Both the position numbers and the translations under genes were made by a program. The notes under the pieces are model-generated. The model did not search any database. It was given only the letters and a program-made list of their open reading frames with translations, and was not told the DNA's origin. A DNA stretch of 64,000 bases from an uncultured Bacillota bacterium (GTDB taxonomy: Bacteria > Bacillota > Clostridia > Christensenellales > UBA1242): positions 64,041 through 128,040 of the forward strand of contig CAMRTM010000002.1 of the NCBI GenBank assembly GCA_947053645.1, written 5' to 3'. This document shows, one piece after another, positions 1 through 64,000 of the stretch. The first letter of the stretch is position 1. Each line of letters starts with the position of its first letter.

Positions 1-261
1 CGTATCACGACGGGACTACTTAATGATATTTTACACGATGCGATTTTAAATTTTGAGCCACCAGCACATTCTGGTCGCAAGGCCAAAATTCAATATATTA
101 CAGAGGCGTCGGTTGCACCGCCTACCTTTATCCTTTTTGTGAATGACGCAAAACTTATTAATTTTTCATACATAAGATATTTAGAGAACAGGTTTCGTGA
201 AAAAGTGGATTTCAGCGGCACTCCTATTAAAATTATAGTGAAGGGAAAGGAGGATAAATAA
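1..261 (+). CDS. der: GTPase Der (EngA), C-terminal fragment; 5' end lies outside the window
   Basis: Frame 1 is open from base 1 to TAA at 259-261. The translation (...PTFILFVNDAKLINFSYIRYLENRFREKVDFSGTPIKIIVKG...) looks like the KH-like C-terminus of Der. plsY follows, as in Bacillus. Confidence 0.8.
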   Translation, partial: RITTGLLNDILHDAILNFEPPAHSGRKAKIQYITEASVAPPTFILFVNDAKLINFSYIRYLENRFREKVDFSGTPIKIIVKGKEDK

Positions 262-262
262 C

Positions 263-1006
263 TTGAATATATATCTTGCATTTTTCTTAATTGCAATTAT
301 TTCTTATTTTATTGGTACCATTAATTTTGCCCGTATCATCGCTTGGCATGGAAGGCGTAAAGACATTACAAAACTTGGTAGCGGAAACCCCGGCACCATG
401 AATATGCTTAGAAACTTCGGTTTTGTAACTGCGTTTGCTACCATGCTTGCTGAGGTGTTTAAGGCGGGTCTTTGCTGCTTTATCGTTAAAATCTGTATGC
501 AAGGTACGGGTTATGAAACACTTGCTTATTACTTCTCTGGCTTATTTGTAGTCCTTGGCTTTGATTTTCCTGTCTACTTTAATTTTAAGGGCGGTAAAGG
601 TGTTGCATGTCTTGCTGGCGTCTTCTTCTTTAGCGAGATGTGGTGGGTGGCTCTCATACTTTTCGTAGTAGGAGTAATTCAAATCGCTATCACTGAATAC
701 GGCTCAGTTTCCTCTTTTATATTTATTATTGGTATGTCTATAGCAGTTACTGTAAATGCCTTCCTTACTGGTATACCGAATACTTGGGCTATCATTGTCA
801 TTGTTTGGGGGCTTGCGATCTTGACTATTTTAAAACACCACGAAAATATTCGCAGGCTGTTTAAAGGAGAGGAAAAGAAAGCAAATTTCAAATCTTCCAT
901 TAAAAAGATGTTTAAAAAACAACGCGGTGTCGAAGAAATAAGCGAGGACAGCGTGGAAAGCGAGCCAGAAACTGAAATCATTATTGAGGACAAAGAAGAC
1001 AAGTAA
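263..1006 (+). CDS. plsY: glycerol-3-phosphate acyltransferase PlsY
   Basis: TTG start with GGAGG about 9 nt upstream. Polytopic membrane protein with the PlsY signature GSGNPGTMNMLRNFG. Carries an extra acidic C-terminal tail of about 45 aa. Confidence 0.9.
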   Translation: MNIYLAFFLIAIISYFIGTINFARIIAWHGRRKDITKLGSGNPGTMNMLRNFGFVTAFATMLAEVFKAGLCCFIVKICMQGTGYETLAYYFSGLFVVLGFDFPVYFNFKGGKGVACLAGVFFFSEMWWVALILFVVGVIQIAITEYGSVSSFIFIIGMSIAVTVNAFLTGIPNTWAIIVIVWGLAILTILKHHENIRRLFKGEEKKANFKSSIKKMFKKQRGVEEISEDSVESEPETEIIIEDKEDK

Positions 1007-1083
1007 ACTTTAGAAAAATAATTGGAATTTTAGAATAATAACACTACCTCCAACATACATTACTGTATCTTGGAGGTATATTT

Positions 1084-2559
1084 ATGGAAAAATATGAAAT
1101 CTATGATGATATTAAATCCCGAACAAACGGTGATATATACATTGGAGTGGTAGGCCCAGTAAGAGTGGGAAAATCTACTTTTATAACCCAATTTATGCAA
1201 AAACTTGTTGTTCCAAATATCACAGAGAAGAACACTAAAGAAAGAACTATTGATGAACTTCCTCAGTCGGCTGACGGAAAGACAATCATGACAACACAAC
1301 CACACTTTGTGCCAAACGATGCGGTTAAGATAAAAATTGCTGGTGCTGATATGAAGGTTAGAATGATTGATTGCGTAGGCTATCTAGTAAGTGGAGTGAT
1401 GGGGCATACTGAAGACGATAAACCTAGACTTGTAAAAACTCCTTGGACTGAAAAAGAAATGCCTTTTGAAGAGGCGGCGGAACTTGGAACTAAAAAGGTT
1501 ATGCAGGAGCATTCTACAATAGGGCTTGTTGTCACCACAGACGGAAGTGTTACAGACATCCCTCGTGCCAACTATATCGACGCAGAAGAAAGAGTAGTGG
1601 CAGAAATGAAGGCAACAGGTAAACCTTTTGTCATGGTGCTTAACTGCAAAAACCCTTCTTCGCAAGAAAGCAAACGCCTTGCTTCCTCTTTAAGTGAAAA
1701 ATATGATGTGCCGGTTGTCGCTGTGAACGCTCTTGACCTTAAAGAAGGGGATGTTGATAAGGTATTTGAAAAACTTCTTGGAGAATTTCCTGTTAAAGCA
1801 ATACGCGTAAAAATGCCAGAGTGGCTTAGAGCCCTTTCATATGATAATGAAATTATCACTGAAATTGCAAGCGAAGTTAAACGCCTTGGTTCTCAGATTA
1901 CTAAACTTAGCCAAATGGATAAAAATCAACTTGCGTTTACTGAAAGTGAAGCTTTTGACCCTATCACTTTCTCTAGCATTGAACTTGGCGAAGGGGTTGT
2001 AAAATTCAATGTAATTCCTAAGGAAGATTTATTCTATAGAGTGCTTAGTAATGAGTGCGGTTATCAAATCAAGGATGATTATGAACTTGTCAACTATATC
2101 AAAGAGCTTGCTATTGCGAAACTTGAATATGATAAACTTAAGTATGCACTTGACCAAGTTAAGCAGACTGGTTACGGCATAGTAGAGCCACGCAAAGAGG
2201 AGTTTACTCTTGGCGAGCCTGAAATAATCAAGCAGGGTGGTCGCTTTGGCGTTAAACTTAAAGCAAGTGCACCAAGCCTTCACATTATGCGTGTGGATGT
2301 TGATACGGAAGTTACTCCTCTTGTCGGTACAGAAGAGCAAAGTCAAGATTTTGCGAAAAGTCTTGCAGAGCAGTTTGAAACAAATCCAGAGGAAATTTGG
2401 GACACTAATATTCTTGGAAAAAGTTTGTTTAGCCTAGTGGGAGAGAATATCAATTCTAAGATTGTTATGATGCCAGCAGAGGCACAACGCAAAATGCGTA
2501 AAACCCTTGGCCGTATCTTAAACGAAGGCAAAGGCGGAGTAATTTGTATCTTGTTGTAA
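1084..2559 (+). CDS. spoIVA: stage IV sporulation protein A (coat morphogenetic ATPase)
   Basis: 491 aa. N-terminal Walker A GVVGPVRVGKSTF. Length and overall sequence are typical of SpoIVA. Confidence 0.95.
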   Translation: MEKYEIYDDIKSRTNGDIYIGVVGPVRVGKSTFITQFMQKLVVPNITEKNTKERTIDELPQSADGKTIMTTQPHFVPNDAVKIKIAGADMKVRMIDCVGYLVSGVMGHTEDDKPRLVKTPWTEKEMPFEEAAELGTKKVMQEHSTIGLVVTTDGSVTDIPRANYIDAEERVVAEMKATGKPFVMVLNCKNPSSQESKRLASSLSEKYDVPVVAVNALDLKEGDVDKVFEKLLGEFPVKAIRVKMPEWLRALSYDNEIITEIASEVKRLGSQITKLSQMDKNQLAFTESEAFDPITFSSIELGEGVVKFNVIPKEDLFYRVLSNECGYQIKDDYELVNYIKELAIAKLEYDKLKYALDQVKQTGYGIVEPRKEEFTLGEPEIIKQGGRFGVKLKASAPSLHIMRVDVDTEVTPLVGTEEQSQDFAKSLAEQFETNPEEIWDTNILGKSLFSLVGENINSKIVMMPAEAQRKMRKTLGRILNEGKGGVICILL

Positions 2560-2563
2560 AATA

Positions 2564-2590
2564 AAAAGACGCAAGGAATTGCGTCTTTTT
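2564..2590. terminator. bidirectional rho-independent terminator between convergent genes
   Basis: aaaagacgcaa-ggaa-ttgcgtcttttt hairpin flanked by A- and T-runs, directly after the spoIVA stop. Confidence 0.7.
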
Positions 2591-2999
2591 ATTCGCTTTC
2601 GTCTTCATAGTGTAATTGATTTGGACTAACAATATGTTGTTTTTCATCTTCTGTATAAACAGGGGTGATAGCAACACTGTTCACGCACCAGCCAACAACT
2701 TCTTTGCCGTCATGATATCTCCATTTATCAGTGTTTGGGTCGGTGCTGAAGTCCTTAGCGGCTTCTTCCACACTATAGAATGTGCCGACTTTATAAACTT
2801 CAAGACAAATTGGGGACGACTGACGCTTTAAATTTTTCCCTTTAAAATAAGATCTTTCTATATTGATATCAAAAAGTTCAAACTTATAAGTTTCATGGCC
2901 ATATAACTTGATATTTTTAAAGTCACGAGATGGGATTTCTGTTATTCTCTCTGTGCATCCTATTTCCGTTATATATTCTTTAATATAATGCTTAATCAT
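2589..2999 (-). CDS. hypothetical protein, tandem paralogue 1
   Basis: 136-aa ORF. Shares IKHYI.E, T.EIPSR, EL(F/Y)DI.IE, YK.G.F and PVYT..E blocks with the adjacent ORF 3041-3466. Confidence 0.6.
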   Translation of the reverse strand: MIKHYIKEYITEIGCTERITEIPSRDFKNIKLYGHETYKFELFDINIERSYFKGKNLKRQSSPICLEVYKVGTFYSVEEAAKDFSTDPNTDKWRYHDGKEVVGWCVNSVAITPVYTEDEKQHIVSPNQLHYEDESE

Positions 3000-3040
3000 G
3001 TTTTTCTCCTTGCTTTATTATATCGCGGATAGCGGATTTG

Positions 3041-3466
3041 TCAAGAGTTTTCTTCTTCTTTATATTTGACAGCACTTATGTTTATTAGGTTTGCCCGCTC
3101 CTCGTTGGTATACACTGGATACATTGTTCCGCTTTTTATCATACGCATACCGATTGCTTTCTCTTTTACGAGGATTTTATATAAAGTGGGGTCAATGCGT
3201 TGAATTGTTTTCAGAGGCAGGAAGGAGCCGATTTTATAGCACTGTCTATAAAGTGGCTGTGAAGGTATTCTATAAAGCCTGCCTTCAATATCACCGATTT
3301 CAATCTCGATATCATACAGTTCAATTTCTTCAATATCTGTGCTTGACAAAACCAAGTCGGAGATTTTTCGTGAGGGAATTTCACGAGTGCATTCTTTATC
3401 AGAGGGCATATAATACTCATGCTTTTGGGAAGGGCGTTCTATTATGTAATGTTTAATATATTTCAT
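3041..3466 (-). CDS. hypothetical protein, tandem paralogue 2
   Basis: 141-aa ORF, paralogous to 2589-2999 (same conserved blocks in the same order). Confidence 0.6.
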   Translation of the reverse strand: MKYIKHYIIERPSQKHEYYMPSDKECTREIPSRKISDLVLSSTDIEEIELYDIEIEIGDIEGRLYRIPSQPLYRQCYKIGSFLPLKTIQRIDPTLYKILVKEKAIGMRMIKSGTMYPVYTNEERANLINISAVKYKEEENS

Positions 3467-3630
3467 ATTACATTATATTTCATAAATGAAAATTTGTCAA
3501 TGTTAATTTATGCACATATGTGGCAAGGCGGGCATAGATATATAATATGGAAAAAGAAAAGAAATTCAAGATCATATGTATTAAAGCCCCTAAATGGTTA
3601 GGCTTCTTTTTAAGAAAAATGCAAAAAGGC

Positions 3631-3660
3631 GAAAAAAAAGACTGACACAAAGCCAGTCTT
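3631..3660 (-). terminator. rpmB terminator
   Basis: On the minus strand: aagactg-gctttgtgt-cagtctt followed by a T8 run. Confidence 0.7.
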
Positions 3661-3676
3661 TACATATTTAAAGATT

Positions 3677-3859
3677 TTACGCCTTCTTTGCTTTTTTGAT
3701 GCATCGTGTACAAGCCTTAACTTTTTTAGGTTGGCCATCAACTTCGATAGTTGTCTCTTGAAGGTTTACTTCATAAGTCCTGTTCATCTTCTTATTTGAA
3801 AATGATACTTGGTGACCTGTTCCGCGTCCTCTTCCGCATACTTCACATACTCTGCTCAT
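3677..3859 (-). CDS. rpmB: 50S ribosomal protein L28 (zinc-ribbon, Cys-containing form)
   Basis: MSRVCEVCGRGRGTGHQVSFSNKKMNR... is a typical L28 N-terminus. CxxC...CxxC is present. Confidence 0.95.
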   Translation of the reverse strand: MSRVCEVCGRGRGTGHQVSFSNKKMNRTYEVNLQETTIEVDGQPKKVKACTRCIKKAKKA

Positions 3860-4056
3860 ATTCTTGTCCTCCGAAATTTCTTTTGCATTTTACTATACCA
3901 TCTTTTTGGCTAAAATGCAACTCTTTTTTCGTTAAAATTTTAAGAAAAGCAAAAATAGGCAAAATATTTTTAGAAAAACTTACTTTTTGTTTGTAATTTC
4001 TTATATTTTATAGTATAGTATATAAAGCGAATAATCTCTTTTAGGGGGAATGGAAT

Positions 4057-4407
4057 TTGACAGTCGATACTAATAACTATTATGGCAATATTTCTATCAG
4101 CGACAATTCAATTAGGATTGTTGCGGGTTATGCTGCTCTAGATTGTTATGGCGTGGTCGATCTTGTTTCTCGCTCACTAAAGGACAGTGCTCGCGAATTA
4201 TTTAAAAAAGAGTCTTATTCCAAGGGGATTAAGATAAGTCATATTGACAACAGAATTTTTATTGATGTTTACTGTATCTTAAAATATGGTGTGTCTATCA
4301 GTGCCGTTGCGGAGTCCCTCCGTGGTACTGTGAAATACAGCGTGGAAAACTTTACCGGTATGCTTGTTGACGCTGTTAATGTTCATGTTGTCGGAGTTAG
4401 GGTTTAG
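4057..4407 (+). CDS. Asp23/Gls24 family envelope stress protein
   Basis: TTG start after GGGGGA. YGNISISDNSIRIVAGYAALDCYGVV is typical of Asp23/DUF322. Conserved position upstream of yloV and divergent from rpmB. Confidence 0.85.
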   Translation: MTVDTNNYYGNISISDNSIRIVAGYAALDCYGVVDLVSRSLKDSARELFKKESYSKGIKISHIDNRIFIDVYCILKYGVSISAVAESLRGTVKYSVENFTGMLVDAVNVHVVGVRV

Positions 4408-4421
4408 GAGAAGGATGAATT

Positions 4422-6056
4422 ATGATTAAGAAGATTGACGGGGCAACCTTCCGCAAAATGATTATTGCCGGAGCGGGACTCCTTGAACAAAATAAGAAAT
4501 ATGTGGACTCACTTAATGTTTTCCCTGTACCAGATGGCGACACTGGTACCAATATGTTTTTGACTATGAAGTCTGCTGTAAACGAACTTGGCAAATGTAT
4601 CAACAACAATGTTAAAGAACTTTCAGATGCTTTTGCAAAAGGGGCATTAAAGGGCGCAAGAGGTAACAGTGGGGTTATTACCTCTCAGATATTTAAAGGT
4701 TTCTGTACCGAGATTGGCAAGTCTACTGATATTACCACTAAGGTTTTTGCCAAAGCTATGCAGGAGGGTGCCAATATTGCATATAAAGCAGTGACTAAAC
4801 CTAAAGAGGGAACTATTCTTACCGTTATTCGTGTAATGGCGGAGAATGCTGTAAATGCTGCTAAGAAATGCGACGACTTTGAAGTTTTCTTAAAGAGCGT
4901 GCTAGATACCGGTGAGGAAATTCTTAAACAAACACCCGAGATGCTTCCTGTGCTTAAAAAAGCGGGGGTGGTTGACGCCGGTGGTCGTGGTATATTAATC
5001 ATATTTACAGGTTTCTATAAACTTATCATGGGCGAAGAGGACTTTGAATTCTCTTTTGAAGATGAGCAAAAGCCTCAGACTGTTGATGATGTCATTGCAG
5101 ATATTACAAATCTTGGAGATATTCAATTTGGCTATTGCACCGAATATATGATTATTCATATGAACAAAAAGACCACTGAGGCAGACATTGATAAACTTCG
5201 TGAAAAGCTTATGCAAATTGGCGATAGCGTAATCTGTATTGGCGACCTTAATTTAGTAAAAGTGCATGTTCATTCTAACGAGCCAAACAAGGCGATAGGC
5301 TACGCTTTGGAACTTGGTGAAATCTACAATATAAAGATTGAAAACATGAGAGAGCAAAATCGTGAAATCAAGAAGAAAGCCAGTGTGCAAGAGCCTACTA
5401 AGGAGATTGGTATGGTTGCTGTTGCACCAGGAGATGGACTTTCTGCAATCTTTAAAGACCTTGGTGTCGATGAAATAATCGTCGGTGGACAGACAATGAA
5501 TCCTAGTGCCGAAGATATTGCAGCGGCAGCTGATAAAGTACCAGCAAGGAATGTAATTGTTTTCCCTAACAACAAGAACATTGTACTCGCGGCACAGCAA
5601 GCAAACGATCTTACAAACAAAAACTTGGTTATAATTCCAACTAGAAGCGTTCCAGAGGGCATTTCAGGCTCAATAGCCTTTAATCCTGACGCAAGTGTGG
5701 AAGAAAATACTGAGGCTATGAACGAGGCGATAAAAAGCGTTAAATCAGCATCAGTAACCTATGCTGTAAGAGATACACATGTTGACGGCTTTGACCTAAG
5801 GGTGGGAGAGATTATCGGACTTGATGATAAGGCTATTCTTGCCAAAGGAAAACTTGTGGCAGATACCACAGAGGCTCTCATTGCAAAACTTATGACTGAT
5901 GAAACAATGACTGTGACACTTTTCTATGGCGAAGATATTCGTGAAGAAGAAGCAAATGCTCTTGCGGAGAAACTTACAGAGAAATACCCAGACTGTGAAG
6001 TATCTTGTGCCTATGGCGGTCAGCCAGTATACTATTATTTAGTTTCACTTGAATAA
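4422..6056 (+). CDS. yloV: DAK2 domain fusion protein YloV
   Basis: 544 aa with the DAK2 motif PDGDTGTNM and a DegV-like C-terminal half. Synteny with asp23. Confidence 0.9.
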   Translation: MIKKIDGATFRKMIIAGAGLLEQNKKYVDSLNVFPVPDGDTGTNMFLTMKSAVNELGKCINNNVKELSDAFAKGALKGARGNSGVITSQIFKGFCTEIGKSTDITTKVFAKAMQEGANIAYKAVTKPKEGTILTVIRVMAENAVNAAKKCDDFEVFLKSVLDTGEEILKQTPEMLPVLKKAGVVDAGGRGILIIFTGFYKLIMGEEDFEFSFEDEQKPQTVDDVIADITNLGDIQFGYCTEYMIIHMNKKTTEADIDKLREKLMQIGDSVICIGDLNLVKVHVHSNEPNKAIGYALELGEIYNIKIENMREQNREIKKKASVQEPTKEIGMVAVAPGDGLSAIFKDLGVDEIIVGGQTMNPSAEDIAAAADKVPARNVIVFPNNKNIVLAAQQANDLTNKNLVIIPTRSVPEGISGSIAFNPDASVEENTEAMNEAIKSVKSASVTYAVRDTHVDGFDLRVGEIIGLDDKAILAKGKLVADTTEALIAKLMTDETMTVTLFYGEDIREEEANALAEKLTEKYPDCEVSCAYGGQPVYYYLVSLE

Positions 6057-6111
6057 AAAGTTATGCTTGACATAACTTTTTTTTGTGGTAGAATAATTAT
6101 GGGGATAGACT

Positions 6112-6714
6112 ATGGAAGAGAGAATGACGATTAAGGAAATCGAAAGCAAAATTGAAAACTTGAAAATAAGATTTTCTAAGATGAAAAAACAAGACAAACA
6201 AAGAGGCATTGATGATGAGGATGTGTTTTTGAAATTTGAAAAAATTTCCAAATTTAATTCCACCGAAATGAAAATGGCAGAATATTACAGGCTTTTAAGA
6301 CAAGAGGCTGTAGTCAAGGTGGCGCAAAGAGTAAAGAAAGAAAAACAGATTTTATCACTCCTTAAAAGTTTTAAACTTGTAAGGGAGGGTGGAAACCCTA
6401 TAGCAGGAGAGGAACTTTTTAAGTTCTTGGACCTTGAAAGCAAAATTGACTCTTTGCATAACGAGGCTCATGCAATACGAGAGGTTTCCAGATATATTAG
6501 TTACATTTTTATTAATTCACGCTTAAAAGATTCAAAATCCTTGCAAAGAGATACAAATAAAACCTATGATATTTTAGGAAAACTGGAAGATATCTCGCCA
6601 GAAAAGCCTTTATCTTGGCGACATGTAAAAATTATGGGGGCGATTTTTAAAAAGGAGATTACAGAAATTACTTCAATTTGGAATCAATTTAGAAGTGAAT
6701 GTGAAGTAGTATAA
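6112..6714 (+). CDS. hypothetical protein (Lys/Glu-rich, coiled-coil-like)
   Basis: 200-aa ORF between two clean terminators. No recognisable motif. Confidence 0.5.
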   Translation: MEERMTIKEIESKIENLKIRFSKMKKQDKQRGIDDEDVFLKFEKISKFNSTEMKMAEYYRLLRQEAVVKVAQRVKKEKQILSLLKSFKLVREGGNPIAGEELFKFLDLESKIDSLHNEAHAIREVSRYISYIFINSRLKDSKSLQRDTNKTYDILGKLEDISPEKPLSWRHVKIMGAIFKKEITEITSIWNQFRSECEVV

Positions 6715-6768
6715 AGATATTGCTTAAAAACAATATCTTTTTTTCTTTGAAAATGTTAAAATAAATTC

Positions 6769-7557
6769 ATGGAAAGATTAGATGTATTGCTTGTAAAACA
6801 GGGGCATTTCTCATCACGAGAAAAGGCACAGGAATATATTAAAAAAGGTGAGATTAGTGTAAATGCTAAAGAGATAATTAAACCTTCTTTTTTGGTAAGC
6901 GAAGGCGACAGGGTGGAAGTGAGAAAGGGCCAAGAATTTGTCTCACGCGGCGCTTACAAGTTGAAAACCGCGGATGAGGAGTTTAATCTGGATTTTAGAG
7001 GCAGAGTAATACTCGATATCGGTGCAAGTACAGGTGGGTTTACACAGTATTCTCTTTCTAAGGGGGCAAAAAGGGTTTACAGCGTTGATGTCGGCCGCGG
7101 GGAACTTAGCCCAGTGCTATTAAGTGACGAGAGGGTTGTAAACATCGAGGGGCAGGACTTTCGAACCCTAGATAGTGACAGGTGCAAAGATGTGAATATG
7201 ATAATAGGGGATGTGTCTTTTATTTCACTTAAGCATATTTTTCCTAAAATTGTAAATGATTATGGCAATAAAATAGAGATTGTTATGCTATTTAAGCCGC
7301 AATTTGAATGTGGAAAAGATATGGCGAAAAAATATAAAGGAGTAGTACTTGATAAAGCCCTTCATATAAAACTACTTGAAGATTTTTTAGCGTATGTAAA
7401 AACTTTTGGGTTTGTGGTTTCAGGACTTTGTCATTCTGCCATAAAAGGCAAAGAGGGAAACATTGAATATCTTTTTCAGTTAAATGGAAAAAACCAGAAA
7501 GCAATAAATATCGAAAGTCTTGTTAATTGTGCATTTAAAAACAAAAAAACGGACTAA
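6769..7557 (+). CDS. tlyA: TlyA family rRNA (cytidine-2'-O)-methyltransferase
   Basis: S4-like N-terminus (RLDVLLVKQGHFSSREKAQEYIKKGEISVN) followed by an FtsJ-type SAM motif DIGASTGGFT. Confidence 0.9.
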   Translation: MERLDVLLVKQGHFSSREKAQEYIKKGEISVNAKEIIKPSFLVSEGDRVEVRKGQEFVSRGAYKLKTADEEFNLDFRGRVILDIGASTGGFTQYSLSKGAKRVYSVDVGRGELSPVLLSDERVVNIEGQDFRTLDSDRCKDVNMIIGDVSFISLKHIFPKIVNDYGNKIEIVMLFKPQFECGKDMAKKYKGVVLDKALHIKLLEDFLAYVKTFGFVVSGLCHSAIKGKEGNIEYLFQLNGKNQKAINIESLVNCAFKNKKTD

Positions 7558-7575
7558 ATTGTCCGCTTTTTTCAT

Positions 7576-8226
7576 TTAAAATCTGCCGGCTGTTGGGTAG
7601 AGTGGCAGGTCTTGTAAGCCCTGACATACATCGGTGTCTGGGGCTGCTTGGCAAGGCGGTACCACTGGGTAGCCGTAAGATGGTATCAGTAAGTCTACAA
7701 CCGAAGTCACCTTTATCATAATCTGGATGCAGGCAGTTACTGTAAAGGTGTTGTCAGCAGAATAGGTGCCGATATTGCTTGAAAGTAGTGCTGTTGCTGT
7801 GATGTTCACAGGTGTGGATGCAGGTTGTGGTACGAAAAGTACTACACGCTTTTGTACTGTCACAGAACTTGATGCTGTGCCTAGCACGCCATTTGCATCC
7901 CTATAAGTAACTGTTACGGGAATTGTCACCGTCATACTAACATTTGCGTAGTTAGGAGAAGATTCAATTCGGTCTACTACAAGGTCGGAAACAACTGCTG
8001 GTGCGCCAGTGGTATTTACCGCAGACACAAAAGTAAGAGGGAAAGCGGGATTTTCTGGGTTGTAGCCAGTCACTGGAAGTATTACACCTGTTTCTGTTGT
8101 TTGGCTTACGCAAGCGTCAAAAACTTTGGTAGTTTCAATCATAACTTTTTCACAGATTCCATTTAGTGGATTGCCCACCATAGGTCCTGGTCGGTTAGGA
8201 TTTGTATTGTTTATAAAAAACGACAT
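7576..8226 (-). CDS. hypothetical beta-rich Thr/Val/Ser-rich protein (possible spore-surface or jellyroll-type protein)
   Basis: 216-aa ORF with no signal peptide. N-terminal GICEKVMIETTKVFDAC, then long T/V/S beta-strand-like segments and a Cys/Pro-containing C-terminus. Monocistronic, between two terminator regions. Confidence 0.55.
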   Translation of the reverse strand: MSFFINNTNPNRPGPMVGNPLNGICEKVMIETTKVFDACVSQTTETGVILPVTGYNPENPAFPLTFVSAVNTTGAPAVVSDLVVDRIESSPNYANVSMTVTIPVTVTYRDANGVLGTASSSVTVQKRVVLFVPQPASTPVNITATALLSSNIGTYSADNTFTVTACIQIMIKVTSVVDLLIPSYGYPVVPPCQAAPDTDVCQGLQDLPLYPTAGRF

Positions 8227-8399
8227 TTATTAACCTCCTTTAGTTTATGCTTAAACTTCATCTAGGATAGGGCATCCATAGGTAGCAGAGTTTTGCATAC
8301 ACTTTAAAATATGCAAGAAGGAGTAAATTTTGTGCATAAAACCCCTTTTTATTTGCATATGTAGGCAGGGTTGTGGTAAAATTTAAAAGCGAGGAATTT

Positions 8400-9495
8400 A
8401 TGTTATTAGATAATATTAAAGAAAAACTTAATGCGTTTAAAGAGGATTTATCCTTTTTAAAGGAGTGTCTTTGACCCGACTGGGCTTGAAAGTAAACTGA
8501 AAGATTTAAAAGATAACCAGTCACGAGAAGATTTTTATTCTGACCAAAAACTTGTTCTTAAAGTTGGAAAGGAAATTAAGGAAATTGAAAATAAACTTAC
8601 TCTTCTTTCAGGGCTTGAAGGGCAAATTAACGACTGCTTGGCACTGATTGAAATGATAGAAGAAAGCGGTGAAGAGGAACTTGGCAGGGAACTTGAAGAG
8701 AGTATTCTTTGTCTTCAAGGCGACATTGAAAATGCTAAGATTGCAACCCTTTTAAATGGAAAATATGACGCAAGTGATGCCATTATAACTATTCACGCTG
8801 GAGCGGGTGGTACCGAGGCACAGGACTGGGCAGACATGCTTTACCGTATGTACTCGATGTATTGCGACAAAAATGGTTTTAAGCGTAAAGTTTTAGATGT
8901 ACTTGAAGGCGATGAGGCTGGACTTAAAGCAGTCACTTTTGAAGTAGGTGGAACAAATGCCTATGGCTATTTAAAAGCGGAAAAGGGGGTGCATCGCCTT
9001 GTGCGAATTTCGCCATTTGACTCCAACGCACGCCGTCACACAAGTTTTGCGAGCGTAGAAGTAATGCCAAAAATTGAAGATGCTCCTGATATTGAAATAA
9101 GGGCGGAAGACCTGAAAATTGACACCTATCGTGCCTCGGGTGCGGGGGGACAACACATCAACAAAACGGATAGTGCGGTAAGAATTACCCATATTCCAAC
9201 CGGTATTGTTGTTGCCTGCCAGACAGAGCGTAGTCAGGTGCAAAACAAGGAAACGGCTATGAGTATGCTCTATTCTCGGCTTGTAGAAAAACAGGAAAGT
9301 GAGGAGGCGGAGAAACTTGCTGCAATTCGTGGAGAGATAAAGAAGATTGAATGGGGAAGCCAGATACGAAGTTATGTTTTCTGTCCTTACACACTTGTAA
9401 AAGACCATAGAACAGGGTATGAAGACTCTAACATTCAAAGTGTTATGGACGGCAATATTCAAGAGTTTATAAATGATTATCTTAAGAAAATTTAG
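8400..9495 (+). CDS. prfB: peptide chain release factor 2, expressed through a programmed +1 frameshift at 8472
   Basis: ORF0 8400-8474 reads MLLDNIKEKLNAFKEDLSFLKECL-TGA. The +1 frame from 8473 continues DPTGLESKLKDL... into the 8638-9495 ORF, which carries the SPF (RISPFDS) and GGQ (SGAGGQH) motifs. Confidence 0.9.
8461..8475 (+). promoter_or_regulatory. RF2 autoregulatory +1 frameshift site
   Basis: AGGAG-tgt-CTT-TGA-C: an internal Shine-Dalgarno-like element 3 nt before the slippery CUU UGA C, as in E. coli prfB. Confidence 0.9.
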
Positions 9496-9509
9496 AGGTT
9501 AAAATTATA

Positions 9510-10595
9510 ATGAACTATTTTGAAAGGATGAAAGATAAATACGAGAGTTTAAGGAACAAAAAAGATGTCCTTATTCTTTCTGTGGAGTCATCATGTGACG
9601 AAACAAGCATAGCCGTGGTTAAGAATGGGCGAGAGGTGCTTTCAAACATTATTGCCACTCAGATTGAAATTCATAGGCGTTTTGGCGGGGTGGTGCCAGA
9701 GGTGGCGTCGAGAAACCACATTACTGCAATATCTAACATCTTTGATGAGGCATTAAAGGCGGCGAATATCACAAAAAATGATATTGACGCAGTGGCAGTT
9801 ACCTATGGTGCGGGGCTTGTTGGGGCACTTCTTGTAGGCGTAAACTTTGCAAAGAGTCTTGCATATGCATTAGACATTCCACTCATTGCAGTAAGCCATG
9901 TGCATGGGCATATTGCAGCAAACTATATTTCACATGAAAACCTTACTCCTCCTTTTGTTTGTCTTATGGTAAGCGGTGGGCATACCGCCTTGCTTGAGAT
10001 AAAGGATTATAATGAATATAAACTCCTTGGCACCACCGTGGATGATGCGGTTGGCGAGGCCTTTGACAAGGTGGCAAGGGTGCTTGGGCTACCTTACCCT
10101 GGTGGGCCAGAGATAGACAAACTGGCAAAAAGCGGAGAGAATAAGTATAAATTTGTGGTATCAAACAGTATGAAAGGTACATTTAATTTCTCTTTTAGTG
10201 GAATTAAAACGGCAGTGGTAAACTTTGTGCATAATAAAACCCAAAAGGGAGAAGAAATTAATAAGGCGGATGTTGCACGCTCTTTTGAAGAGTATGTAAC
10301 GGATGAACTTACTACAAAGGCGGTAAATGCTTGCAAATTTGTAGGTAAAAAGAAACTTGTTGTTGCTGGTGGGGTGGGTGCAAACTCCTTCCTAAAAGAA
10401 AAACTAACAATTACATGCAAGGCGGTGGGCATTGAGTTTTATTCCCCAGTACTTCGCTACTGCACTGATAACGCAGCCATGATAGGTTCGGCGGCTTACT
10501 ATATGTTAAAAGCGGGGCTTGGGCTTAGCGATTTGACTTTAACTGGCAAACCTAATGTGGATTTAGGAGTGATTTATGAAACAAAAAATAATTGA
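9510..10595 (+). CDS. tsaD: tRNA N6-adenosine threonylcarbamoyltransferase TsaD
   Basis: ILSVESSCDETSIAVV N-terminus, HxxGH-type HVHGHIAAN and GGVGANS motifs. 361 aa. Confidence 0.95.
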   Translation: MNYFERMKDKYESLRNKKDVLILSVESSCDETSIAVVKNGREVLSNIIATQIEIHRRFGGVVPEVASRNHITAISNIFDEALKAANITKNDIDAVAVTYGAGLVGALLVGVNFAKSLAYALDIPLIAVSHVHGHIAANYISHENLTPPFVCLMVSGGHTALLEIKDYNEYKLLGTTVDDAVGEAFDKVARVLGLPYPGGPEIDKLAKSGENKYKFVVSNSMKGTFNFSFSGIKTAVVNFVHNKTQKGEEINKADVARSFEEYVTDELTTKAVNACKFVGKKKLVVAGGVGANSFLKEKLTITCKAVGIEFYSPVLRYCTDNAAMIGSAAYYMLKAGLGLSDLTLTGKPNVDLGVIYETKNN

Positions 10596-11322
10596 TTTTT
10601 TTAAGAGTTTTACGCTTTTCGAGATGCTATTTTTGCCGATAGCATTGATTGCTGTACTTGTGGTATCAATAGTATTTAAATGCGATGCACTTTCGATTGT
10701 ATATTCAGTTGTGGGCATTTTGGCAACATTCTTTTTGGCAAAAGGTGTGTTTTTTGCACCACTTTGTTTGATTGCAATGTACGCTCTTTATGTTGCACAA
10801 TCTTATCTACAAAATTTGTATGGCGAGGTAATTTTATATCTTTTCCTTTTGATTCCACTTCAGATATATACCTTTGTAAATTGGGTGGTAAAACAAAAAC
10901 AGGGTAGGAATTCGACTACAGCCATAATGCGAGATTTACATTGGAAGGAATGGGTGTGTGTAATAGTGGGATATATTGCTATTGGCGTTGCAAGTTACTT
11001 TGCTTTGGGCGCACTTGACACAAACTATCTTCTTTTAAGTGCCATTTGCTTTGCTGGAGCATGTCTTGCAAACTATCTTACTATGAGAGGGAATATTTTC
11101 CAATTTGTGGTTTATCTTGTAAATGATATTGTTCTTATTGTTATGTGGCTAATGCCAATCATTGAAGGACTGCCTATTGGGACAAACTTTGTACCTATGG
11201 CTGTTGCATTTGCAGCGTATATTGCAAACAATATATATGGGCTTGTGAACTGGTATAAAATAATTAAGAAAAAGAAGGCGCAACAAGTGCTTTTAGAAAA
11301 TAATGAAGAAGAGGTAAAATAA
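10576..11322 (+). CDS. pnuC: nicotinamide riboside transporter PnuC family
   Basis: 248-aa polytopic membrane protein with two PnuC-like W-containing repeats (...IYTFVNWVVKQ... and ...IYGLVNWYKI...). Overlaps the tsaD end by 20 nt. Confidence 0.65.
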   Translation: MKQKIIDFFKSFTLFEMLFLPIALIAVLVVSIVFKCDALSIVYSVVGILATFFLAKGVFFAPLCLIAMYALYVAQSYLQNLYGEVILYLFLLIPLQIYTFVNWVVKQKQGRNSTTAIMRDLHWKEWVCVIVGYIAIGVASYFALGALDTNYLLLSAICFAGACLANYLTMRGNIFQFVVYLVNDIVLIVMWLMPIIEGLPIGTNFVPMAVAFAAYIANNIYGLVNWYKIIKKKKAQQVLLENNEEEVK

Positions 11323-12513
11323 ATGGAACTACTAGCACCGGCGGGTAATTTTGAAAAACTGATAACGGCTGTTCACTTTGGTGCAGATGCCGTGTATTTT
11401 AGTGGCAAGCGATTTGGCTTGCGTGCTTTTGCTGGAAATTTTGATGATGAAGAAATTGTTAAAGCGATGCAATATTTGCACGAGCGAGGCAAAAAGGGCT
11501 ATATAACATTAAATATCGTTGCAAATGACGAGGACTTTGTGGGGCTTAATGAGTATCTTGAACTTCTTGTAAGGGCGAAGGTTGACGGCGTGATAGTCAG
11601 CGACCTTGGGGTTGTTAAATTTATTCGTGACCATGCACCTAGCCTTAATGTGCATGTGTCCACACAAGCAAATGTCAATAATTATTATTCAGCAAAGGTT
11701 TTTGCTGATATGGGGGCAACACGCATAGTACTTGCAAGGGAACTTAGCCTAAAACAAATCAAAGCCTTGCATGAAAAACTTGGCGGCAAGGTGGAACTTG
11801 AAGCCTTTGTGCATGGGGCGATGTGTATTTCTTATTCTGGGCGATGTCTGCTTTCCAACTACTTGACTGGAAGGGAAAGTAATCATGGTGCCTGCGTTCA
11901 GGCTTGTCGCTGGAAATATTATATCCGTGAAGAAAGCCGAGATGACGAGTATGAAATGCAAGAGGACAGTCGTGGCACTTACATATTAAATTCCAAAGAC
12001 ATGAATATGATATCGCACCTTAAAGAAATGGAAGAAGCAGGAGTTGTCAGCCTAAAAATTGAAGGAAGAATGAAGTCTGCTTACTATGTTGCCACTGTTG
12101 TAAATGCCTATCGTATGGCACTTGATGCGAAAAATTATGAGGTAAGCGAAGAACTTGTCGCAGAACTCGAAAAGGCAAGCCATAGACGCTACTCCACAGG
12201 TTTCTATCTTGATGGAAAAGATAAGGAATTCTTAGAGGACTCTATGCCGGTGCAGACACATGAGTTTGTTGCAACCGTGGTGGGTAAAGATGGTGACGGC
12301 GTGGTGCTAGAAATGCGTAACCGCTTTGTTGAAGGGGAGGAACTTGAAATCCTATCTCCAAACAAAACTATATTTAATAAGAAAATTACAATGAAAAACA
12401 TGACAGATGACAAAGGTCAGCCCATCACTGATGTAAAAGGCGTACAGCAGCGCGTACATTTCAAGACAGACCTGCCACTTGAAGTGGGCGATATACTTAG
12501 AAGAGCGATTTAA
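11323..12513 (+). CDS. peptidase U32 family protein
   Basis: MELLAPAGNFEKLITAVHFGADAVYFSGKRFGLRA is a typical U32 N-terminus. 396 aa. Confidence 0.9.
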   Translation: MELLAPAGNFEKLITAVHFGADAVYFSGKRFGLRAFAGNFDDEEIVKAMQYLHERGKKGYITLNIVANDEDFVGLNEYLELLVRAKVDGVIVSDLGVVKFIRDHAPSLNVHVSTQANVNNYYSAKVFADMGATRIVLARELSLKQIKALHEKLGGKVELEAFVHGAMCISYSGRCLLSNYLTGRESNHGACVQACRWKYYIREESRDDEYEMQEDSRGTYILNSKDMNMISHLKEMEEAGVVSLKIEGRMKSAYYVATVVNAYRMALDAKNYEVSEELVAELEKASHRRYSTGFYLDGKDKEFLEDSMPVQTHEFVATVVGKDGDGVVLEMRNRFVEGEELEILSPNKTIFNKKITMKNMTDDKGQPITDVKGVQQRVHFKTDLPLEVGDILRRAI

Positions 12514-12744
12514 TCGCTCTTTTTTGTTAAAACACTAGCACAGCACAGGGTTAATTTGATATCTTTGTGCTATTTTATTGTTATCAGTCATCCAATGGCT
12601 GAAATGCAATGGAATTTTAAAAAATCGGGTCGCTGCGTGGTACTTGATATGGTTGCAAATATGTTATGCTGGTTTTTATATAAATTTGTGAACGCATTCA
12701 CTACATTTGAATGATAGATGTGATATTTTAAAATAAGGATTGGT

Positions 12745-12990
12745 ATGAATTTGGTAGAAGTGGTGTCAAAAAAACTAGGAAGTTTAATGAGCAAGCGAGG
12801 CTGGAACATATATAAACTCTCTCGGCTTTCTGGTTTGACACCGAATTGTATACAGGTAATTTTGCATAGGGATTATAGAGATATTAAATTATCGACTGTG
12901 ATAATCTTAGCACATTGTTTTGATTTAACTGCGGCGGAGTTTTTAGAGGAAAAGGAGTTCTTATATGAAAATTTGGATTTGTTTAAATAA
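12745..12990 (+). CDS. small helix-turn-helix protein (XRE-like), copy 1
   Basis: 81 aa. About 80% amino-acid identity to the ORF at 41434-41679 (...KGW.IYKLSRLSGLTPNCIQVILH.DY.DIKLST.IILAHCFD.TAAEFL...). Confidence 0.7.
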   Translation: MNLVEVVSKKLGSLMSKRGWNIYKLSRLSGLTPNCIQVILHRDYRDIKLSTVIILAHCFDLTAAEFLEEKEFLYENLDLFK

Positions 12991-13045
12991 AAATAGATTT
13001 CTCCGCTCCACTTCGTTTCGGTCGAAATGACAAGGTGAAATTTGG
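12991..13045 (-). repeat. dispersed intergenic repeat, copy A
   Basis: Minus-strand reading: cttGTCATTTCGACCGaaacgaagtggaGCGGAGAAATCTAttt. Starts immediately after the HTH stop codon. Confidence 0.8.
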
Positions 13046-13093
13046 CAATCCACAAAATATTTCAAAAAAAATTAAAATAGTTGGCAAAAATAG

Positions 13094-13122
13094 TTGACTA
13101 TTTTTTTGTAATTGCATATACT
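13094..13122 (+). promoter_or_regulatory. sigmaA-type promoter of the hrcA-grpE-dnaK operon
   Basis: TTGACT, 17-nt spacer, TATACT. Confidence 0.75.
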
Positions 13123-13126
13123 ATTG

Positions 13127-13153
13127 CTAGCACTTGAAGTTAAAGAGTGCTAA
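13127..13153 (+). promoter_or_regulatory. CIRCE operator (HrcA binding site)
   Basis: CTAGCACTT-gaagttaaa-GAGTGCTAA against the consensus TTAGCACTC-N9-GAGTGCTAA. Lies 5 nt downstream of the -10 box. Confidence 0.9.
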
Positions 13154-13160
13154 AAAGTCG

Positions 13161-13212
13161 AAAAAATAGATTCACTCCGCGTTGGTCGGAATGACAAAGG
13201 AAGGGTGAAAAT
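13161..13212 (-). repeat. dispersed intergenic repeat, degenerate copy B, inside the hrcA leader
   Basis: Minus-strand reading: ctttGTCATTCCGACCaacGCGGAGTGAATCTAtttttt. The copy A and B flanks also match (gacaaggtgaaat versus gacaaaggaagggtgaaaat). In copy B this flank forms the hrcA Shine-Dalgarno sequence. Confidence 0.65.
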
Positions 13213-14217
13213 ATGGTTATTACCGAGCGTAAAAAGCAAATTCTATGTATGGCTGTTGAGGAATATATCAAAGACTGTGCGCCAATTACAAGTGGCGGAA
13301 TCAAAGATAAAGGACTTGACTGCTCGACTGCGACACTGCGAAATGAACTGAATGCACTAGAGGCTATGGGCTTTTTGAAACAATTGCACACCTCAGGCGG
13401 AAGAGTGCCAACAGTGCAGGGCTATCGCTATTATGTAGAAAACCTTTTAAGCAGCGTTAAAGCCACTGATAAGGAACTGGAAAGCGTGAGGGAACTTATA
13501 TCTTCAAGAACGACAAGTCTGAATGAAATCATTTCTGGAATAGCCAAAATAGTAAGTCACGCGACCAACTATCCAACCGTGGTTATGATGGACGGAATGG
13601 AAAACCTTATATTAAATGAATTTAAGATAATTCCACTTCTTGAAAACAAACTTATGGTGCTAATCGGTACAATGGCGGGTTATATAACCAATACTCTTGA
13701 CCTTGCTGCTACCGCGCAGGAGTGTGAAGACGCTTCAAACTATCTAACCAAAAACTTTAAGGGGGCAACGATAGGATATATGCTTGACAATATGGCATAC
13801 CTTCAAGAGGGTATGAGTAGCGAAATTGAAGCCTTCCAAAGCATTGTTAATTCCCTAATCGGCGGACTTAAAAAACTTAACAGCCAAAAACTTTTGGGAG
13901 TGTCCAGAGAGGGCAGTGTAAAACTGCTTGAGAACGGAAAGACGGTGGAGGAAGCCAAGAAAATACTTTCTATGCTTGACGACAAGGAAAAACTTGAAAA
14001 ATCCCTTGAACTTAGCGGTAACGGCGAAATTGAAGTTACAGTGGCGGAAGAGGGCGAAGGCAAAGATTGCTCTGTTGTGAAAGCACCAATTTTAGTCCAA
14101 GGGCGACAACTTGCATCAATCGGTGTGATTGGACCTCAGCGAATGGATTATTCGGGAATAGCGTCAGCACTTAAAGTGGTAATAGATGAATTAAGAGAAA
14201 TGAAAGGAGATGAATAA
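13213..14217 (+). CDS. hrcA: heat-inducible transcription repressor HrcA
   Basis: 334 aa. N-terminal winged-helix region ...ERKKQILCMAVEEYIKDCAPITSGGI... Precedes grpE-dnaK and has CIRCE upstream. Confidence 0.95.
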   Translation: MVITERKKQILCMAVEEYIKDCAPITSGGIKDKGLDCSTATLRNELNALEAMGFLKQLHTSGGRVPTVQGYRYYVENLLSSVKATDKELESVRELISSRTTSLNEIISGIAKIVSHATNYPTVVMMDGMENLILNEFKIIPLLENKLMVLIGTMAGYITNTLDLAATAQECEDASNYLTKNFKGATIGYMLDNMAYLQEGMSSEIEAFQSIVNSLIGGLKKLNSQKLLGVSREGSVKLLENGKTVEEAKKILSMLDDKEKLEKSLELSGNGEIEVTVAEEGEGKDCSVVKAPILVQGRQLASIGVIGPQRMDYSGIASALKVVIDELREMKGDE

Positions 14218-14838
14218 GTGTCAAAGAAAGATTTAGAAAATAAGTGTCATTGTAGCGAAGGTTGCACATGTGGAGAAAACTGCGAGTGCGACAGCGAGCA
14301 TAAATGTAACGAAAATTGCACATGTGGCGAGAGCTGTGAATGTGGAAATGAGTGTCACTGCGGAGAAAATTGCCAGTGCGATGAGGAGTGTCACTGCGAG
14401 CATTGTGAGTGCGGGGAAGAAAAAGACAATTATCTCATCATAGCACAAAGGGTGCAGGCGGATTTCGATAATTTCCGACGCCGGTCACGCGAAGAGATAG
14501 AGCGGGCGAGAGTAAGCGGTCAGGTTTCGGTAATTGAAGCATTTTTGCCCTGCCTTGACACCTTCAAAGAGGCAAAAAAGATAATTACAGACGAAGGTGT
14601 TCTTCAAGGTGTAGAAATGATAGAAAACAAAATTCTTTCCGCACTTAACGACCTTGGAGTGGAAAAGATAGAATCAATAGGGCAGGAGTATAGCCCACAT
14701 CTTCATAACGCTATCGCAGTTGTGAAAGATGAAAGCAAAGACAATGATATCATCTTGGAGGAATTCCAAGCAGGATATAAATACAAAGACAAAGTAATAA
14801 GATATGCGAAAGTCATAGTCAACAAAAAGGAGGATTAA
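14218..14838 (+). CDS. grpE: nucleotide exchange factor GrpE with a Cys-rich (CxC)n N-terminal extension
   Basis: GTG start directly after the hrcA TAA, with AAAGGAG upstream. GrpE core ([18 protein letters not shown] ... [12 protein letters not shown]) is present. Residues about 10-68 contain 20 Cys in CxC-x3 spacing. There is no internal start codon before the core. Confidence 0.9.
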
Positions 14839-14842
14839 AATT

Positions 14843-16666
14843 ATGAGTAAAATTATTGGTATTGACTTAGGAACAACAAATTCATGTGTCGCAGTTATGG
14901 AAGGCGGAAAGCCAACCGTTATTGCAAATGCAGAGGGAGATAGAACAACTCCATCTGTTGTCGCTTACACAAAGGAAGGCGAAAGACTTGTAGGTAAGGT
15001 TGCTAAAAGACAGGCAATCGTAAATGCTGACAACACCATTCAATCTATCAAAAGAGAAATGGGTACAAACTACAAAGCAAAACTTAATGGCAAAGAGTAT
15101 TCTCCACAAGAGATTTCTGCTATGGTGCTTGGAAAACTTAAAGCGGATGCGGAAAGTTATCTTGGTGGCAGTGTAACACAAGCGGTTATCACAGTGCCTG
15201 CATATTTTAACGACTCTCAGCGTCAAGCAACCAAGGACGCAGGTAAGATTGCAGGGCTTGAAGTGCTTAGAATTATCAATGAGCCTACTGCTGCTGCACT
15301 TGCTTACGGTCTTGACAAGGGTGAAAACTCAAATCAAAAGATTTTGGTTTACGACCTTGGTGGCGGTACCTTCGATGTATCTATTCTTGAAATCGGTGAT
15401 GGCGTTTTTGAAGTGCTTTCAACCAACGGCAATACTCGTCTTGGCGGAGATGATTTCGATAACAGAATTATTGACCTTCTTGTAGAAGAATTTAAGAAAA
15501 CAAACAACATTGACCTTTCTAGCGACAGACTTGCAATGCAAAGGCTTAAAGAAGCAGCAGAGAAAGCGAAGATTGACCTTTCTGCTACTCCAAAAACTAC
15601 AATATCTCTTCCATTCATTTCAGCGGACGCAACCGGCCCTAAACATATGGAATATGAACTTACTCGTGCTAAATTTGATGCTATCACAGAGGACCTTGTA
15701 AAGGAAACTATTGACTGCACAGTACGCGCACTTAAAGACGCTGGACTTAACAAGGGACAGATTGACAAGGTTGTTCTTGTAGGTGGCTCTACTCGTATTC
15801 CAGCAGTGTTTGATGCTGTTAAAAACTTTACTGGCAAAGACCCATACAAAGGTGTAAACCCAGACGAATGTGTTGCCGTAGGTGCTGCCATTCAAGCCGG
15901 CGTTCTTGGCGGAGAGGTAAAGGATGTTCTTCTTCTTGATGTAACTCCACTTTCACTTGGTATTGAAACTTTAGGCGGAGTGTTTACAAAACTTATTGAA
16001 AGAAACACTACTATTCCTACTAAGAAATCACAAGTGTTCTCGACCGCAGTTGATAATCAACCAGGTGTTGACATCCATGTCCTTCAAGGGGAGCGTGAAT
16101 TTGCTGCACAAAACAAAACTCTTGGCAGATTCCAACTCACAGACATTCCACCAGCACCAAGAGGGGTACCACAAATCGAGGTTACCTTTGATATTGATGC
16201 AAATGGTATTGTAAATGTATCAGCAAAAGACCTTGGAACAAACAAGGAACAAAAAATCACAATCACTGCATCTTCAAACCTTAAAGATGAAGATATTGAA
16301 AAGGCTATCAAAGAGGCAGAAGAGCATGCTGAGGAAGATAAGAAGCGTAAAGAGTTTGTAGAAACCAAAAACCAAGCAGACAACATGGTTTATTCGATAG
16401 AAAAAATGCTTAAAGATAACGGCGATAAACTTGCCGCTGACGACAAGAAGAAACTTGAAGACGCCGTAGAAAAAGCAAAGAAAGACTTTGAAAGCACCGA
16501 TGTTGAAGTTATTAAGAAGGCACTAGAAGAGCTTACAAATGTTTCTAATGAAGTGTTTACAAAGATGTATCAAGCTGCTGGAGCAGGTGCAAACGGTGGT
16601 GCTAGTGGAAACAATGGTGGCACTGACGGCGACCCAGAAGTTGTGGTTGATGATGACAAGAAATAA
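14843..16666 (+). CDS. dnaK: molecular chaperone DnaK
   Basis: [23 protein letters not shown] and [10 protein letters not shown] motifs. 607 aa. Confidence 0.98.
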
Positions 16667-16673
16667 TAAGAAA

Positions 16674-17132
16674 ATGTTAATAATTGTTGATATGCAAAAG
16701 GGGTTTATCAATAATAACAATGAATTTTTAGTAAAAAATATTGAAAATTTATTGAAAAACAACTCTTTTGAAGAAATTATTGCAACAAAGTTTGTAAATC
16801 GTCCAGATAGTCAATATTGTAAGTTTTTAAACTATGAAAGACTATGCGATGAAAAATCGCAGGAATTTGCAATTGCATTGCCACAAAAAACTAAAATTAT
16901 TGAAAAGACCTCTTATGCCCTTCCTCGCAAAATAGTGGGGGGAAGCGAGGTATTCCTTTGTGGCACTGATTACGATGCTTGCGTGCTTGCAATTGCCTAT
17001 CAATTATTTGACAGCGGCATTCAACCTCATATAATATTATCTTGCGTGGGCAGTGCATCAAACAACCCACTGAGTAAAGAAGAGTTTATAAAACTTTGCA
17101 AAAGAAATTTTGGCGAAAAATCAATAGTATAA
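16674..17132 (+). CDS. isochorismatase-family cysteine hydrolase
   Basis: MLIIVDMQKGF... and ...LCGTDYDACVLA (Asp and Cys of the catalytic triad). The start is placed at ATG 16674, just after the dnaK stop. The track start at 16539 overlaps dnaK. Confidence 0.7.
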   Translation: MLIIVDMQKGFINNNNEFLVKNIENLLKNNSFEEIIATKFVNRPDSQYCKFLNYERLCDEKSQEFAIALPQKTKIIEKTSYALPRKIVGGSEVFLCGTDYDACVLAIAYQLFDSGIQPHIILSCVGSASNNPLSKEEFIKLCKRNFGEKSIV

Positions 17133-17144
17133 GGGAAAAACATC

Positions 17145-18155
17145 ATGAAAGAAATTAAAGTTATGGTGGACAAAAGAGTAGAACTTATAGGTATAATGTT
17201 ACGACTTGCTAATTATAGTGATAAGTTTCCACATCTTGTTTATAATTTGCAAAATTATCCATATTTAGAAAATGTAGTTAAATGGTTTGATGGCTTTAAA
17301 AATCATAAAGCCATTCAAACCTTAAACAAAATCATTGATGAATGTAACTTCTCATATGATGCCCCTGTAACATTGTTTTTACAGCTGGATGAAAATTATA
17401 ATTTCCATGGTGAAAATGACTATCCATTTGTAGGCCGATTAAAAAAGGCTTCCATTATATTAGAGTTTTTAAAGCAGGTTAAGGACTTTGTAAAAGTGTC
17501 AAACTTTGAAAAGTTTTTTGCAGAAAATCAAGAAAGTTACCAAAAGGAAATTCAAAGTTTTACACAATGTCAAGATTTAACAAAAGTCATACCTTTTATG
17601 GAACAGCTTTTTAAAACAGATTTTAAAGATAAAGTCTTTCAAATCAATTTAGCGTTACTATTAACTGGTGGCGGTTTTGCTGCATGGGTGGATAAAAGCG
17701 TCTTTTGTACAGATTGTAAACACAGTGATAGAGAAGGAAATGCATTAAGCAACTGGGGAAAAGATTCTCCAAGAGGGCAATCTCACTATTTACATGAATT
17801 CTGCCATTCCATGATTAACCCATTAACCGAAAAATATTGTGACGCCATAAAAGATATCAATTTTTCCCAAGAAGATAAAGAAAAACTGATACGAAGTGCT
17901 TATGGTGGAAAAAGTTGTGTTATAAACGAATATATCATTCGTGCAATTCAAGTGGTATACATTAGGGAGCAAGGAGTTAGCCCTGAGGAACTTATGGAAT
18001 GGTGGGAAGATAAAGTAGGGTTCAATAAAAATGTTGTTAACAAACTTGCAGAAAGAATAGTTGCAATAAAGAAAAATAAAGATAGTACTTTTGAAGAACA
18101 ATATGTCGAACTTGCAAACACCATTGCCGAGACATATAATCAACAAGAGGCTTAA
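17145..18155 (+). CDS. putative HExxH metalloprotein (DUF4932-like)
   Basis: 336 aa with [10 protein letters not shown] (HExxH). The overall layout recalls DUF4932 proteins, but the family assignment is from memory only. Confidence 0.5.
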
Positions 18156-18169
18156 TTAAAAGGTTTACT

Positions 18170-19291
18170 ATGGCAAATAAAGATTACTATTCAATTTTAG
18201 GTGTAGATAAGACGGCGGGGGAGGACGAAATTAAGTCCGCCTATCGTCGCATGGCAAAAAAATATCACCCAGACATAAACAAAACGCCAGAGGCAGAGGT
18301 TAAGTTTAAAGAAATAAACGAGGCTTACTCTGTGCTTAGCGACCCTCAGAAGAAAGCAAATTATGACCAATTCGGTTCGGCAGAAGGACCACAGTTTTCC
18401 GGTGGCCAAGGTGGCGGTTTTGGTGACTTTTTTGGCGGAGCAGGCGGTTTTGGTGACTTTTTTAGCGACATCTTTTCTGCTTTTGGTGGCGGAGCAAGAG
18501 GTGCGCGTGCTCAAATGCGTGGGCAAGATATAAACGCGTCAATGAACCTTTCATTTGAAGAGGCTTGCTTTGGCTGTGAAAAAAATATTACAGTAAACAG
18601 AGTGGAAGCTTGCAATGCTTGCTCTGGCACTGGGGCGAGAAATGGAAAGGATTATTCTACTTGTCCAGACTGTCATGGCAGTGGACGGGTACGCTTTCAG
18701 CAAAACACCATGATGGGAACTATAGTGCGTGAGGGCGAATGTCCTAAGTGTGGTGGAAGCGGAAAGATTATTCGTGAAAAATGTAGCGTATGTAATGGTA
18801 AAGGTTATCAAAGAGTTAATAAGGCAATTAAAGTTAAAGTGCCAGCAGGTATTGATGATGACCAAACACTTCGTATGCGTGGCGAGGGTAATGCACCAAT
18901 GGGCGAAGGCACAAATGGCGACTTAAATATAAGAATTAAGGTGGATAAACATAAGATTCTTGTAAGAAAGGGAAGCGACATTTGCCTTGACCTATACCTG
19001 CCTTTTACAACAACCTTGCTTGGTGGAAAGGTGGAAATACCAACCCTAGATGGGGATTATACCTTGACGATACCAGAACTTACTGCAAGCGGCACGGTGA
19101 TGAGAATAAAGAACAAGGGTGTGAAGGTAGTTAATCGTGAGTCGCGAGGAGATATGCTTGTGACAGTGAAAGCGGAAGTGCCAAAAAGCCTTGACAGGGA
19201 TACCAAGAAAAAACTTGAAGAACTTGCTTCCTCATTAGGCACAAATTCATATGCAAAATATTCACAATTTTTAAAGAATAAGAAAAAATAA
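18170..19291 (+). CDS. dnaJ: molecular chaperone DnaJ
   Basis: J domain with HPD (KKYHPDINK), a G/F-rich linker and four CxxCxGxG zinc-finger repeats. Confidence 0.97.
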
Positions 19292-19313
19292 CGGCAATTT
19301 GCCGTTATTTTTT
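19286..19313. terminator. dnaJ terminator (bidirectional)
   Basis: aaataacggcaa-t-ttgccgttatttttt. Overlaps the stop of the convergent ORF 19305-19739. Confidence 0.75.
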
Positions 19314-19739
19314 ATCTTTCTTAATATTTTTATTTTGTGATTCTTCTATGTTTTTTGAATCTATTTCTTGTTTAATTAAATAGTATAATCCAGTTACAAA
19401 AGCCGTCTTTTTGCAGTCACGCAATAGTTTACTTACTTGATTTAGGTAAATCAAAACAGTGATTCCAGCAAGTATTATTGTGAAAATTATGTACAGGACT
19501 AAAAATGCCCATATTCCATTGTCAAGTTTAATTTGGCAAAAAAAGTAGATACCGATAGAAAATCCAAATGCGTACAGACCAAGAATAATTGATACAATTA
19601 ATTCCTGTCTTTTTAAAGTCTGTTTATCTTGCCATGTTAAAAAATTCTCTGAGAGAGTTTTTTTCGTAAAAAGACAAGATAAGGCAAATATACCTACACC
19701 TATTGAAATTCCTATAAATATCATTGCCTCAAAATTCAT
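19305..19739 (-). CDS. hypothetical membrane protein (4 predicted TM segments)
   Basis: 144-aa hydrophobic ORF. AAGGAGGG Shine-Dalgarno 5-6 nt upstream of the ATG. Confidence 0.6.
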   Translation of the reverse strand: MNFEAMIFIGISIGVGIFALSCLFTKKTLSENFLTWQDKQTLKRQELIVSIILGLYAFGFSIGIYFFCQIKLDNGIWAFLVLYIIFTIILAGITVLIYLNQVSKLLRDCKKTAFVTGLYYLIKQEIDSKNIEESQNKNIKKDKK

Positions 19740-19770
19740 GAATCGCCCTCCTTAATTTCCTATTATAGTC

Positions 19771-19779
19771 GGGGGGGGG
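19771..19779. repeat. G9 homopolymer in a divergent promoter region
   Basis: Nine consecutive G in an otherwise AT-rich intergenic region. Lies 32-40 nt upstream of the minus-strand ATG, and its 3' four G's plus the following AT (19776-19781) occupy the -35 position of a plus-strand TGaTATAAT extended -10 box (19796-19804). Confidence 0.9.
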
Positions 19780-19874
19780 ATTTGTCAAGTAAATTTGATA
19801 TAATAACGTCGGGACGTTATTTTTATGTTTATCAAATACTTTGTAGATTTGAGATTATATGTTAAAATGTCCAT

Positions 19875-20456
19875 ATGTTAGATTACGAAAAGAAATTTGG
19901 TGGAAAGATTATTGCGGGTATTGATGAGGCGGGGAGAGGTCCACTTGCGGGGCCAGTGGTTTGTGCCTGCGCTGTTATGCCTATGGATAATATTATTGAG
20001 GGGATTAATGATAGCAAAAAACTCTCTGCCAAAAAGCGAGAAGAGTTATATGAAAAAATTATTGAAACTGCAATAAGTTATTCTATTGTGGAAGTGGACG
20101 AGAAAACTATCGACGAGATAAACATTTTGCAAGCGACCCGCCTTGGCATGAAAAAAGCACTTGAAAGTTTGTCTGTGAAGCCAGATGTTGTCCTTATTGA
20201 TGCCGTCAAAATTGACACCGATTTGCCGCAAGAGAACATAATAAAAGGAGACGCCCTTTCCTACAATATTGCCGTCGCATCAATTCTTGCAAAAGTGCAT
20301 CGTGATAGGCTTATGGTAAAACTAGATGAAAAATATCCCCAGTATGGCTTTGCAAAGCACAAAGGTTATGGCACAAAACTGCATATTGAGGCACTAAAAA
20401 AATATGGCAAATGTGAGATTCATAGAGATTCTTTTATTAAAAATTTTATAAATTAA
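19875..20456 (+). CDS. rnhB: ribonuclease HII
   Basis: GIDEAGRGPLAGPVV motif. 193 aa. Confidence 0.95.
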   Translation: MLDYEKKFGGKIIAGIDEAGRGPLAGPVVCACAVMPMDNIIEGINDSKKLSAKKREELYEKIIETAISYSIVEVDEKTIDEINILQATRLGMKKALESLSVKPDVVLIDAVKIDTDLPQENIIKGDALSYNIAVASILAKVHRDRLMVKLDEKYPQYGFAKHKGYGTKLHIEALKKYGKCEIHRDSFIKNFIN

Positions 20457-20459
20457 AGA

Positions 20460-20490
20460 AAAATAACGGAAATTTGCTATTATTTTTTTA
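20460..20490. terminator. degenerate hairpin or terminator after rnhB, homologous to the dnaJ terminator
   Basis: agaaaaataacggaaatttgctattattttttt compared with agaaaaaataacggcaatttgccgttatttttt at 19281-19313. Confidence 0.5.
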
Positions 20491-21033
20491 TAATCTAAAA
20501 AATAATTTTCTAAACTCTTTTTCATCTATCTTTTTATAGTATAGTTCATCTAAAAGAATTTTTGCGTATTTAAGTTTGACTTTGAAATCTTTATGACTTG
20601 TTATTGTGTATTCTTGGAAATAGTCGTCAGCCATAATGTCACCAAGTGAGGCGGTGAATACACAATCTTTTTCATGGCTTATTTCGCCGCCATAACTAGA
20701 TTTCCACACCTTAACCCAATCACTTTCATAATCAAATTTCCATTTTTGAGTTTTTTTGTTTTTAATATATTCCCTCATAAAGAAGATATTATCATGTTTT
20801 AAAAGATACTCTTTTCTTGGTAAAATTTTTGTTATTGTTAAAATTTTGCTCTTTTCTATTGGGAGGTCTTTGACAGCAAGATTTTTAACTTTTACTACAA
20901 CAGCATCCTCTTTTATTGCATAATTATAGGTTGGGGCTTCAACAATATTGCCGACCTTTAAATCAATACCGCATTTATAGATATAAGGATATTTAGAATT
21001 AAGGAAATTTACATAAGCATATTTTTCTTTCAT
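20488..21033 (-). CDS. hypothetical protein
   Basis: 181-aa ORF, last gene of the minus-strand XRE/toxin/immunity string. No recognisable motif. Confidence 0.55.
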   Translation of the reverse strand: MKEKYAYVNFLNSKYPYIYKCGIDLKVGNIVEAPTYNYAIKEDAVVVKVKNLAVKDLPIEKSKILTITKILPRKEYLLKHDNIFFMREYIKNKKTQKWKFDYESDWVKVWKSSYGGEISHEKDCVFTASLGDIMADDYFQEYTITSHKDFKVKLKYAKILLDELYYKKIDEKEFRKLFFRL

Positions 21034-21099
21034 GTTTTAATAGTAGCACAAAGTTATAAAAATAAAAAGCATATCACATGATATGCTTTTTAAATAAGA

Positions 21100-21426
21100 C
21101 TATTCTTTCTCGTCATTTTCGTATTGAAGGAGATTGTTTGGATACTTTTGAACAAAGTCTTCAAATATTTGTAAAATTAGGTTGTATTCATAATCATCAT
21201 AATTTTTTTGTAATTTTATCTTTTCTTTGTCAAAATTCACAAAAATATATTTTAAATTATCATTATGGCAATACCATAAAAATTCTTCTAAAAGGTCTGC
21301 ATTGAAATGCAAATTTTCATAATCTTCCCAGTCGGGTATGGTTTTCCCCTCTAGGTTTTTATAAATTTGAGTGTAAAAGTCTTTATAACTTTTATAGTAT
21401 TTTTTATTAAAAATTATTTCTTTCAT
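21100..21426 (-). CDS. barstar-like ribonuclease inhibitor (putative immunity protein)
   Basis: 108 aa, starting 15 nt downstream of the barnase-domain gene. KSYKDFYTQIYKNL....IPDWEDYENLHFNADLLEEFLW parallels barstar S..DLH..L.K.L.LPEYYGENLDALWDCL. Confidence 0.55.
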   Translation of the reverse strand: MKEIIFNKKYYKSYKDFYTQIYKNLEGKTIPDWEDYENLHFNADLLEEFLWYCHNDNLKYIFVNFDKEKIKLQKNYDDYEYNLILQIFEDFVQKYPNNLLQYENDEKE

Positions 21427-21440
21427 TTTTTTTCTCCTTA

Positions 21441-22085
21441 TTAATTAATCTCATAAACAGTCACATTGCCATCTAGGTGATCGGGTGAATAAAAAAATAA
21501 GCCATCATTCGAATAATACATTCTTAAAGAATTTCTTTTACCGCTTACATAGTCAATATCGCATTCAAACCAAACTCTTCCGTTTTTTTCTGGTAATATA
21601 TGATTACGATTATTATATATATCTCCACCTAGCATTTTATTTGGAGCAAGCAATGATAAATTCTTTCCTTTTTCCCAACCATACTCCTCTCGTGCTTTTT
21701 CCTTTGTTATGTAGTAATCTGGAAGTTTTCCATAAAACTTTAACCACAAATCTGGTGAGGGCTGCTTTTTTGAGATTGTACCTATTTTCTTAGTTTCAAC
21801 ATTTTTATAAAAGCAATCACAATGTGGATGTGCGGGTAGTTTAATGTGTTCTCCATTTTTGTATATTCGCTTGTTTCGTTGTGGACAATCTTTGCAAGGA
21901 AAAGAGCATATACTTCTGTGGTGATATTGTAGGTAATTCGCTGTTAAGTTTTTTTGATTTAAAAATCTATCTAAAATTGATTTAAATAAATCATTAAATG
22001 TACTCATTTTATCATATATCCTTTTAAAATTCAAAAGATTTGTAATCTTTGAAAAAAGGTTAACATGAGTTTTTTGCCTTTTCAA
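21441..22085 (-). CDS. MuF-fragment / barnase-domain ribonuclease toxin
   Basis: The C-terminus KLPDYYITKEKAREEYGW...GGDIYNNRNHILPEKNGRVWFECDIDYVSGKRNSLRMYYSNDGLFFYSPDHL aligns residue for residue with barnase (KLPDNYITKSEAQALGW...GGDIFSNREGKLPGKSGRTWREADINYTSGFRNSDRILYSSDWLIYKTTDHY). The catalytic Glu, two Arg and His are conserved. Upstream, CKDC...LPAHPHCDC resembles the C-terminal Mu F / SPP1 gp7 motif. The TTG start is uncertain; ATG 22007 is an alternative. Confidence 0.8.
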   Translation of the reverse strand: MKRQKTHVNLFSKITNLLNFKRIYDKMSTFNDLFKSILDRFLNQKNLTANYLQYHHRSICSFPCKDCPQRNKRIYKNGEHIKLPAHPHCDCFYKNVETKKIGTISKKQPSPDLWLKFYGKLPDYYITKEKAREEYGWEKGKNLSLLAPNKMLGGDIYNNRNHILPEKNGRVWFECDIDYVSGKRNSLRMYYSNDGLFFYSPDHLDGNVTVYEIN

Positions 22086-22103
22086 TACTTTGCGCCAAAT
22101 ATT

Positions 22104-22322
22104 TTAGGTATGTTTTTTTCTTTGTCTTTCTTCACTTATTCCAACCAAGTAGTCTACGCTAACATCAAAATATCGAGATAATGTAACTAAAGTTTGAATC
22201 CTTGGTTTTCTTATCAAATTCTCCCACCGATATATTGTGGCGTGGGTGACATTAAGTTCTTTGCCAAGTGCGTTTTGCGACATACCTTTTTCAAGTCGAA
22301 GTTGTTTTAATCTGAATTTCAT
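22104..22322 (-). CDS. XRE family transcriptional regulator
   Basis: LRLEKGMSQNALGKELNVTHATIYRWEN is a classic HTH_3 pattern. 72 aa. Confidence 0.85.
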   Translation of the reverse strand: MKFRLKQLRLEKGMSQNALGKELNVTHATIYRWENLIRKPRIQTLVTLSRYFDVSVDYLVGISEERQRKKHT

Positions 22323-22496
22323 TTTTCTTTCTCCTTTTATTTAACATCTTTAAATTAGCATAAATTCTTTGTAATTAGTTATCGCTATAGCAACAATTTT
22401 ATGGTATCAAAGTGCCTTAAGAAAATTACCGTGTGTCCACACGATAATCTTTAAAATTGATTTGCTTTCTTATTTTAAAAGGGCTATACTTAACCT

Positions 22497-23195
22497 ATGA
22501 AAAGGTTTTTTGGTCAAAGGCAGGGCGATAATATTATTTTTGAGGGCAGTGAGTTTACTCACATTGCCCGCGTTTTGCGTATGAAGGAAGGAGAGAGAGT
22601 AATCGCCTCGCTTAATGACGAAAATGATTATTATTGCTCTTTAACCGAAATTGGAAAAGCACGCGCTGTGGCGAGAATAGAAAAAGTAGAGTTTTGTAAA
22701 GCGTTACCAAAGCACAATATTGTCCTTTTTCAAGCGATGCCAAAGCGTGAATATTTTGAAAGTATTGTGACAAAGGCGGTAGAACTTGGGGCAAGCAAAG
22801 TGGTGCCATTTAAATGCGAGTGGAGTGTTAATCATGATTACAAAAGTGAAAGAATAACACAAATAGTTCAAACAGCGTGCAAGCAATGTGAGAGGTCACG
22901 CCTAATCGAGGTGTCGCCTGTTTTAAGTTTTGAAAACATGTTAAACATGCTGAAAGGCTTTGATATTATCATATTCGCATATGAGAAAGAAAACAAATCG
23001 CTTGACCAAAAACTGCTGGAGAAGAAAGAGAATATTGCAGTTATAGTAGGTTGTGAAGCAGGCTTTACTCCTGAAGAGGCTGAAAAGATAATTTCTAATG
23101 GCGGAGTTTCAATAAGTCTTGGCAATAGAATACTGCGCTGTGATACTGCCGCCCTTGCTACACTTGCGGTAGTAAATATTTTAAGCAAAAATTAA
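22497..23195 (+). CDS. rsmE: 16S rRNA (uracil1498-N3)-methyltransferase RsmE
   Basis: 232 aa. PUA-like N-terminus (EFTHIARVLRMKEGERV) and C-terminal GCEAGFTPEE...LGNRILRCDTAA SPOUT motifs. Confidence 0.9.
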   Translation: MKRFFGQRQGDNIIFEGSEFTHIARVLRMKEGERVIASLNDENDYYCSLTEIGKARAVARIEKVEFCKALPKHNIVLFQAMPKREYFESIVTKAVELGASKVVPFKCEWSVNHDYKSERITQIVQTACKQCERSRLIEVSPVLSFENMLNMLKGFDIIIFAYEKENKSLDQKLLEKKENIAVIVGCEAGFTPEEAEKIISNGGVSISLGNRILRCDTAALATLAVVNILSKN

Positions 23196-23204
23196 GGAGT
23201 ACCT

Positions 23205-24467
23205 ATGAAAATTGTGATTATGACCTTGGGCTGTAAGGTCAACAAATACGAAAGCGACTCCATAAAACATTATCTTAAACTTAAAGGGTTTGAGGTGAGT
23301 GATAAGTTGGGGTACGCTGATGTTTACATAATAAACACCTGTGCTGTCACCGCTGAGGCGGAAAAGAAATCTCGCCAGATGATAGCAAGGTGCAAAAAAT
23401 TTAATAAAAGTGCAAAATTTTTCGTCTGTGGTTGTGCAAGTCAGAATAACCCTGAGCAGTTTTTATCTAAGGGGGCTTTGTATGTAAGTGGGGTGGCTGC
23501 CAAGGTTAAAATTACCGACTATGTTGAAAAAATGAAGGAAAAGGTGGCGGGCAACCTTGTTTCTCCGCTACCTCTTGAATATGAAGATGACATGCATGCC
23601 GAACAAGACAGAATGCGGGCATACATTAAAATTCAAGATGGTTGCAATAATTTTTGCTCCTACTGCCTTATTCCATATCTTAGAGGAAGGTCACGCTCAC
23701 GAGATATAATAAGTATTATCAAGGAGGTGGCTTCACTTCCCGAGGACATCAAAGAGGTGGTGCTGACTGGAATCAATGTGACCGACTATAGAATTGATGG
23801 CGAACCTGCACTTTTAACAGTCCTTGAACAACTTGACGGCTTTGGCAAACGCCTTAGACTTTCCTCTATGGAAGAGAGCCTTGTAAGTGATGAATTTGTG
23901 GCGGGACTTAAAAACCTTAAAAATTTCTGTCCGCATTTCCATTTGTCCCTCCAAAGCGGAAGCGAAAGCGTGCTTAAACGCATGAATAGAAAATATACGC
24001 CAGCCGAGTTTTTACAGTCGGTGGAGCGTATTCGCAGGACTTTCCCTCTTGCTGGCATCACTACTGATGTAATTGTGGGATTCCCAGAGGAAACGGAAGA
24101 AGAATTTAATGAAACGGTGGAGTTTATTAAAAAAGTAAGATTTTCCGATTTACATATCTTTCAGTACTCACGCCGTAGTGGCACTGTGGCAAGCAAACGC
24201 AAAGACCTTTCGCCAGAGATAAAACAGCGAAGATTTGAAATACTTAATGCCCTTAAAGGTGAATTAAGATTGGAGTTTGTAAAGAAAAATAAGCATTGTA
24301 AGGTGCTTATTGAAGAAAAGGAAGATAATTTATATATTGGCTATAGTGAAAACTATATCAAGTGTTATCTTGAAAGCAGAAAAGATTTATTAGGCAAGGT
24401 AGTGGAAGTGAAGATGGGTCATGAATTTAAAGACGGTGCAAGGGCGAGAGTTAAGAAAATTTTATGA
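23205..24467 (+). CDS. mtaB: tRNA (t6A37) methylthiotransferase MtaB
   Basis: UPF0004 N-domain (LGCKVNKYES, INTCAVT), radical-SAM CNNFCSYCLIP and a TRAM-like C-terminus. rsmE-mtaB order as in B. subtilis yqeU-yqeV. Confidence 0.9.
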   Translation: MKIVIMTLGCKVNKYESDSIKHYLKLKGFEVSDKLGYADVYIINTCAVTAEAEKKSRQMIARCKKFNKSAKFFVCGCASQNNPEQFLSKGALYVSGVAAKVKITDYVEKMKEKVAGNLVSPLPLEYEDDMHAEQDRMRAYIKIQDGCNNFCSYCLIPYLRGRSRSRDIISIIKEVASLPEDIKEVVLTGINVTDYRIDGEPALLTVLEQLDGFGKRLRLSSMEESLVSDEFVAGLKNLKNFCPHFHLSLQSGSESVLKRMNRKYTPAEFLQSVERIRRTFPLAGITTDVIVGFPEETEEEFNETVEFIKKVRFSDLHIFQYSRRSGTVASKRKDLSPEIKQRRFEILNALKGELRLEFVKKNKHCKVLIEEKEDNLYIGYSENYIKCYLESRKDLLGKVVEVKMGHEFKDGARARVKKIL

Positions 24468-24611
24468 AAAAGAGAAAAGAGTTTTCTCTTTTTATTTTTC
24501 GTATCTTCTTATTACAATGACTTGCAAGATGTTTTAGCATACAAAAGTGAGGCGGAATAAAAAAATAAAGAATGGAATAACCATTCTTTCTTTTTATTCA
24601 TAAATAAATAC

Positions 24612-25250
24612 ATGAAAAAAAGTTTAAATGAAATAAATAACGAGTTGTTTAGAAAAATGAGGGATTGCAAGAAGGATTCGCCGCAATATTTGGAAATTAG
24701 AGATGAACTTTTCGCTCTTAACCAGCGTTTGCTTACTATTGCCACGCGCTCTTATAACAATGGCAATTCTTATGATTTTGAGGATTATAGAGCGGAGGCG
24801 GCAAAAGGGCTTTTAAAGGCCATCGAAACTTTTAATCCTGATAAAGGCAACACCTTTTATACCTATGCAATTGTTTGTATGAAAAGTTTTGTTAATATGT
24901 ACATTCGTAAGTACAAACGCTATAACGACACGACCATTTCAGTGGAAACGGTAATTTCTTTTTCTTCTGACAATGATTTAACGCTGGAAGACATCCTTGG
25001 CACTGTTGAGTCAGAGGAAGAAATGATAAATGAGATTATGATAAAGGAGATTAAAGTCTTTCTGCCTCTTCTTCCAGAAAAACTTAGAAAGGTGCTTGAA
25101 CTTAGATATTTTGATGAGCGATGCATGACGCAACTGGAAATTGCAAAAGAAATTGGTGTTTCTCGCTCCTATGTCAGCAGGCTGGAGTCACAGGCGATAG
25201 ATAGCCTTAAAGAACTTATGAATATGTCGCAAACAGAGGAAGAATCTTGA
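24612..25250 (+). CDS. sigma-70 family RNA polymerase sigma factor (group 3 / sporulation-sigma-like)
   Basis: Region 2 (GLLKAIETFNPDKGNTFYTYAIVCM) and region 4.2 HTH (TQLEIAKEIGVSRSYVSRLESQAI). 212 aa. Confidence 0.8.
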   Translation: MKKSLNEINNELFRKMRDCKKDSPQYLEIRDELFALNQRLLTIATRSYNNGNSYDFEDYRAEAAKGLLKAIETFNPDKGNTFYTYAIVCMKSFVNMYIRKYKRYNDTTISVETVISFSSDNDLTLEDILGTVESEEEMINEIMIKEIKVFLPLLPEKLRKVLELRYFDERCMTQLEIAKEIGVSRSYVSRLESQAIDSLKELMNMSQTEEES

Positions 25251-25308
25251 TAAAAAAGGTGGCAAAAGACCGCCTTTTTATTTTATTGAAAAAGAATTGA
25301 AAAATTTG

Positions 25309-25337
25309 TTGACTTTTTGACGGGGGTGCTATATACT
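25309..25337 (+). promoter_or_regulatory. sigmaA-type promoter of rpsU-rplS
   Basis: TTGACT, 17-nt spacer, TATACT. Confidence 0.7.
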
Positions 25338-25372
25338 AGTACGGAACTTAAAAATAGAAGGTGGTGAGAATA

Positions 25373-25555
25373 TTGACTACAGTTAAAGTTGGCGAGAATG
25401 AAAGTCTTGAAAGCGCACTTAAACGCTTTAAAAGAAAATGTCAAAAAGATGGAATCATCGGTGATATAAGAAAGAAAGAAGCCTACGATAAACCTAGTGT
25501 TGCTAAGAAGAAAAAACGCGAAGCCGCTAGAAAAAGAGCTAGAAAAAGAGGCTAA
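25373..25555 (+). CDS. rpsU: 30S ribosomal protein S21
   Basis: [25 protein letters not shown]... The TTG at 25373 is preferred because the AGGTGGTG Shine-Dalgarno lies 5 nt upstream. The track start GTG 25361 lies inside that Shine-Dalgarno sequence. Confidence 0.9.
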
Positions 25556-25585
25556 GAAAAAATTTAATTAAAAGGAGATAAAATT

Positions 25586-25936
25586 ATGAGTAATATTATA
25601 GACCAAATCGAGAAAGAAAATATGAAAGAAAATCTCCCTGAATTCAATATCGGCGACACTGTTAGAGTGGGCGTAAGAATTAAAGAAGGCGATAAGGAAA
25701 GAATTCAGGCTTATGAAGGCGTTGTAATTGCAAGAAAGAACGGCGGAATTAGAGAAACTTTCACTGTAAGAAAACTTTCAAATGGTGTTGGCGTTGAGCG
25801 TACCTTCCCACTTCACTCTCCACTTGTTGCGGGTGTTGAAGTTGTAAGAAAGGGTAGCCCAAGACGCGCAAAACTTTACTATGTAAGAGAACTTACTGGT
25901 AAGGCTGCAAAAATCAAATCAGCAGACAATAACTAA
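25586..25936 (+). CDS. rplS: 50S ribosomal protein L19
   Basis: [46 protein letters not shown]. Confidence 0.95.
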
Positions 25937-26058
25937 AAGTGCTTAAAGCGCTTTTTTTATTTCTTATGTTTCTTTTACTCTAAAAAAGCGTGAGAAATTT
26001 TGACAAAAAGTCTTAAAAAATTTGTTTTTTGAATGAAATAGTATATAATATAACTAAT

Positions 26059-28878
26059 ATGAAATATTTGAAAAATTTAAATTTAATATTTGTATGTGTT
26101 TTCACTCTCCTTATAGGAGCGCTACTTTTGTCTAATACTTTTGCGGGGGAGGGGATTTTAAAACCCGATAATCCACCAGAACAAATATTGCCGCCCGATG
26201 AGGGGATAGACGCAGCACTTACCGGTACTCTCGGTGCTTTTACAATGATAAGGGACCCAGAAACAAAAATATCAAGGTTGTCCACCTACCCATCTGGTTA
26301 TGGTATTAATATGAATAAAGATGGTAACACACTTCCCACTTCAAGTTGGACTTGGTATTCTAAGAGTTCAGGAGAGGCTTTGACGGCAAGTGGCGTCTTG
26401 ATGGTGCGTTGTCTTTGGCTAAAAGTGCCGAGAGGTTATCATTTTTATAAAGCCTATTTAAATCATGGTGGGAAATTAACTTCCTCAACCACATCGTCGA
26501 CATCGTTTAGTGATAGTGATTTGGCGGCTTTTGATGCCGTCATGCCTATGAGTAATCCAACAACCGGTATTTATAAAAGTGGAGATGGTTACTGGATAGG
26601 CGATAAAAGTGGTTGGTGGCAAGGGGTATCAGTTATTGAAAATAATTATTACAACATCTCATATGATTTAGGTGGTGGTAACTATGGCTCATATCACCCA
26701 AACAAGGCATATTATAATAAGCCTATAACAATATCTTTTCCAACTCGTACTGGGTATCAGTTTGACGGTTGGACAGCTACAGGAATTCACGCTAGTACAG
26801 CTATATATGGTATAAACGGCTCTACAAGTTTTCAATGGACAAACGGTAGCACAAAAGTAAAGTATAATGATTTTAATAGTTTGCGTTATGATAATGGGGG
26901 TACTGCCAGCTTAAAAGCTAATTGGACTGCGAACACTTACTCAATATCATACAATCTTAATGGTGGAACATGGACGCATTCATCCACTTCCTATCACCCA
27001 ACAAGTACAAGCTATAACACAGTAATCAACATTGAAAATCCAACTCGTGCCGGTTATACTTTTACGGGTTGGTCATCTGGAGGCTCAAATTTTTCTTCTT
27101 CAGCGGAGTGGGGAGATTCTTCTAGTTCGGTAACTCATTCTTGGAATGGGACACCGAAAGGGACTTATTTTAAAAATTTGTCTTCAACGAATAACGGTTC
27201 AGTCACTCTCACAGCCAATTGGACGCCGATTATGTATGAAGTTTGTGTAGATGAGGGGTGGGGAAGTGGCGGATGTATGGATGTAACATACGACGAAGTT
27301 TTTAGTCTTACTCTGCCGACTGCAACAGGCTATACCTTTGCAGGGTGGACAGCATCAGACGATTTCATTGGAACTGCTGCAAAGCATGGTACAACATCAA
27401 ATCCAACCACATCATGGACAAACGGCACAACAAAGGTAAAGTCCACATATTTTAAAAACTTGACAGTTATTGATGAGGGCTTAGTATCGCTAACGGCAAA
27501 TTGGACAGCCAATACCTATACGGTCACTTTAAATACGAATAAGGGTGGTGGCTCGACAACACCAACCGCAGGTACGGCGTCTGTTACTGCCACATATGAT
27601 AGTGTAATGCCAAGTATAACAATCCCAACAAGGGCGGGCTATACCTTTGCTGGTTTTTATGATACATCTGCCACTACAGGAGGTACACAATACTATACCT
27701 CTACAGGTGCGAGTGCTAGGGTTTGGGATAAAACAAGTAATACAACACTATATGCCCGCTGGACGGCAAATAAATATACCGTCACATTAAATAAAAATGG
27801 AGGTAGCGGCGGCAGTACAAGTGTAACAGCAACATTTGATGCAGCCATGCCAAATCTTACATCACTGCCAACCCGTGAAGGCTGGAAATTCCTCGGATAC
27901 TATGACGCTCAAACTGGCGGTAATCAATATTATCGCGAAGATGGCAGATGGGCATGGGTTTGGGATAAAACACAAAACGCAACCCTTTTCGCTCATTGGC
28001 AAGAAAAGACATGGATAGAAGATGATAGTTACTATTCCACCTCTCTTGCAGGGCAAGGAACGGAAACAAGTCCATATCTAATTACCTCAGCAAAAGACCT
28101 TGCCTATCTTGCAAAACAATCTCAAACAAATAATTTCAGTGGTGTATATTTCAAACAAATAGCGGATATAGACTTGGACGCACATTTATGGACTAGTATT
28201 TCAGATGTCAACGATTATATTAATTCTTTTGCGGGCATATATGACGGAGGACTATACTCAGTTAGAAATTTAAGAATGAATGGTGTAGCAAGTGGACATT
28301 ACGGATTATTCTATTGTGCGAAGAATGCAAAGATAAAAAATATAAATTTGCAAGATATAGAAATACAGAGTGGAAGTGCCTCAATAGGTACTGTAGTTGG
28401 AGTTGCAGAACTTACAACTATAGAAAATTGTACAGTTACAAGGGCGAAAATAACTAGTGGAAACCAATTAGGCGGAATAGCAGGTGTGGCTTTTGATAGT
28501 ACGATATCACAATGTATGGTGGAGGATTGTACTTTAACAGGTCAGCAATTTGTAGGGGGAATTTTAGGAGATAGTTTCACCTCCAATATAACTGATTGTA
28601 ATGTAATAGATGTTACCATCATATGCGATTCAGGTGATGTTGTATGTGATACTACCTCAGTACAAGGAAGTGTAACGATAAACTCTTCTTACGGCTTTGG
28701 CACAGTCAACGGAAGTGTACAGAAGGTTATGTACGGCGACGCTTCCGCATGGGGTAACTGGTCACTTGTAGAGGGCGTGAACGGCGGGCTCCCAATTCAA
28801 GGTGGGTTAAATCATATCGGTGGCTTTACAGAATCTAAGAAAGTATATGATCATTTAGTTGCTTGGAAAAATAGTTAA
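26059..28878 (+). CDS. secreted surface protein with Listeria-Bacteroides (Flg_new/InlB-B type) repeats and a GLUG-like C-terminal domain
   Basis: Signal peptide MKYLKNLNLIFVCVFTLLIGALLLSNTFAG begins at ATG 26059. About six repeats follow of the form ...Y.(I/V)(S/T).(N/D)..GG......(P)TR.GY.F.GW....(A/T)NWT.N.Y. The C-terminus contains GG(I/L)(A/L)G motifs. Confidence 0.8.
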   Translation: MKYLKNLNLIFVCVFTLLIGALLLSNTFAGEGILKPDNPPEQILPPDEGIDAALTGTLGAFTMIRDPETKISRLSTYPSGYGINMNKDGNTLPTSSWTWYSKSSGEALTASGVLMVRCLWLKVPRGYHFYKAYLNHGGKLTSSTTSSTSFSDSDLAAFDAVMPMSNPTTGIYKSGDGYWIGDKSGWWQGVSVIENNYYNISYDLGGGNYGSYHPNKAYYNKPITISFPTRTGYQFDGWTATGIHASTAIYGINGSTSFQWTNGSTKVKYNDFNSLRYDNGGTASLKANWTANTYSISYNLNGGTWTHSSTSYHPTSTSYNTVINIENPTRAGYTFTGWSSGGSNFSSSAEWGDSSSSVTHSWNGTPKGTYFKNLSSTNNGSVTLTANWTPIMYEVCVDEGWGSGGCMDVTYDEVFSLTLPTATGYTFAGWTASDDFIGTAAKHGTTSNPTTSWTNGTTKVKSTYFKNLTVIDEGLVSLTANWTANTYTVTLNTNKGGGSTTPTAGTASVTATYDSVMPSITIPTRAGYTFAGFYDTSATTGGTQYYTSTGASARVWDKTSNTTLYARWTANKYTVTLNKNGGSGGSTSVTATFDAAMPNLTSLPTREGWKFLGYYDAQTGGNQYYREDGRWAWVWDKTQNATLFAHWQEKTWIEDDSYYSTSLAGQGTETSPYLITSAKDLAYLAKQSQTNNFSGVYFKQIADIDLDAHLWTSISDVNDYINSFAGIYDGGLYSVRNLRMNGVASGHYGLFYCAKNAKIKNINLQDIEIQSGSASIGTVVGVAELTTIENCTVTRAKITSGNQLGGIAGVAFDSTISQCMVEDCTLTGQQFVGGILGDSFTSNITDCNVIDVTIICDSGDVVCDTTSVQGSVTINSSYGFGTVNGSVQKVMYGDASAWGNWSLVEGVNGGLPIQGGLNHIGGFTESKKVYDHLVAWKNS
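26641..28015 (+). repeat. about six tandem coding repeats (roughly 70-85 aa each) inside the surface protein
   Basis: Recurrent LKANWTANTYSISYNLNGG / LTANWTANTYTVTLNTNKGG / LYARWTANKYTVTLNKNGG / LFAHWQEKTW boundaries. Confidence 0.8.
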
Positions 28879-28959
28879 AAAAGCGTCTAAGACACAGAAA
28901 TATAAGAAAAACAGAGCGATTTGCTCTGTTTTTTATTTAAAATATGATATAATTTTAAT

Positions 28960-29622
28960 ATGGTTAAAGAAAAAGTAAAAAAGTTTTTGCGAGAAAACGA
29001 AGATAAAGAAAATGCTGTGTTTGAAAAAAGAATTGTGGCCACTGACTATTATCTATATGGTATTAAGACGCCTTTGCTAGATCAGTTTGCAAAGGGACTT
29101 GTAAAAGAGGGAGTGGAATTTGCGGATCTACCACTTGATAGTTATGAAGAGGTTGCCATTGCTGGTTTTGCCCTTGCAAAAATGAAGATATCACCATGTG
29201 AAAAGATAAAATATTTTGATAGACTTATAAAGTATTTTGACAACTGGGCACACTGCGACATGATAGTATCTAGATTAAAAGGGCTTGAAAGCGAAAAAGA
29301 ATATTTTGTGGGGCTTTTGTCAAGAGAAGGTGAGTTTGAAAAAAGAGTGGGGATTATTTACCTTATGTCTTTTTGTCTTAAAACAGATTTGAAAAGAGTT
29401 ATTGAAAAGGTGCTAAGCGTTAATGATGAAGCCTATTATGTTAAAATGGCACAGGCTTGGACGATTGCTAATGCTGGAGTGATAGATTTCGAATATATTT
29501 ATGGTATTTTGCCTACCATTAGTGATAAATTTTTGCGTAACAAGTCGATATCAAAAATGTGTGATTCTTTCCGCATAACAAGTGAACAAAAAGAAAAATT
29601 AAGAAAACTTAGATTAAAATAA
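28960..29622 (+). CDS. DNA alkylation repair protein (AlkD-like HEAT-repeat family)
   Basis: FDNWAHCDM and C-terminal DSFRITSEQKEKLRKLRLK match the characteristic family motifs (DNWATCDM ... ESYRISDEQKEYL). Confidence 0.75.
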   Translation: MVKEKVKKFLRENEDKENAVFEKRIVATDYYLYGIKTPLLDQFAKGLVKEGVEFADLPLDSYEEVAIAGFALAKMKISPCEKIKYFDRLIKYFDNWAHCDMIVSRLKGLESEKEYFVGLLSREGEFEKRVGIIYLMSFCLKTDLKRVIEKVLSVNDEAYYVKMAQAWTIANAGVIDFEYIYGILPTISDKFLRNKSISKMCDSFRITSEQKEKLRKLRLK

Positions 29623-29681
29623 AACCCTATTATGGGGTTTTATTCTGTATTAGAGTTATTATTTTCATTATAACCATATGC

Positions 29682-30035
29682 CTAAAGAAAATCCGCCTTG
29701 GATCCTCTAAAGCCTTGGTCTATTCTCGCCAATTGAAAGGCTCCTGCAGTTGTCAGTCGAGACAAGCCTAACCCACTTTCGTAATCCTCTTGTGCCAATG
29801 CTAGTTTTTTAAGAAGAATAACCTCTCTTGTGGCGTCTTTGGCGTTTAAGACCATATTCATCGCATTTTCATATTTTTTAATATTTGCTTCGTCACGAGA
29901 AATTACAATGTTAATAACCCTTATGTTGCGCTGGTCAACTGCGTATTTAAGAAAAAATCTCTTTTCTTCTATCAGTGCCTTCCCTTCGGCGGTAAGTTCA
30001 TCATATTTTTCTTTGACTTCAGATAATATGTACAT
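29682..30035 (-). CDS. hypothetical protein
   Basis: 117-aa helical-looking ORF with no recognisable motif. Confidence 0.5.
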   Translation of the reverse strand: MYILSEVKEKYDELTAEGKALIEEKRFFLKYAVDQRNIRVINIVISRDEANIKKYENAMNMVLNAKDATREVILLKKLALAQEDYESGLGLSRLTTAGAFQLARIDQGFRGSKADFL

Positions 30036-30172
30036 TTGTTCTCCGTATATATATGTTGTAATATCATACAGGGTAAAAAAGTCAAGTGGAAATTTTATTG
30101 ACAGTTTATTTTGATAATTTTCCTCTTTATGTTACTATTGAAAGGTAAGGAAATTACTGACAAAGGAGATAT

Positions 30173-31705
30173 ATGTTAGCAAAGGTATCAAGTTTTGGAC
30201 TTAAAGGAATTGAAGGCTTTCCTGTAGATGTGGAAACAGACATTACAAATGGTCTTCCACATTTTGATGTTGTGGGACTTGCGGACACTGCAATCAAGGA
30301 ATCAAAAGAGCGTGTACGCTCCGCTATTAGAAACAGTGGATACGAATACCCTATTAAAAGAATTACAATAAATCTTGCTCCCGCTGATGTTAAGAAAGAG
30401 GGGGCTATCTATGACCTTGCAATGGCAGTGGCGATTATATCTCTTAATAAAGATAGCAAATTAAAGGCTATTGAAGATTATTGTTATATTGGAGAACTTT
30501 CACTAGATGGACAGGTAAAAAAGGTGAAAGGAGTGCTTCCGCTCCTTATATCTGCACGAAATTTTGGTTATAAGAGATTTATTATACCTTATGATAATGC
30601 GTTAGAGGCAAGTTTTATAGAAGGACTCGAGGTTTACCCAGTAAAATCTTTAATAGAGTGTATAGACTTTTTAGAAGGCAAAGAGACACTGGAAAAGGTG
30701 AAAATTGGTGACTATCAAAAAGAGATAAAAAGTCATGTGAACGGGCTAGACTTTTGTCATGTAAAGGGTCAAGCAAGGGCAAAGCGTGCACTAGAGATTG
30801 CTGCCGCTGGCGGACATAATGTGATTATGATTGGCCCTCCTGGAAGTGGTAAAAGTATGCTTGCAAAGTGCTTTCCTTCTATACTTCCTGATATGTCTTT
30901 TGAAGAGGCTTTGGAGGTGACAAAGATTCATTCTGTTTCAGGAGAACTTGATCTAAAGAAAGGAATTGTGTCTTGTAGACCTTTTAGAAGTCCGCACCAT
31001 ACAGCCTCTACCGTGAGTTTAACAGGTGGTGGAAATGGTAGTAAGCCGGGGGAAATCAGTCTTGCACATAATGGTGTGCTTTTTCTAGACGAAATGCCTG
31101 AATACTCCCGTCACACAATAGAAACCCTTCGTCAGCCTCTTGAAGACGGTGTTATTACCGTGGCAAGGGCAAATGCGACAATTTCATATCCAGCAAACTT
31201 CATGCTAATTGCAAGTATGAATCCTTGTCCATGTGGAAACTTTGGAAGTAAACTTAAAGAGTGTACCTGCACACCTAATCAAATACATAAATATCTTGCC
31301 AAACTTTCAGGGCCGATTATGGATAGAATAGATATTCACATCGAAGTTGACAATGTCACTTATGAGGATTTGAAAAGTAATAGTGAAGAAGAAAAATCTT
31401 AATCAATAAAAGAGAGGGTGGACATGGCGAGAGATATACAACTAAAAAGATTTAAAAATTCTAAAGTCTATTCAAATGCCAAGATGAGCGTGCCTCAGAC
31501 TAAAGAGTATTGCCGACTTGATAAATCAAGTGATGAAATACTTAGAATGGCATTTGAAAAATTAAAACTTTCAGCCCGTGCTCACGACAGAATTTTAAGG
31601 GTGGCAAGAACCATTGCGGACTTAGAGGGCGAAGAGAACATATTGCCACAACACATTGCGGAGGCGATAAGTTATCGCTCGCTTGACAGGAAATATTGGG
31701 GGTAA
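30173..31705 (+). pseudogene. comM: Mg-chelatase-like helicase ComM/YifB interrupted by one in-frame TAA (31400-31402)
   Basis: ORFs 30173-31402 and 31418-31705 are in the same frame. Reading through gives ...[23 protein letters not shown]..., collinear with intact YifB/ComM (..GESSA.IRERV..AR..Q..RF). Walker A GPPGSGKSMLA is present. Confidence 0.85.
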
Positions 31706-31706
31706 A

Positions 31707-32780
31707 ATGACAGACAAACAGGTTTTATTAATTTATTTATCTCAATTTAATTTATCGACTAAAAAAATTGATGAATTATTATCGCTGATGGAAGAGCCTT
31801 CCATTGATAATTTTGTTAAACTAAAAAATCTAAATCAATTATTTACTCCTGACATGGTTAATGAGATGATTGACAGGTCGCAAGACCGAAAAGTATCCAT
31901 GTATTTTTCAAGCCTTCGTGAAAAATGTATCACGGTGTTGACAAAAGGCGACGAGAATTATCCTAAAAAACTTGTAGAACTGCCAGAAGCCCCTTATCAT
32001 CTTTTTTGTAAGGGAGATTTGTCACTTTTTGAAGGGCGAAGTATAAGTATCGTTGGTTCAAGAACTCCAACTAATTATGGCAGGATTGTTACAGAACGAC
32101 TTGCAGGAGAACTTGCAAATAATGGTTTTACTATTGTAAGTGGGCTTGCCCATGGCATTGACAGTATAGCTCACAGAAAGGCTCTCGAAGTTGGAGGAAA
32201 AACAATAGCGGTTCTTGGCAATGGGTTTAACCATTTATACCCTGCCGATCATGCGGCTCTTGCGAGAGAGGTAGAGGAAAATGGACTTCTTATAAGTGAG
32301 TATTGCCCATCAGTGAAATCAACTAGGTTTACTTTTCCACATCGTAATCGTATTGTTGCGGGACTTGGTGACGGCGTTCTTATAACCGAGGCGAGTGCAA
32401 AAAGTGGTACTATGCACACAAAGGATTATGCTCTTGACTACGGCAGAACGGTGTTTGCTGTTCCGGGGAATATAACGAGTGAGAAAAGTGCACTTACAAA
32501 TGAACTAATTCGTTCTAATCAATGTGTATGTGTAACTAGTGTGGAAGATATCTATCACGAACTTGGAGTCGAAGCGAAAAAGCAGGATAAACGGGCGTTT
32601 GTTCAACTAGACTTAATTCAGCAAAAAATTGTAGATATTCTTAAAAATGGCGAAAAAGACATAGATTCTATATCGCTCGAATGCAATTTAAATATAAATT
32701 CCTTGAATAGTTATTTGACAATGATGGAAATTAGTGGAATAATAAAAAGGATGTCGGGCGGAGTTTATATGCTTGCCTAG
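31707..32780 (+). CDS. dprA: DNA-processing protein DprA
   Basis: IVGSRTPTNYG and GLAHGIDSIAHR Rossmann-like motifs. ATG at 31707, 1 nt after the comM stop. Confidence 0.9.
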   Translation: MTDKQVLLIYLSQFNLSTKKIDELLSLMEEPSIDNFVKLKNLNQLFTPDMVNEMIDRSQDRKVSMYFSSLREKCITVLTKGDENYPKKLVELPEAPYHLFCKGDLSLFEGRSISIVGSRTPTNYGRIVTERLAGELANNGFTIVSGLAHGIDSIAHRKALEVGGKTIAVLGNGFNHLYPADHAALAREVEENGLLISEYCPSVKSTRFTFPHRNRIVAGLGDGVLITEASAKSGTMHTKDYALDYGRTVFAVPGNITSEKSALTNELIRSNQCVCVTSVEDIYHELGVEAKKQDKRAFVQLDLIQQKIVDILKNGEKDIDSISLECNLNINSLNSYLTMMEISGIIKRMSGGVYMLA

Positions 32781-32795
32781 GCAGGGAGGATTAAT

Positions 32796-34859
32796 TTGAA
32801 ATTAGTAATTATTGAATCACCATCCAAAGCACCAGCATTAAAAAAGTATCTTGGCGACGAGTACGAGATTTTTGCAACCAAAGGTCATATTAGGGATTTA
32901 CCCACCAAGAGTTTTGGACTGGATGTAAAAAACAATTTTGAACCAAGGTATGAAATTGTATCAGATAAGAAAGAGTTAATTTCGCAACTTAAAAATAAAG
33001 CAGCCAAAGCAGATTATGTTTATATCGCAACCGACCCCGACCGTGAAGGAGAGGCGATTTCATGGCATGTGGCACATGTTCTGGATTATCCAAAAGATAA
33101 GAAATGCAGAATACAATTCAATGAAATTTCCAAGAAGGCGGTGACAAAGGCACTTTCAGAGCCTCGCGAAATTGATGAAAAACTTGTTGATGCACAACAA
33201 GCAAGGCGTGTGCTTGATAGGGTTGTGGGTTATAAACTTTCACCTATCATATGCAAAAAGATAGCACCAAAACTCAGTGCCGGAAGGGTACAGTCGGTGG
33301 CACTTAAACTTATTGTTGACCGTGAAAAAGAGATTGAAGCCTTTAAACCAGAGGAGTACTGGACTGTTACAGCCACTTTGGAAAAGGACAAGACGCCATT
33401 CAAAACATCTCTTACAACAAAAAATAAGAAAAAATTTATTCCTAAAAATAAAGAGGAAGTGGACGCACTTTTAGAAAATATAAAAGGGCAGGATTTTGAA
33501 ATAACAGAGGTAAAGAAATCCAGCACTCGTCAACATGCTCCAGCACCTTTTATCACAAGTACAATGCAACAGGATGCCGGTAATAAACTTGGCATGAGTC
33601 TTTCTCGTACCTCTGCAGCGGCACAGGCTCTTTATGAAGGTGTTGAAGTTAAGGGCGAAGGAAAAATTGCGCTTATTACTTATATAAGAACAGACTCTGT
33701 TCGTGTTTCCGCTGAGGCACAGAACTCTTGTCGTGAATATATTTCAAAGGTTTATGGAGAAAAATTTGTTCCTACAAAGCCTAACATATATCACACAAAA
33801 TCAAATGCCCAAGATGCGCACGAGGCCATTAGACCAATTTCCATGGACATTACTCCTGAAAAAGTTAAAGAAACACTTTCAAGCGATAATTATCGGTTGT
33901 ATAAACTTATCTATGAAAGATTTTTGGCAAGTCAGATGACTGATGCTGAGTTTAATAATGTTTCAGCAGGATTTAAAGCGGGAGATTATGGATTTAGAGC
34001 GACTGGAAAAACCATGACTTTTGCGGGTTTTACAATAGTATATAAAGAATTTGTAGAAGAGGAAAACAAAGAGAGTGCGGGTAAACTTCCAGTACTACAA
34101 GAGGGTGAAAGTTTGCCATGCAAAGAAATTAAGCCAGAACAAAAGTTTACAAAGCCACCAGTCAGATTTACAGAGGCAAGCCTTGTAAAGGCTATGGAAG
34201 AAAAGGGGATTGGAAGACCAGCGACATATACTCCAACAATTAATATCTTAACCTCACGAAAATATGCCGAGAAGGACGGGAAAAGTTTAGTGCCTACAAA
34301 ACTTGGCAAAAATATTGTGGAATACCTTGAACAATTTTTTAATGGTGTAATCAATGTAAAATTTACTGCTCATATGGAAAAGCGCCTTGATGACATTGTG
34401 GAAACTGGTGAAGATTGGCACAATATTGTCAATAGTTTCTGGGATGGTTTTAAAGGACTTCTTGAAAAGGCGGATGCAAGCAGTGTGACTATGAAAGAAC
34501 CTCCAGTGGTAACAGATATAATATGTGAAAAATGCGGTGGAAAGATGCTTTTGCGTGACGGTCGTTACGGAAAGTTTTTGGGATGCGAAAATTTCCCTAA
34601 ATGTAGAAATATCAAAGCAATTGAAGAGGAAAAGAAACTTGTTGGCAAATGTCCAGAATGTGGTTCTGCTATGGTAGTGCGAAAAAGTAAGAAAGGAAAA
34701 ACTTATTATTCTTGCAACAGATACCCAGACTGCAATTTTATGAGTTGGGATATTCCAACAGGGGACAAATGCCCTAAATGTCAAAGTTTTTTAATAACAA
34801 AAGGTAAAAATATCAAATGTTCGAGTGCAACCTGTGATTACAAGGAGGAAAATGTCTAA
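32796..34859 (+). CDS. topA: DNA topoisomerase I
   Basis: TOPRIM N-terminus (LVIIESPSKA, DPDREGEAISWH), active-site region ITYIRTDS and C-terminal CxxC zinc ribbons. Confidence 0.97.
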   Translation: MKLVIIESPSKAPALKKYLGDEYEIFATKGHIRDLPTKSFGLDVKNNFEPRYEIVSDKKELISQLKNKAAKADYVYIATDPDREGEAISWHVAHVLDYPKDKKCRIQFNEISKKAVTKALSEPREIDEKLVDAQQARRVLDRVVGYKLSPIICKKIAPKLSAGRVQSVALKLIVDREKEIEAFKPEEYWTVTATLEKDKTPFKTSLTTKNKKKFIPKNKEEVDALLENIKGQDFEITEVKKSSTRQHAPAPFITSTMQQDAGNKLGMSLSRTSAAAQALYEGVEVKGEGKIALITYIRTDSVRVSAEAQNSCREYISKVYGEKFVPTKPNIYHTKSNAQDAHEAIRPISMDITPEKVKETLSSDNYRLYKLIYERFLASQMTDAEFNNVSAGFKAGDYGFRATGKTMTFAGFTIVYKEFVEEENKESAGKLPVLQEGESLPCKEIKPEQKFTKPPVRFTEASLVKAMEEKGIGRPATYTPTINILTSRKYAEKDGKSLVPTKLGKNIVEYLEQFFNGVINVKFTAHMEKRLDDIVETGEDWHNIVNSFWDGFKGLLEKADASSVTMKEPPVVTDIICEKCGGKMLLRDGRYGKFLGCENFPKCRNIKAIEEEKKLVGKCPECGSAMVVRKSKKGKTYYSCNRYPDCNFMSWDIPTGDKCPKCQSFLITKGKNIKCSSATCDYKEENV

Positions 34860-36003
34860 TTTAGCCCATGTAAACATTATAGGTGCCGGTTTTGCGGGGA
34901 TTGAATGTGCTTTATTTCTTGCAAGGCATGGCATTCGTGTACATATTTTTAATAAGATTCAGGGTAGTTACTTTTGTGACTGTTATAATCATATAAAAAA
35001 TTTTACTTTACGAGAAGAGGCTCGTGCTTTAAGCAGTAGTCTTATTGATAAACTTGAAGAGTTTGAAAATATTGCGCCAGCAAAATGTCCTGCAGGGCGT
35101 ACTCTAGAATACGGACTAAAGCAACTAAAAGAGAATAATTTTATTGACTATTTTGACCTTAATGTATACGAAATTAACACCAAAGAGATAAATATAATTG
35201 CTTCAGGACAAAGAACGGATGGGAAACTTTTTGAATGGCTCCAAAGTGAACTTGGTTCAATGCGTTGTTTTAATACCTATCCAATTTATATGAGTGTTGA
35301 TGGGGTGAATGAAGAAAAATGCATAAGAAAGGGGAATGATTTATATATACCTCTTAACTATGAAGAGTATATCACTTTATGCAATGCAATAATTCATCAA
35401 AGAAATGAAAATCCATGTAAAGAAAAAAATTATGAGTGCATTGAAGAAATTGTCGTTAAAAACAAGGATGCACTTAGAAATCATTGTATGAAGCCAATAT
35501 TCTTAGGGATTGAAAAGCCTTATGCGGTGATAAATCTTAAAAAAGGAAAAATATTGGAAGGATTTTGCAGCAGTTTACCTTTTTCAAGTCAGGTGGAAAT
35601 AATCAAGAAAATAAAGGGATTGGAAAATGCAATTTTACTACGCGAAGGAAAAGCAACAAAAAATTGCTATTTAAATGCACCTATGGTCATAAATAAATAT
35701 GGGCAGTCATTAAAACGAGAAAATATATTCTTTGCAGGTAATATATCTGGAATTTTTGGGCATGTGGAAGGTATGATAAGTGGACTTTATGTAGCACGCA
35801 ATGTTTTAAGTTATATTAAAGGCAAAAGATTTACAAGTTTTCCTGAAAATACATGCTTTGGAGGGCTAATAAAAGAGTTAATGACACAAAATGCTAATAA
35901 ATTCACTCCAATTCGGTCAAGATGTGATATAATAGAAGAATATAAGGAAGGTATTTTAAGTTTAAAAAAATATGAGGAGGAAATTAATGGAAAGTTTATT
36001 TAA
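34852..36003 (+). CDS. trmFO: divergent, shortened TrmFO-like flavoprotein
   Basis: FAD motif [14 protein letters not shown]. The C-terminal half is collinear with TrmFO (KPYAVINL..., [31 protein letters not shown]). Sits in the conserved topA-trmFO-hslVU position. Only 383 aa, and the region around the first catalytic Cys is not conserved. Confidence 0.55.
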
Positions 36004-36526
36004 AGCAACCACTATATGTGGCGTAAAACGCAATGGTAAGATTGCAGTTGCTGGTGACGGACAGGTTACCATGCAGGAAAGTGTAATTTTTAAGGGCAGT
36101 GCAAAAAAGGTAAGAAGAATTTATAACGACAGTGTCGTAATAGGTTTTGCTGGCGGAGTGGCTGATGCTTTTTCACTTAGTGAGAGATTTGAAGCAATGC
36201 TTAATAAATTCTCAGGCAATCTTATGAGAAGCGCAGTGGAACTTGCTAAAACTTGGCGTGAAGATAAGGCGGCAAGAAAGTTGGAGGCTATGATGATTGT
36301 TGCTGATAAAAATCAACTTCTAATCGTGTCTGGTATGGGAGATGTTCTTGAACCAGATGACGATGTTTGCGCAATCGGCTCTGGCGGAAATTTTGCGCTC
36401 GCTTCTGCAAAAGCACTTATGGAAAACACCGACCTTACAGCAAAAGAAATTGCTTTTAAGGCTCTTAAAATAGCCAGTGATATTTGCGTTTTTACCAATA
36501 ATAATATCATTGTCGAGGAGGTTTAA
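35987..36526 (+). CDS. hslV: ATP-dependent protease subunit HslV (ClpQ)
   Basis: [28 protein letters not shown] resembles B. subtilis ClpQ. GGAGG precedes ATG 35987. Confidence 0.95.
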
Positions 36527-36528
36527 CA

Positions 36529-37824
36529 ATGAACTATACACCAAGACAGATTGTCGAAGAACTTGACAAATATATAATCGGACAAGCCAAAGCAAAAAGA
36601 GCGGTGGCTATCGCACTAAGAAATAGGTATAGAAGAAGTAGGCTTCCAAAGGAACTACGCGAGGAAATCACTCCTAAAAATATTATCATGCGAGGGCCTA
36701 CTGGTGTAGGTAAAACCGAAATTGCAAGAAGACTGGCAAGGCTTGTTAAAGCACCATTTATTAAGATCGAAGCAACAAAATATACAGAAGTCGGATATGT
36801 TGGACGCGATGTAGAAAGTATGATACGCGACCTTGTGGAGGTTTCTGTGCGTATGGTAAAGGATGAGCAAGCACATGAAGTGGAACAGAAGGTTGCTCCT
36901 ATTGTAGAGAAAAAACTTGTAGACGCCATTACTGACACAAGACGCGCAAGCGATATAGAAACAAACAAAGATACTGTGCTTGAAGATTTAAGAGCTGGCA
37001 AACTTGAAAATGAAAATATAGAAATTTCTGTACTTGACACTCCAAAACCTATGATTGCAGTTGGTGGGCCAGAGATAAGCCTTGGCTCTATGTTTGACGG
37101 ACTTATGCCACAAAAACGCAAGAAGAGGAAGATGACGGTTGCGCGTGCAAGAGAGGTTTTGACAAGCGAAGAGTGTGATAAAATTATCGATAAAGATAAT
37201 GTCAATGCTGAGGCGATAAGGCGTGCTGAGGAAGAGGGAATAATCTTTATTGATGAGATTGATAAGATTATCGGCGGAGCGGGCGGTTCAAATAACCAAG
37301 ATGTTTCCCGTGAGGGCGTACAAAGGGACATTCTTCCAATTGTAGAGGGAAGTACTGTTTCTACCAAGTACGGCAATGTTAAAACTGATTTTATTCTCTT
37401 TATCGCCTCTGGTGCCTTCCATGTATCAAACATTGAAGATATGATACCTGAACTTCAAGGACGCTTCCCAATCAGGGTGGAACTTGAAAACCTTACGAAG
37501 GATGACTTTAAACGCATTTTAAGTGAAACAAAAAATGCTGTTACTCTTCAGTATGCAAGCATTTTGAAGGTAGATAACATTGACCTTAAGTTTACGGAAG
37601 ACGCTCTTGATGAAATTGCGGAAATGGCGGCGGCTGAAAATGAAACAAGCGAAAATATCGGTGCAAGACGCCTCCATACCATTATGGAAGCCTTGCTTGA
37701 AGACATTTCTTTCAATGCGTCTGGCGACCACCCAATGCTTGAAGTGAAGGTGGATAGAGCCTATGTTCAAAACGCTTTCAAAGAAACAAAGAAAAAATTT
37801 GACCTTAAAAAATTTGTATTGTAG
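36529..37824 (+). CDS. hslU: ATP-dependent protease ATPase subunit HslU (ClpY)
   Basis: [33 protein letters not shown], Walker [16 protein letters not shown] and [10 protein letters not shown]. Confidence 0.97.
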
Positions 37825-37826
37825 GA

Positions 37827-38507
37827 ATGATTATGGATACGGGAAGAACAAGCCTGCTTATAGGTGAAGAGGGCGTAAAAAATTTATCACAAAAATGGGT
37901 GACTATAGTCGGCGTAGGCGGAGTGGGTGGCGTTGCTGCACATATGCTTGCAAGGGCAGGAGTCGGCAAACTTACTTTCATAGATTTTGACAAAGTTTCT
38001 TCCTCCAACATCAATAGGCAAATGGTTGCAAATGTGAATACCATTGGAAAACTTAAAGTGAAGGTACTTAAAGCACAACTTTTAGAGATTAATCCAAGCC
38101 TTGAAATTGATGTGATTTCCAAGAGGCTGACAAAAGAAAATCTTGATATAATTCCTGCTTGTGATATGGTGGTGGATGCGATTGACAGCGTAAAAGACAA
38201 AGTGGCACTTATTGTGCATTGCAAAGAAAAAGGCTTACCAATAATTTCGGCCATGGGCGCAGGCAACCGCTATGATGTGCCAAAGTTCTATTTGACTGAC
38301 ATCTATAAAACTCATGATGATGGACTTGCAAAAGTTATTCGCAAAAAACTGCGTGAGGCGGGTGTGAAAAACTTAGATGTTGTCACTTGTGACAGTAAGC
38401 CAGTGGAAAATCATTCCGGCACAGTCGGAAGTATCAGTTATTACCCAGCCATGTGCGGAATTACGATTTCAGCGGTAATAATCAACAAATTTTTGGAAAA
38501 AAAGTAA
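37827..38507 (+). CDS. tcdA: tRNA threonylcarbamoyladenosine dehydratase (ThiF/TcdA family)
   Basis: VTIVGVGGVGGVAAHMLARAGVGKLTFIDFDKVSSSNINRQ. Confidence 0.85.
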   Translation: MIMDTGRTSLLIGEEGVKNLSQKWVTIVGVGGVGGVAAHMLARAGVGKLTFIDFDKVSSSNINRQMVANVNTIGKLKVKVLKAQLLEINPSLEIDVISKRLTKENLDIIPACDMVVDAIDSVKDKVALIVHCKEKGLPIISAMGAGNRYDVPKFYLTDIYKTHDDGLAKVIRKKLREAGVKNLDVVTCDSKPVENHSGTVGSISYYPAMCGITISAVIINKFLEKK

Positions 38508-38537
38508 TTTTGTGATATAATAAAATAAGGAGGATAT

Positions 38538-38846
38538 ATGCAAATATTAAATAGTAAAACTTTTGATGATGCTATCAAAAAGGGAATTGTTGTTGTGGAC
38601 TTTTTTGCTTCGTGGTGCGGCCCATGCAGAATGATGGCACCTATCCTCGAGGATTTACAAGAGGAACTTGGCGAAAATGTAAAAATCTATAAGGTGGATG
38701 TCGATGAAAGCGAAGCCCTTGCTAGAAGGTATGGCATTATGAGCATTCCAACCATTATGATTTTCGAAAATGGACAGGAAAGGCAAAAGCATATCGGCCT
38801 TTGGCAACATGATGACGCACTTGATACAATAAAGTCTTATTTATAA
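38538..38846 (+). CDS. trxA: thioredoxin
   Basis: WCGPC active site. 102 aa. Confidence 0.95.
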   Translation: MQILNSKTFDDAIKKGIVVVDFFASWCGPCRMMAPILEDLQEELGENVKIYKVDVDESEALARRYGIMSIPTIMIFENGQERQKHIGLWQHDDALDTIKSYL

Positions 38847-38979
38847 TGTTAATCAATAAAATAGCGGAAAAATCGCTATTTTTTGTTATTTTTTATTAAA
38901 AGTAAGTCAACTTTTAATTATGCCTATTGACTTTGGGAAAAGAAAGTGATAAAATGAAATCATTAAAAGGAAGGAATTT

Positions 38980-40155
38980 ATGGTAAGAAAGATTTATCTA
39001 GATAATGCTGCTACAACCTATGTTTCAAGTGAGGTTTTGGCAGAAATGTTGCCTTGTTTTAATACCATTTATGGCAATGCAAACAGTTTGCACGGCTATG
39101 GACGAGAGGCAAGTGCAATTGTAGATAGAGCGCGCGACCGTATTGCACACGCAATTGGTGCGGCAAAATCTAATGAGATATATTTTACTTCTGGTGGTAC
39201 AGAAGCAGACAACTGGGCAATTAAGGGAATTGCACACGCTTATTCAAACAAAGGAAAACACATCATTACAAGTGCATTTGAGCATCATGCAGTGCTTGAT
39301 GCTTGCAAGCAACTCGAAGCAGAGGGGTATGAAGTGACATATCTTCCTGTGGACAAGTACGGCATTGTAAGTATTGCTGACCTTATTCACGCTATCAGAA
39401 AAGATACGACTCTTATTTCAATTATGACAGTGAATAATGAGGTTGGTACAATCCAAAACATCAAGGCCATTGCAAAGACAGCACACGAATATGGGATTAT
39501 CTTCCACACAGACGCAGTGCAGGCTATTGGTGCGGTAAAAATCAATGTAGAGGATATGGAAATTGATGCAATGACTATGTCATCACACAAAATCTATGGA
39601 CCAAAGGGTTGCGGCGCTTTATACCTTAAAAACGGCGTTAGAATTGAAAATCTTATCTCTGGTGGCGCGCAAGAGAGAGGTAAGCGTGGTGGAACAACAA
39701 ATGTCCCAGCAGTGGCAGGTTTTGGTAAAGCGGTGGAAATTGCAAATCGTGACCTTATAATTAATCAACAGAAACTTAAAGCGGTAAGACAATATTTCCT
39801 TGATAAGGTGACAGAACGCATTCCATACATTCAAGTAAACGGACATCCGCATCAAAAGGTGAACAGTATTGTAAACATCTCTTTTGAAATGGTGGAAGGA
39901 GAAAGTATCTTAATGCTACTTGATATGGAGGGCGTGGCAGTATCTACAGCGTCTGCCTGCACATCAAACTCACTTCAGCCAAGCCATGTGCTTAGGGCTA
40001 TGGGAGTGCCAGACGAGATAGCGCAAGGTTCAATCCGATTCTCATTTGGAAAAAATATTACAAGAAGCGATATCGATTATGTTGTTGACGCACTTGAAAA
40101 ATCAATCAACCAACTTCGTTCAATATCACCAATAACTAAAGCGGGGAGGAGATAA
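38980..40155 (+). CDS. nifS: cysteine desulfurase NifS
   Basis: PLP-lysine motif SSHKIYGPKG and catalytic-Cys loop STASACTS. Followed by nifU. Confidence 0.95.
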   Translation: MVRKIYLDNAATTYVSSEVLAEMLPCFNTIYGNANSLHGYGREASAIVDRARDRIAHAIGAAKSNEIYFTSGGTEADNWAIKGIAHAYSNKGKHIITSAFEHHAVLDACKQLEAEGYEVTYLPVDKYGIVSIADLIHAIRKDTTLISIMTVNNEVGTIQNIKAIAKTAHEYGIIFHTDAVQAIGAVKINVEDMEIDAMTMSSHKIYGPKGCGALYLKNGVRIENLISGGAQERGKRGGTTNVPAVAGFGKAVEIANRDLIINQQKLKAVRQYFLDKVTERIPYIQVNGHPHQKVNSIVNISFEMVEGESILMLLDMEGVAVSTASACTSNSLQPSHVLRAMGVPDEIAQGSIRFSFGKNITRSDIDYVVDALEKSINQLRSISPITKAGRR

Positions 40156-40157
40156 TT

Positions 40158-40571
40158 ATGTATAGTAAAGAAATAATTGAAAGATTTAAAAATCCAAGAA
40201 ACGCCGGAGGACTTCGTGGTGCAAACGGTATCGGTAAGGTTGGTAATGCTGCTTGTGGCGATATCATGAAGGTTTATCTTCTTGTAGATGATAACGGCAT
40301 TATTAAAGATGCAAGATTTAAAACATTTGGCTGTTGTGCTGCGATTGCCTCCACCGATGTTGCTTGCGATCTTATCAAAGGCAAGACTCTTGATGAAGCA
40401 CTTCAAGTGACAAACAAACAAGTGTATGATATTTTAGGGGAGATGCCTCCACACAAGATACACTGTTCAGTGCTTGCAGAGGAAAGTATTCACGCAGCAG
40501 TAGAGGACTACTATAAACGCAAAGAAAAAGCAAACAAAAAATCTGCCAAAGCAGATGATGACGAAGATTAA
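40158..40571 (+). CDS. nifU: Fe-S cluster assembly scaffold NifU/IscU
   Basis: ERFKNPRNAG...GNAACGDIM...TFGCCAAIAS...HCSVLA, giving the three conserved Cys. Confidence 0.9.
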   Translation: MYSKEIIERFKNPRNAGGLRGANGIGKVGNAACGDIMKVYLLVDDNGIIKDARFKTFGCCAAIASTDVACDLIKGKTLDEALQVTNKQVYDILGEMPPHKIHCSVLAEESIHAAVEDYYKRKEKANKKSAKADDDED

Positions 40572-40596
40572 AAAAAACACCATTCTGGTGTTTTTT

Positions 40597-41181
40597 TTAA
40601 TTCATGTTTATATTGACATCATTATTCATATATTTTTCTTTAAGGTAAACGAAGTATAATATGTCAGCCTCATCCCATAGGCGGAAATGATTTGCATCTA
40701 CACCTACATTCACGCCATAACTGCGGTAGGCACCACCGTCATGGATATGCCCAAAAAGATTAATAAATTGTGATTTGGTATCCTTAGGTTCATGCACAAG
40801 GTAGAACTCTCTTCCGCCAAAATCCAGCCTTAGTGACTTTTGTACATCCACAAAACCAAGTGAAAGACAGTACTCTCGAAATTTTTCATAGTTATTATTA
40901 AAGAAATGTTTAATTATTCTCTTCTCATTGTTGCCAATAATTAGGAAAAGTTTTGCTTTAATCTTTTTAATATATTTACTTGCCTCTAAATAGCAGGTGT
41001 TATATTTACTATCGCAGTCGAAAAAATCGCCGATGACAAAAACTGTATCATCTTTTTTTGCGGTTTTATTGATTTGTTTTATCATGAATTTGTCATATTC
41101 CTTGATGCCTTTGAAAGGGCGGTTGCCCGTAACCAAAGTTGCCTCATCAGAAAAATGCAAATCCGCAGTAAAGTAATTCAT
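40597..41181 (-). CDS. metallophosphoesterase family protein
   Basis: DLHFSD, GDFFD, GNNE and GHIH motifs in the canonical order. Confidence 0.75.
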   Translation of the reverse strand: MNYFTADLHFSDEATLVTGNRPFKGIKEYDKFMIKQINKTAKKDDTVFVIGDFFDCDSKYNTCYLEASKYIKKIKAKLFLIIGNNEKRIIKHFFNNNYEKFREYCLSLGFVDVQKSLRLDFGGREFYLVHEPKDTKSQFINLFGHIHDGGAYRSYGVNVGVDANHFRLWDEADILYFVYLKEKYMNNDVNINMN

Positions 41182-41290
41182 ATTTTTATATTACCCGTTT
41201 TCACGCGTTTAGTCAAATGTTTTAGTCTGCAAGACCGAGAATAAAGTATATTGTGATTTAGGGTTAAGATCGAAAAACAGGAGGTCTATC

Positions 41291-41364
41291 GAAAGCAAAT
41301 CTTCTTTTCGCTTAGTCCTCGGGCTTTCAGCCCTGCGAAAGTCGCTTAAAAAACATTTGCTTTC
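41291..41364. repeat. long imperfect palindrome (about 74 nt hairpin)
   Basis: Outer arms GAAAGCAAAT / ATTTGCTTTC. Inner arms cttttcgc / gcgaaag and gggct-ttc-agccc. Confidence 0.7.
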
Positions 41365-41390
41365 TTTTCATTTCTTTTAGATTTTAATTA

Positions 41391-41440
41391 CTTGTCATTT
41401 CGACCGTAGCCCGATAGGGCGGAGCGGAGAAATCTATTTT
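41391..41440 (+). repeat. dispersed intergenic repeat, copy C
   Basis: cttGTCATTTCGACCGtagcccgatagggcggaGCGGAGAAATCTAtttt. Overlaps the stop codon of the minus-strand HTH gene. Confidence 0.8.
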
Positions 41441-41679
41441 TCTAAATCTAAATTTTCATACAAAAATTCTTTAACATCTAAAAATTCTGCTGCAGTCATA
41501 TCAAAACAATGTGCTAAAATTATGATAGTGGATAACTTAATATCCTTATAGTCTTTATGTAAAATAACCTGTATACAATTTGGTGTTAAACCAGAGAGTC
41601 GAGAAAGTTTATAAATGCTCCAGCCCTTCTCGCTCATTAATCTTCCTAATTTATTTGATATTACTTCCACTATGGTCAT
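41434..41679 (-). CDS. small helix-turn-helix protein (XRE-like), copy 2
   Basis: 81 aa, paralogue of 12745-12990. The nucleotide differences are mostly synonymous. Confidence 0.7.
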   Translation of the reverse strand: MTIVEVISNKLGRLMSEKGWSIYKLSRLSGLTPNCIQVILHKDYKDIKLSTIIILAHCFDMTAAEFLDVKEFLYENLDLEK

Positions 41680-41808
41680 TTTTTTACCTCTTTTTAGAAT
41701 TTTACATCAGTGAGGCGAAAAATTTTTTAATTCTTCCTACTGTAAGAATTATATTTATACATGAATAAACAAACCCTTTTTGCACACACTAAACTTGAGG
41801 AGGAGGTT

Positions 41809-42009
41809 ATGAAAGAAGTTCATATGCTTTTAGGGTTTGGAATTGGGCTTGTTACTGGTGTGCTTTTATATAAATACAGCACTGGCACAAAGAAAACCGT
41901 AGATAAGGCTGAAAAGGCTGTTGCTAAAGAAGTTGATATGGTGGCTGAAAAAGCAAAGAAAGCAACTGAAAAAGCACAAAAAACTGTTAAAAAAGCAATT
42001 AATAAGTAA
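41809..42009 (+). CDS. YtxH-like small membrane-anchored protein
   Basis: GAGGAGGAGG Shine-Dalgarno before ATG 41809. One N-terminal TM segment (LLGFGIGLVTGVLLY), then a Lys/Ala/Glu-rich helix. Confidence 0.5.
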   Translation: MKEVHMLLGFGIGLVTGVLLYKYSTGTKKTVDKAEKAVAKEVDMVAEKAKKATEKAQKTVKKAINK

Positions 42010-42073
42010 TAAGAAAAGCCTATAAGGGCTTTTTTATTTAATTTGGTAATATGATTTTTCGACAATCTTTTAC

Positions 42074-42102
42074 TTGAAATATCTTTTCTTTTATGATATA
42101 AT
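42074..42102 (+). promoter_or_regulatory. sigmaA-type promoter of the SRP RNA gene
   Basis: TTGAAA, 17-nt spacer, TATAAT. Confidence 0.7.
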
Positions 42103-42103
42103 G

Positions 42104-42384
42104 CTTCTACCGAGATAGATGGGGAGTTAGCGGTGCCCTGTAACCTACAACCCGCTTTAGTAGGGTCGAATGTTTGCCTCGGCTTATGATTGTCAAATAT
42201 GTGTAAAAGTTTTGCGTGATGAAGTCAAGGTCCTATGCAATTGAAACAGTCGAACCATGTCAGAGCCTGACGGCAGCATCATTAAGATTGCACTTCAATG
42301 TGCCATAGGGTAACTTTGGTGGAGCGTAAACCTTTTGAGGCAGTTGGTGACCATTTGTCAAAGCAAATTTCTCGGTAAGAAAAT
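42104..42384 (+). ncRNA. ffs: signal recognition particle RNA, long Bacillus type (scRNA, with Alu domain)
   Basis: ggggagttagcggtgccctgtaacctacaacccgctttagtagggtcgaat matches the B. subtilis scRNA Alu-domain segment GGGGAGGUAGCGGUGCCCUGUACCUGCAAUCCGCUCUAGCAGGGCCGAAU. gaaccatgtcag...ggcagcatcattaag matches domain IV GAACCAUGUCAGG...AAGCAGCAUUAAG. The 5' taccgaga pairs with the 3' tctcggta. The ends are approximate. Confidence 0.85.
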
Positions 42385-42387
42385 TAC

Positions 42388-42410
42388 AGCGTGGATTTTC
42401 CACGCTTTTT
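42388..42410 (+). terminator. SRP RNA terminator
   Basis: agcgtgg-atttt-ccacgct followed by TTTTT. Confidence 0.8.
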
Positions 42411-42489
42411 ATATATTTATATTAATTATATTAATAAACCTTTTGTTTTTTAATCTAATTTGTTGTAAAATATTTGTAATGGAGGTTAT

Positions 42490-43212
42490 ATGCCAAGCAA
42501 GAAGACAAATGCGGAAAGGTTTTTATCTGCCTACAATAATATTGATTATACTTTAAAATCTCGTTATGATTTTTCTAGAAGTATGGGTTTTTCTGACCTT
42601 ATTAGAAAGTGTGTTGTACTTAACTATATTGTAAGAAAAAATGAGGACAAGTTGGTGGACTATGGTAGGCTTAGAAATGCGATAGTTCATAATAATGACG
42701 ACTTTATTATTGCTGAGCCTCATGACAGCGTAGTTGAAGATATTGAGCGTTTGGAAAAACTTATAACAGCGCCTCCAAAAGCGATAGATTTTGTAAGGCG
42801 AGATGTTCTCACTGTAGAGGCAAACAAGACCATGTATGATGTTATCACACTTATGTCCACCTCAAAATACTCAAATATTCCGGTATATGACAAAAATGGA
42901 CTTATCGGCATTGCAAATGGGCAGAAGATACTTGACTCTTTTGGGCAATTCTTGCTTGCGGGTGGAAAGGCTGATGTATTTTTAGAGCATGTGAAAATTG
43001 AAGATATGCTTTCGCGAATTGAAAACAGCAATTATTATGATGTTGCTCCGGTAGAAATAACCATTGAAAAGGCGCTGGAAGCTTTTCACAAAAATTCCAA
43101 ATTGCTTGCAATATTAATTACTAAAACAGGGTCAAGCACTGAGATGCCTCTTGGTATTATCACAGGTGCTGACGCTATGGAGATGAATAAAATTCTCGAC
43201 CAATATTCTTGA
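42490..43212 (+). CDS. CBS-pair protein with an N-terminal HEPN-like (Rx4H) helical domain
   Basis: GGAGG Shine-Dalgarno. The N-terminal 95 aa look helical and contain LVDYGRLRNAIVHNN (R-x4-H). The C-terminal part has two CBS-like repeats (VLTVEANKTMYDVITLM...IPVYDKNGLIGI and ...LLAILITKTG...PLGIITGADA). Confidence 0.7.
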   Translation: MPSKKTNAERFLSAYNNIDYTLKSRYDFSRSMGFSDLIRKCVVLNYIVRKNEDKLVDYGRLRNAIVHNNDDFIIAEPHDSVVEDIERLEKLITAPPKAIDFVRRDVLTVEANKTMYDVITLMSTSKYSNIPVYDKNGLIGIANGQKILDSFGQFLLAGGKADVFLEHVKIEDMLSRIENSNYYDVAPVEITIEKALEAFHKNSKLLAILITKTGSSTEMPLGIITGADAMEMNKILDQYS

Positions 43213-43227
43213 AACTAGGAGATTAGA

Positions 43228-46200
43228 ATGAAAAAAGAACAATCATTACCAAACTTTGTGGAACTTGAACACAGCATTTTAAATTTTTGGGAGCAAAACA
43301 AATCATTTGAAAAATTAAAAAAGCAAAATGAGGGACAGGAGCGGTTCCGTTTTCTCGACGGCCCAGCCACTGCAAACAATCGCCTTGGAGTGCATCACTT
43401 TTGGGGCAGAACACTTAAGGACATGACAATTCGTTACAACGCACTTAAAGGTAGAGATTGCCAATATCAAAATGGTTTTGACGGACAAGGGCTTTGGGTG
43501 GAAGTCGAGGTGGAAAAGGCACTCGGGCTTAATGGTAAGCCTGAGATACTAAAATACGGTCTTGATAATTTTACTAAGAAGAGCATGGAGCGTGTTGCTC
43601 ACTTCGGTAATGAAATTACAAAGCAGAGCATTCGTATGGGGCAGTGGATGGACTGGGAGAATAGTTACTACACCAACACTGACGAGAACATTACCTCTAT
43701 TTGGCACTTTCTTAAAAAGTGTGATGAGAAGGGGTGGATTGTAAAGAAAAATCGCCCTATGGCATGGTGCCCTCGCTGCGGTACAAGTCTAAGTGACCAC
43801 GAAACATCATCTTCTTATCATGAGGTGGAGCATACCGCAGTTTTTGTTAAATTGCCTGTCAAGGGCAAAGATTTTAAACTTGTAGCATGGACGACAACAC
43901 CTTGGACACTTTCTGCCAATGTTGCACTTGCAGTAAATCCAGAATTTAAATATGTTAAGGTGAATTTCCATGGCGACAATATTGTGCTTGGAAAAGATAG
44001 GCTTTCTATTTTGAAAGAAAAAGTTGAAATTTTAGAAGAGTTTAACGGCTCTGACCTTGTTGGACTTGAATACGAAACTTGTTTTCCAGAACTTAGCGAG
44101 CAGAACTTTACTCACAAGATTGTTGCTTGGGATGAGGTTGCTAACAGCGAAGGTACCTGCGTCGTTCATATCGCACCAGGTTGCGGTACCGAGGACTTTG
44201 AACTTGGTCAAAAGTTAGGCTTGCCTGAAATATGCCCAATCAATGAGCAAGGTGTGCTTCTTGATAACACGGGTTTCATTGCTGGCAAAAAGACGACAGA
44301 TGTGCCACAAATGGTAGTAGATAGACTGGAAAAAGACGGTAAACTTTTATATGCACATAGGTACAAGCATTCATATCCATACTGCTGGCGTTGTAAAACC
44401 GACCTTGTGTACAAACTCATATCTTCTTGGTTTATCAAAATGGAAGAAATTCGTCCGCTTGCATTGAAAGCGATTGAAGATGTTACCTTTAAGCCAGACT
44501 ATGCCAAAAAGCGTATGGCAGACTGGCTTGCTAACATGGGGGACTGGAATATATCGCGAAGCCGTTTCTATGGACTTCCATTGCCATTCTATATCTGCCC
44601 AAAATGTAATAAAGTGCATGTAATCGGCTCGCTTGATGAACTTAGAAAAAGAGCGGTGGACCCAAGTCTTGTAGATAAAATGCCGAATCTTCACAGACCT
44701 TGGATTGACGAAATTCAAATAAAATGTGAGTGCGGGGAAATTATTTCTCGTGTTCCTGAGGTGGGCGATGCTTGGCTTGACGCTGGTATTACACCTTTCT
44801 CTACTAAAAAATATTTTACTGACAAAAAATTCTTTAAAGAAAACTTCCCAAGTCAATATGTTTGCGAAATGATAGAACAGATAAAACTTTGGTTCTATTC
44901 TCTTCTTATCATGAGCGTTGTTCTCACTGGTAAAGCACCTTACGAAAAGGTGGTAACCTATCAATATGTGAAAGACGAGCATGGCGGCGAGTTCCACAAG
45001 AGTGGTGGAAACTCACTTGAGGCTGATAAGGTTGCTGACGAGGTTGGTGCCGATGTAATAAGATATTTGTATTGTGCGTCATCTCCAGCAAACGATATGA
45101 GATTTGGATATACTCTTACCGATGAGGCAAGACGAAAACTTCTCGGATTTTGGAATGTTTACACCTTCTTTAATACCTATGCTTGTATTGATAATCCAGA
45201 TATTTCAGGCTTTACTCCAGAAGAAAATGATTTAAAGTTTGCAGACAAATGGATTATTGAAAGCGTTAATAACTTTATTAAAAATTGTGACGATTACTAC
45301 GCAGACGATAAAAACTGGCTTGTTGTTCGCGATTTCGAAAAACTTGTAGATGATATTTCAAACTTCTACATTAGGTCAAATCGAAAAAGATTTTGGAAGA
45401 GCGAGAATAAGCGTGACCAACTGACAGCATACTGGTGCTTGTATTATGCAATTAAATCACTTGTACGCGTAATGACGCCAATCATTCCATTTGTGACTGA
45501 GTATATTTGGCAAAACATGGTGCGAGAGATTGAAAAGAATGAAAAAGAATGCATCATGCTTGCAGGTTATCCTACTCGGATTTATAACCAAAACTTTGAG
45601 GGCGTTATTGAAATCACTGAGGTTGCAAGAAACATCATGTCGACAGCACAGCGTCTTCGTAACGAACATCAAATTAAGGTTAAACAGCCTCTTAGAAAGA
45701 TGTATATAGCGGGGGATAACACCCAAAGAGTAATTGAAGATATGGGAGAGGTCATCAAGGACGAACTTAATATAAAGGAACTTGAGATAGTCACAGATGA
45801 CAGCAAGTTCAATGACGAATACCTTTCTGTTAATTTCAAAAAGGCTGGTGCGGTGCTTAAAGGCGAGGTGCAAAAACTGAAAACCACACTTGGCACTCTC
45901 AGTGACGAAGAAATGAAGGCGGTTATGGTAGGCTACTACCTTGGTAAGGTCGATGTAGGCGAATTTAAAGGACTTGCAAGTGAATTATTCAACCTTGAAA
46001 AGAAGCCAAAAGAGGACTTTGTAATTGCTCATGAGAATGCTAATACGGTTGTGCTTGATATAAATCTTGATAAGGCTCTTATTGAAGAAGGGCTGTATCG
46101 CGAGTTTGTAAGGGGACTTCAAGTACTTAGAAAAGAAGCTGACTTTGCCATTGATGATAGGCTTTATGCTTATTTTGAAACCGCTGATGACGACCTTGCA

Positions 46201-46344
46201 AATATGCTGTTGAGCTTCATGCAAAAAATTAAAGCAGAGGTGCTTATTAAGCGTGCGGTTGAGAAAATCGACAAGCCAACTATTGAGAAAAACATTGAGG
46301 TTGGAAACAGTTTCATTATAACAAAACTTATAAAGGCGGATTAA
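43228..46344 (+). CDS. ileS: isoleucine--tRNA ligase, type 2 (long form), with non-canonical HIGH and KMSKS motifs
   Basis: 1038 aa. Editing-domain WTTTPWTLSAN and WCPRCGTSLSDHE are present. The HIGH position reads GVHH (PATANNRLGVHHFWGR) and the KMSKS position reads EFHKS. Confidence 0.85.
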   Translation: MKKEQSLPNFVELEHSILNFWEQNKSFEKLKKQNEGQERFRFLDGPATANNRLGVHHFWGRTLKDMTIRYNALKGRDCQYQNGFDGQGLWVEVEVEKALGLNGKPEILKYGLDNFTKKSMERVAHFGNEITKQSIRMGQWMDWENSYYTNTDENITSIWHFLKKCDEKGWIVKKNRPMAWCPRCGTSLSDHETSSSYHEVEHTAVFVKLPVKGKDFKLVAWTTTPWTLSANVALAVNPEFKYVKVNFHGDNIVLGKDRLSILKEKVEILEEFNGSDLVGLEYETCFPELSEQNFTHKIVAWDEVANSEGTCVVHIAPGCGTEDFELGQKLGLPEICPINEQGVLLDNTGFIAGKKTTDVPQMVVDRLEKDGKLLYAHRYKHSYPYCWRCKTDLVYKLISSWFIKMEEIRPLALKAIEDVTFKPDYAKKRMADWLANMGDWNISRSRFYGLPLPFYICPKCNKVHVIGSLDELRKRAVDPSLVDKMPNLHRPWIDEIQIKCECGEIISRVPEVGDAWLDAGITPFSTKKYFTDKKFFKENFPSQYVCEMIEQIKLWFYSLLIMSVVLTGKAPYEKVVTYQYVKDEHGGEFHKSGGNSLEADKVADEVGADVIRYLYCASSPANDMRFGYTLTDEARRKLLGFWNVYTFFNTYACIDNPDISGFTPEENDLKFADKWIIESVNNFIKNCDDYYADDKNWLVVRDFEKLVDDISNFYIRSNRKRFWKSENKRDQLTAYWCLYYAIKSLVRVMTPIIPFVTEYIWQNMVREIEKNEKECIMLAGYPTRIYNQNFEGVIEITEVARNIMSTAQRLRNEHQIKVKQPLRKMYIAGDNTQRVIEDMGEVIKDELNIKELEIVTDDSKFNDEYLSVNFKKAGAVLKGEVQKLKTTLGTLSDEEMKAVMVGYYLGKVDVGEFKGLASELFNLEKKPKEDFVIAHENANTVVLDINLDKALIEEGLYREFVRGLQVLRKEADFAIDDRLYAYFETADDDLANMLLSFMQKIKAEVLIKRAVEKIDKPTIEKNIEVGNSFIITKLIKAD

Positions 46345-46346
46345 GA

Positions 46347-47192
46347 ATGAAGATAGCAGATTCGTGGCAGGACTATAAAGTACTGGCAACTGGTGATGGC
46401 GAAAAATTGGAAAGGTGGGGGAGTGTCACACTCCTTCGCCCAGACCCACAAGCCATTTGGCATGCACAAAGAAATTTATCAAAGACAAAGGGGCTTGATG
46501 CTCATTACCTTCGTGAAAGTACAGGCGGCGGACGCTGGGAATATATAAATAAAGTGCCACTCCAGTGGACAATTTCTTGGCAGGGAATAAAGTTTATAAT
46601 AAAACCCATGGGCTTTAAACATACCGGACTTTTTCCAGAACAAGCAGTGAACTGGGCGGAAATGATGAATTTAATAAAAAATTCAAATCGTCCAATTAAG
46701 ATTTTAAATCTGTTTGCCTATACTGGCGGTGCCTCTGTTGCTTGTGCCAAAGCGGGGGCAAGCGTGACGCACATTGATGCTAGTAAAGGCATGGTGGAAC
46801 GCGCAAAAGAGAACGCACAGATAAATGGTATTTCAAACATCCGCTTTATTGTGGACGATTGCGAAAAATTTATTGAAAGGGAAATTCGTAGAGGCAACAC
46901 CTATGATGCCATTATAATGGACCCACCAAGTTATGGCAGAGGGCCAAATGGTGAGATGTGGAAACTTGAAGATAAACTTTTTGACTTTGTTTCGCTTACC
47001 AAAAAAGTGCTTTCAAATAATCCACTGTTTGTGCTTATAAATTCTTATACAACAGGACTTCAAGCCAGTGTGCTAAGTAATATTCTCACGCTTGTATTTG
47101 GCAAGGGCGGAATAGATGCTGACGAGGTTGGACTTCCCACCGATGAGGGCATTGTCCTTCCATGCGGTGCAAGAGGATTAAAAATCTTTTAA
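46347..47192 (+). CDS. class I SAM-dependent methyltransferase (COG1092 / RlmI-like, no PUA domain)
   Basis: GDGEKLERWG N-terminus, LNLFAYTGGASVA SAM motif and IIMDPPSYGRG motif IV. Confidence 0.7.
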   Translation: MKIADSWQDYKVLATGDGEKLERWGSVTLLRPDPQAIWHAQRNLSKTKGLDAHYLRESTGGGRWEYINKVPLQWTISWQGIKFIIKPMGFKHTGLFPEQAVNWAEMMNLIKNSNRPIKILNLFAYTGGASVACAKAGASVTHIDASKGMVERAKENAQINGISNIRFIVDDCEKFIEREIRRGNTYDAIIMDPPSYGRGPNGEMWKLEDKLFDFVSLTKKVLSNNPLFVLINSYTTGLQASVLSNILTLVFGKGGIDADEVGLPTDEGIVLPCGARGLKIF

Positions 47193-47220
47193 TTGAGTTA
47201 TTTAGTCAAGAGGAATAATT

Positions 47221-47616
47221 ATGATAAATCCAGATAATAAAACAAATTTATTGCAAGAAGTCAAGTTAACAAAATATGTTAATTTAATTGAAAACAACCC
47301 TTGTCATATTGCAACTATAAACAAGGACAACATTCCTAATTTATGTGTAGCTTCTGATGTGAAAGTTTTAGATGATGAAACAATTTTGATATCTAACAAT
47401 GAAATGATACACACTCCAGATAATATTATTGTAAATCATAGTGTGGTTTTAACTTCTTTTAATGATAAGTGGGCAGGTTTAAGGTTAACAGGAAAGGCAA
47501 GTTATTATACACATGGGAAATATTTTGACATTTGTAACAAACTTTTTAACAATGAAACTGCAACTCCAAAAGGCGTAATAATTGTTAAGGTAAAGCAAGT
47601 GGAAGCAATTGCTTGA
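47221..47616 (+). CDS. pyridoxamine 5'-phosphate oxidase-like FMN-binding family protein (tentative)
   Basis: 131 aa with a split-barrel-like pattern (CHIATINKDNIPNLCVASDVKVLDDETILISNN). Assignment is weak. Confidence 0.4.
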   Translation: MINPDNKTNLLQEVKLTKYVNLIENNPCHIATINKDNIPNLCVASDVKVLDDETILISNNEMIHTPDNIIVNHSVVLTSFNDKWAGLRLTGKASYYTHGKYFDICNKLFNNETATPKGVIIVKVKQVEAIA

Positions 47617-47644
47617 AAAGGCAAATTTATAGAAGGATTAAAAA

Positions 47645-48343
47645 ATGGAAAATTTAAATGTTTTATATGAAGATAATCAGGTGATTGTGGTGGTCAAGCC
47701 ACAAAATATGCCTTCGCAGGCCGATGAGAGCGGAGATATGGATTTATTGTCACTTGTAAAGGCTTATGTCAAAGAGAAATATAACAAGCAGGGCGAGGCG
47801 TTTATTGGGCTTGTACATAGGCTTGATAGACCCACTGGCGGAGTTATGGTGTTTGCGCGTAATTCAAAGTCTGCAAGCAGGCTGTCGGCACAACTCGTTT
47901 CTCATGAAATGAAAAAGACATATTATGCGGTGACAAATGGCGTGCCACAGATAAAATCGGGGAGCCTTGTGAATTATCTTAAAAAGGATGAAAAAGAAAA
48001 CATTGTCAAGATTGTTCCGCAGAGTGAGCAAGGCGTTAAGAAAGCCGAACTAAACTACAAAGTGCTTCAAAATGATGAGAAAAATGCTTTACTTGAAGTG
48101 AACATTCTTACCGGCAGAAGCCACCAAATCCGTGTGCAGTTTGCAGGAATTGGATGTCCACTTTTTGGCGATAATAAGTACGGCAAAGATAAAACTAGGG
48201 CAAGCAAGAATCTCGGACTTTGGGCAGGAAAACTTGAATTTACTCATCCAGTAAGCAAGCAAAAAATGTTTTTTGCCTGTCCTCCAGATTTGGCAAGCGA
48301 GCCATGGAATAAATACTATATGGACAAATATTTTATTAGATAG
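47645..48343 (+). CDS. RluA family pseudouridine synthase
   Basis: Catalytic HRLDRPTGGVMVFARN and TGRSHQIRVQ motifs. Confidence 0.9.
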   Translation: MENLNVLYEDNQVIVVVKPQNMPSQADESGDMDLLSLVKAYVKEKYNKQGEAFIGLVHRLDRPTGGVMVFARNSKSASRLSAQLVSHEMKKTYYAVTNGVPQIKSGSLVNYLKKDEKENIVKIVPQSEQGVKKAELNYKVLQNDEKNALLEVNILTGRSHQIRVQFAGIGCPLFGDNKYGKDKTRASKNLGLWAGKLEFTHPVSKQKMFFACPPDLASEPWNKYYMDKYFIR

Positions 48344-48352
48344 GGGGCGAAA

Positions 48353-50116
48353 ATGAAAACAAGAAGTCAAATTCCAGAAAAATACAAATGGGATTTATCA
48401 TATTTTTGCAAAAGTGAAGAAGAATTTGAAGAAAAGTTTGCTAAGGCTGAAAAAATGCTTGAAAAAGGCGACAAATTTAAAGGTAAACTTAAAGATAAAA
48501 AAGAACTTATCGCATTGCTGAAATATGAAAGAGAGTTTGACGAACTTGTTTCCCCTTTTATTTTCTACTATCACAATATAAAGAATGTGGACTTGTCAAA
48601 TTCTGCGGTTGCAGAGAAGGTTGCAAGATGCAGTAATCTTCTTACAAAGTATAGCCAAAAGATGAGTTATGTGCATCCTGAAATGTCAAAACTAAGTGAT
48701 AAGTATTTAGATGAACTTATTCTAGACCCAAAACTTAAAGAATATGACTACACCTTCCGACAAATCAAAAAGCACAAAAAACACGCATTAAGTGAAAGTG
48801 ACGCAAAATTAATGGCGGGAATAAATTTCGCAAATTTTGACGATATTTTCTCACTTTTCAGTGATGTTGGCTTGAAATATGAGGACGCTGTGGACAGCAA
48901 GGGCAAAAAGCATGAACTTACCGATGCCAGCCGTTCGCTGTATATGGAAAGCCGAGATGAGGCGCTACGAAAGTCAGCCTCGCTTAACACACATAAAGCC
49001 TATGGACAGTTTATCGACTTTTTAAGCGAGAACTATATCTGTGAAGTAAAGAAAGAGGTTTTTGGTGCAAGGGTGGCAAAATATGACAGCACTATAGAGG
49101 ATTACCTTGATGATGAGGATGTAAGCCGTAAAATCTATGATATGCTGACAAAGAAAGTCAACGAGAATATTCCACTTATCAATGAGTTTTTCTCACTAAA
49201 AAAGAAAAAATTGGGAATGAAAACTTTACACAACTATGACCTTTATGTTCCAGTAGGGAAAAAAGGTGCAAGCAAATATACCTTTGAAGAAGGTGTGGAG
49301 GTAATAAAAAAAGCCCTTGCAACATTAGGCGAAGATTATGTAAATGAAATTCAGAATACCGTGGATGAAAGGCGTATTGATTGTTTCCCAAGCCTTAATA
49401 AATATTCAGGGGCATATGAAAACGCAATATATGGCTATCCACCAGTGGTACTTACAAATTATGTGGGAAATCTCTCCGCAGTGTCTACACTCGCGCATGA
49501 ACTTGGGCATGCAATGCAGTCCTACTATTCCAACAAAACTCAGCCACATGCAAAGGCAGGGTATCCTATCTTCTTAGCAGAGATAGCAAGTACGACAAAT
49601 GAATTATTATTATCAAACTATCTATTATCTTCTCTTCCAGAAAAGGAAAGATTGAATGTCCTTGATGACCTACTTGCTGGGGTACAATCGACGATATTTA
49701 GACAGATGATGTTTTCCGAGTTCGAGAAATATGCAATAGAGGAAATCGAAGGCGACAGAACTCTTGACAAAGACAAACTTTGCGGGAAATATTTTGAACT
49801 ATGCAAAAAGTATATGCCAAAACTTAGCCTGTTACCCGAACTGAAATATGAATGGGCAAGAGTACCTCATTTCTTTATGGGCTTCTATGTTTACAAATAT
49901 GCTATTGGTATGATTTGCGCCCTCAACTTTTCAAGCAGAATACTTGCAGGGGAAGAAGGGGTTATCGAAAAGTATAAAGGCTATCTTTCAGCAGGTGGAA
50001 GCAAGACGCCGAACGAAATTTTAAAGGATGCAGGTTGTGACCTTGAAGATGAGGCAACCTATGACCGTGCGTTTGAACTTGTAAGGAAATATATAAAGGA
50101 ATATAAAAAGTTATAA
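48353..50116 (+). CDS. pepF: oligoendopeptidase F (M3B)
   Basis: 587 aa. HELGHAM zinc motif with a downstream E (LAEIAST). Confidence 0.9.
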   Translation: MKTRSQIPEKYKWDLSYFCKSEEEFEEKFAKAEKMLEKGDKFKGKLKDKKELIALLKYEREFDELVSPFIFYYHNIKNVDLSNSAVAEKVARCSNLLTKYSQKMSYVHPEMSKLSDKYLDELILDPKLKEYDYTFRQIKKHKKHALSESDAKLMAGINFANFDDIFSLFSDVGLKYEDAVDSKGKKHELTDASRSLYMESRDEALRKSASLNTHKAYGQFIDFLSENYICEVKKEVFGARVAKYDSTIEDYLDDEDVSRKIYDMLTKKVNENIPLINEFFSLKKKKLGMKTLHNYDLYVPVGKKGASKYTFEEGVEVIKKALATLGEDYVNEIQNTVDERRIDCFPSLNKYSGAYENAIYGYPPVVLTNYVGNLSAVSTLAHELGHAMQSYYSNKTQPHAKAGYPIFLAEIASTTNELLLSNYLLSSLPEKERLNVLDDLLAGVQSTIFRQMMFSEFEKYAIEEIEGDRTLDKDKLCGKYFELCKKYMPKLSLLPELKYEWARVPHFFMGFYVYKYAIGMICALNFSSRILAGEEGVIEKYKGYLSAGGSKTPNEILKDAGCDLEDEATYDRAFELVRKYIKEYKKL

Positions 50117-50139
50117 AAAAAGAGGTTTAACCTCTTTTT

Positions 50140-50346
50140 TTAATCTTCAAGACCGAGTAAATAATCAGTAGTGACACTAAAAAATTTAGCCAATACGATT
50201 AAATTGTCGCTACTAATATCAGTGGTGTTGTTTTCCCACTGACAAATTGCCGTAGTGCTTAATCCTGTAGCTTGGCTCAGTCCTTTCATAGATAACTTAG
50301 CATCTGTTCTTAATTCTTTTAATTTTTCTGCAAATTTTCTTTTCAT
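50140..50346 (-). CDS. XRE family transcriptional regulator
   Basis: LKELRTDAKLSMKGLSQATGLSTTAICQWEN. 68 aa. Confidence 0.85.
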   Translation of the reverse strand: MKRKFAEKLKELRTDAKLSMKGLSQATGLSTTAICQWENNTTDISSDNLIVLAKFFSVTTDYLLGLED

Positions 50347-50449
50347 GTTTATATTATATTCTTTTTTGCGAATAAAATGGTTGACATTCTTTATAAAGTA
50401 TGATATTTTTATATATATTCTTAATAAAGAATATAAAGGAGGTGAGAAA

Positions 50450-50686
50450 ATGTATGGAATAGAAAAAATTGCAGAAATTCTTTATCAAGCATATGAAGCG
50501 AAATATAGAGAAAAGAGAGTGGAGATAGAAGGCTTGGAGGAAAGTTTTCAAAAATTATGTGGTATGCTTAATCATGAACAAAAGAATGCTTTGATGGATT
50601 ATGACGATTTAGATACTGAATTTTTAATAAAAAGTCAAAAAGAAGTAATTCAATATATACTTGAACTTTTATGTCCAGAAGATTAA
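50450..50686 (+). CDS. hypothetical small protein, divergent from the XRE gene
   Basis: AAAGGAGGTGA Shine-Dalgarno before ATG 50450. 78 aa, helical and acidic. Confidence 0.55.
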   Translation: MYGIEKIAEILYQAYEAKYREKRVEIEGLEESFQKLCGMLNHEQKNALMDYDDLDTEFLIKSQKEVIQYILELLCPED

Positions 50687-50716
50687 AAAACTACCTTAAA
50701 GGTAGTCTTTTATATT

Positions 50717-50953
50717 TTAGCAGAAATTTTTTGCTATCATCATCCCTGCGAGGAAGTAAATGGCAGAGCAGGGAATTTGAATGTTAAAACTTCCGCACCT
50801 ACAAGGTGATTGCCATTGTGGCTGGCAAGGCGGAAATGGAATAGGTGGAAAGGGTGGGAAGAAGGGAGGATTTCCACATTCGCAGTTAGGGGGATTGTGA
50901 CAGCCACGAAGGTCGACAAAACATCCCTGTCTATAATCGCAATTATTACACAT
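50717..50953 (-). CDS. small Cys/Pro-rich protein with a hydrophobic C-terminus
   Basis: AAGGAGG Shine-Dalgarno before the second Met (MCNNCDYRQGC...). 12 Cys in 78 aa, a PPFFPPFPPIPFPPCQP tract and the C-terminal hydrophobic segment AIYFLAGMMIA. Confidence 0.55.
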   Translation of the reverse strand: MCNNCDYRQGCFVDLRGCHNPPNCECGNPPFFPPFPPIPFPPCQPQWQSPCRCGSFNIQIPCSAIYFLAGMMIAKNFC

Positions 50954-51002
50954 ATATGCCTCCTTTAGCATTTAATGGGGCTTCACTTAATAAATTAGTA
51001 TT

Positions 51003-52007
51003 GTGAAAAAGTCTTTTCTAGCATTTTTAATTACAATAGGTACTGTGATAGGGTCTGGTTTTTTAAGTGGCAAAGAAATTGTTGTCTTTTTTTCCCGCTT
51101 TGGAAAATTTTCCTATCTTTGTATTGGGCTTGCTTTCTTTTTGTTTTGGGGGATTTTTTACTTTATGTTTAATGCAGGGGAAAAAGCATTAAACCGTTTA
51201 AACAAATCTAAGTTTTCCACCTTTTTTAATATTACCATATGTTTTACTCTTTCCTCTGCCATGTTTGCAGGTTGTTTTGAAAGCGTTTCCTTTGCGGGTA
51301 ATATAGGTGGTTTTCTTATTATGGCAGTGGTGGTCGCAATCTGCTTTTACATTACAAAACATGGACTTGGCGTGTTAGAAAAAATAAATGTCATTCTTGT
51401 GCCAATCATGATTGCAATCATTATTATTTGCGAAAGCCCAATGTTAAGTTTTAAAAACTTTTTGGATTATTCCAGTTCCATTAAGTATGCTGGTATTTTC
51501 TATGCTATTTTTTATGTCCTTCTTAATGCGTCAAATTCAAGTGTTCTTCTTGCACATCTGGGAGGAGGGCTTACAAAAAGGCAAAAAGCACGAGTAAGTT
51601 TTTGTTCTGCACTCGTACTTTGCCTAATTTTACTTCTCACAAACAGCGTTTTGCTTTCTAATGCTCACGCCTTTAATGAGGATATGCCTCTTCTTTCTCT
51701 ATTTACAGGCTCTAAGAGGATTTTAATGCAAATAGTAATTTTATTTGGGTGTATTACAACACTTTTTTCACTCGTTTTTACACTCTCTCGCTCTCTTGGA
51801 GGGCTAATTAAAAGCGAGGGGGTAAGAAGTATTATTACTGTTGTCACACCTTTTGCCATAAGTTTTGTAGGCTTTGGCAGTATCGTTGCATATTTCTATC
51901 CAATTTCAAGCGTGCTTGGTGGGGCATTACTCATAGATTTATTTTTGCTGCCTTTTTTCAAGCAGGCTTACAAGACCATACATTCCCGCCGCAAGCAAGC
52001 AAAGTAG
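51003..52007 (+). CDS. YkvI-like polytopic membrane protein (transporter-like)
   Basis: GTG start. 334 aa with about 10 TM segments. The N-terminus FLITIGTVIGSGFLSGKEIVVFF is typical of the YkvI family. Confidence 0.5.
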   Translation: MKKSFLAFLITIGTVIGSGFLSGKEIVVFFSRFGKFSYLCIGLAFFLFWGIFYFMFNAGEKALNRLNKSKFSTFFNITICFTLSSAMFAGCFESVSFAGNIGGFLIMAVVVAICFYITKHGLGVLEKINVILVPIMIAIIIICESPMLSFKNFLDYSSSIKYAGIFYAIFYVLLNASNSSVLLAHLGGGLTKRQKARVSFCSALVLCLILLLTNSVLLSNAHAFNEDMPLLSLFTGSKRILMQIVILFGCITTLFSLVFTLSRSLGGLIKSEGVRSIITVVTPFAISFVGFGSIVAYFYPISSVLGGALLIDLFLLPFFKQAYKTIHSRRKQAK

Positions 52008-52742
52008 TGCAATACTTGTCATTACCACATCAAGTTTCAACATTTGACTTCCGTAATTTATTAGGTAGCCAAGTCCTGCTTTACTAGATAGGTATTCACC
52101 CATCACAGTGCCAACCCATGCCATTCCGACATTGATTTTAAGCACTGAGATAAACTCTGGCAGGGCACTTGGCAATACAAGTTTAGTCAGTATTTGCCAT
52201 TTATTTGCTCGCATTGATTTCATGAGAAGCATTTTATCTTGGTCACATGAAATGAATGCATTAAGCATGGAAATTATGGTTATAACAAGGCATATCAGTA
52301 CGCACATTACGACGGTAGCCGAAGTGCCTGAGCCAACCCAAAATATTATCATAGGGCCGAGTGCGATTTTTGGCAAACTGTTAAGTATGATAAGGTATGG
52401 CTCCATGGTGCGCCTAAGTTTTTCGCTCCACCAAAGCATAATCGCGATTGCAACACCAAGCACTATTGCTATGACGAAGCCGATTATTGTTTCATACAGG
52501 GAGGTCCATATATGCAAGAAAAGATTTCCATTCACCACAAGGTCAGCAAGTGTTACAGCGATTCGAGATGGGCTCGAGAAGAAAAATGGGTCTATCGCGC
52601 CGGTCGCGGCAAGAAGTTCCCATAATCCTAAGAAGGACACGAAAAGGGTTATTTGCCAAAAAATGACGATAATTTTATCTTTTCTCAGCCTTTTTAAGTA
52701 TTTTTCATGGGCTTTTGATAGATTTAGTTGTTTCTTTTTCAT
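51939..52742 (-). CDS. ABC transporter permease (NitT/TauT family)
   Basis: 267 aa. EAA-like loop region MKSMRANKWQILTKLVLPSALPE. Confidence 0.85.
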   Translation of the reverse strand: MKKKQLNLSKAHEKYLKRLRKDKIIVIFWQITLFVSFLGLWELLAATGAIDPFFFSSPSRIAVTLADLVVNGNLFLHIWTSLYETIIGFVIAIVLGVAIAIMLWWSEKLRRTMEPYLIILNSLPKIALGPMIIFWVGSGTSATVVMCVLICLVITIISMLNAFISCDQDKMLLMKSMRANKWQILTKLVLPSALPEFISVLKINVGMAWVGTVMGEYLSSKAGLGYLINYGSQMLKLDVVMTSIALLCLLAAGMYGLVSLLEKRQQK

Positions 52743-53496
52743 TGGTAAGATTTCTCCATATCATTTCAAAATGCTTGCCAAAATCTTTATCCTCGCGTTT
52801 TGCAAGCGGGGTTGAACCAGAGAGATTTAAGTCTACCACTTCTTTCACGGTGGCTGGACGGAAAGTCAAAATGACAATTCTGTCTGATAAAGATATCGCT
52901 TCCGAGATGTCGTGTGTTACTAGAAGGGCGGTTTTCTTTTCCTTTTTGATGATATCATAAACATCATCGCAAACCTTTAATCTAGTTTGAAAGTCCAGTG
53001 CTGAAAAAGGTTCGTCAAGAAGAAGTAGGTTTGGTTCAAGGACGAGGGTGCGAATAAGTGCCACTCTTTGCCTCATACCACCGCTTAGCGTGCGAGGTTT
53101 TTTATTTTTGAAGCCGTAGAGGTCGTATTTCTTTAAGAGTTCTTCTGCAAGAGCGATTTTTTTAGGGTCTTTATTCTTCTTTTGTATTTCTAGCCCCAGC
53201 ATAATGTTTTGCCAGATAGTTCGCCATTCAAATAGATGGTCGCGTTGGAACATATAGCCGATACGAGGGTCATTTTTAGCGATAGGTTTCTCTTGTAAAC
53301 ATATCTGACCACTTGTCGCTTCAAGGAGTCCTGCGGTAAGGGACAGGATGGTTGTTTTTCCACAACCGCTTGGTCCAACTATGGAGGCAAATTGTAATTC
53401 ATCTATTTCAAAGGAAACATTATTCAGGGCATGGATTTCATGCTCTTTTGTTTGATAAAAGTAGGTTACATCTTTAAACTCTAAAAATTTTTCCAT
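52705..53496 (-). CDS. ABC transporter ATP-binding protein (NitT/TauT family)
   Basis: Walker A GPSGCGKTT, signature LSGGMRQRV, Walker B LLLLDEPFSALD. Confidence 0.92.
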   Translation of the reverse strand: MEKFLEFKDVTYFYQTKEHEIHALNNVSFEIDELQFASIVGPSGCGKTTILSLTAGLLEATSGQICLQEKPIAKNDPRIGYMFQRDHLFEWRTIWQNIMLGLEIQKKNKDPKKIALAEELLKKYDLYGFKNKKPRTLSGGMRQRVALIRTLVLEPNLLLLDEPFSALDFQTRLKVCDDVYDIIKKEKKTALLVTHDISEAISLSDRIVILTFRPATVKEVVDLNLSGSTPLAKREDKDFGKHFEMIWRNLTNEKETTKSIKSP

Positions 53497-53578
53497 TTGA
53501 ATTACCTCTACATTACCATTCTATAAATTTATTTCTCTTTTGTGACAATCTCACTTAAAAATTTTTTGGCACAAACTA

Positions 53579-53607
53579 TTGCAATGTCAAAAAGCGGGGT
53601 TTACAAT
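53579..53607 (+). promoter_or_regulatory. sigmaA-type promoter in front of the phage-like operon
   Basis: TTGCAA, 17-nt spacer, TACAAT. Lies 33 nt upstream of GTG 53640, which has an AAGGAGGG Shine-Dalgarno. Confidence 0.55.
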
Positions 53608-53639
53608 TTGGGTACAAGCCGGCGAAAAGGAGGGCAAAG

Positions 53640-53933
53640 GTGGATGATGAAGAACAAGAAATAAAAAAAGCACTACTAAAAAAAGCCCTAGGCTATATGG
53701 CTGACGAAGTCGTAGAAGAATATGTGCTGGGTGAGGATGGCGAGGAAAAACTTAGCAAAAGAAAGGTTACTAAAAAACATGTTAGTCCTGATATTTCAGC
53801 AATACGAGTTTTTCTAGAGCGATATGATACAGATCTTTCCAGCCAAATAAAAAATATGACTGATGAAGAACTTTATGAAGAAAAGTCGAAACTTCTAAAG
53901 TTATTAAAGGAGGAATATGATGGAAATTTATGA
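53640..53933 (+). CDS. short terminase-small-subunit-like protein
   Basis: 97 aa. ALGYMADEVVEEY....GEEKLSKRKVTKKHVSPDISAIRVFLERYD resembles the ..A.GY..EE.....G.......K...PPD..A..FWLKNR.. segment of Firmicutes phage TerS proteins. Confidence 0.45.
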   Translation: MDDEEQEIKKALLKKALGYMADEVVEEYVLGEDGEEKLSKRKVTKKHVSPDISAIRVFLERYDTDLSSQIKNMTDEELYEEKSKLLKLLKEEYDGNL

Positions 53934-54141
53934 GTGTAAACAGAAGGTTAAGTGCGACTTTGCAGGTTGCAAGAATGTTGCTGACTATTCTCTCGTCAAG
54001 GCTGGACTACTTAGGCGAGATATCTGCCTATGCAAGGAGTGCATGGGGGAAATGTACGATTGCATTTCTAAGGTGAGAGTGCCTAAGGCAATCGAAAGTC
54101 CATTCAAATTAAATAAGAGGTTAAAGAAAGATGAAAAGTAA
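53917..54141 (+). CDS. small four-Cys (zinc-ribbon-like) phage protein
   Basis: 74 aa. CDFAGC...CLCKEC. Overlaps both neighbouring ORFs. Confidence 0.5.
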   Translation: MMEIYECKQKVKCDFAGCKNVADYSLVKAGLLRRDICLCKECMGEMYDCISKVRVPKAIESPFKLNKRLKKDEK

Positions 54142-55984
54142 AGAAAATAAAATTGTTGAAGAAGTGCTTGAAGATTTTAAAGCAAGGTCACTTCAAAGAA
54201 AGCCATTTGAAATTTCATGGCAGATTAATATGAATTTCTTGATGGGAAATCAATATTGCAATATCGGATATGGTGGGGAACTTGAAGAAAGCGAGAAAGG
54301 TTATTTCTGGCAGGAGCGAGAAATTTTCAATCATATAGCACCAATTTACGATGTAAGATGTGCAAAATTATTTAAATCTAAACCACATTTTGTAGTTGTG
54401 CCTGCAACCAACGATGAAAGAGATAAGCAGGCTTCAAAAGTATCAAAAAAGATACTTGACTCGGTACAGTACAAACTAGGCATGGAGAATTTAATTGAAC
54501 AGGCTATCAAGTGGAGCGAGGTTTGTGGAACCGCTTTTTATAAAGTTACATGGAACAGCGAGTCTGGTCAACTTATTGCTAAGGATGAGAATGGTAAAGA
54601 TATTCGTGGCGGTGAAGTGGAGGTAGAGGTTGTAAGCCCATTTGAAATCTTTCCTGACTCGTCAACTTGCGAGGACATTAGCGAGTGTCAAAGCATTATC
54701 CATGCAAGAGTGCTTTCAGTAAGTCAAATTAAGGCAATGTATGGCATAGATGTTGTAGGCAAAACTATAAACTGCTATAGTCTTGACAATGTTGTTTCAG
54801 GGCTAGGCGGACTTGGTTACAATGCGACCGCTACAAAACTCATTGAAGGTGCGAAAAGCAATAGTGGACTTGTCCTTGAAAAATACATAAGACCTAATAC
54901 AGAATACCCAGATGGAAGATTAATAATAGTTGCAGGTGACAGACTTGTCTATGATGGCGCTCTTCCATATCTATGTGGAGAAGACAAATTAAGAGATTTC
55001 CCATTTGTAAGACAGATAAGTCTTGAAAAAACAGGCTGTTTCTGGGGTAGTAGTGTTATTGAAAGGCTTATTCCAGTACAAAGGGCATATAACGCAGTAA
55101 AAAACCGTAAGCATGAATTTATCAATCGCTTGACCCTTGGTGTACTTAGTGTGGAAGACGGTTCTGTCGACCTCGATAATCTTGAAGATGAAGGTCTTTG
55201 CCCTGGAAAAGTGCTTGTTTATAGGCAGGGAGCAAATGCACCAAGATATTTAAATGGTGAGGCTATTCCAGCGGGCTTTGCGGATGAGGAAGAAAAACTA
55301 CTTGATGAGTTTAATAGGGTAAGTGGGGTTAGTGATACACTCGGTACCGATTATATGAATTCAAACATGAGTGGTACTGCCCTTGAACTTATGATAGGGC
55401 AAGATGAAGTTAGACTTAATACAACCTCGCATAGTATTCGTGCTGCCGCACTAAATGTAATGAAAAAGGTGCTAAGACTTTACAAGCAATTTGCACTCTT
55501 CCCACGCCTTGCAAGAATAATTGGAGAAAATGGGCAAATTGAATCCTTTTATTTCTCGTCAAATGATATTTCAAGTGACGATGTTGTAATAGATACCCAA
55601 GGTGATGCAAGTGACAGTTTAACTACAAGGCGAGATATGATATTTAATCTTTTAAATGCAGGGGTGCTTTATGACGAGGAAGGTAAACTTACAAACAGAA
55701 TGAAGGGGAAGATTTTGGAAATGTTGGGGCTTGGACTATGGCAAAACGCTCAGGATGTTCAGGAACTTCATATCAAGAAAGCGGGAAATGAAAATCTTAA
55801 AATGCTTTCTGGTATCAATGTGAATGTAAGTGAGATTGACGATCATGATTTACATATCTCTGAACACATTGCCTTTATGCTTGGTAGTGATTATGAAAAT
55901 GCAAAACAAAAGAATGCAAAACTTGAATCTTTATATTTAAATCATATAAAAGAACATAAAAAATTACAAAAAATGGAGGATTAA
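54131..55984 (+). CDS. putative phage portal protein
   Basis: 617 aa with no Walker A, so it is not a terminase. Sits directly upstream of the scaffold and capsid genes. The N-terminal ...ISWQINMNFLMGNQY... is portal-like. Confidence 0.6.
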   Translation: MKSKENKIVEEVLEDFKARSLQRKPFEISWQINMNFLMGNQYCNIGYGGELEESEKGYFWQEREIFNHIAPIYDVRCAKLFKSKPHFVVVPATNDERDKQASKVSKKILDSVQYKLGMENLIEQAIKWSEVCGTAFYKVTWNSESGQLIAKDENGKDIRGGEVEVEVVSPFEIFPDSSTCEDISECQSIIHARVLSVSQIKAMYGIDVVGKTINCYSLDNVVSGLGGLGYNATATKLIEGAKSNSGLVLEKYIRPNTEYPDGRLIIVAGDRLVYDGALPYLCGEDKLRDFPFVRQISLEKTGCFWGSSVIERLIPVQRAYNAVKNRKHEFINRLTLGVLSVEDGSVDLDNLEDEGLCPGKVLVYRQGANAPRYLNGEAIPAGFADEEEKLLDEFNRVSGVSDTLGTDYMNSNMSGTALELMIGQDEVRLNTTSHSIRAAALNVMKKVLRLYKQFALFPRLARIIGENGQIESFYFSSNDISSDDVVIDTQGDASDSLTTRRDMIFNLLNAGVLYDEEGKLTNRMKGKILEMLGLGLWQNAQDVQELHIKKAGNENLKMLSGINVNVSEIDDHDLHISEHIAFMLGSDYENAKQKNAKLESLYLNHIKEHKKLQKMED

Positions 55985-55987
55985 AAA

Positions 55988-56602
55988 ATGGATGAAGATA
56001 GAGAACAACCAGTTATGGAACCGACAGATGTTTCGATTGAAACGAGTGAGGAAAGAGTTGTGAGTGAAACTGGCTCTCAAAATGACACCGCTCGACAAGC
56101 ACAGCCCGAGCAAGGAAATTACGGCAAGTTTAAAACGCTGGAAGCATTACTTTCTGCTTATGCGAATTTGGAAGCCGAATTTACTAAAAAGTGTCAAAAG
56201 CTAAGTCAATATGAGAAAGAAAAAACAGGGAAGGAAGGTAGTATCGACGAAAAACTTTCCCAGTTCCTTTCAAAAAATGAGGAGGCTTCAACCTATGCCG
56301 AGGAGGTTAAAGAAATTGTAAATTCTGAGGCAGAAACAGGGGAGTTTGATTCTGCGCTCGCGAAGATAGTACTAGACCGCGTAGCACAGAAAAAGGTGGA
56401 CGACCCTATGGTAAATCGTTACATACTTTCTAGTGACGAATTGAAAAACAAGGTAATTGAAAATTATCTTAACGCTCTTAAGGAGCAAAAACCACCAGTT
56501 GTAATTTCTTCTCAAAAAGGTGAGAGGGTGTCAAGCACCATGCCTGACACTCCAACCTCACTATCTGAGGCGAAAAAAATGGTGGAAAAAATGTTTAGTT
56601 AA
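55988..56602 (+). CDS. putative capsid scaffolding protein
   Basis: 204 aa, acidic N-terminus, helical or coiled-coil character. Position between portal and capsid. Confidence 0.55.
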   Translation: MDEDREQPVMEPTDVSIETSEERVVSETGSQNDTARQAQPEQGNYGKFKTLEALLSAYANLEAEFTKKCQKLSQYEKEKTGKEGSIDEKLSQFLSKNEEASTYAEEVKEIVNSEAETGEFDSALAKIVLDRVAQKKVDDPMVNRYILSSDELKNKVIENYLNALKEQKPPVVISSQKGERVSSTMPDTPTSLSEAKKMVEKMFS

Positions 56603-56616
56603 AAAAGGAGAAAATT

Positions 56617-57813
56617 ATGGTAACATTACAAACAGCCGAAAACGCTTTAAAGTCTGTTTATCTTGGAGTGGTTGCTGACCAAATCAACATTTCAACAAGC
56701 CCACTTTTTGCCAAGATTAAACGCTCTTCAAAGGATATTTACGGCAAAGAAATTGTAAAAGCCGCTCCATTTGGAGTAAACGGCGGCTTTGGTGCTGGCG
56801 GAGAAACAGATCCTCTTCCAGTTGCTGGAAATAACAATTATGCTCAGTTTAGGGCAACACTTAAAAACCTTTATGGTAAATTTGAAATCAGTGATAAGGC
56901 AGTACGCGCATCTGCAAGCAATGCAGGGGCATTTGTAAATCTTCTTGCTGATGAAATGGAAACTCTTGTGAAATCTTGTAGTTTCAACCTTAACAGAATG
57001 CTTTACGGTGCAGGAGATGGCATTGTTGCCACTGTAAATAGTGTTGATACAACAAAAAATGAAGTTACCTGCGACAGCGTAAGAAACATAGTTGAAGGAA
57101 TGATGCTTGATGTTTATGCGTCTTCTGGAAAATCAAACACCACTCCAGTGAGAGTAGTTGCAGTTGACAGAGTAGCAAACAAGTTTAAGTATGAAGGCAC
57201 ACATACTATCGCCGCAACAGATAAATTATATATCCAAGGTTCAAAAGATAAGGAACTTACAGGTATAGAGGCACTTTTCACAGGCGACACACTTTATGGT
57301 CTTAACAAAAGTGATTTTTACTGGCTTAATTCTTTCCAAGATAAAACCGAAGGCGAAATTTCTGATATAAGAATTCAATCTGCTATTGATTTCCTTGAAG
57401 AGAATGCAGATTCAAAAATCAACTTTATTGCAACTTCTAGAAAGATTAGAAGAGCATACCAAGAATATCTTAACATTTATAGAAAGAATGTTGACATTGT
57501 AGACCTTGGAAATGGAATTAAAACTATCACACACAATGGAATACCAGTATACGCTGACAGATTCGTAAAAGAGGGAGATATGTATTTACTAAATACTGAC
57601 GACTTCACTTTATACGAACTTGGCGACTGGAGCTGGATAGAGGACGAAGCGGGCAGAGTAATTAGACAAAATGCAGGCTATCCTACATACAGCGCAACCC
57701 TTGTAAAATATGGCGAACTTATTTGTGACAAACCATATGGACAAGGCAAGATATCAAACATATCTGCATCTGTAAATGACCCATATAAAACATATATACC
57801 AGCAGGCGTATAA
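56617..57813 (+). CDS. putative major capsid protein
   Basis: 398 aa, strong AAGGAG Shine-Dalgarno, position after the scaffold, followed by a hairpin (aaaagcaaaagtgatttcacttttgctttt). Confidence 0.55.
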   Translation: MVTLQTAENALKSVYLGVVADQINISTSPLFAKIKRSSKDIYGKEIVKAAPFGVNGGFGAGGETDPLPVAGNNNYAQFRATLKNLYGKFEISDKAVRASASNAGAFVNLLADEMETLVKSCSFNLNRMLYGAGDGIVATVNSVDTTKNEVTCDSVRNIVEGMMLDVYASSGKSNTTPVRVVAVDRVANKFKYEGTHTIAATDKLYIQGSKDKELTGIEALFTGDTLYGLNKSDFYWLNSFQDKTEGEISDIRIQSAIDFLEENADSKINFIATSRKIRRAYQEYLNIYRKNVDIVDLGNGIKTITHNGIPVYADRFVKEGDMYLLNTDDFTLYELGDWSWIEDEAGRVIRQNAGYPTYSATLVKYGELICDKPYGQGKISNISASVNDPYKTYIPAGV

Positions 57814-57857
57814 AAAGCAAAAGTGATTTCACTTTTGCTTTTATTAAGGGAGGAAAA

Positions 57858-58175
57858 ATGAAAGATTACATATTAATTGAAAATGACCCATTATTCATTA
57901 CCGACAGACTTAGGGAAATAGATAAGACCTACTTTGTGCTTTATAATTTAAGGCTTAAACGATATGAGGTGCATTCAAGCGGACAGGTTGGGGGAAGTTA
58001 TTGTTTCAGCCTGCCCTTTTCCTCCCTTGACGAGCGAATGGTAACCGAGTGCCTTCGCACAAGGCGAGAGAATATAGACAAAGTCATCAAACAACTTGAT
58101 GAAGAAAATGAAAAATTAGAAAAGCGTCTTGTGCGAGAGGCGATAGAAAAATATGTGGAGGTGAACATATGTTAG
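57858..58175 (+). CDS. phage-island hypothetical protein
   Basis: 105-aa ORF with GGGAGG Shine-Dalgarno. Confidence 0.5.
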   Translation: MKDYILIENDPLFITDRLREIDKTYFVLYNLRLKRYEVHSSGQVGGSYCFSLPFSSLDERMVTECLRTRRENIDKVIKQLDEENEKLEKRLVREAIEKYVEVNIC

Positions 58176-58732
58176 CATATGAAGTGATAAAAGCTGCGTG
58201 TCAGTTTTCTGATAATGACGCCCTTGCTGATAAGATAATGTCGGGGGAGGATTTTGATACCAGTTTTACGGAGGAAGAAAAGTTGACACTTACAAGATAT
58301 TTGGAGTGCTTAAACTATCTACAAGAAGAGGTAGCAAGTGAATTCAAACCACTTAAAACCACAGAAAAATTCAAAACCGAAAATTTTAAGATAGATTTTT
58401 CAGTTTTTAAAAAAACACCGCTTCAAATTCTTTCTGTTAAGGACTTAAAGGGGGGAAAGGTAAAGTTTAAAGTTTTTCCTACCTACCTTATGGCTTTTGC
58501 AAACGAGGTGGAGGTCACCTATGGTGCCACCCCCGAAAAGCTCGACTTTGATAGCCCAATAGAGGTGGATTTGCCACAAAGAGTGCTAGGCTATGGCGTG
58601 GCACGGGAATACTATCTCAGGCAGGGACTGACAGAAGATGCTGAAATCTGGGAAAGTCGATTTAAGGGAAGTTTAAAACTCATTCTAAGAAAGCGGGCAG
58701 GTACCACCTTGCCTAGGAGGAGGTGGCTGTAA
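58169..58732 (+). CDS. phage-island hypothetical protein (connector/adaptor-sized)
   Basis: 187-aa ORF that overlaps its neighbours by 7 and 10 nt. Confidence 0.5.
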   Translation: MLAYEVIKAACQFSDNDALADKIMSGEDFDTSFTEEEKLTLTRYLECLNYLQEEVASEFKPLKTTEKFKTENFKIDFSVFKKTPLQILSVKDLKGGKVKFKVFPTYLMAFANEVEVTYGATPEKLDFDSPIEVDLPQRVLGYGVAREYYLRQGLTEDAEIWESRFKGSLKLILRKRAGTTLPRRRWL

Positions 58733-60204
58733 TGTTTAATGAAAATAAACTTAAAGTCACGAAAAAAGATAAAAAAACTTTTAAATTTGATTTATTTAAT
58801 AAGTGCCCTATAGGTGATAGGAACGAGGAGGAGATGACTTACAGCGAGCCGACGCTATGCTATAACTTCAAGGTGACAAAATGTGGTCTTGAAAATGGTT
58901 ATGGTGTAAGGGACTTGCAAATGCCGCTTTCCACTACCGACCTTGAAACCGAGGCGGTAGTACCAATTAATGGAAATGAAGTAAGAAGAATGTGGAGTTT
59001 TACTTGGGAAGATAATAATGCAAATGTTCTAAAATACTATTTGTTTTACTTTAACGAAAATCATCAAATTAATTATGAAAATATGTTTTGGACAAGGCCG
59101 ATAAGAATTTCCTTTGACACTGAGTACACATCAACGCCGGTTGGTCTTAGTTACCGTATAAATGGTTATGACTATATGATATTTTCCACACAGGACGGCG
59201 ATGTTTATGTGTTCGGTGCGGGTTATGATAAATATCTTGAAGGCGCACCAAAACTGATTTCCTGCTGTACCCACGATGATAGACTTTATGCCCTAACAAG
59301 TAAAGCAAGACATAGCCTTGTCTACTCTACCAACCTTAATATTATGGAGTGGAAAGATGACACCACTCAGCACCTTGAATTTAGTGACGAGCGTGGAAAT
59401 CTAACCAAAGTGATGTCTTTTAATGATTATCTTTATGTATTCCGCGAGTTTGGTATAACGAGGGTGTCCACCTATTCGACTTCCGGCGAGTTTAGTATAA
59501 GGCATATGTTTCAGTCGACAAGTTACATTCATACCGGCTCGATAGCCTCAAACGGAGAAGATGTCTACTTTCTTACCACCGAGGGCTTTTACAGTTTCGA
59601 TGGAAACTCTGTAAAAGAGGTGGCACTTGACTGCTTCCCGCAAATCGAGGATTTGTCAAAGTGTAGTGCGGAGTGCTTTGAGAATAAGTATTATCTTGCC
59701 TGCCGCATGAAGTTTGATAAGCGAAGTGAGGGCTGTGAAAGCGGCGAGTATATAAACAATGCGGTACTAATCTATGACACCAAAAAAGAAGAGGTGGAAA
59801 TATTAAGGGGAGTTGATGTAAACCAACTTCTTGCACTCAATAACCCACTTAAAAGCAAACTTGTTATGTGCTTTAATGGGGATATGGTGGGACATGTCGG
59901 CGAACTTTCGTGTGAAGGCACAAGTTTTGGACAGAGCCAGCATAAAGTATGGCAAAACTCCTTTTCAGACTTTGACCTTGGCGAAGGGGTGAAAAAGGTG
60001 GAGCATTTTGAGATAAAAACCTCAGCACCTTGCAAAGTTACCCTTGAAAGCGAAAAAGAAAATAGGGTATATAATCTTAAAGGCAGCGAGAGGGCTAAAC
60101 TTGTAAAAAGCGGTCTAATCGGAAAGCGTGTAAGAGTAACTATCGAGAGTGATAGTGACAAGATAAAAATTTCATCTTTTAAATTAATTTTGAGCGTGCA
60201 ATGA
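58723..60204 (+). CDS. phage-island large structural protein (beta-rich; possible tail-tube, nozzle or propeller-like)
   Basis: 493-aa ORF. Repeated aromatic-Gly beta-strand patterns (DYMIFSTQDGDVYVFG, DRLYALTS, DYLYVFREFG, DVYFLTTEGFYSFDG). Confidence 0.5.
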   Translation: MAVMFNENKLKVTKKDKKTFKFDLFNKCPIGDRNEEEMTYSEPTLCYNFKVTKCGLENGYGVRDLQMPLSTTDLETEAVVPINGNEVRRMWSFTWEDNNANVLKYYLFYFNENHQINYENMFWTRPIRISFDTEYTSTPVGLSYRINGYDYMIFSTQDGDVYVFGAGYDKYLEGAPKLISCCTHDDRLYALTSKARHSLVYSTNLNIMEWKDDTTQHLEFSDERGNLTKVMSFNDYLYVFREFGITRVSTYSTSGEFSIRHMFQSTSYIHTGSIASNGEDVYFLTTEGFYSFDGNSVKEVALDCFPQIEDLSKCSAECFENKYYLACRMKFDKRSEGCESGEYINNAVLIYDTKKEEVEILRGVDVNQLLALNNPLKSKLVMCFNGDMVGHVGELSCEGTSFGQSQHKVWQNSFSDFDLGEGVKKVEHFEIKTSAPCKVTLESEKENRVYNLKGSERAKLVKSGLIGKRVRVTIESDSDKIKISSFKLILSVQ

Positions 60205-60321
60205 TAGTTTTCAATATGAATTACATAAAGTTCGTCAATAGAAAAAAGTTAATTGAAGAGGAGAAACTTATGGAAGATATATTCAAAAAATCGGAGAAAA
60301 CACAACTGGCGAAAAAGCAAA

Positions 60322-60555
60322 ATGGGAATTTGGAATGAAATTATAAGTGTGGTTGTAAGTAACGGAATATTTGCCACACTTTTTGTATTCTTGTTTTTTT
60401 ATCAATTAAAAGATAGTTCAAAGCGTGAAAAAGCCTACCAAGAAACGATAGAAAATCTTACCGAGCATCTGCAGATAATCGAGGATGTAAGGGGAGAGGT
60501 AACCGAACTTAAAACCCATATACTTAAGGAGGAAGAAAGTGAAAGAGAAAATTAA
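60322..60555 (+). CDS. BhlA/UviB family holin-like peptide
   Basis: MGIWNEIISVVVSNGIFATLFVFLFFYQLKDSSKREKAYQETIENLTEHLQIIEDV follows the BhlA/UviB pattern (TM segment, then LK..SKRE..YQE.I..L). The start at ATG 60322 was chosen by family length. Confidence 0.7.
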   Translation: MGIWNEIISVVVSNGIFATLFVFLFFYQLKDSSKREKAYQETIENLTEHLQIIEDVRGEVTELKTHILKEEESEREN

Positions 60556-60805
60556 ATCTTATGGCTTTTGGACGGCTCTTGCTGGTGCTATGGTTGTGCT
60601 TGTAGACGCACTTGGCGATCTGTTTGGATTCAGCGTAAGTGATGAGATAGTGTCAGGCGTCGTAATGGCGGTTGCAGGCGTGCTTGTAGTACTTGGAGTT
60701 GTCACTATGCCAAAAAGCGAAAAGAAAGAGGAAAACGCGGAAAAAGAAAATTTTATCGAAGACAATAAAACTGACAAAGAAGATAAAGAAAAAGAGGGGG
60801 AATAA
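60539..60805 (+). CDS. phage holin (two-TM, small)
   Basis: GTG start after AAGGAGG. KSYGFWTALAGAMVVLVDALGDLFG plus a second TM segment, then a charged Lys/Glu tail. Confidence 0.65.
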   Translation: MKEKIKSYGFWTALAGAMVVLVDALGDLFGFSVSDEIVSGVVMAVAGVLVVLGVVTMPKSEKKEENAEKENFIEDNKTDKEDKEKEGE

Positions 60806-60819
60806 CCCCTCTTTTTTTT
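60793..60819 (+). terminator. terminator of the phage-like operon
   Basis: agagggg-gaataa-cccctct followed by T8. Confidence 0.85.
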
Positions 60820-60944
60820 GTAATTCCTTTATCTTTATAATTATAATTTTTTTGCCTACTTTGAAAAAGTAGGTCGTTTGTAGGGGGTCGGGGAGAATCG
60901 AAACTCCCCGAGTCTTTTGAATACTTTTCTAGCATAGAAAAGTA

Positions 60945-62909
60945 TTATTGAACTACTCCAAGTCCCGTATAGAACTTGTAATTTGTTGTATAGTCGCCAA
61001 TAACTTTAAGCACTTCAAAGTTGATTTCAAGATAGTCGCAGTCTTCTGACGCAGTAAATGCTTTAGGGTTTAGCCTGCCGTAACTATAGTAGTTGTTTGT
61101 TGCCTCGTTGGACGCTTCCACAAGTTCGTAATAGTTTTTGGCAATGCCAGTACCAGTAAGAGGGTGTGGCTGACTGCGTGACACCGTGCCGTCATATTTC
61201 ATATCAGGGTGGTGGAGTTGTCCGCCAGCCATTTCAGTAGTAAATGGATTTATCGTGTAGCCCTTTCTTGTTTCCTTATCAAGCCCGAACAGCATCATTG
61301 TGCTGCCCTCAGCCCCATAATCATGTGGGCCGTCTTTTACTCTTATCGTTTCGGTTGCCACCGTCTTACGCTGTCCGCCTTTGTTGTAGATATTGATGTA
61401 AACCTTGATGTCGATTGCGGAGTTTGTAACCTTGTCATCTCCGTCATCGCCAGCATCATACTTGAAGTGTAGGGAGAGGTTGTCAACCGTAAACGCATCT
61501 CTAAACATAAGCACCACGCTTTGGTATTCCATTGCTTCTATGTTTTTGAATGGGTCATCACTTGCCACCATAAAGTTTGTGCCGTAATAGTCTTTTATAT
61601 ATGAGGCTGGGAATCTGTCAGTAATGCCGGGGTTTCCACCTTCCTCACTGCCGATGTGAACTTGGGTACTTACCGCCTCTACAATATTTGCCACAACATT
61701 GGTGTAATCGCGTTTTACATTTATAGGTGCATTTTCTTTAATCTTTACTAAATCTTGTACAGTTTCACCGGCCTCATTTTTATATTCGTAAATTGCATAT
61801 TCATTTTGTGCCACATAGTCAGCCTCTATAGCATTTTTACCGATTACATTGTTTAATATATAATTTACAAGTTTTGCCTGCTTTGTCTCGGAGAAACCTA
61901 CATATGTTCCAATCTTATTAAAAATATTTTTAATGTATGTAAGTGCTTCATCTACTTCCAGTTCCTCTTGCCCTTGCTTAATTTTTACTTGTGGGGTGCC
62001 GTCTGTTTGTAATGTCACTTTCACTTCCCCAGGGTTTATATCAAGTGTAATGCAATATATTACATATTCAAGTGCCTTCACATAATTACTATAACCTTTG
62101 GTATAAAAGCCCGTTGTTTCGTCTTTTTCTGCTTGTTGCGATTCTGTGCCGAGGTACATTAACCGATATTCCTTTTGTCGTTGATAATAAAAAACTTCAT
62201 TATTACTAAAGTATAGATTTTCACCATCTATCTTTCCGTATGTATTCGCTAATACAGTATTTGTTGTATTCTCTACAGGAGGGTTATTAGTTCCATTATA
62301 GTATATAGATGCTATGGGCTGTACAAAACTTCCAAAAGTCCAGTTCCAAGAATTATCAGTATCAACTACTATTGTTACTAATTCTTTTTCATCAAAATCG
62401 CCAGTCACCTCATCAAAATATTTTCCATTAAGTTCTGTTTTTCCTGTTGTATCGGTGCCGCTTGGTATTTCTACATATTTTTTAGTATATTGCTTTTCTT
62501 CATATAAGTTATATCTTATAGTATCGTAAAAATATTTTGTTTCTGCATTTTCATTGAGATATTCTTTTCTTTCTGTTTCATCCAATGAAAAAGTGCCGAA
62601 TGTTCTTTCCAGATCATCTAAAATACGCCAAGCATATTGGCCATAGTATTCTTGGTTTCCAGTTCCTACCGTACCTTCTCCGTCATAATCATAATTTTCA
62701 GGACGGTATAACACTTTTGCACCATGTAGGGGAACGGGCATATTGTTTTTAAGTTGCTCTTGAAGCTGTTCATATGTAATTTCGCCGCGGTTAAATTTAT
62801 CAATAAGGTCGTCATGCCAGCCTGAGTCATTACCAAAGCAGCCCACGCTTAAAAGTGCGAAGGAAGCGATAAAGATAAAACTCATAATCCTAGCAAATAT
62901 TTTTCTCAT
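60945..62909 (-). CDS. large lipoprotein of unknown function
   Basis: 654 aa. Signal peptide with lipobox (FALLSVGC). No recognisable catalytic motif. Confidence 0.75.
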   Translation of the reverse strand: MRKIFARIMSFIFIASFALLSVGCFGNDSGWHDDLIDKFNRGEITYEQLQEQLKNNMPVPLHGAKVLYRPENYDYDGEGTVGTGNQEYYGQYAWRILDDLERTFGTFSLDETERKEYLNENAETKYFYDTIRYNLYEEKQYTKKYVEIPSGTDTTGKTELNGKYFDEVTGDFDEKELVTIVVDTDNSWNWTFGSFVQPIASIYYNGTNNPPVENTTNTVLANTYGKIDGENLYFSNNEVFYYQRQKEYRLMYLGTESQQAEKDETTGFYTKGYSNYVKALEYVIYCITLDINPGEVKVTLQTDGTPQVKIKQGQEELEVDEALTYIKNIFNKIGTYVGFSETKQAKLVNYILNNVIGKNAIEADYVAQNEYAIYEYKNEAGETVQDLVKIKENAPINVKRDYTNVVANIVEAVSTQVHIGSEEGGNPGITDRFPASYIKDYYGTNFMVASDDPFKNIEAMEYQSVVLMFRDAFTVDNLSLHFKYDAGDDGDDKVTNSAIDIKVYINIYNKGGQRKTVATETIRVKDGPHDYGAEGSTMMLFGLDKETRKGYTINPFTTEMAGGQLHHPDMKYDGTVSRSQPHPLTGTGIAKNYYELVEASNEATNNYYSYGRLNPKAFTASEDCDYLEINFEVLKVIGDYTTNYKFYTGLGVVQ

Positions 62910-62976
62910 GACTATAGTATATATTAAATAAATAAAATTAGCAATAGATTTAAAGATAAATTTTGAAACGCTGACT

Positions 62977-63021
62977 CTAGATCCTTCGACTTCGCTTTGC
63001 TCCGCTCAGGATGACAGGGGG
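62977..63021 (-). repeat. dispersed repeat, variant copy D
   Basis: Minus-strand reading: ctGTCATCCTGAGCGgagcaaagcgaagtcGAAGGATCTAga. Confidence 0.6.
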
Positions 63022-63068
63022 CTTCATGCCATTTCGACCGAGCGGCATCGCACTAGTAGTAAAGTCTC
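63022..63068 (+). repeat. dispersed repeat, variant copy E
   Basis: cttcatGCCATTTCGACCGaGCGGcatcgcactagtagtaaAGTCTc. Lies head to head with copy D. Confidence 0.55.
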
Positions 63069-63150
63069 AAAATTTACTGACATAAATTTTATACGACCAG
63101 CCTGCTAGGCTCGCCTTTCCCCAAAAACAGCAAGTGTTTTCGGGGTGCCC

Positions 63151-63186
63151 CTTCATGTCATTTCGACCGTAGCGGAGAAATCTATT
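63151..63186 (+). repeat. dispersed repeat, copy F
   Basis: cttcatGTCATTTCGACCGtaGCGGAGAAATCTAtt. Confidence 0.8.
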
Positions 63187-63211
63187 AAAAAAGAGGGGGT
63201 ACCCTCTTTTT
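63187..63211. terminator. bidirectional hairpin terminator downstream of the minus-strand gene 63256-64000
   Basis: aaaaaagaggg-ggta-ccctcttttt. Confidence 0.7.
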
Positions 63212-63255
63212 ATCTTGTAAAAATGGACTGGCGGACTTTCCGAGTGGTGTGTGTC

Positions 63256-64000
63256 CTAGTAGTTTTCTGGCTCTTCTATATTCCTCTTCAAATCAGTGTA
63301 TCTATTTCTTATTATCGCGTACATTTGTCCTTCATGTTCAAATACATCAAGTACTTCGTTGCTATCATTCTCTTTAAACATTTCGCCAAGTAGCAAAACA
63401 TTCTTCCCAAATTCAAAAGTTTCAGTTGTTGGGGTGGTGTAATCTTTTCCAACAGTGGCACTTTCTGCAAGTATTGACTGCCCAATAGGGTCGGTGCGGT
63501 CACCGTCGCTTCGTGCCTTTGTTTTTATAATGGTTATACCATTATCATTAATGACATAAATTTTAATCTCATTTGTTCCACCTAAACCAGTAACAATTCC
63601 ACCAGATACATTTGTTAAACTTATAAACTGAGGATTTGTTTCTGCTAATGTAGGATTTAATTTTGCAAGAACTTGTTTATCTCTGGTATCTTGGCTTGCA
63701 CTAGGGATATCTATTATATTCGTACCATTATATTTGCTTGTTGGCACGAATGTTCCATTTTTTAAGTTATCTTCACTCATAGGTGTTTTCATTGGTATGC
63801 GAATTAATCGGTACCCATTGTACTCAATGGTGGAACGAGCATCATTATATTTTACAAATGCGTATACATAATATTTACCATCCTCTTCTTTGTAATCAAT
63901 GGCAGAATATTCTTCAATTTCCACGCCAGTGCCAATTACATTTTGTAATGTTGTGCTAACCGCTTTAGTCACTGCAGCGACAATTTCCTCTTTGGTCATA
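63256..64000 (-). CDS. hypothetical protein, possibly truncated by the window edge
   Basis: The ORF is open to the window end. The ATG at 63999-63997 may be the true start or an internal Met. Beta-rich Thr/Asn/Gly composition. Confidence 0.5.
   Translation of the reverse strand, partial: MTKEEIVAAVTKAVSTTLQNVIGTGVEIEEYSAIDYKEEDGKYYVYAFVKYNDARSTIEYNGYRLIRIPMKTPMSEDNLKNGTFVPTSKYNGTNIIDIPSASQDTRDKQVLAKLNPTLAETNPQFISLTNVSGGIVTGLGGTNEIKIYVINDNGITIIKTKARSDGDRTDPIGQSILAESATVGKDYTTPTTETFEFGKNVLLLGEMFKENDSNEVLDVFEHEGQMYAIIRNRYTDLKRNIEEPENY

Follow-up and report, generated by a model that had tools for sequence, protein, structure and literature searches.

The 64,000-nt stretch of DNA analysed here (the window) carries a phage-type operon on its + strand (53567-60816) that probably encodes the head, the short tail, and the lysis functions of a GTA-like "viriform", an element of podovirus origin that is domesticated in the Christensenellales and passed on vertically, and the best reading of this operon is that it constitutes one half of a split-locus element. 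GTAs are recognised as phage-derived structural genes that reside in the chromosome without replication, integration, or lysogeny modules, which is what the window and the related loci contain, and as elements inherited vertically in the host clade under purifying selection, which is also what is found here.

Architecture of the operon

The operon is co-directional and comprises ten genes (g1-g10) and an extra 45-aa ORF, in the order TerS-like protein, four-Cys protein, P22-type portal, scaffold, major capsid protein, two small proteins, tail nozzle of the P22 gp10/T7 gp12 fold, BhlA holin, and second holin. The ten ORFs listed in a preliminary description of this DNA are all present on the + strand at the coordinates given there; most junctions (7/10) overlap, as it had reported, but by 4-17 nt rather than 7-17 nt, and the remaining three are gaps of 3, 14, and 44 nt. 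The neighbours are also as described, namely an ABC transporter (ATPase and permease) on the left and a convergent gene for a 654-aa lipoprotein on the right.

Specifically, g1 (53640-53933, +) codes for a short, acidic, TerS-like protein of 97 aa. The window protein matches the terminase small subunit family phrog_309 with E=8e-6, as do 28 of 28 orthologues (best E=1.9e-7), the match covering only positions ~195-243 of the 319 in the profile, while a profile search against the PDB returned nothing informative; in distant relatives, g1 lies directly downstream of TerL. The next gene, g2 (53917-54141, +), encodes a basic protein of 74 aa with four cysteines (C13, C18, C39, C42) that are invariant in 29 orthologues and that probably form a zinc ribbon, and profile searches found neither a family nor a PDB match for it; of the six pairs with unsaturated dS, five give a dN/dS of 0.02-0.07 and the other (L069-L083) gives 0.37. 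The portal gene g3 (54131-55984, +; 617 aa), proposed as such from its size, is of the P22/SU10 type, with matches to PF16510 (P22_portal, E=3.9e-19, above the gathering score), PF23899 (E=1.4e-8), and phrog_156 (E=7e-33), and its product is ~24% identical to annotated portals of Arthrobacter and Microbacterium phages. Between the portal and capsid genes, in the position that suggests its function, g4 (55988-56602, +) encodes a probable scaffolding protein of 204 aa with an acidic composition (pI 4.7) and a weak match to the "head assembly" family phrog_1052 (E=0.03); its dN/dS of 0.17-0.33 is the top of the block in most pairs compared. The assignment of the 398-aa product of g5 (56617-57813, +) as the major capsid protein is borne out by phrog_14242 (E=1.2e-50) and by 27-29% identity to annotated actinophage capsid proteins over 93-96% of the length, and more than 5,400 homologues were found.

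The distal half of the operon begins with g6 (57858-58175, +), a conserved 105-aa protein present in about 80 loci, which has possibly a role in head completion; seven of 36 orthologues match phrog_17018, a family of unknown function, a profile search gave no PDB match, and the PHROG scan of all orthologues was otherwise uninformative. The 187-aa product of g7 (58169-58732, +) is the probable head-to-tail adaptor, as its gene immediately precedes the nozzle gene in the position of P22 gp4 and T7 gp11. Against the 26 proteins of phage Shocker, the best match of the g7 profile is gp32, annotated as a tail tube protein and adjoining gp33, at a weak E=1e-3; no match was found in the PDB or, among all orthologues scanned, in PHROGs, and a single-sequence structure model was unusable (pLDDT 44). 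The 493-aa product of g8 (58723-60204, +; likely start ATG at 58732), previously noted as a large beta-rich protein, has the gp10/gp12 fold of podovirus nozzles and tail hubs according to an AlphaFold2 model (pLDDT 88.5, pTM 0.88). With Foldseek, this model matches the Pa223 tail (9nwi_Y, E=1.7e-19, TM 0.74), VP1, GP4, SU10, P22 gp10 (8eap_D), Sf6, and T7 gp12; TM values are 0.56-0.74 for Pa223, VP1, GP4, P22 gp10, and Sf6 (E=1e-11 to 1e-19), the chains of T7 gp12, which are longer, give 0.42-0.49 with E of roughly 1e-10 to 1e-12, and a search of a viral library returned proteins named "P22 Gp10". The 45-aa ORF (60201-60338, +), whose reality is uncertain, sits where deeper relatives have the DUF7934 gene; it is a gene call on a JGI contig and is conserved in the closest relatives only. 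Lastly, the BhlA-like peptide and the holin of the preliminary description are confirmed as g9 (60322-60555, +, from the ATG at 60322, the longest ORF starting from TTG at 60253), which matches PF10960 with E=4.9e-18, and the 88-aa g10 (60539-60805, +), which matches PF04531 (E=2.5e-5) and phrog_297 (E=2e-10).

Promoter and terminator

The promoter upstream of g1 (53567-53607, +) consists of an upstream element TGGCAC-N5, a -35 element TTGCAA, a spacer of 17 nt, and a -10 element TACAAT. It had been called a good promoter; TTGCAA-17-TACAAT (53579-53607) matches the consensus at just 9 of 12 positions, and comparable matches show no enrichment across the region (25 against an expected 20.1 +/- 3.8), but its position and architecture are kept across species. 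In 54 of 132 loci, the motif TG[GT]CA[GC]N-N5-TTG occurs no more than 200 nt ahead of g1, and in 18 loci it occurs upstream of a sigma-like gene, out of 170 hits overall in 5.2 Mb; this common element suggests that g1 and the sigma-like gene share regulation. A sigma-54 reading of TGGCAC-N5-TTGCA was rejected because its spacing exceeds that of such promoters by one base, TTGAA stands in place of TTGC in most orthologues, and TATAAT follows 17 nt on. The operon is closed by a bidirectional intrinsic terminator (60789-60816, both strands) with an 11-bp stem and T runs on both strands, a real hairpin in agreement with the strong terminator reported before.

Conservation, selection, and host range

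At least 512 GTDB species genomes encode a relative of the capsid protein, and in the best 80 of these all ten genes recur intact, with gene order and ORF lengths unchanged, mostly at one and the same chromosomal site; the ABC-transporter left flank is common to 40 loci. The same insertion context in many species argues for vertical inheritance. Across the genes of the block, the TerS-like g1 included, dN/dS is about 0.03-0.33, and between the window and its 93%-identical relative L006 it is 0.03 for g1 and 0.03-0.04 across g1 and the portal. Order-wide conservation, synteny, purifying selection, and the conserved promoter are thus established at the level of sequence comparison. The earlier argument that intact frames speak against decay holds up, as all the relatives examined have an intact block on which purifying selection acts; orthologous blocks riddled with frameshifts, envisaged as evidence to the contrary, were not encountered, none being frameshifted and lengths being kept in about 80 species.

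Every named relative found belongs to the Christensenellales (Christensenella, Christensenellaceae, Candidatus Borkfalkia, Candidatus Coproplasma, and "Subdoligranulum sp. CAG:314"), with GC contents of 27-64%. The contigs that encode an identical capsid protein number up to 1000 or more and reach 600 kb in length. The high-GC relatives were considered as Faecalibacterium, and hence as FpGTA itself, and this was rejected, as they are Coproplasma, Borkfalkia, CAG:314, and Christensenellaceae. Identity to the nearest cultured phages does not exceed 30%, and TerL identities in IMG/VR range from 56 to 69% and then fall straight to 33% or less, bar one hit at 45%.

Functions missing from the window and its surroundings

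The preliminary description saw no TerL, protease, integrase, or lysin gene in or next to the block, and none was found in the whole of the 64 kb window either. Specifically, tblastn with the family's own sequences found no TerL, sigma-like gene, 283-aa protein, or DUF7934 gene, and Pfam scans of 20 large ORFs, which gave housekeeping functions or no hit, found no protease, integrase, or lysin. The statement that nothing resembles a cI/Cro pair otherwise holds, with the minor exception of a small XRE-type HTH gene (50140-50346, -) 3 kb upstream of the operon. No tail needle or plug, tailspike, or fibre was found in the block.

The rest of a normal prophage had been envisaged just beyond the 64 kb. 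The block has housekeeping flanks on both sides. In L006, past the position where the window ends on the right, there are ComEC and HolA instead, and no integrase, replication, repressor, or lysin genes were found there; nor were such genes found in the flanks of relatives. No endolysin was found at any locus, the genes that recur downstream of the holin having been checked in 70 loci. Nor is there an evident candidate for a cytoplasmic tail fibre or a receptor-binding protein; signal peptides or membrane anchors are present in the ~800-aa proteins that accompany the system. A 949-aa surface protein of the window (26029-28878) was tried as the counterpart of these ~800-aa proteins and rejected, as it shares a GLUG-like segment only.

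The terminase module of the relatives

Judging by sequence, a cognate TerL module exists and is conserved in the relatives, either linked to the head genes or split from them. The family TerL combines PF03237 and PF17289 with an invariant Walker A motif (GGNRSGKT); it lies upstream in eight head loci and also in L085 and L184. At the TerL-linked loci, the order is sigma-like gene, 283-aa membrane protein, TerL, ~800-aa surface protein, and g1, and in deeper relatives a DUF7934 gene follows the nozzle gene, the contiguous cluster (L085, L069) amounting to about 14 kb. The ~800-aa surface protein of the deeper relatives is variable and bears a signal peptide. The block had been proposed to be a self-contained module; it is not, since the relatives add TerL, the sigma-like gene, the 283-aa membrane protein, the variable surface protein, and DUF7934 to it.

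In three loci (L087, L177, L181), TerL stands alone beside groESL and hrcA-dnaK, with a dN/dS of 0.03-0.11. In the 40 ABC-flanked loci, the 6-10 kb upstream of the block contain no TerL, and DUF7934 is absent from all of them. The dnaK operon flanks several ABC-linked head loci too, and this shared context ties the stand-alone TerL to the ABC-linked head block; no contig with both was found, and the dnaK-end overlaps between TerL and head contigs join different species at 75-81% identity. The earlier suggestion that the packaging ATPase is encoded elsewhere agrees with the relatives, in which the family TerL is either linked or at a separate locus; for this genome we infer a TerL at another locus. 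When the TerL profile was run against JGI metagenomes and IMG/VR in search of it, no contig from sample 3300006217 was recovered. Fragmentation of a domesticated phage is visible in the family in steps, from TerL adjacent to the head genes, through an inserted gene between them, to a different locus.

A proposed GTA-like element and the alternatives

In the GTA-like reading, expression from the conserved promoter would provide portal, scaffold, and capsid for a protease-free, P22-style procapsid, and a terminase composed of the short TerS-like g1 product and the TerL from another locus would fill it with DNA. This would probably be host DNA taken up without sequence specificity, since the section of its family profile that binds DNA is missing from g1. 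The adaptor (g7) and the nozzle (g8) would then close the portal and form a stubby tail, and the BhlA and holin pair would lyse a fraction of the cells to release the particles. We infer that DNA is packaged, that it is random host DNA, and that it is transferred.

Christensenellales count among the gut bacteria with the highest heritability and the closest association with health, and almost nothing is known, to our knowledge, about gene exchange in this order. The list of GTA-like elements outside Proteobacteria is, as far as we know, very short, and the present element would add a second podovirus-type lineage to it. Moreover, the operon and the TerL/sigma-like module of the relatives offer a concrete, order-wide candidate for the GTA-type packaging that has been reported from nanopore sequencing of human faecal virus-like particles, with chromosomal fragments of 4.1 kb and 6.3 kb in the Christensenellales taxa HGM11616 and QANA01 (Nat Commun 2026; PMC12946183). 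No genes were assigned to the packaging (PMC12946183); the contiguous cluster of ~14 kb is more than twice the size of these fragments.

The same conservation and anatomy would also fit a PBSX-like defective particle or another non-transfer role, in which lysis releases particles for competition, killing, signalling, or DNA release, with incidental packaging of host DNA possible. This is an unlikely alternative, to which the filing of the BhlA family by PHROGs under bacteriocin production or immunity (phrog_2429) and the lack of an identified receptor-binding fibre in the block lend some weight. Known killer particles (PBSX, tailocins) act via contractile or long tails, whereas it is not obvious how a podovirus nozzle could kill; furthermore, the retention of TerS and TerL under purifying selection argues that DNA loading matters, and packaging of the GTA type has been described in this order (PMC12946183). 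It is less probable still that the clade of the window, ABC-flanked and devoid of DUF7934, has lost the terminase module, so that its operon is permanently uncoupled from the terminase, from DUF7934 (the gene in the needle position), and from the surface-protein gene, and its capsids, into which the cognate motor loads nothing, are empty or otherwise loaded nanocontainers. If true, a nozzle-capped, portal-bearing phage capsid would have been repurposed for something other than moving DNA. The 40 ABC-flanked loci described above and the absence of a contig directly joining the two halves of the system speak for this reading, but strong purifying selection acts on g1 and the portal in this very clade, and the stand-alone TerL modules are intact, conserved, and next to the dnaK operon that flanks ABC-linked head loci.

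Two further origins had been raised at the outset, and both are very improbable. A decaying prophage remnant, that is, a head-gene stump left after the loss of the rest of a podovirus, would explain why terminase, lysin, integrase, and fibres are missing locally, but is contradicted by ten intact ORFs with neither frameshifts nor relaxed selection, by their conserved chromosomal position and promoter, and by the housekeeping flanks on both sides; the nozzle fold, the intactness, and the purifying selection favour, over simple decay, a podovirus-type module that has been kept in working order to form particles. A set rich in head genes that lacks terminase and long tail locally also recalls capsid-forming satellites of the PICI type, which make their own capsids and hijack the tails and packaging of a helper phage. 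This alternative fails because there is no integrase, the chromosomal position is fixed, and inheritance is vertical; nor is there an att-like boundary or a replication or regulatory module, and the block has its own nozzle and the family its own TerL.

Comparison with known systems

Compared by description only, the proposed GTA-like element resembles FpGTA of Faecalibacterium prausnitzii in being chromosomal and conserved across species of gut Clostridia, in combining a TerS devoid of a DNA-binding domain with portal, scaffold, capsid, and short-tail proteins, a holin, and, as seen in relatives, a TerL, and in the distribution of its genes over two loci (PMC12946183). FpGTA, a two-operon system, makes podovirus-like particles of ~40 nm with ~8.5 kb of random host DNA (PMC12946183). 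In contrast to FpGTA, the host order is Christensenellales, the TerS-like gene is downstream of TerL or separate altogether, the split is between TerL and head genes rather than between head and fibre-lysis genes, and no endolysin or fibre was found.

With RcGTA of Alphaproteobacteria, whose features are taken as cited in PMC12946183, the element shares an order-wide, vertically inherited structural cluster under purifying selection, accessory genes at other loci, a TerS without a DNA-binding domain, and a cluster larger than the DNA likely packaged. RcGTA is siphovirus-like, with a prohead protease, a tape measure, a long tail, and regulation by CtrA/GafA. The Christensenellales element, in contrast, is podovirus-like, has no protease and a P22 gp10-fold nozzle, has structural genes that are not homologous to those of RcGTA beyond shared folds, and has a sigma-like gene and a shared promoter element where RcGTA has CtrA/GafA.

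The order TerL, two small genes, portal, scaffold, coat, probable adaptor, and nozzle is that of P22-like, Shocker, and Adat-type phages, as are the P22-type portal (by Pfam), the gp10-fold nozzle, and the lack of a prohead protease. The podovirus head-tail order proposed in the preliminary description thus stands as to type, but its closer counterparts are P22 and actinophage Shocker rather than T7. Unlike these phages, to which identity is at most 30%, the element is fixed in the host chromosome and lacks ejection proteins, a needle, a tailspike, and genes for replication or lysogeny. Lastly, PBSX-like loci of Bacillus are likewise conserved, non-infectious, phage-derived particle loci of Firmicutes with a BhlA/XhlA-type holin release cassette; in contrast to the operon described here, PBSX is a contiguous, myovirus-like element of ~28 kb with its own terminase, tail, and lysin.

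Gene content of the operon

The ten co-directional ORFs of the preliminary description were recovered on the + strand (53640-60805), together with an additional 45-aa ORF, with overlaps at seven of the ten junctions that span 4-17 nt rather than 7-17 nt. Profile searches of the ten genes, numbered g1 to g10 in operon order and all on the + strand, identify g3 as a P22-type portal (PF16510, E=3.9e-19; phrog_156, E=7e-33), g5 as the major capsid protein (phrog_14242, E=1.2e-50), g9 as a BhlA-family holin (PF10960, E=4.9e-18), and g10 as a second holin (PF04531, E=2.5e-5; phrog_297, E=2e-10). The first gene, g1, weakly matches the terminase small subunit profile phrog_309 (E=8e-6), as do 28/28 of its orthologues; the match is confined to positions ~195-243 of the 319 in the profile, so g1 is a short TerS-like protein that lacks the would-be DNA-binding part. 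Four cysteines are invariant among the orthologues of g2, for which searches for family and structure matches returned none. The acidic protein g4 (pI 4.7) occupies the position of the scaffold. Synonymous divergence is clearly lower in the scaffold and capsid genes (55988-57813) than in the rest of the operon. Specifically, dS between the window and the close relative L006 is 0.31 for the scaffold and 0.55 for the capsid against 0.9-2.0 for the other operon genes, except the short BhlA gene (0.34), which suggests a constraint on codon usage imposed by high expression.

The preliminary description likened the gene order, with its large beta-rich ORF, to podovirus head-tail modules, and structure prediction for that ORF agrees. 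The AlphaFold2 model of g8 (493 aa), obtained with confidence from a 45-sequence alignment, is all-beta (pLDDT 88.5, pTM 0.88) and is grouped by Foldseek with the podovirus tail nozzle/hub proteins of Pseudomonas phage Pa223 (9nwi_Y, E=1.7e-19, TM 0.74/0.72), VP1, GP4, and SU10 and with P22 gp10 (8eap_D, TM 0.59/0.61), Sf6 gp8, and T7 gp12; many of the viral-library matches are likewise named "P22 Gp10". The 187-aa g7 directly precedes the nozzle gene, in the place of the adaptor in P22 and T7, and against the Microbacterium phage Shocker (26 proteins) its profile scores best with gp32, a "tail tube protein" (E=1e-3) that adjoins the 514-aa gp33. Profile searches of the PDB and PHROGs with g7 were empty and a single-sequence structure model was of no use; hence, its assignment as the head-to-tail adaptor is putative.

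The terminase module in related genomes

Neither tblastn with the family's own TerL nor Pfam scans of 20 large ORFs revealed a terminase large subunit (TerL), protease, integrase, or lysin in the 64-kb window; the TerL of this genome must lie outside it or have been lost. In a deeper clade, the cluster continues upstream, and the homologous locus L069 carries a 479-aa TerL (PF03237 and PF17289) 3.6 kb before g1, with TerL likewise upstream of g1 in L048, L070, L071, L073, L083, L085, and L184. The genes of these loci are arranged as a sigma-like gene (181-187 aa, Sigma70_r4_2), a convergent gene for a 283-aa membrane-anchored protein with no family match, TerL, a variable 760-1000-aa protein that has GLUG, LRR, or PARCEL repeats as well as a signal peptide or membrane anchor, and g1; in members that are more distant still, TerL immediately adjoins g1. 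The 3' ends of the sigma-like and 283-aa genes share 4 nt (L087, 8507-9923; L085, 8527-9923), and the pair is a conserved feature ahead of TerL, with more than 50 loci showing it. Moreover, a DUF7934 gene (PF25588) lies between the nozzle and BhlA genes in the TerL-linked clades and is missing from the clade of the window.

In L087, L177, and L181, the same module (sigma-like, 283-aa, TerL, and ~827-aa genes) forms a separate locus flanked by groESL and hrcA-grpE-dnaK. Head genes are absent from the 10 kb around it, and its TerL is intact with a dN/dS of 0.03-0.11. Several head loci that share the ABC-transporter flank of the operon start with dnaK or dnaJ (L002, L013, L027, L030), and in these genomes the TerL module and the head block are probably ~15 kb apart; no single contig was found with both the stand-alone module and an ABC-linked head block. 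In L074 (3230-17591), a head block that includes DUF7934 and the holins directly precedes hrcA-grpE-dnaK, the position taken by the TerL module in L087 and L177, and this arrangement hints at how the cluster split. The dnaK operon of the window has no TerL before it, and 34 kb separate it from the head block.

Conservation and relation to phages and gene transfer agents

More than 5,400 homologues of the capsid were found, many on contigs of 100-600 kb, and a capsid relative was present in at least 512 species when GTDB was sampled at one genome per species. The best 80 of these are MAGs labelled Clostridia, Eubacteriales, Christensenella, or Christensenellaceae, and all of them conserve the ten genes, their order, and their ORF lengths. 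The left flank of the operon, which consists of the gene for a 334-aa membrane protein and divergent genes for an ABC permease and an ATPase, is common to 40 loci. More distant relatives, with a GC content of up to 64%, bear the names Candidatus Coproplasma, Candidatus Borkfalkia, "Subdoligranulum sp. CAG:314", and Christensenellaceae, indicating that the family spans the order Christensenellales.

The preliminary description weighed a decayed prophage stump against a retained particle-forming module, similar to a gene transfer agent (GTA) or to a capsid-forming satellite and reliant on a packaging ATPase from another locus. Decay is excluded by the dN/dS of 0.03-0.33 (Nei-Gojobori, several species pairs) of every gene, g1 and g2 included, and a satellite by the fixed chromosomal site together with the lack of an integrase and of a replication module. 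Nor is the remainder of a prophage hidden just beyond the 64 kb, since L006, 93% identical, continues past the right end of the window with a 512-aa protein, ComEC, and HolA. The preferred reading proved largely right: a functional, domesticated, vertically inherited module for podovirus-type particles is well supported, and the packaging ATPase encoded elsewhere is seen in the relatives as TerL, although that of this genome was not located. The best explanation of the block is an operon for the head, short tail, and lysis of a GTA-like element that is split between loci and spread across the order.

The closest cultured phage, Shocker, shares 24-30% identity in TerL, portal, and capsid and has the same skeleton as the block, with TerL, two small genes, portal, scaffold, and capsid, and later the "tail tube" and 514-aa proteins. 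In IMG/VR, ~50 short fragments of the cluster have a TerL identity of 56-69%, followed by one match at 45% and the remainder at no more than 33%, a gap that sets the family clearly apart from free phages, as a lineage of its own. By its published description, the Faecalibacterium GTA (FpGTA; capsid RCH50849.1, portal RCH50851.1) consists of two operons: one of 10.5 kb codes for TerL, portal, scaffold, capsid, short-tail proteins, and a TerS that has no DNA-binding domain, the second for fibre, holin, and endolysin, and the particles, roughly 40 nm and tail-less-looking, carry ~8.5 kb of random host DNA (PMC12946183, Nat Commun 2026). The same study reports GTA-type packaging in Christensenellales, with peaks at 4.1 kb (HGM11616, GCA_900761075) and 6.3 kb (QANA01, GCA_019420265) and no genes assigned (PMC12946183). 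The contiguous form of the cluster (L069, L085), at ~14 kb, is well above these fragments, as expected of a GTA. The anatomy of the element and that one paper suggest that it may package and transfer host DNA. No description of the Christensenellales cluster itself was found in the literature, and no recognisable endolysin or fibre was found; the search for an endolysin covered the recurrent genes downstream of the holin in 70 loci.

Promoter and genomic surroundings

The promoter initially proposed, TTGCAA-17-TACAAT, matches only 9/12 consensus positions, and such matches are not locally enriched, but its architecture recurs upstream of g1 across species as an A/T tract, TG[GT]CA[GC]N, five bases, TTGaa, 17-18 nt, and TATAAT. 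The core motif has 170 matches in 5.2 Mb of sequence, 54 of which fall within the 200 nt before g1 and 18 before the sigma-like gene, so that the head operon and the TerL-side module appear to share one control element.

The operon is preceded, at a distance of 3 kb, by a small HTH gene of the XRE/Cro type (50140-50346, -). Some relatives likewise have small HTH genes in the vicinity of the cluster; in L085, for instance, one directly precedes the sigma-like gene. An 84-aa ORF with a very high content of Cys and Pro (CNNCDY...CECGNPPFFPPFPPIPFPPCQPQW...; 50717-50971, -) is located between the HTH gene of the window and the gene for the 334-aa membrane protein. Immediately after the holin comes a pair of genes without a Pfam match (60945-62909, - and 63256-63999, -; in L020, 14661-18162, +), which encode a ~650-730-aa lipoprotein, present in 38 loci, and a ~400-510-aa partner that the report order places before it, present in 29. 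The pair occurs in both orientations relative to the operon and is usually followed by comEC-holA; the pair may be part of the system, for instance as a surface receptor.

The other 53 kb of the window belong to the ordinary core genome, including spoIVA, fakA, tsaD, a U32 peptidase, hrcA-grpE-dnaK-dnaJ, comM, dprA, topA, trmFO, hslU, iscS, ileS, pepF, and the bacterial large SRP RNA (42110-42375, +; RF01854, 159 bits), the only Rfam match within the window. A sigma-70 family gene with regions 2 and 4 (24612-25250, +) is followed after 0.8 kb by the gene for a 949-aa surface protein (26029-28878, +) with Listeria-Bacteroides repeats and a GLUG-like segment. This segment has a weak similarity (E=5e-9) to the N-terminal region of the ~760-aa post-TerL protein of relatives; the two genes may be a distant trace of the sigma/surface-protein module, or the likeness may be due to chance. 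Lastly, the competence genes comM and dprA are inside the window (30173-32780), and comEC recurs downstream of the operon in 35 loci (as in L002, 14607-16697). Recipients of RcGTA, the alphaproteobacterial GTA, need these competence functions for the uptake of GTA DNA; the proximity of such genes to the operon may just reflect conserved core-genome order.
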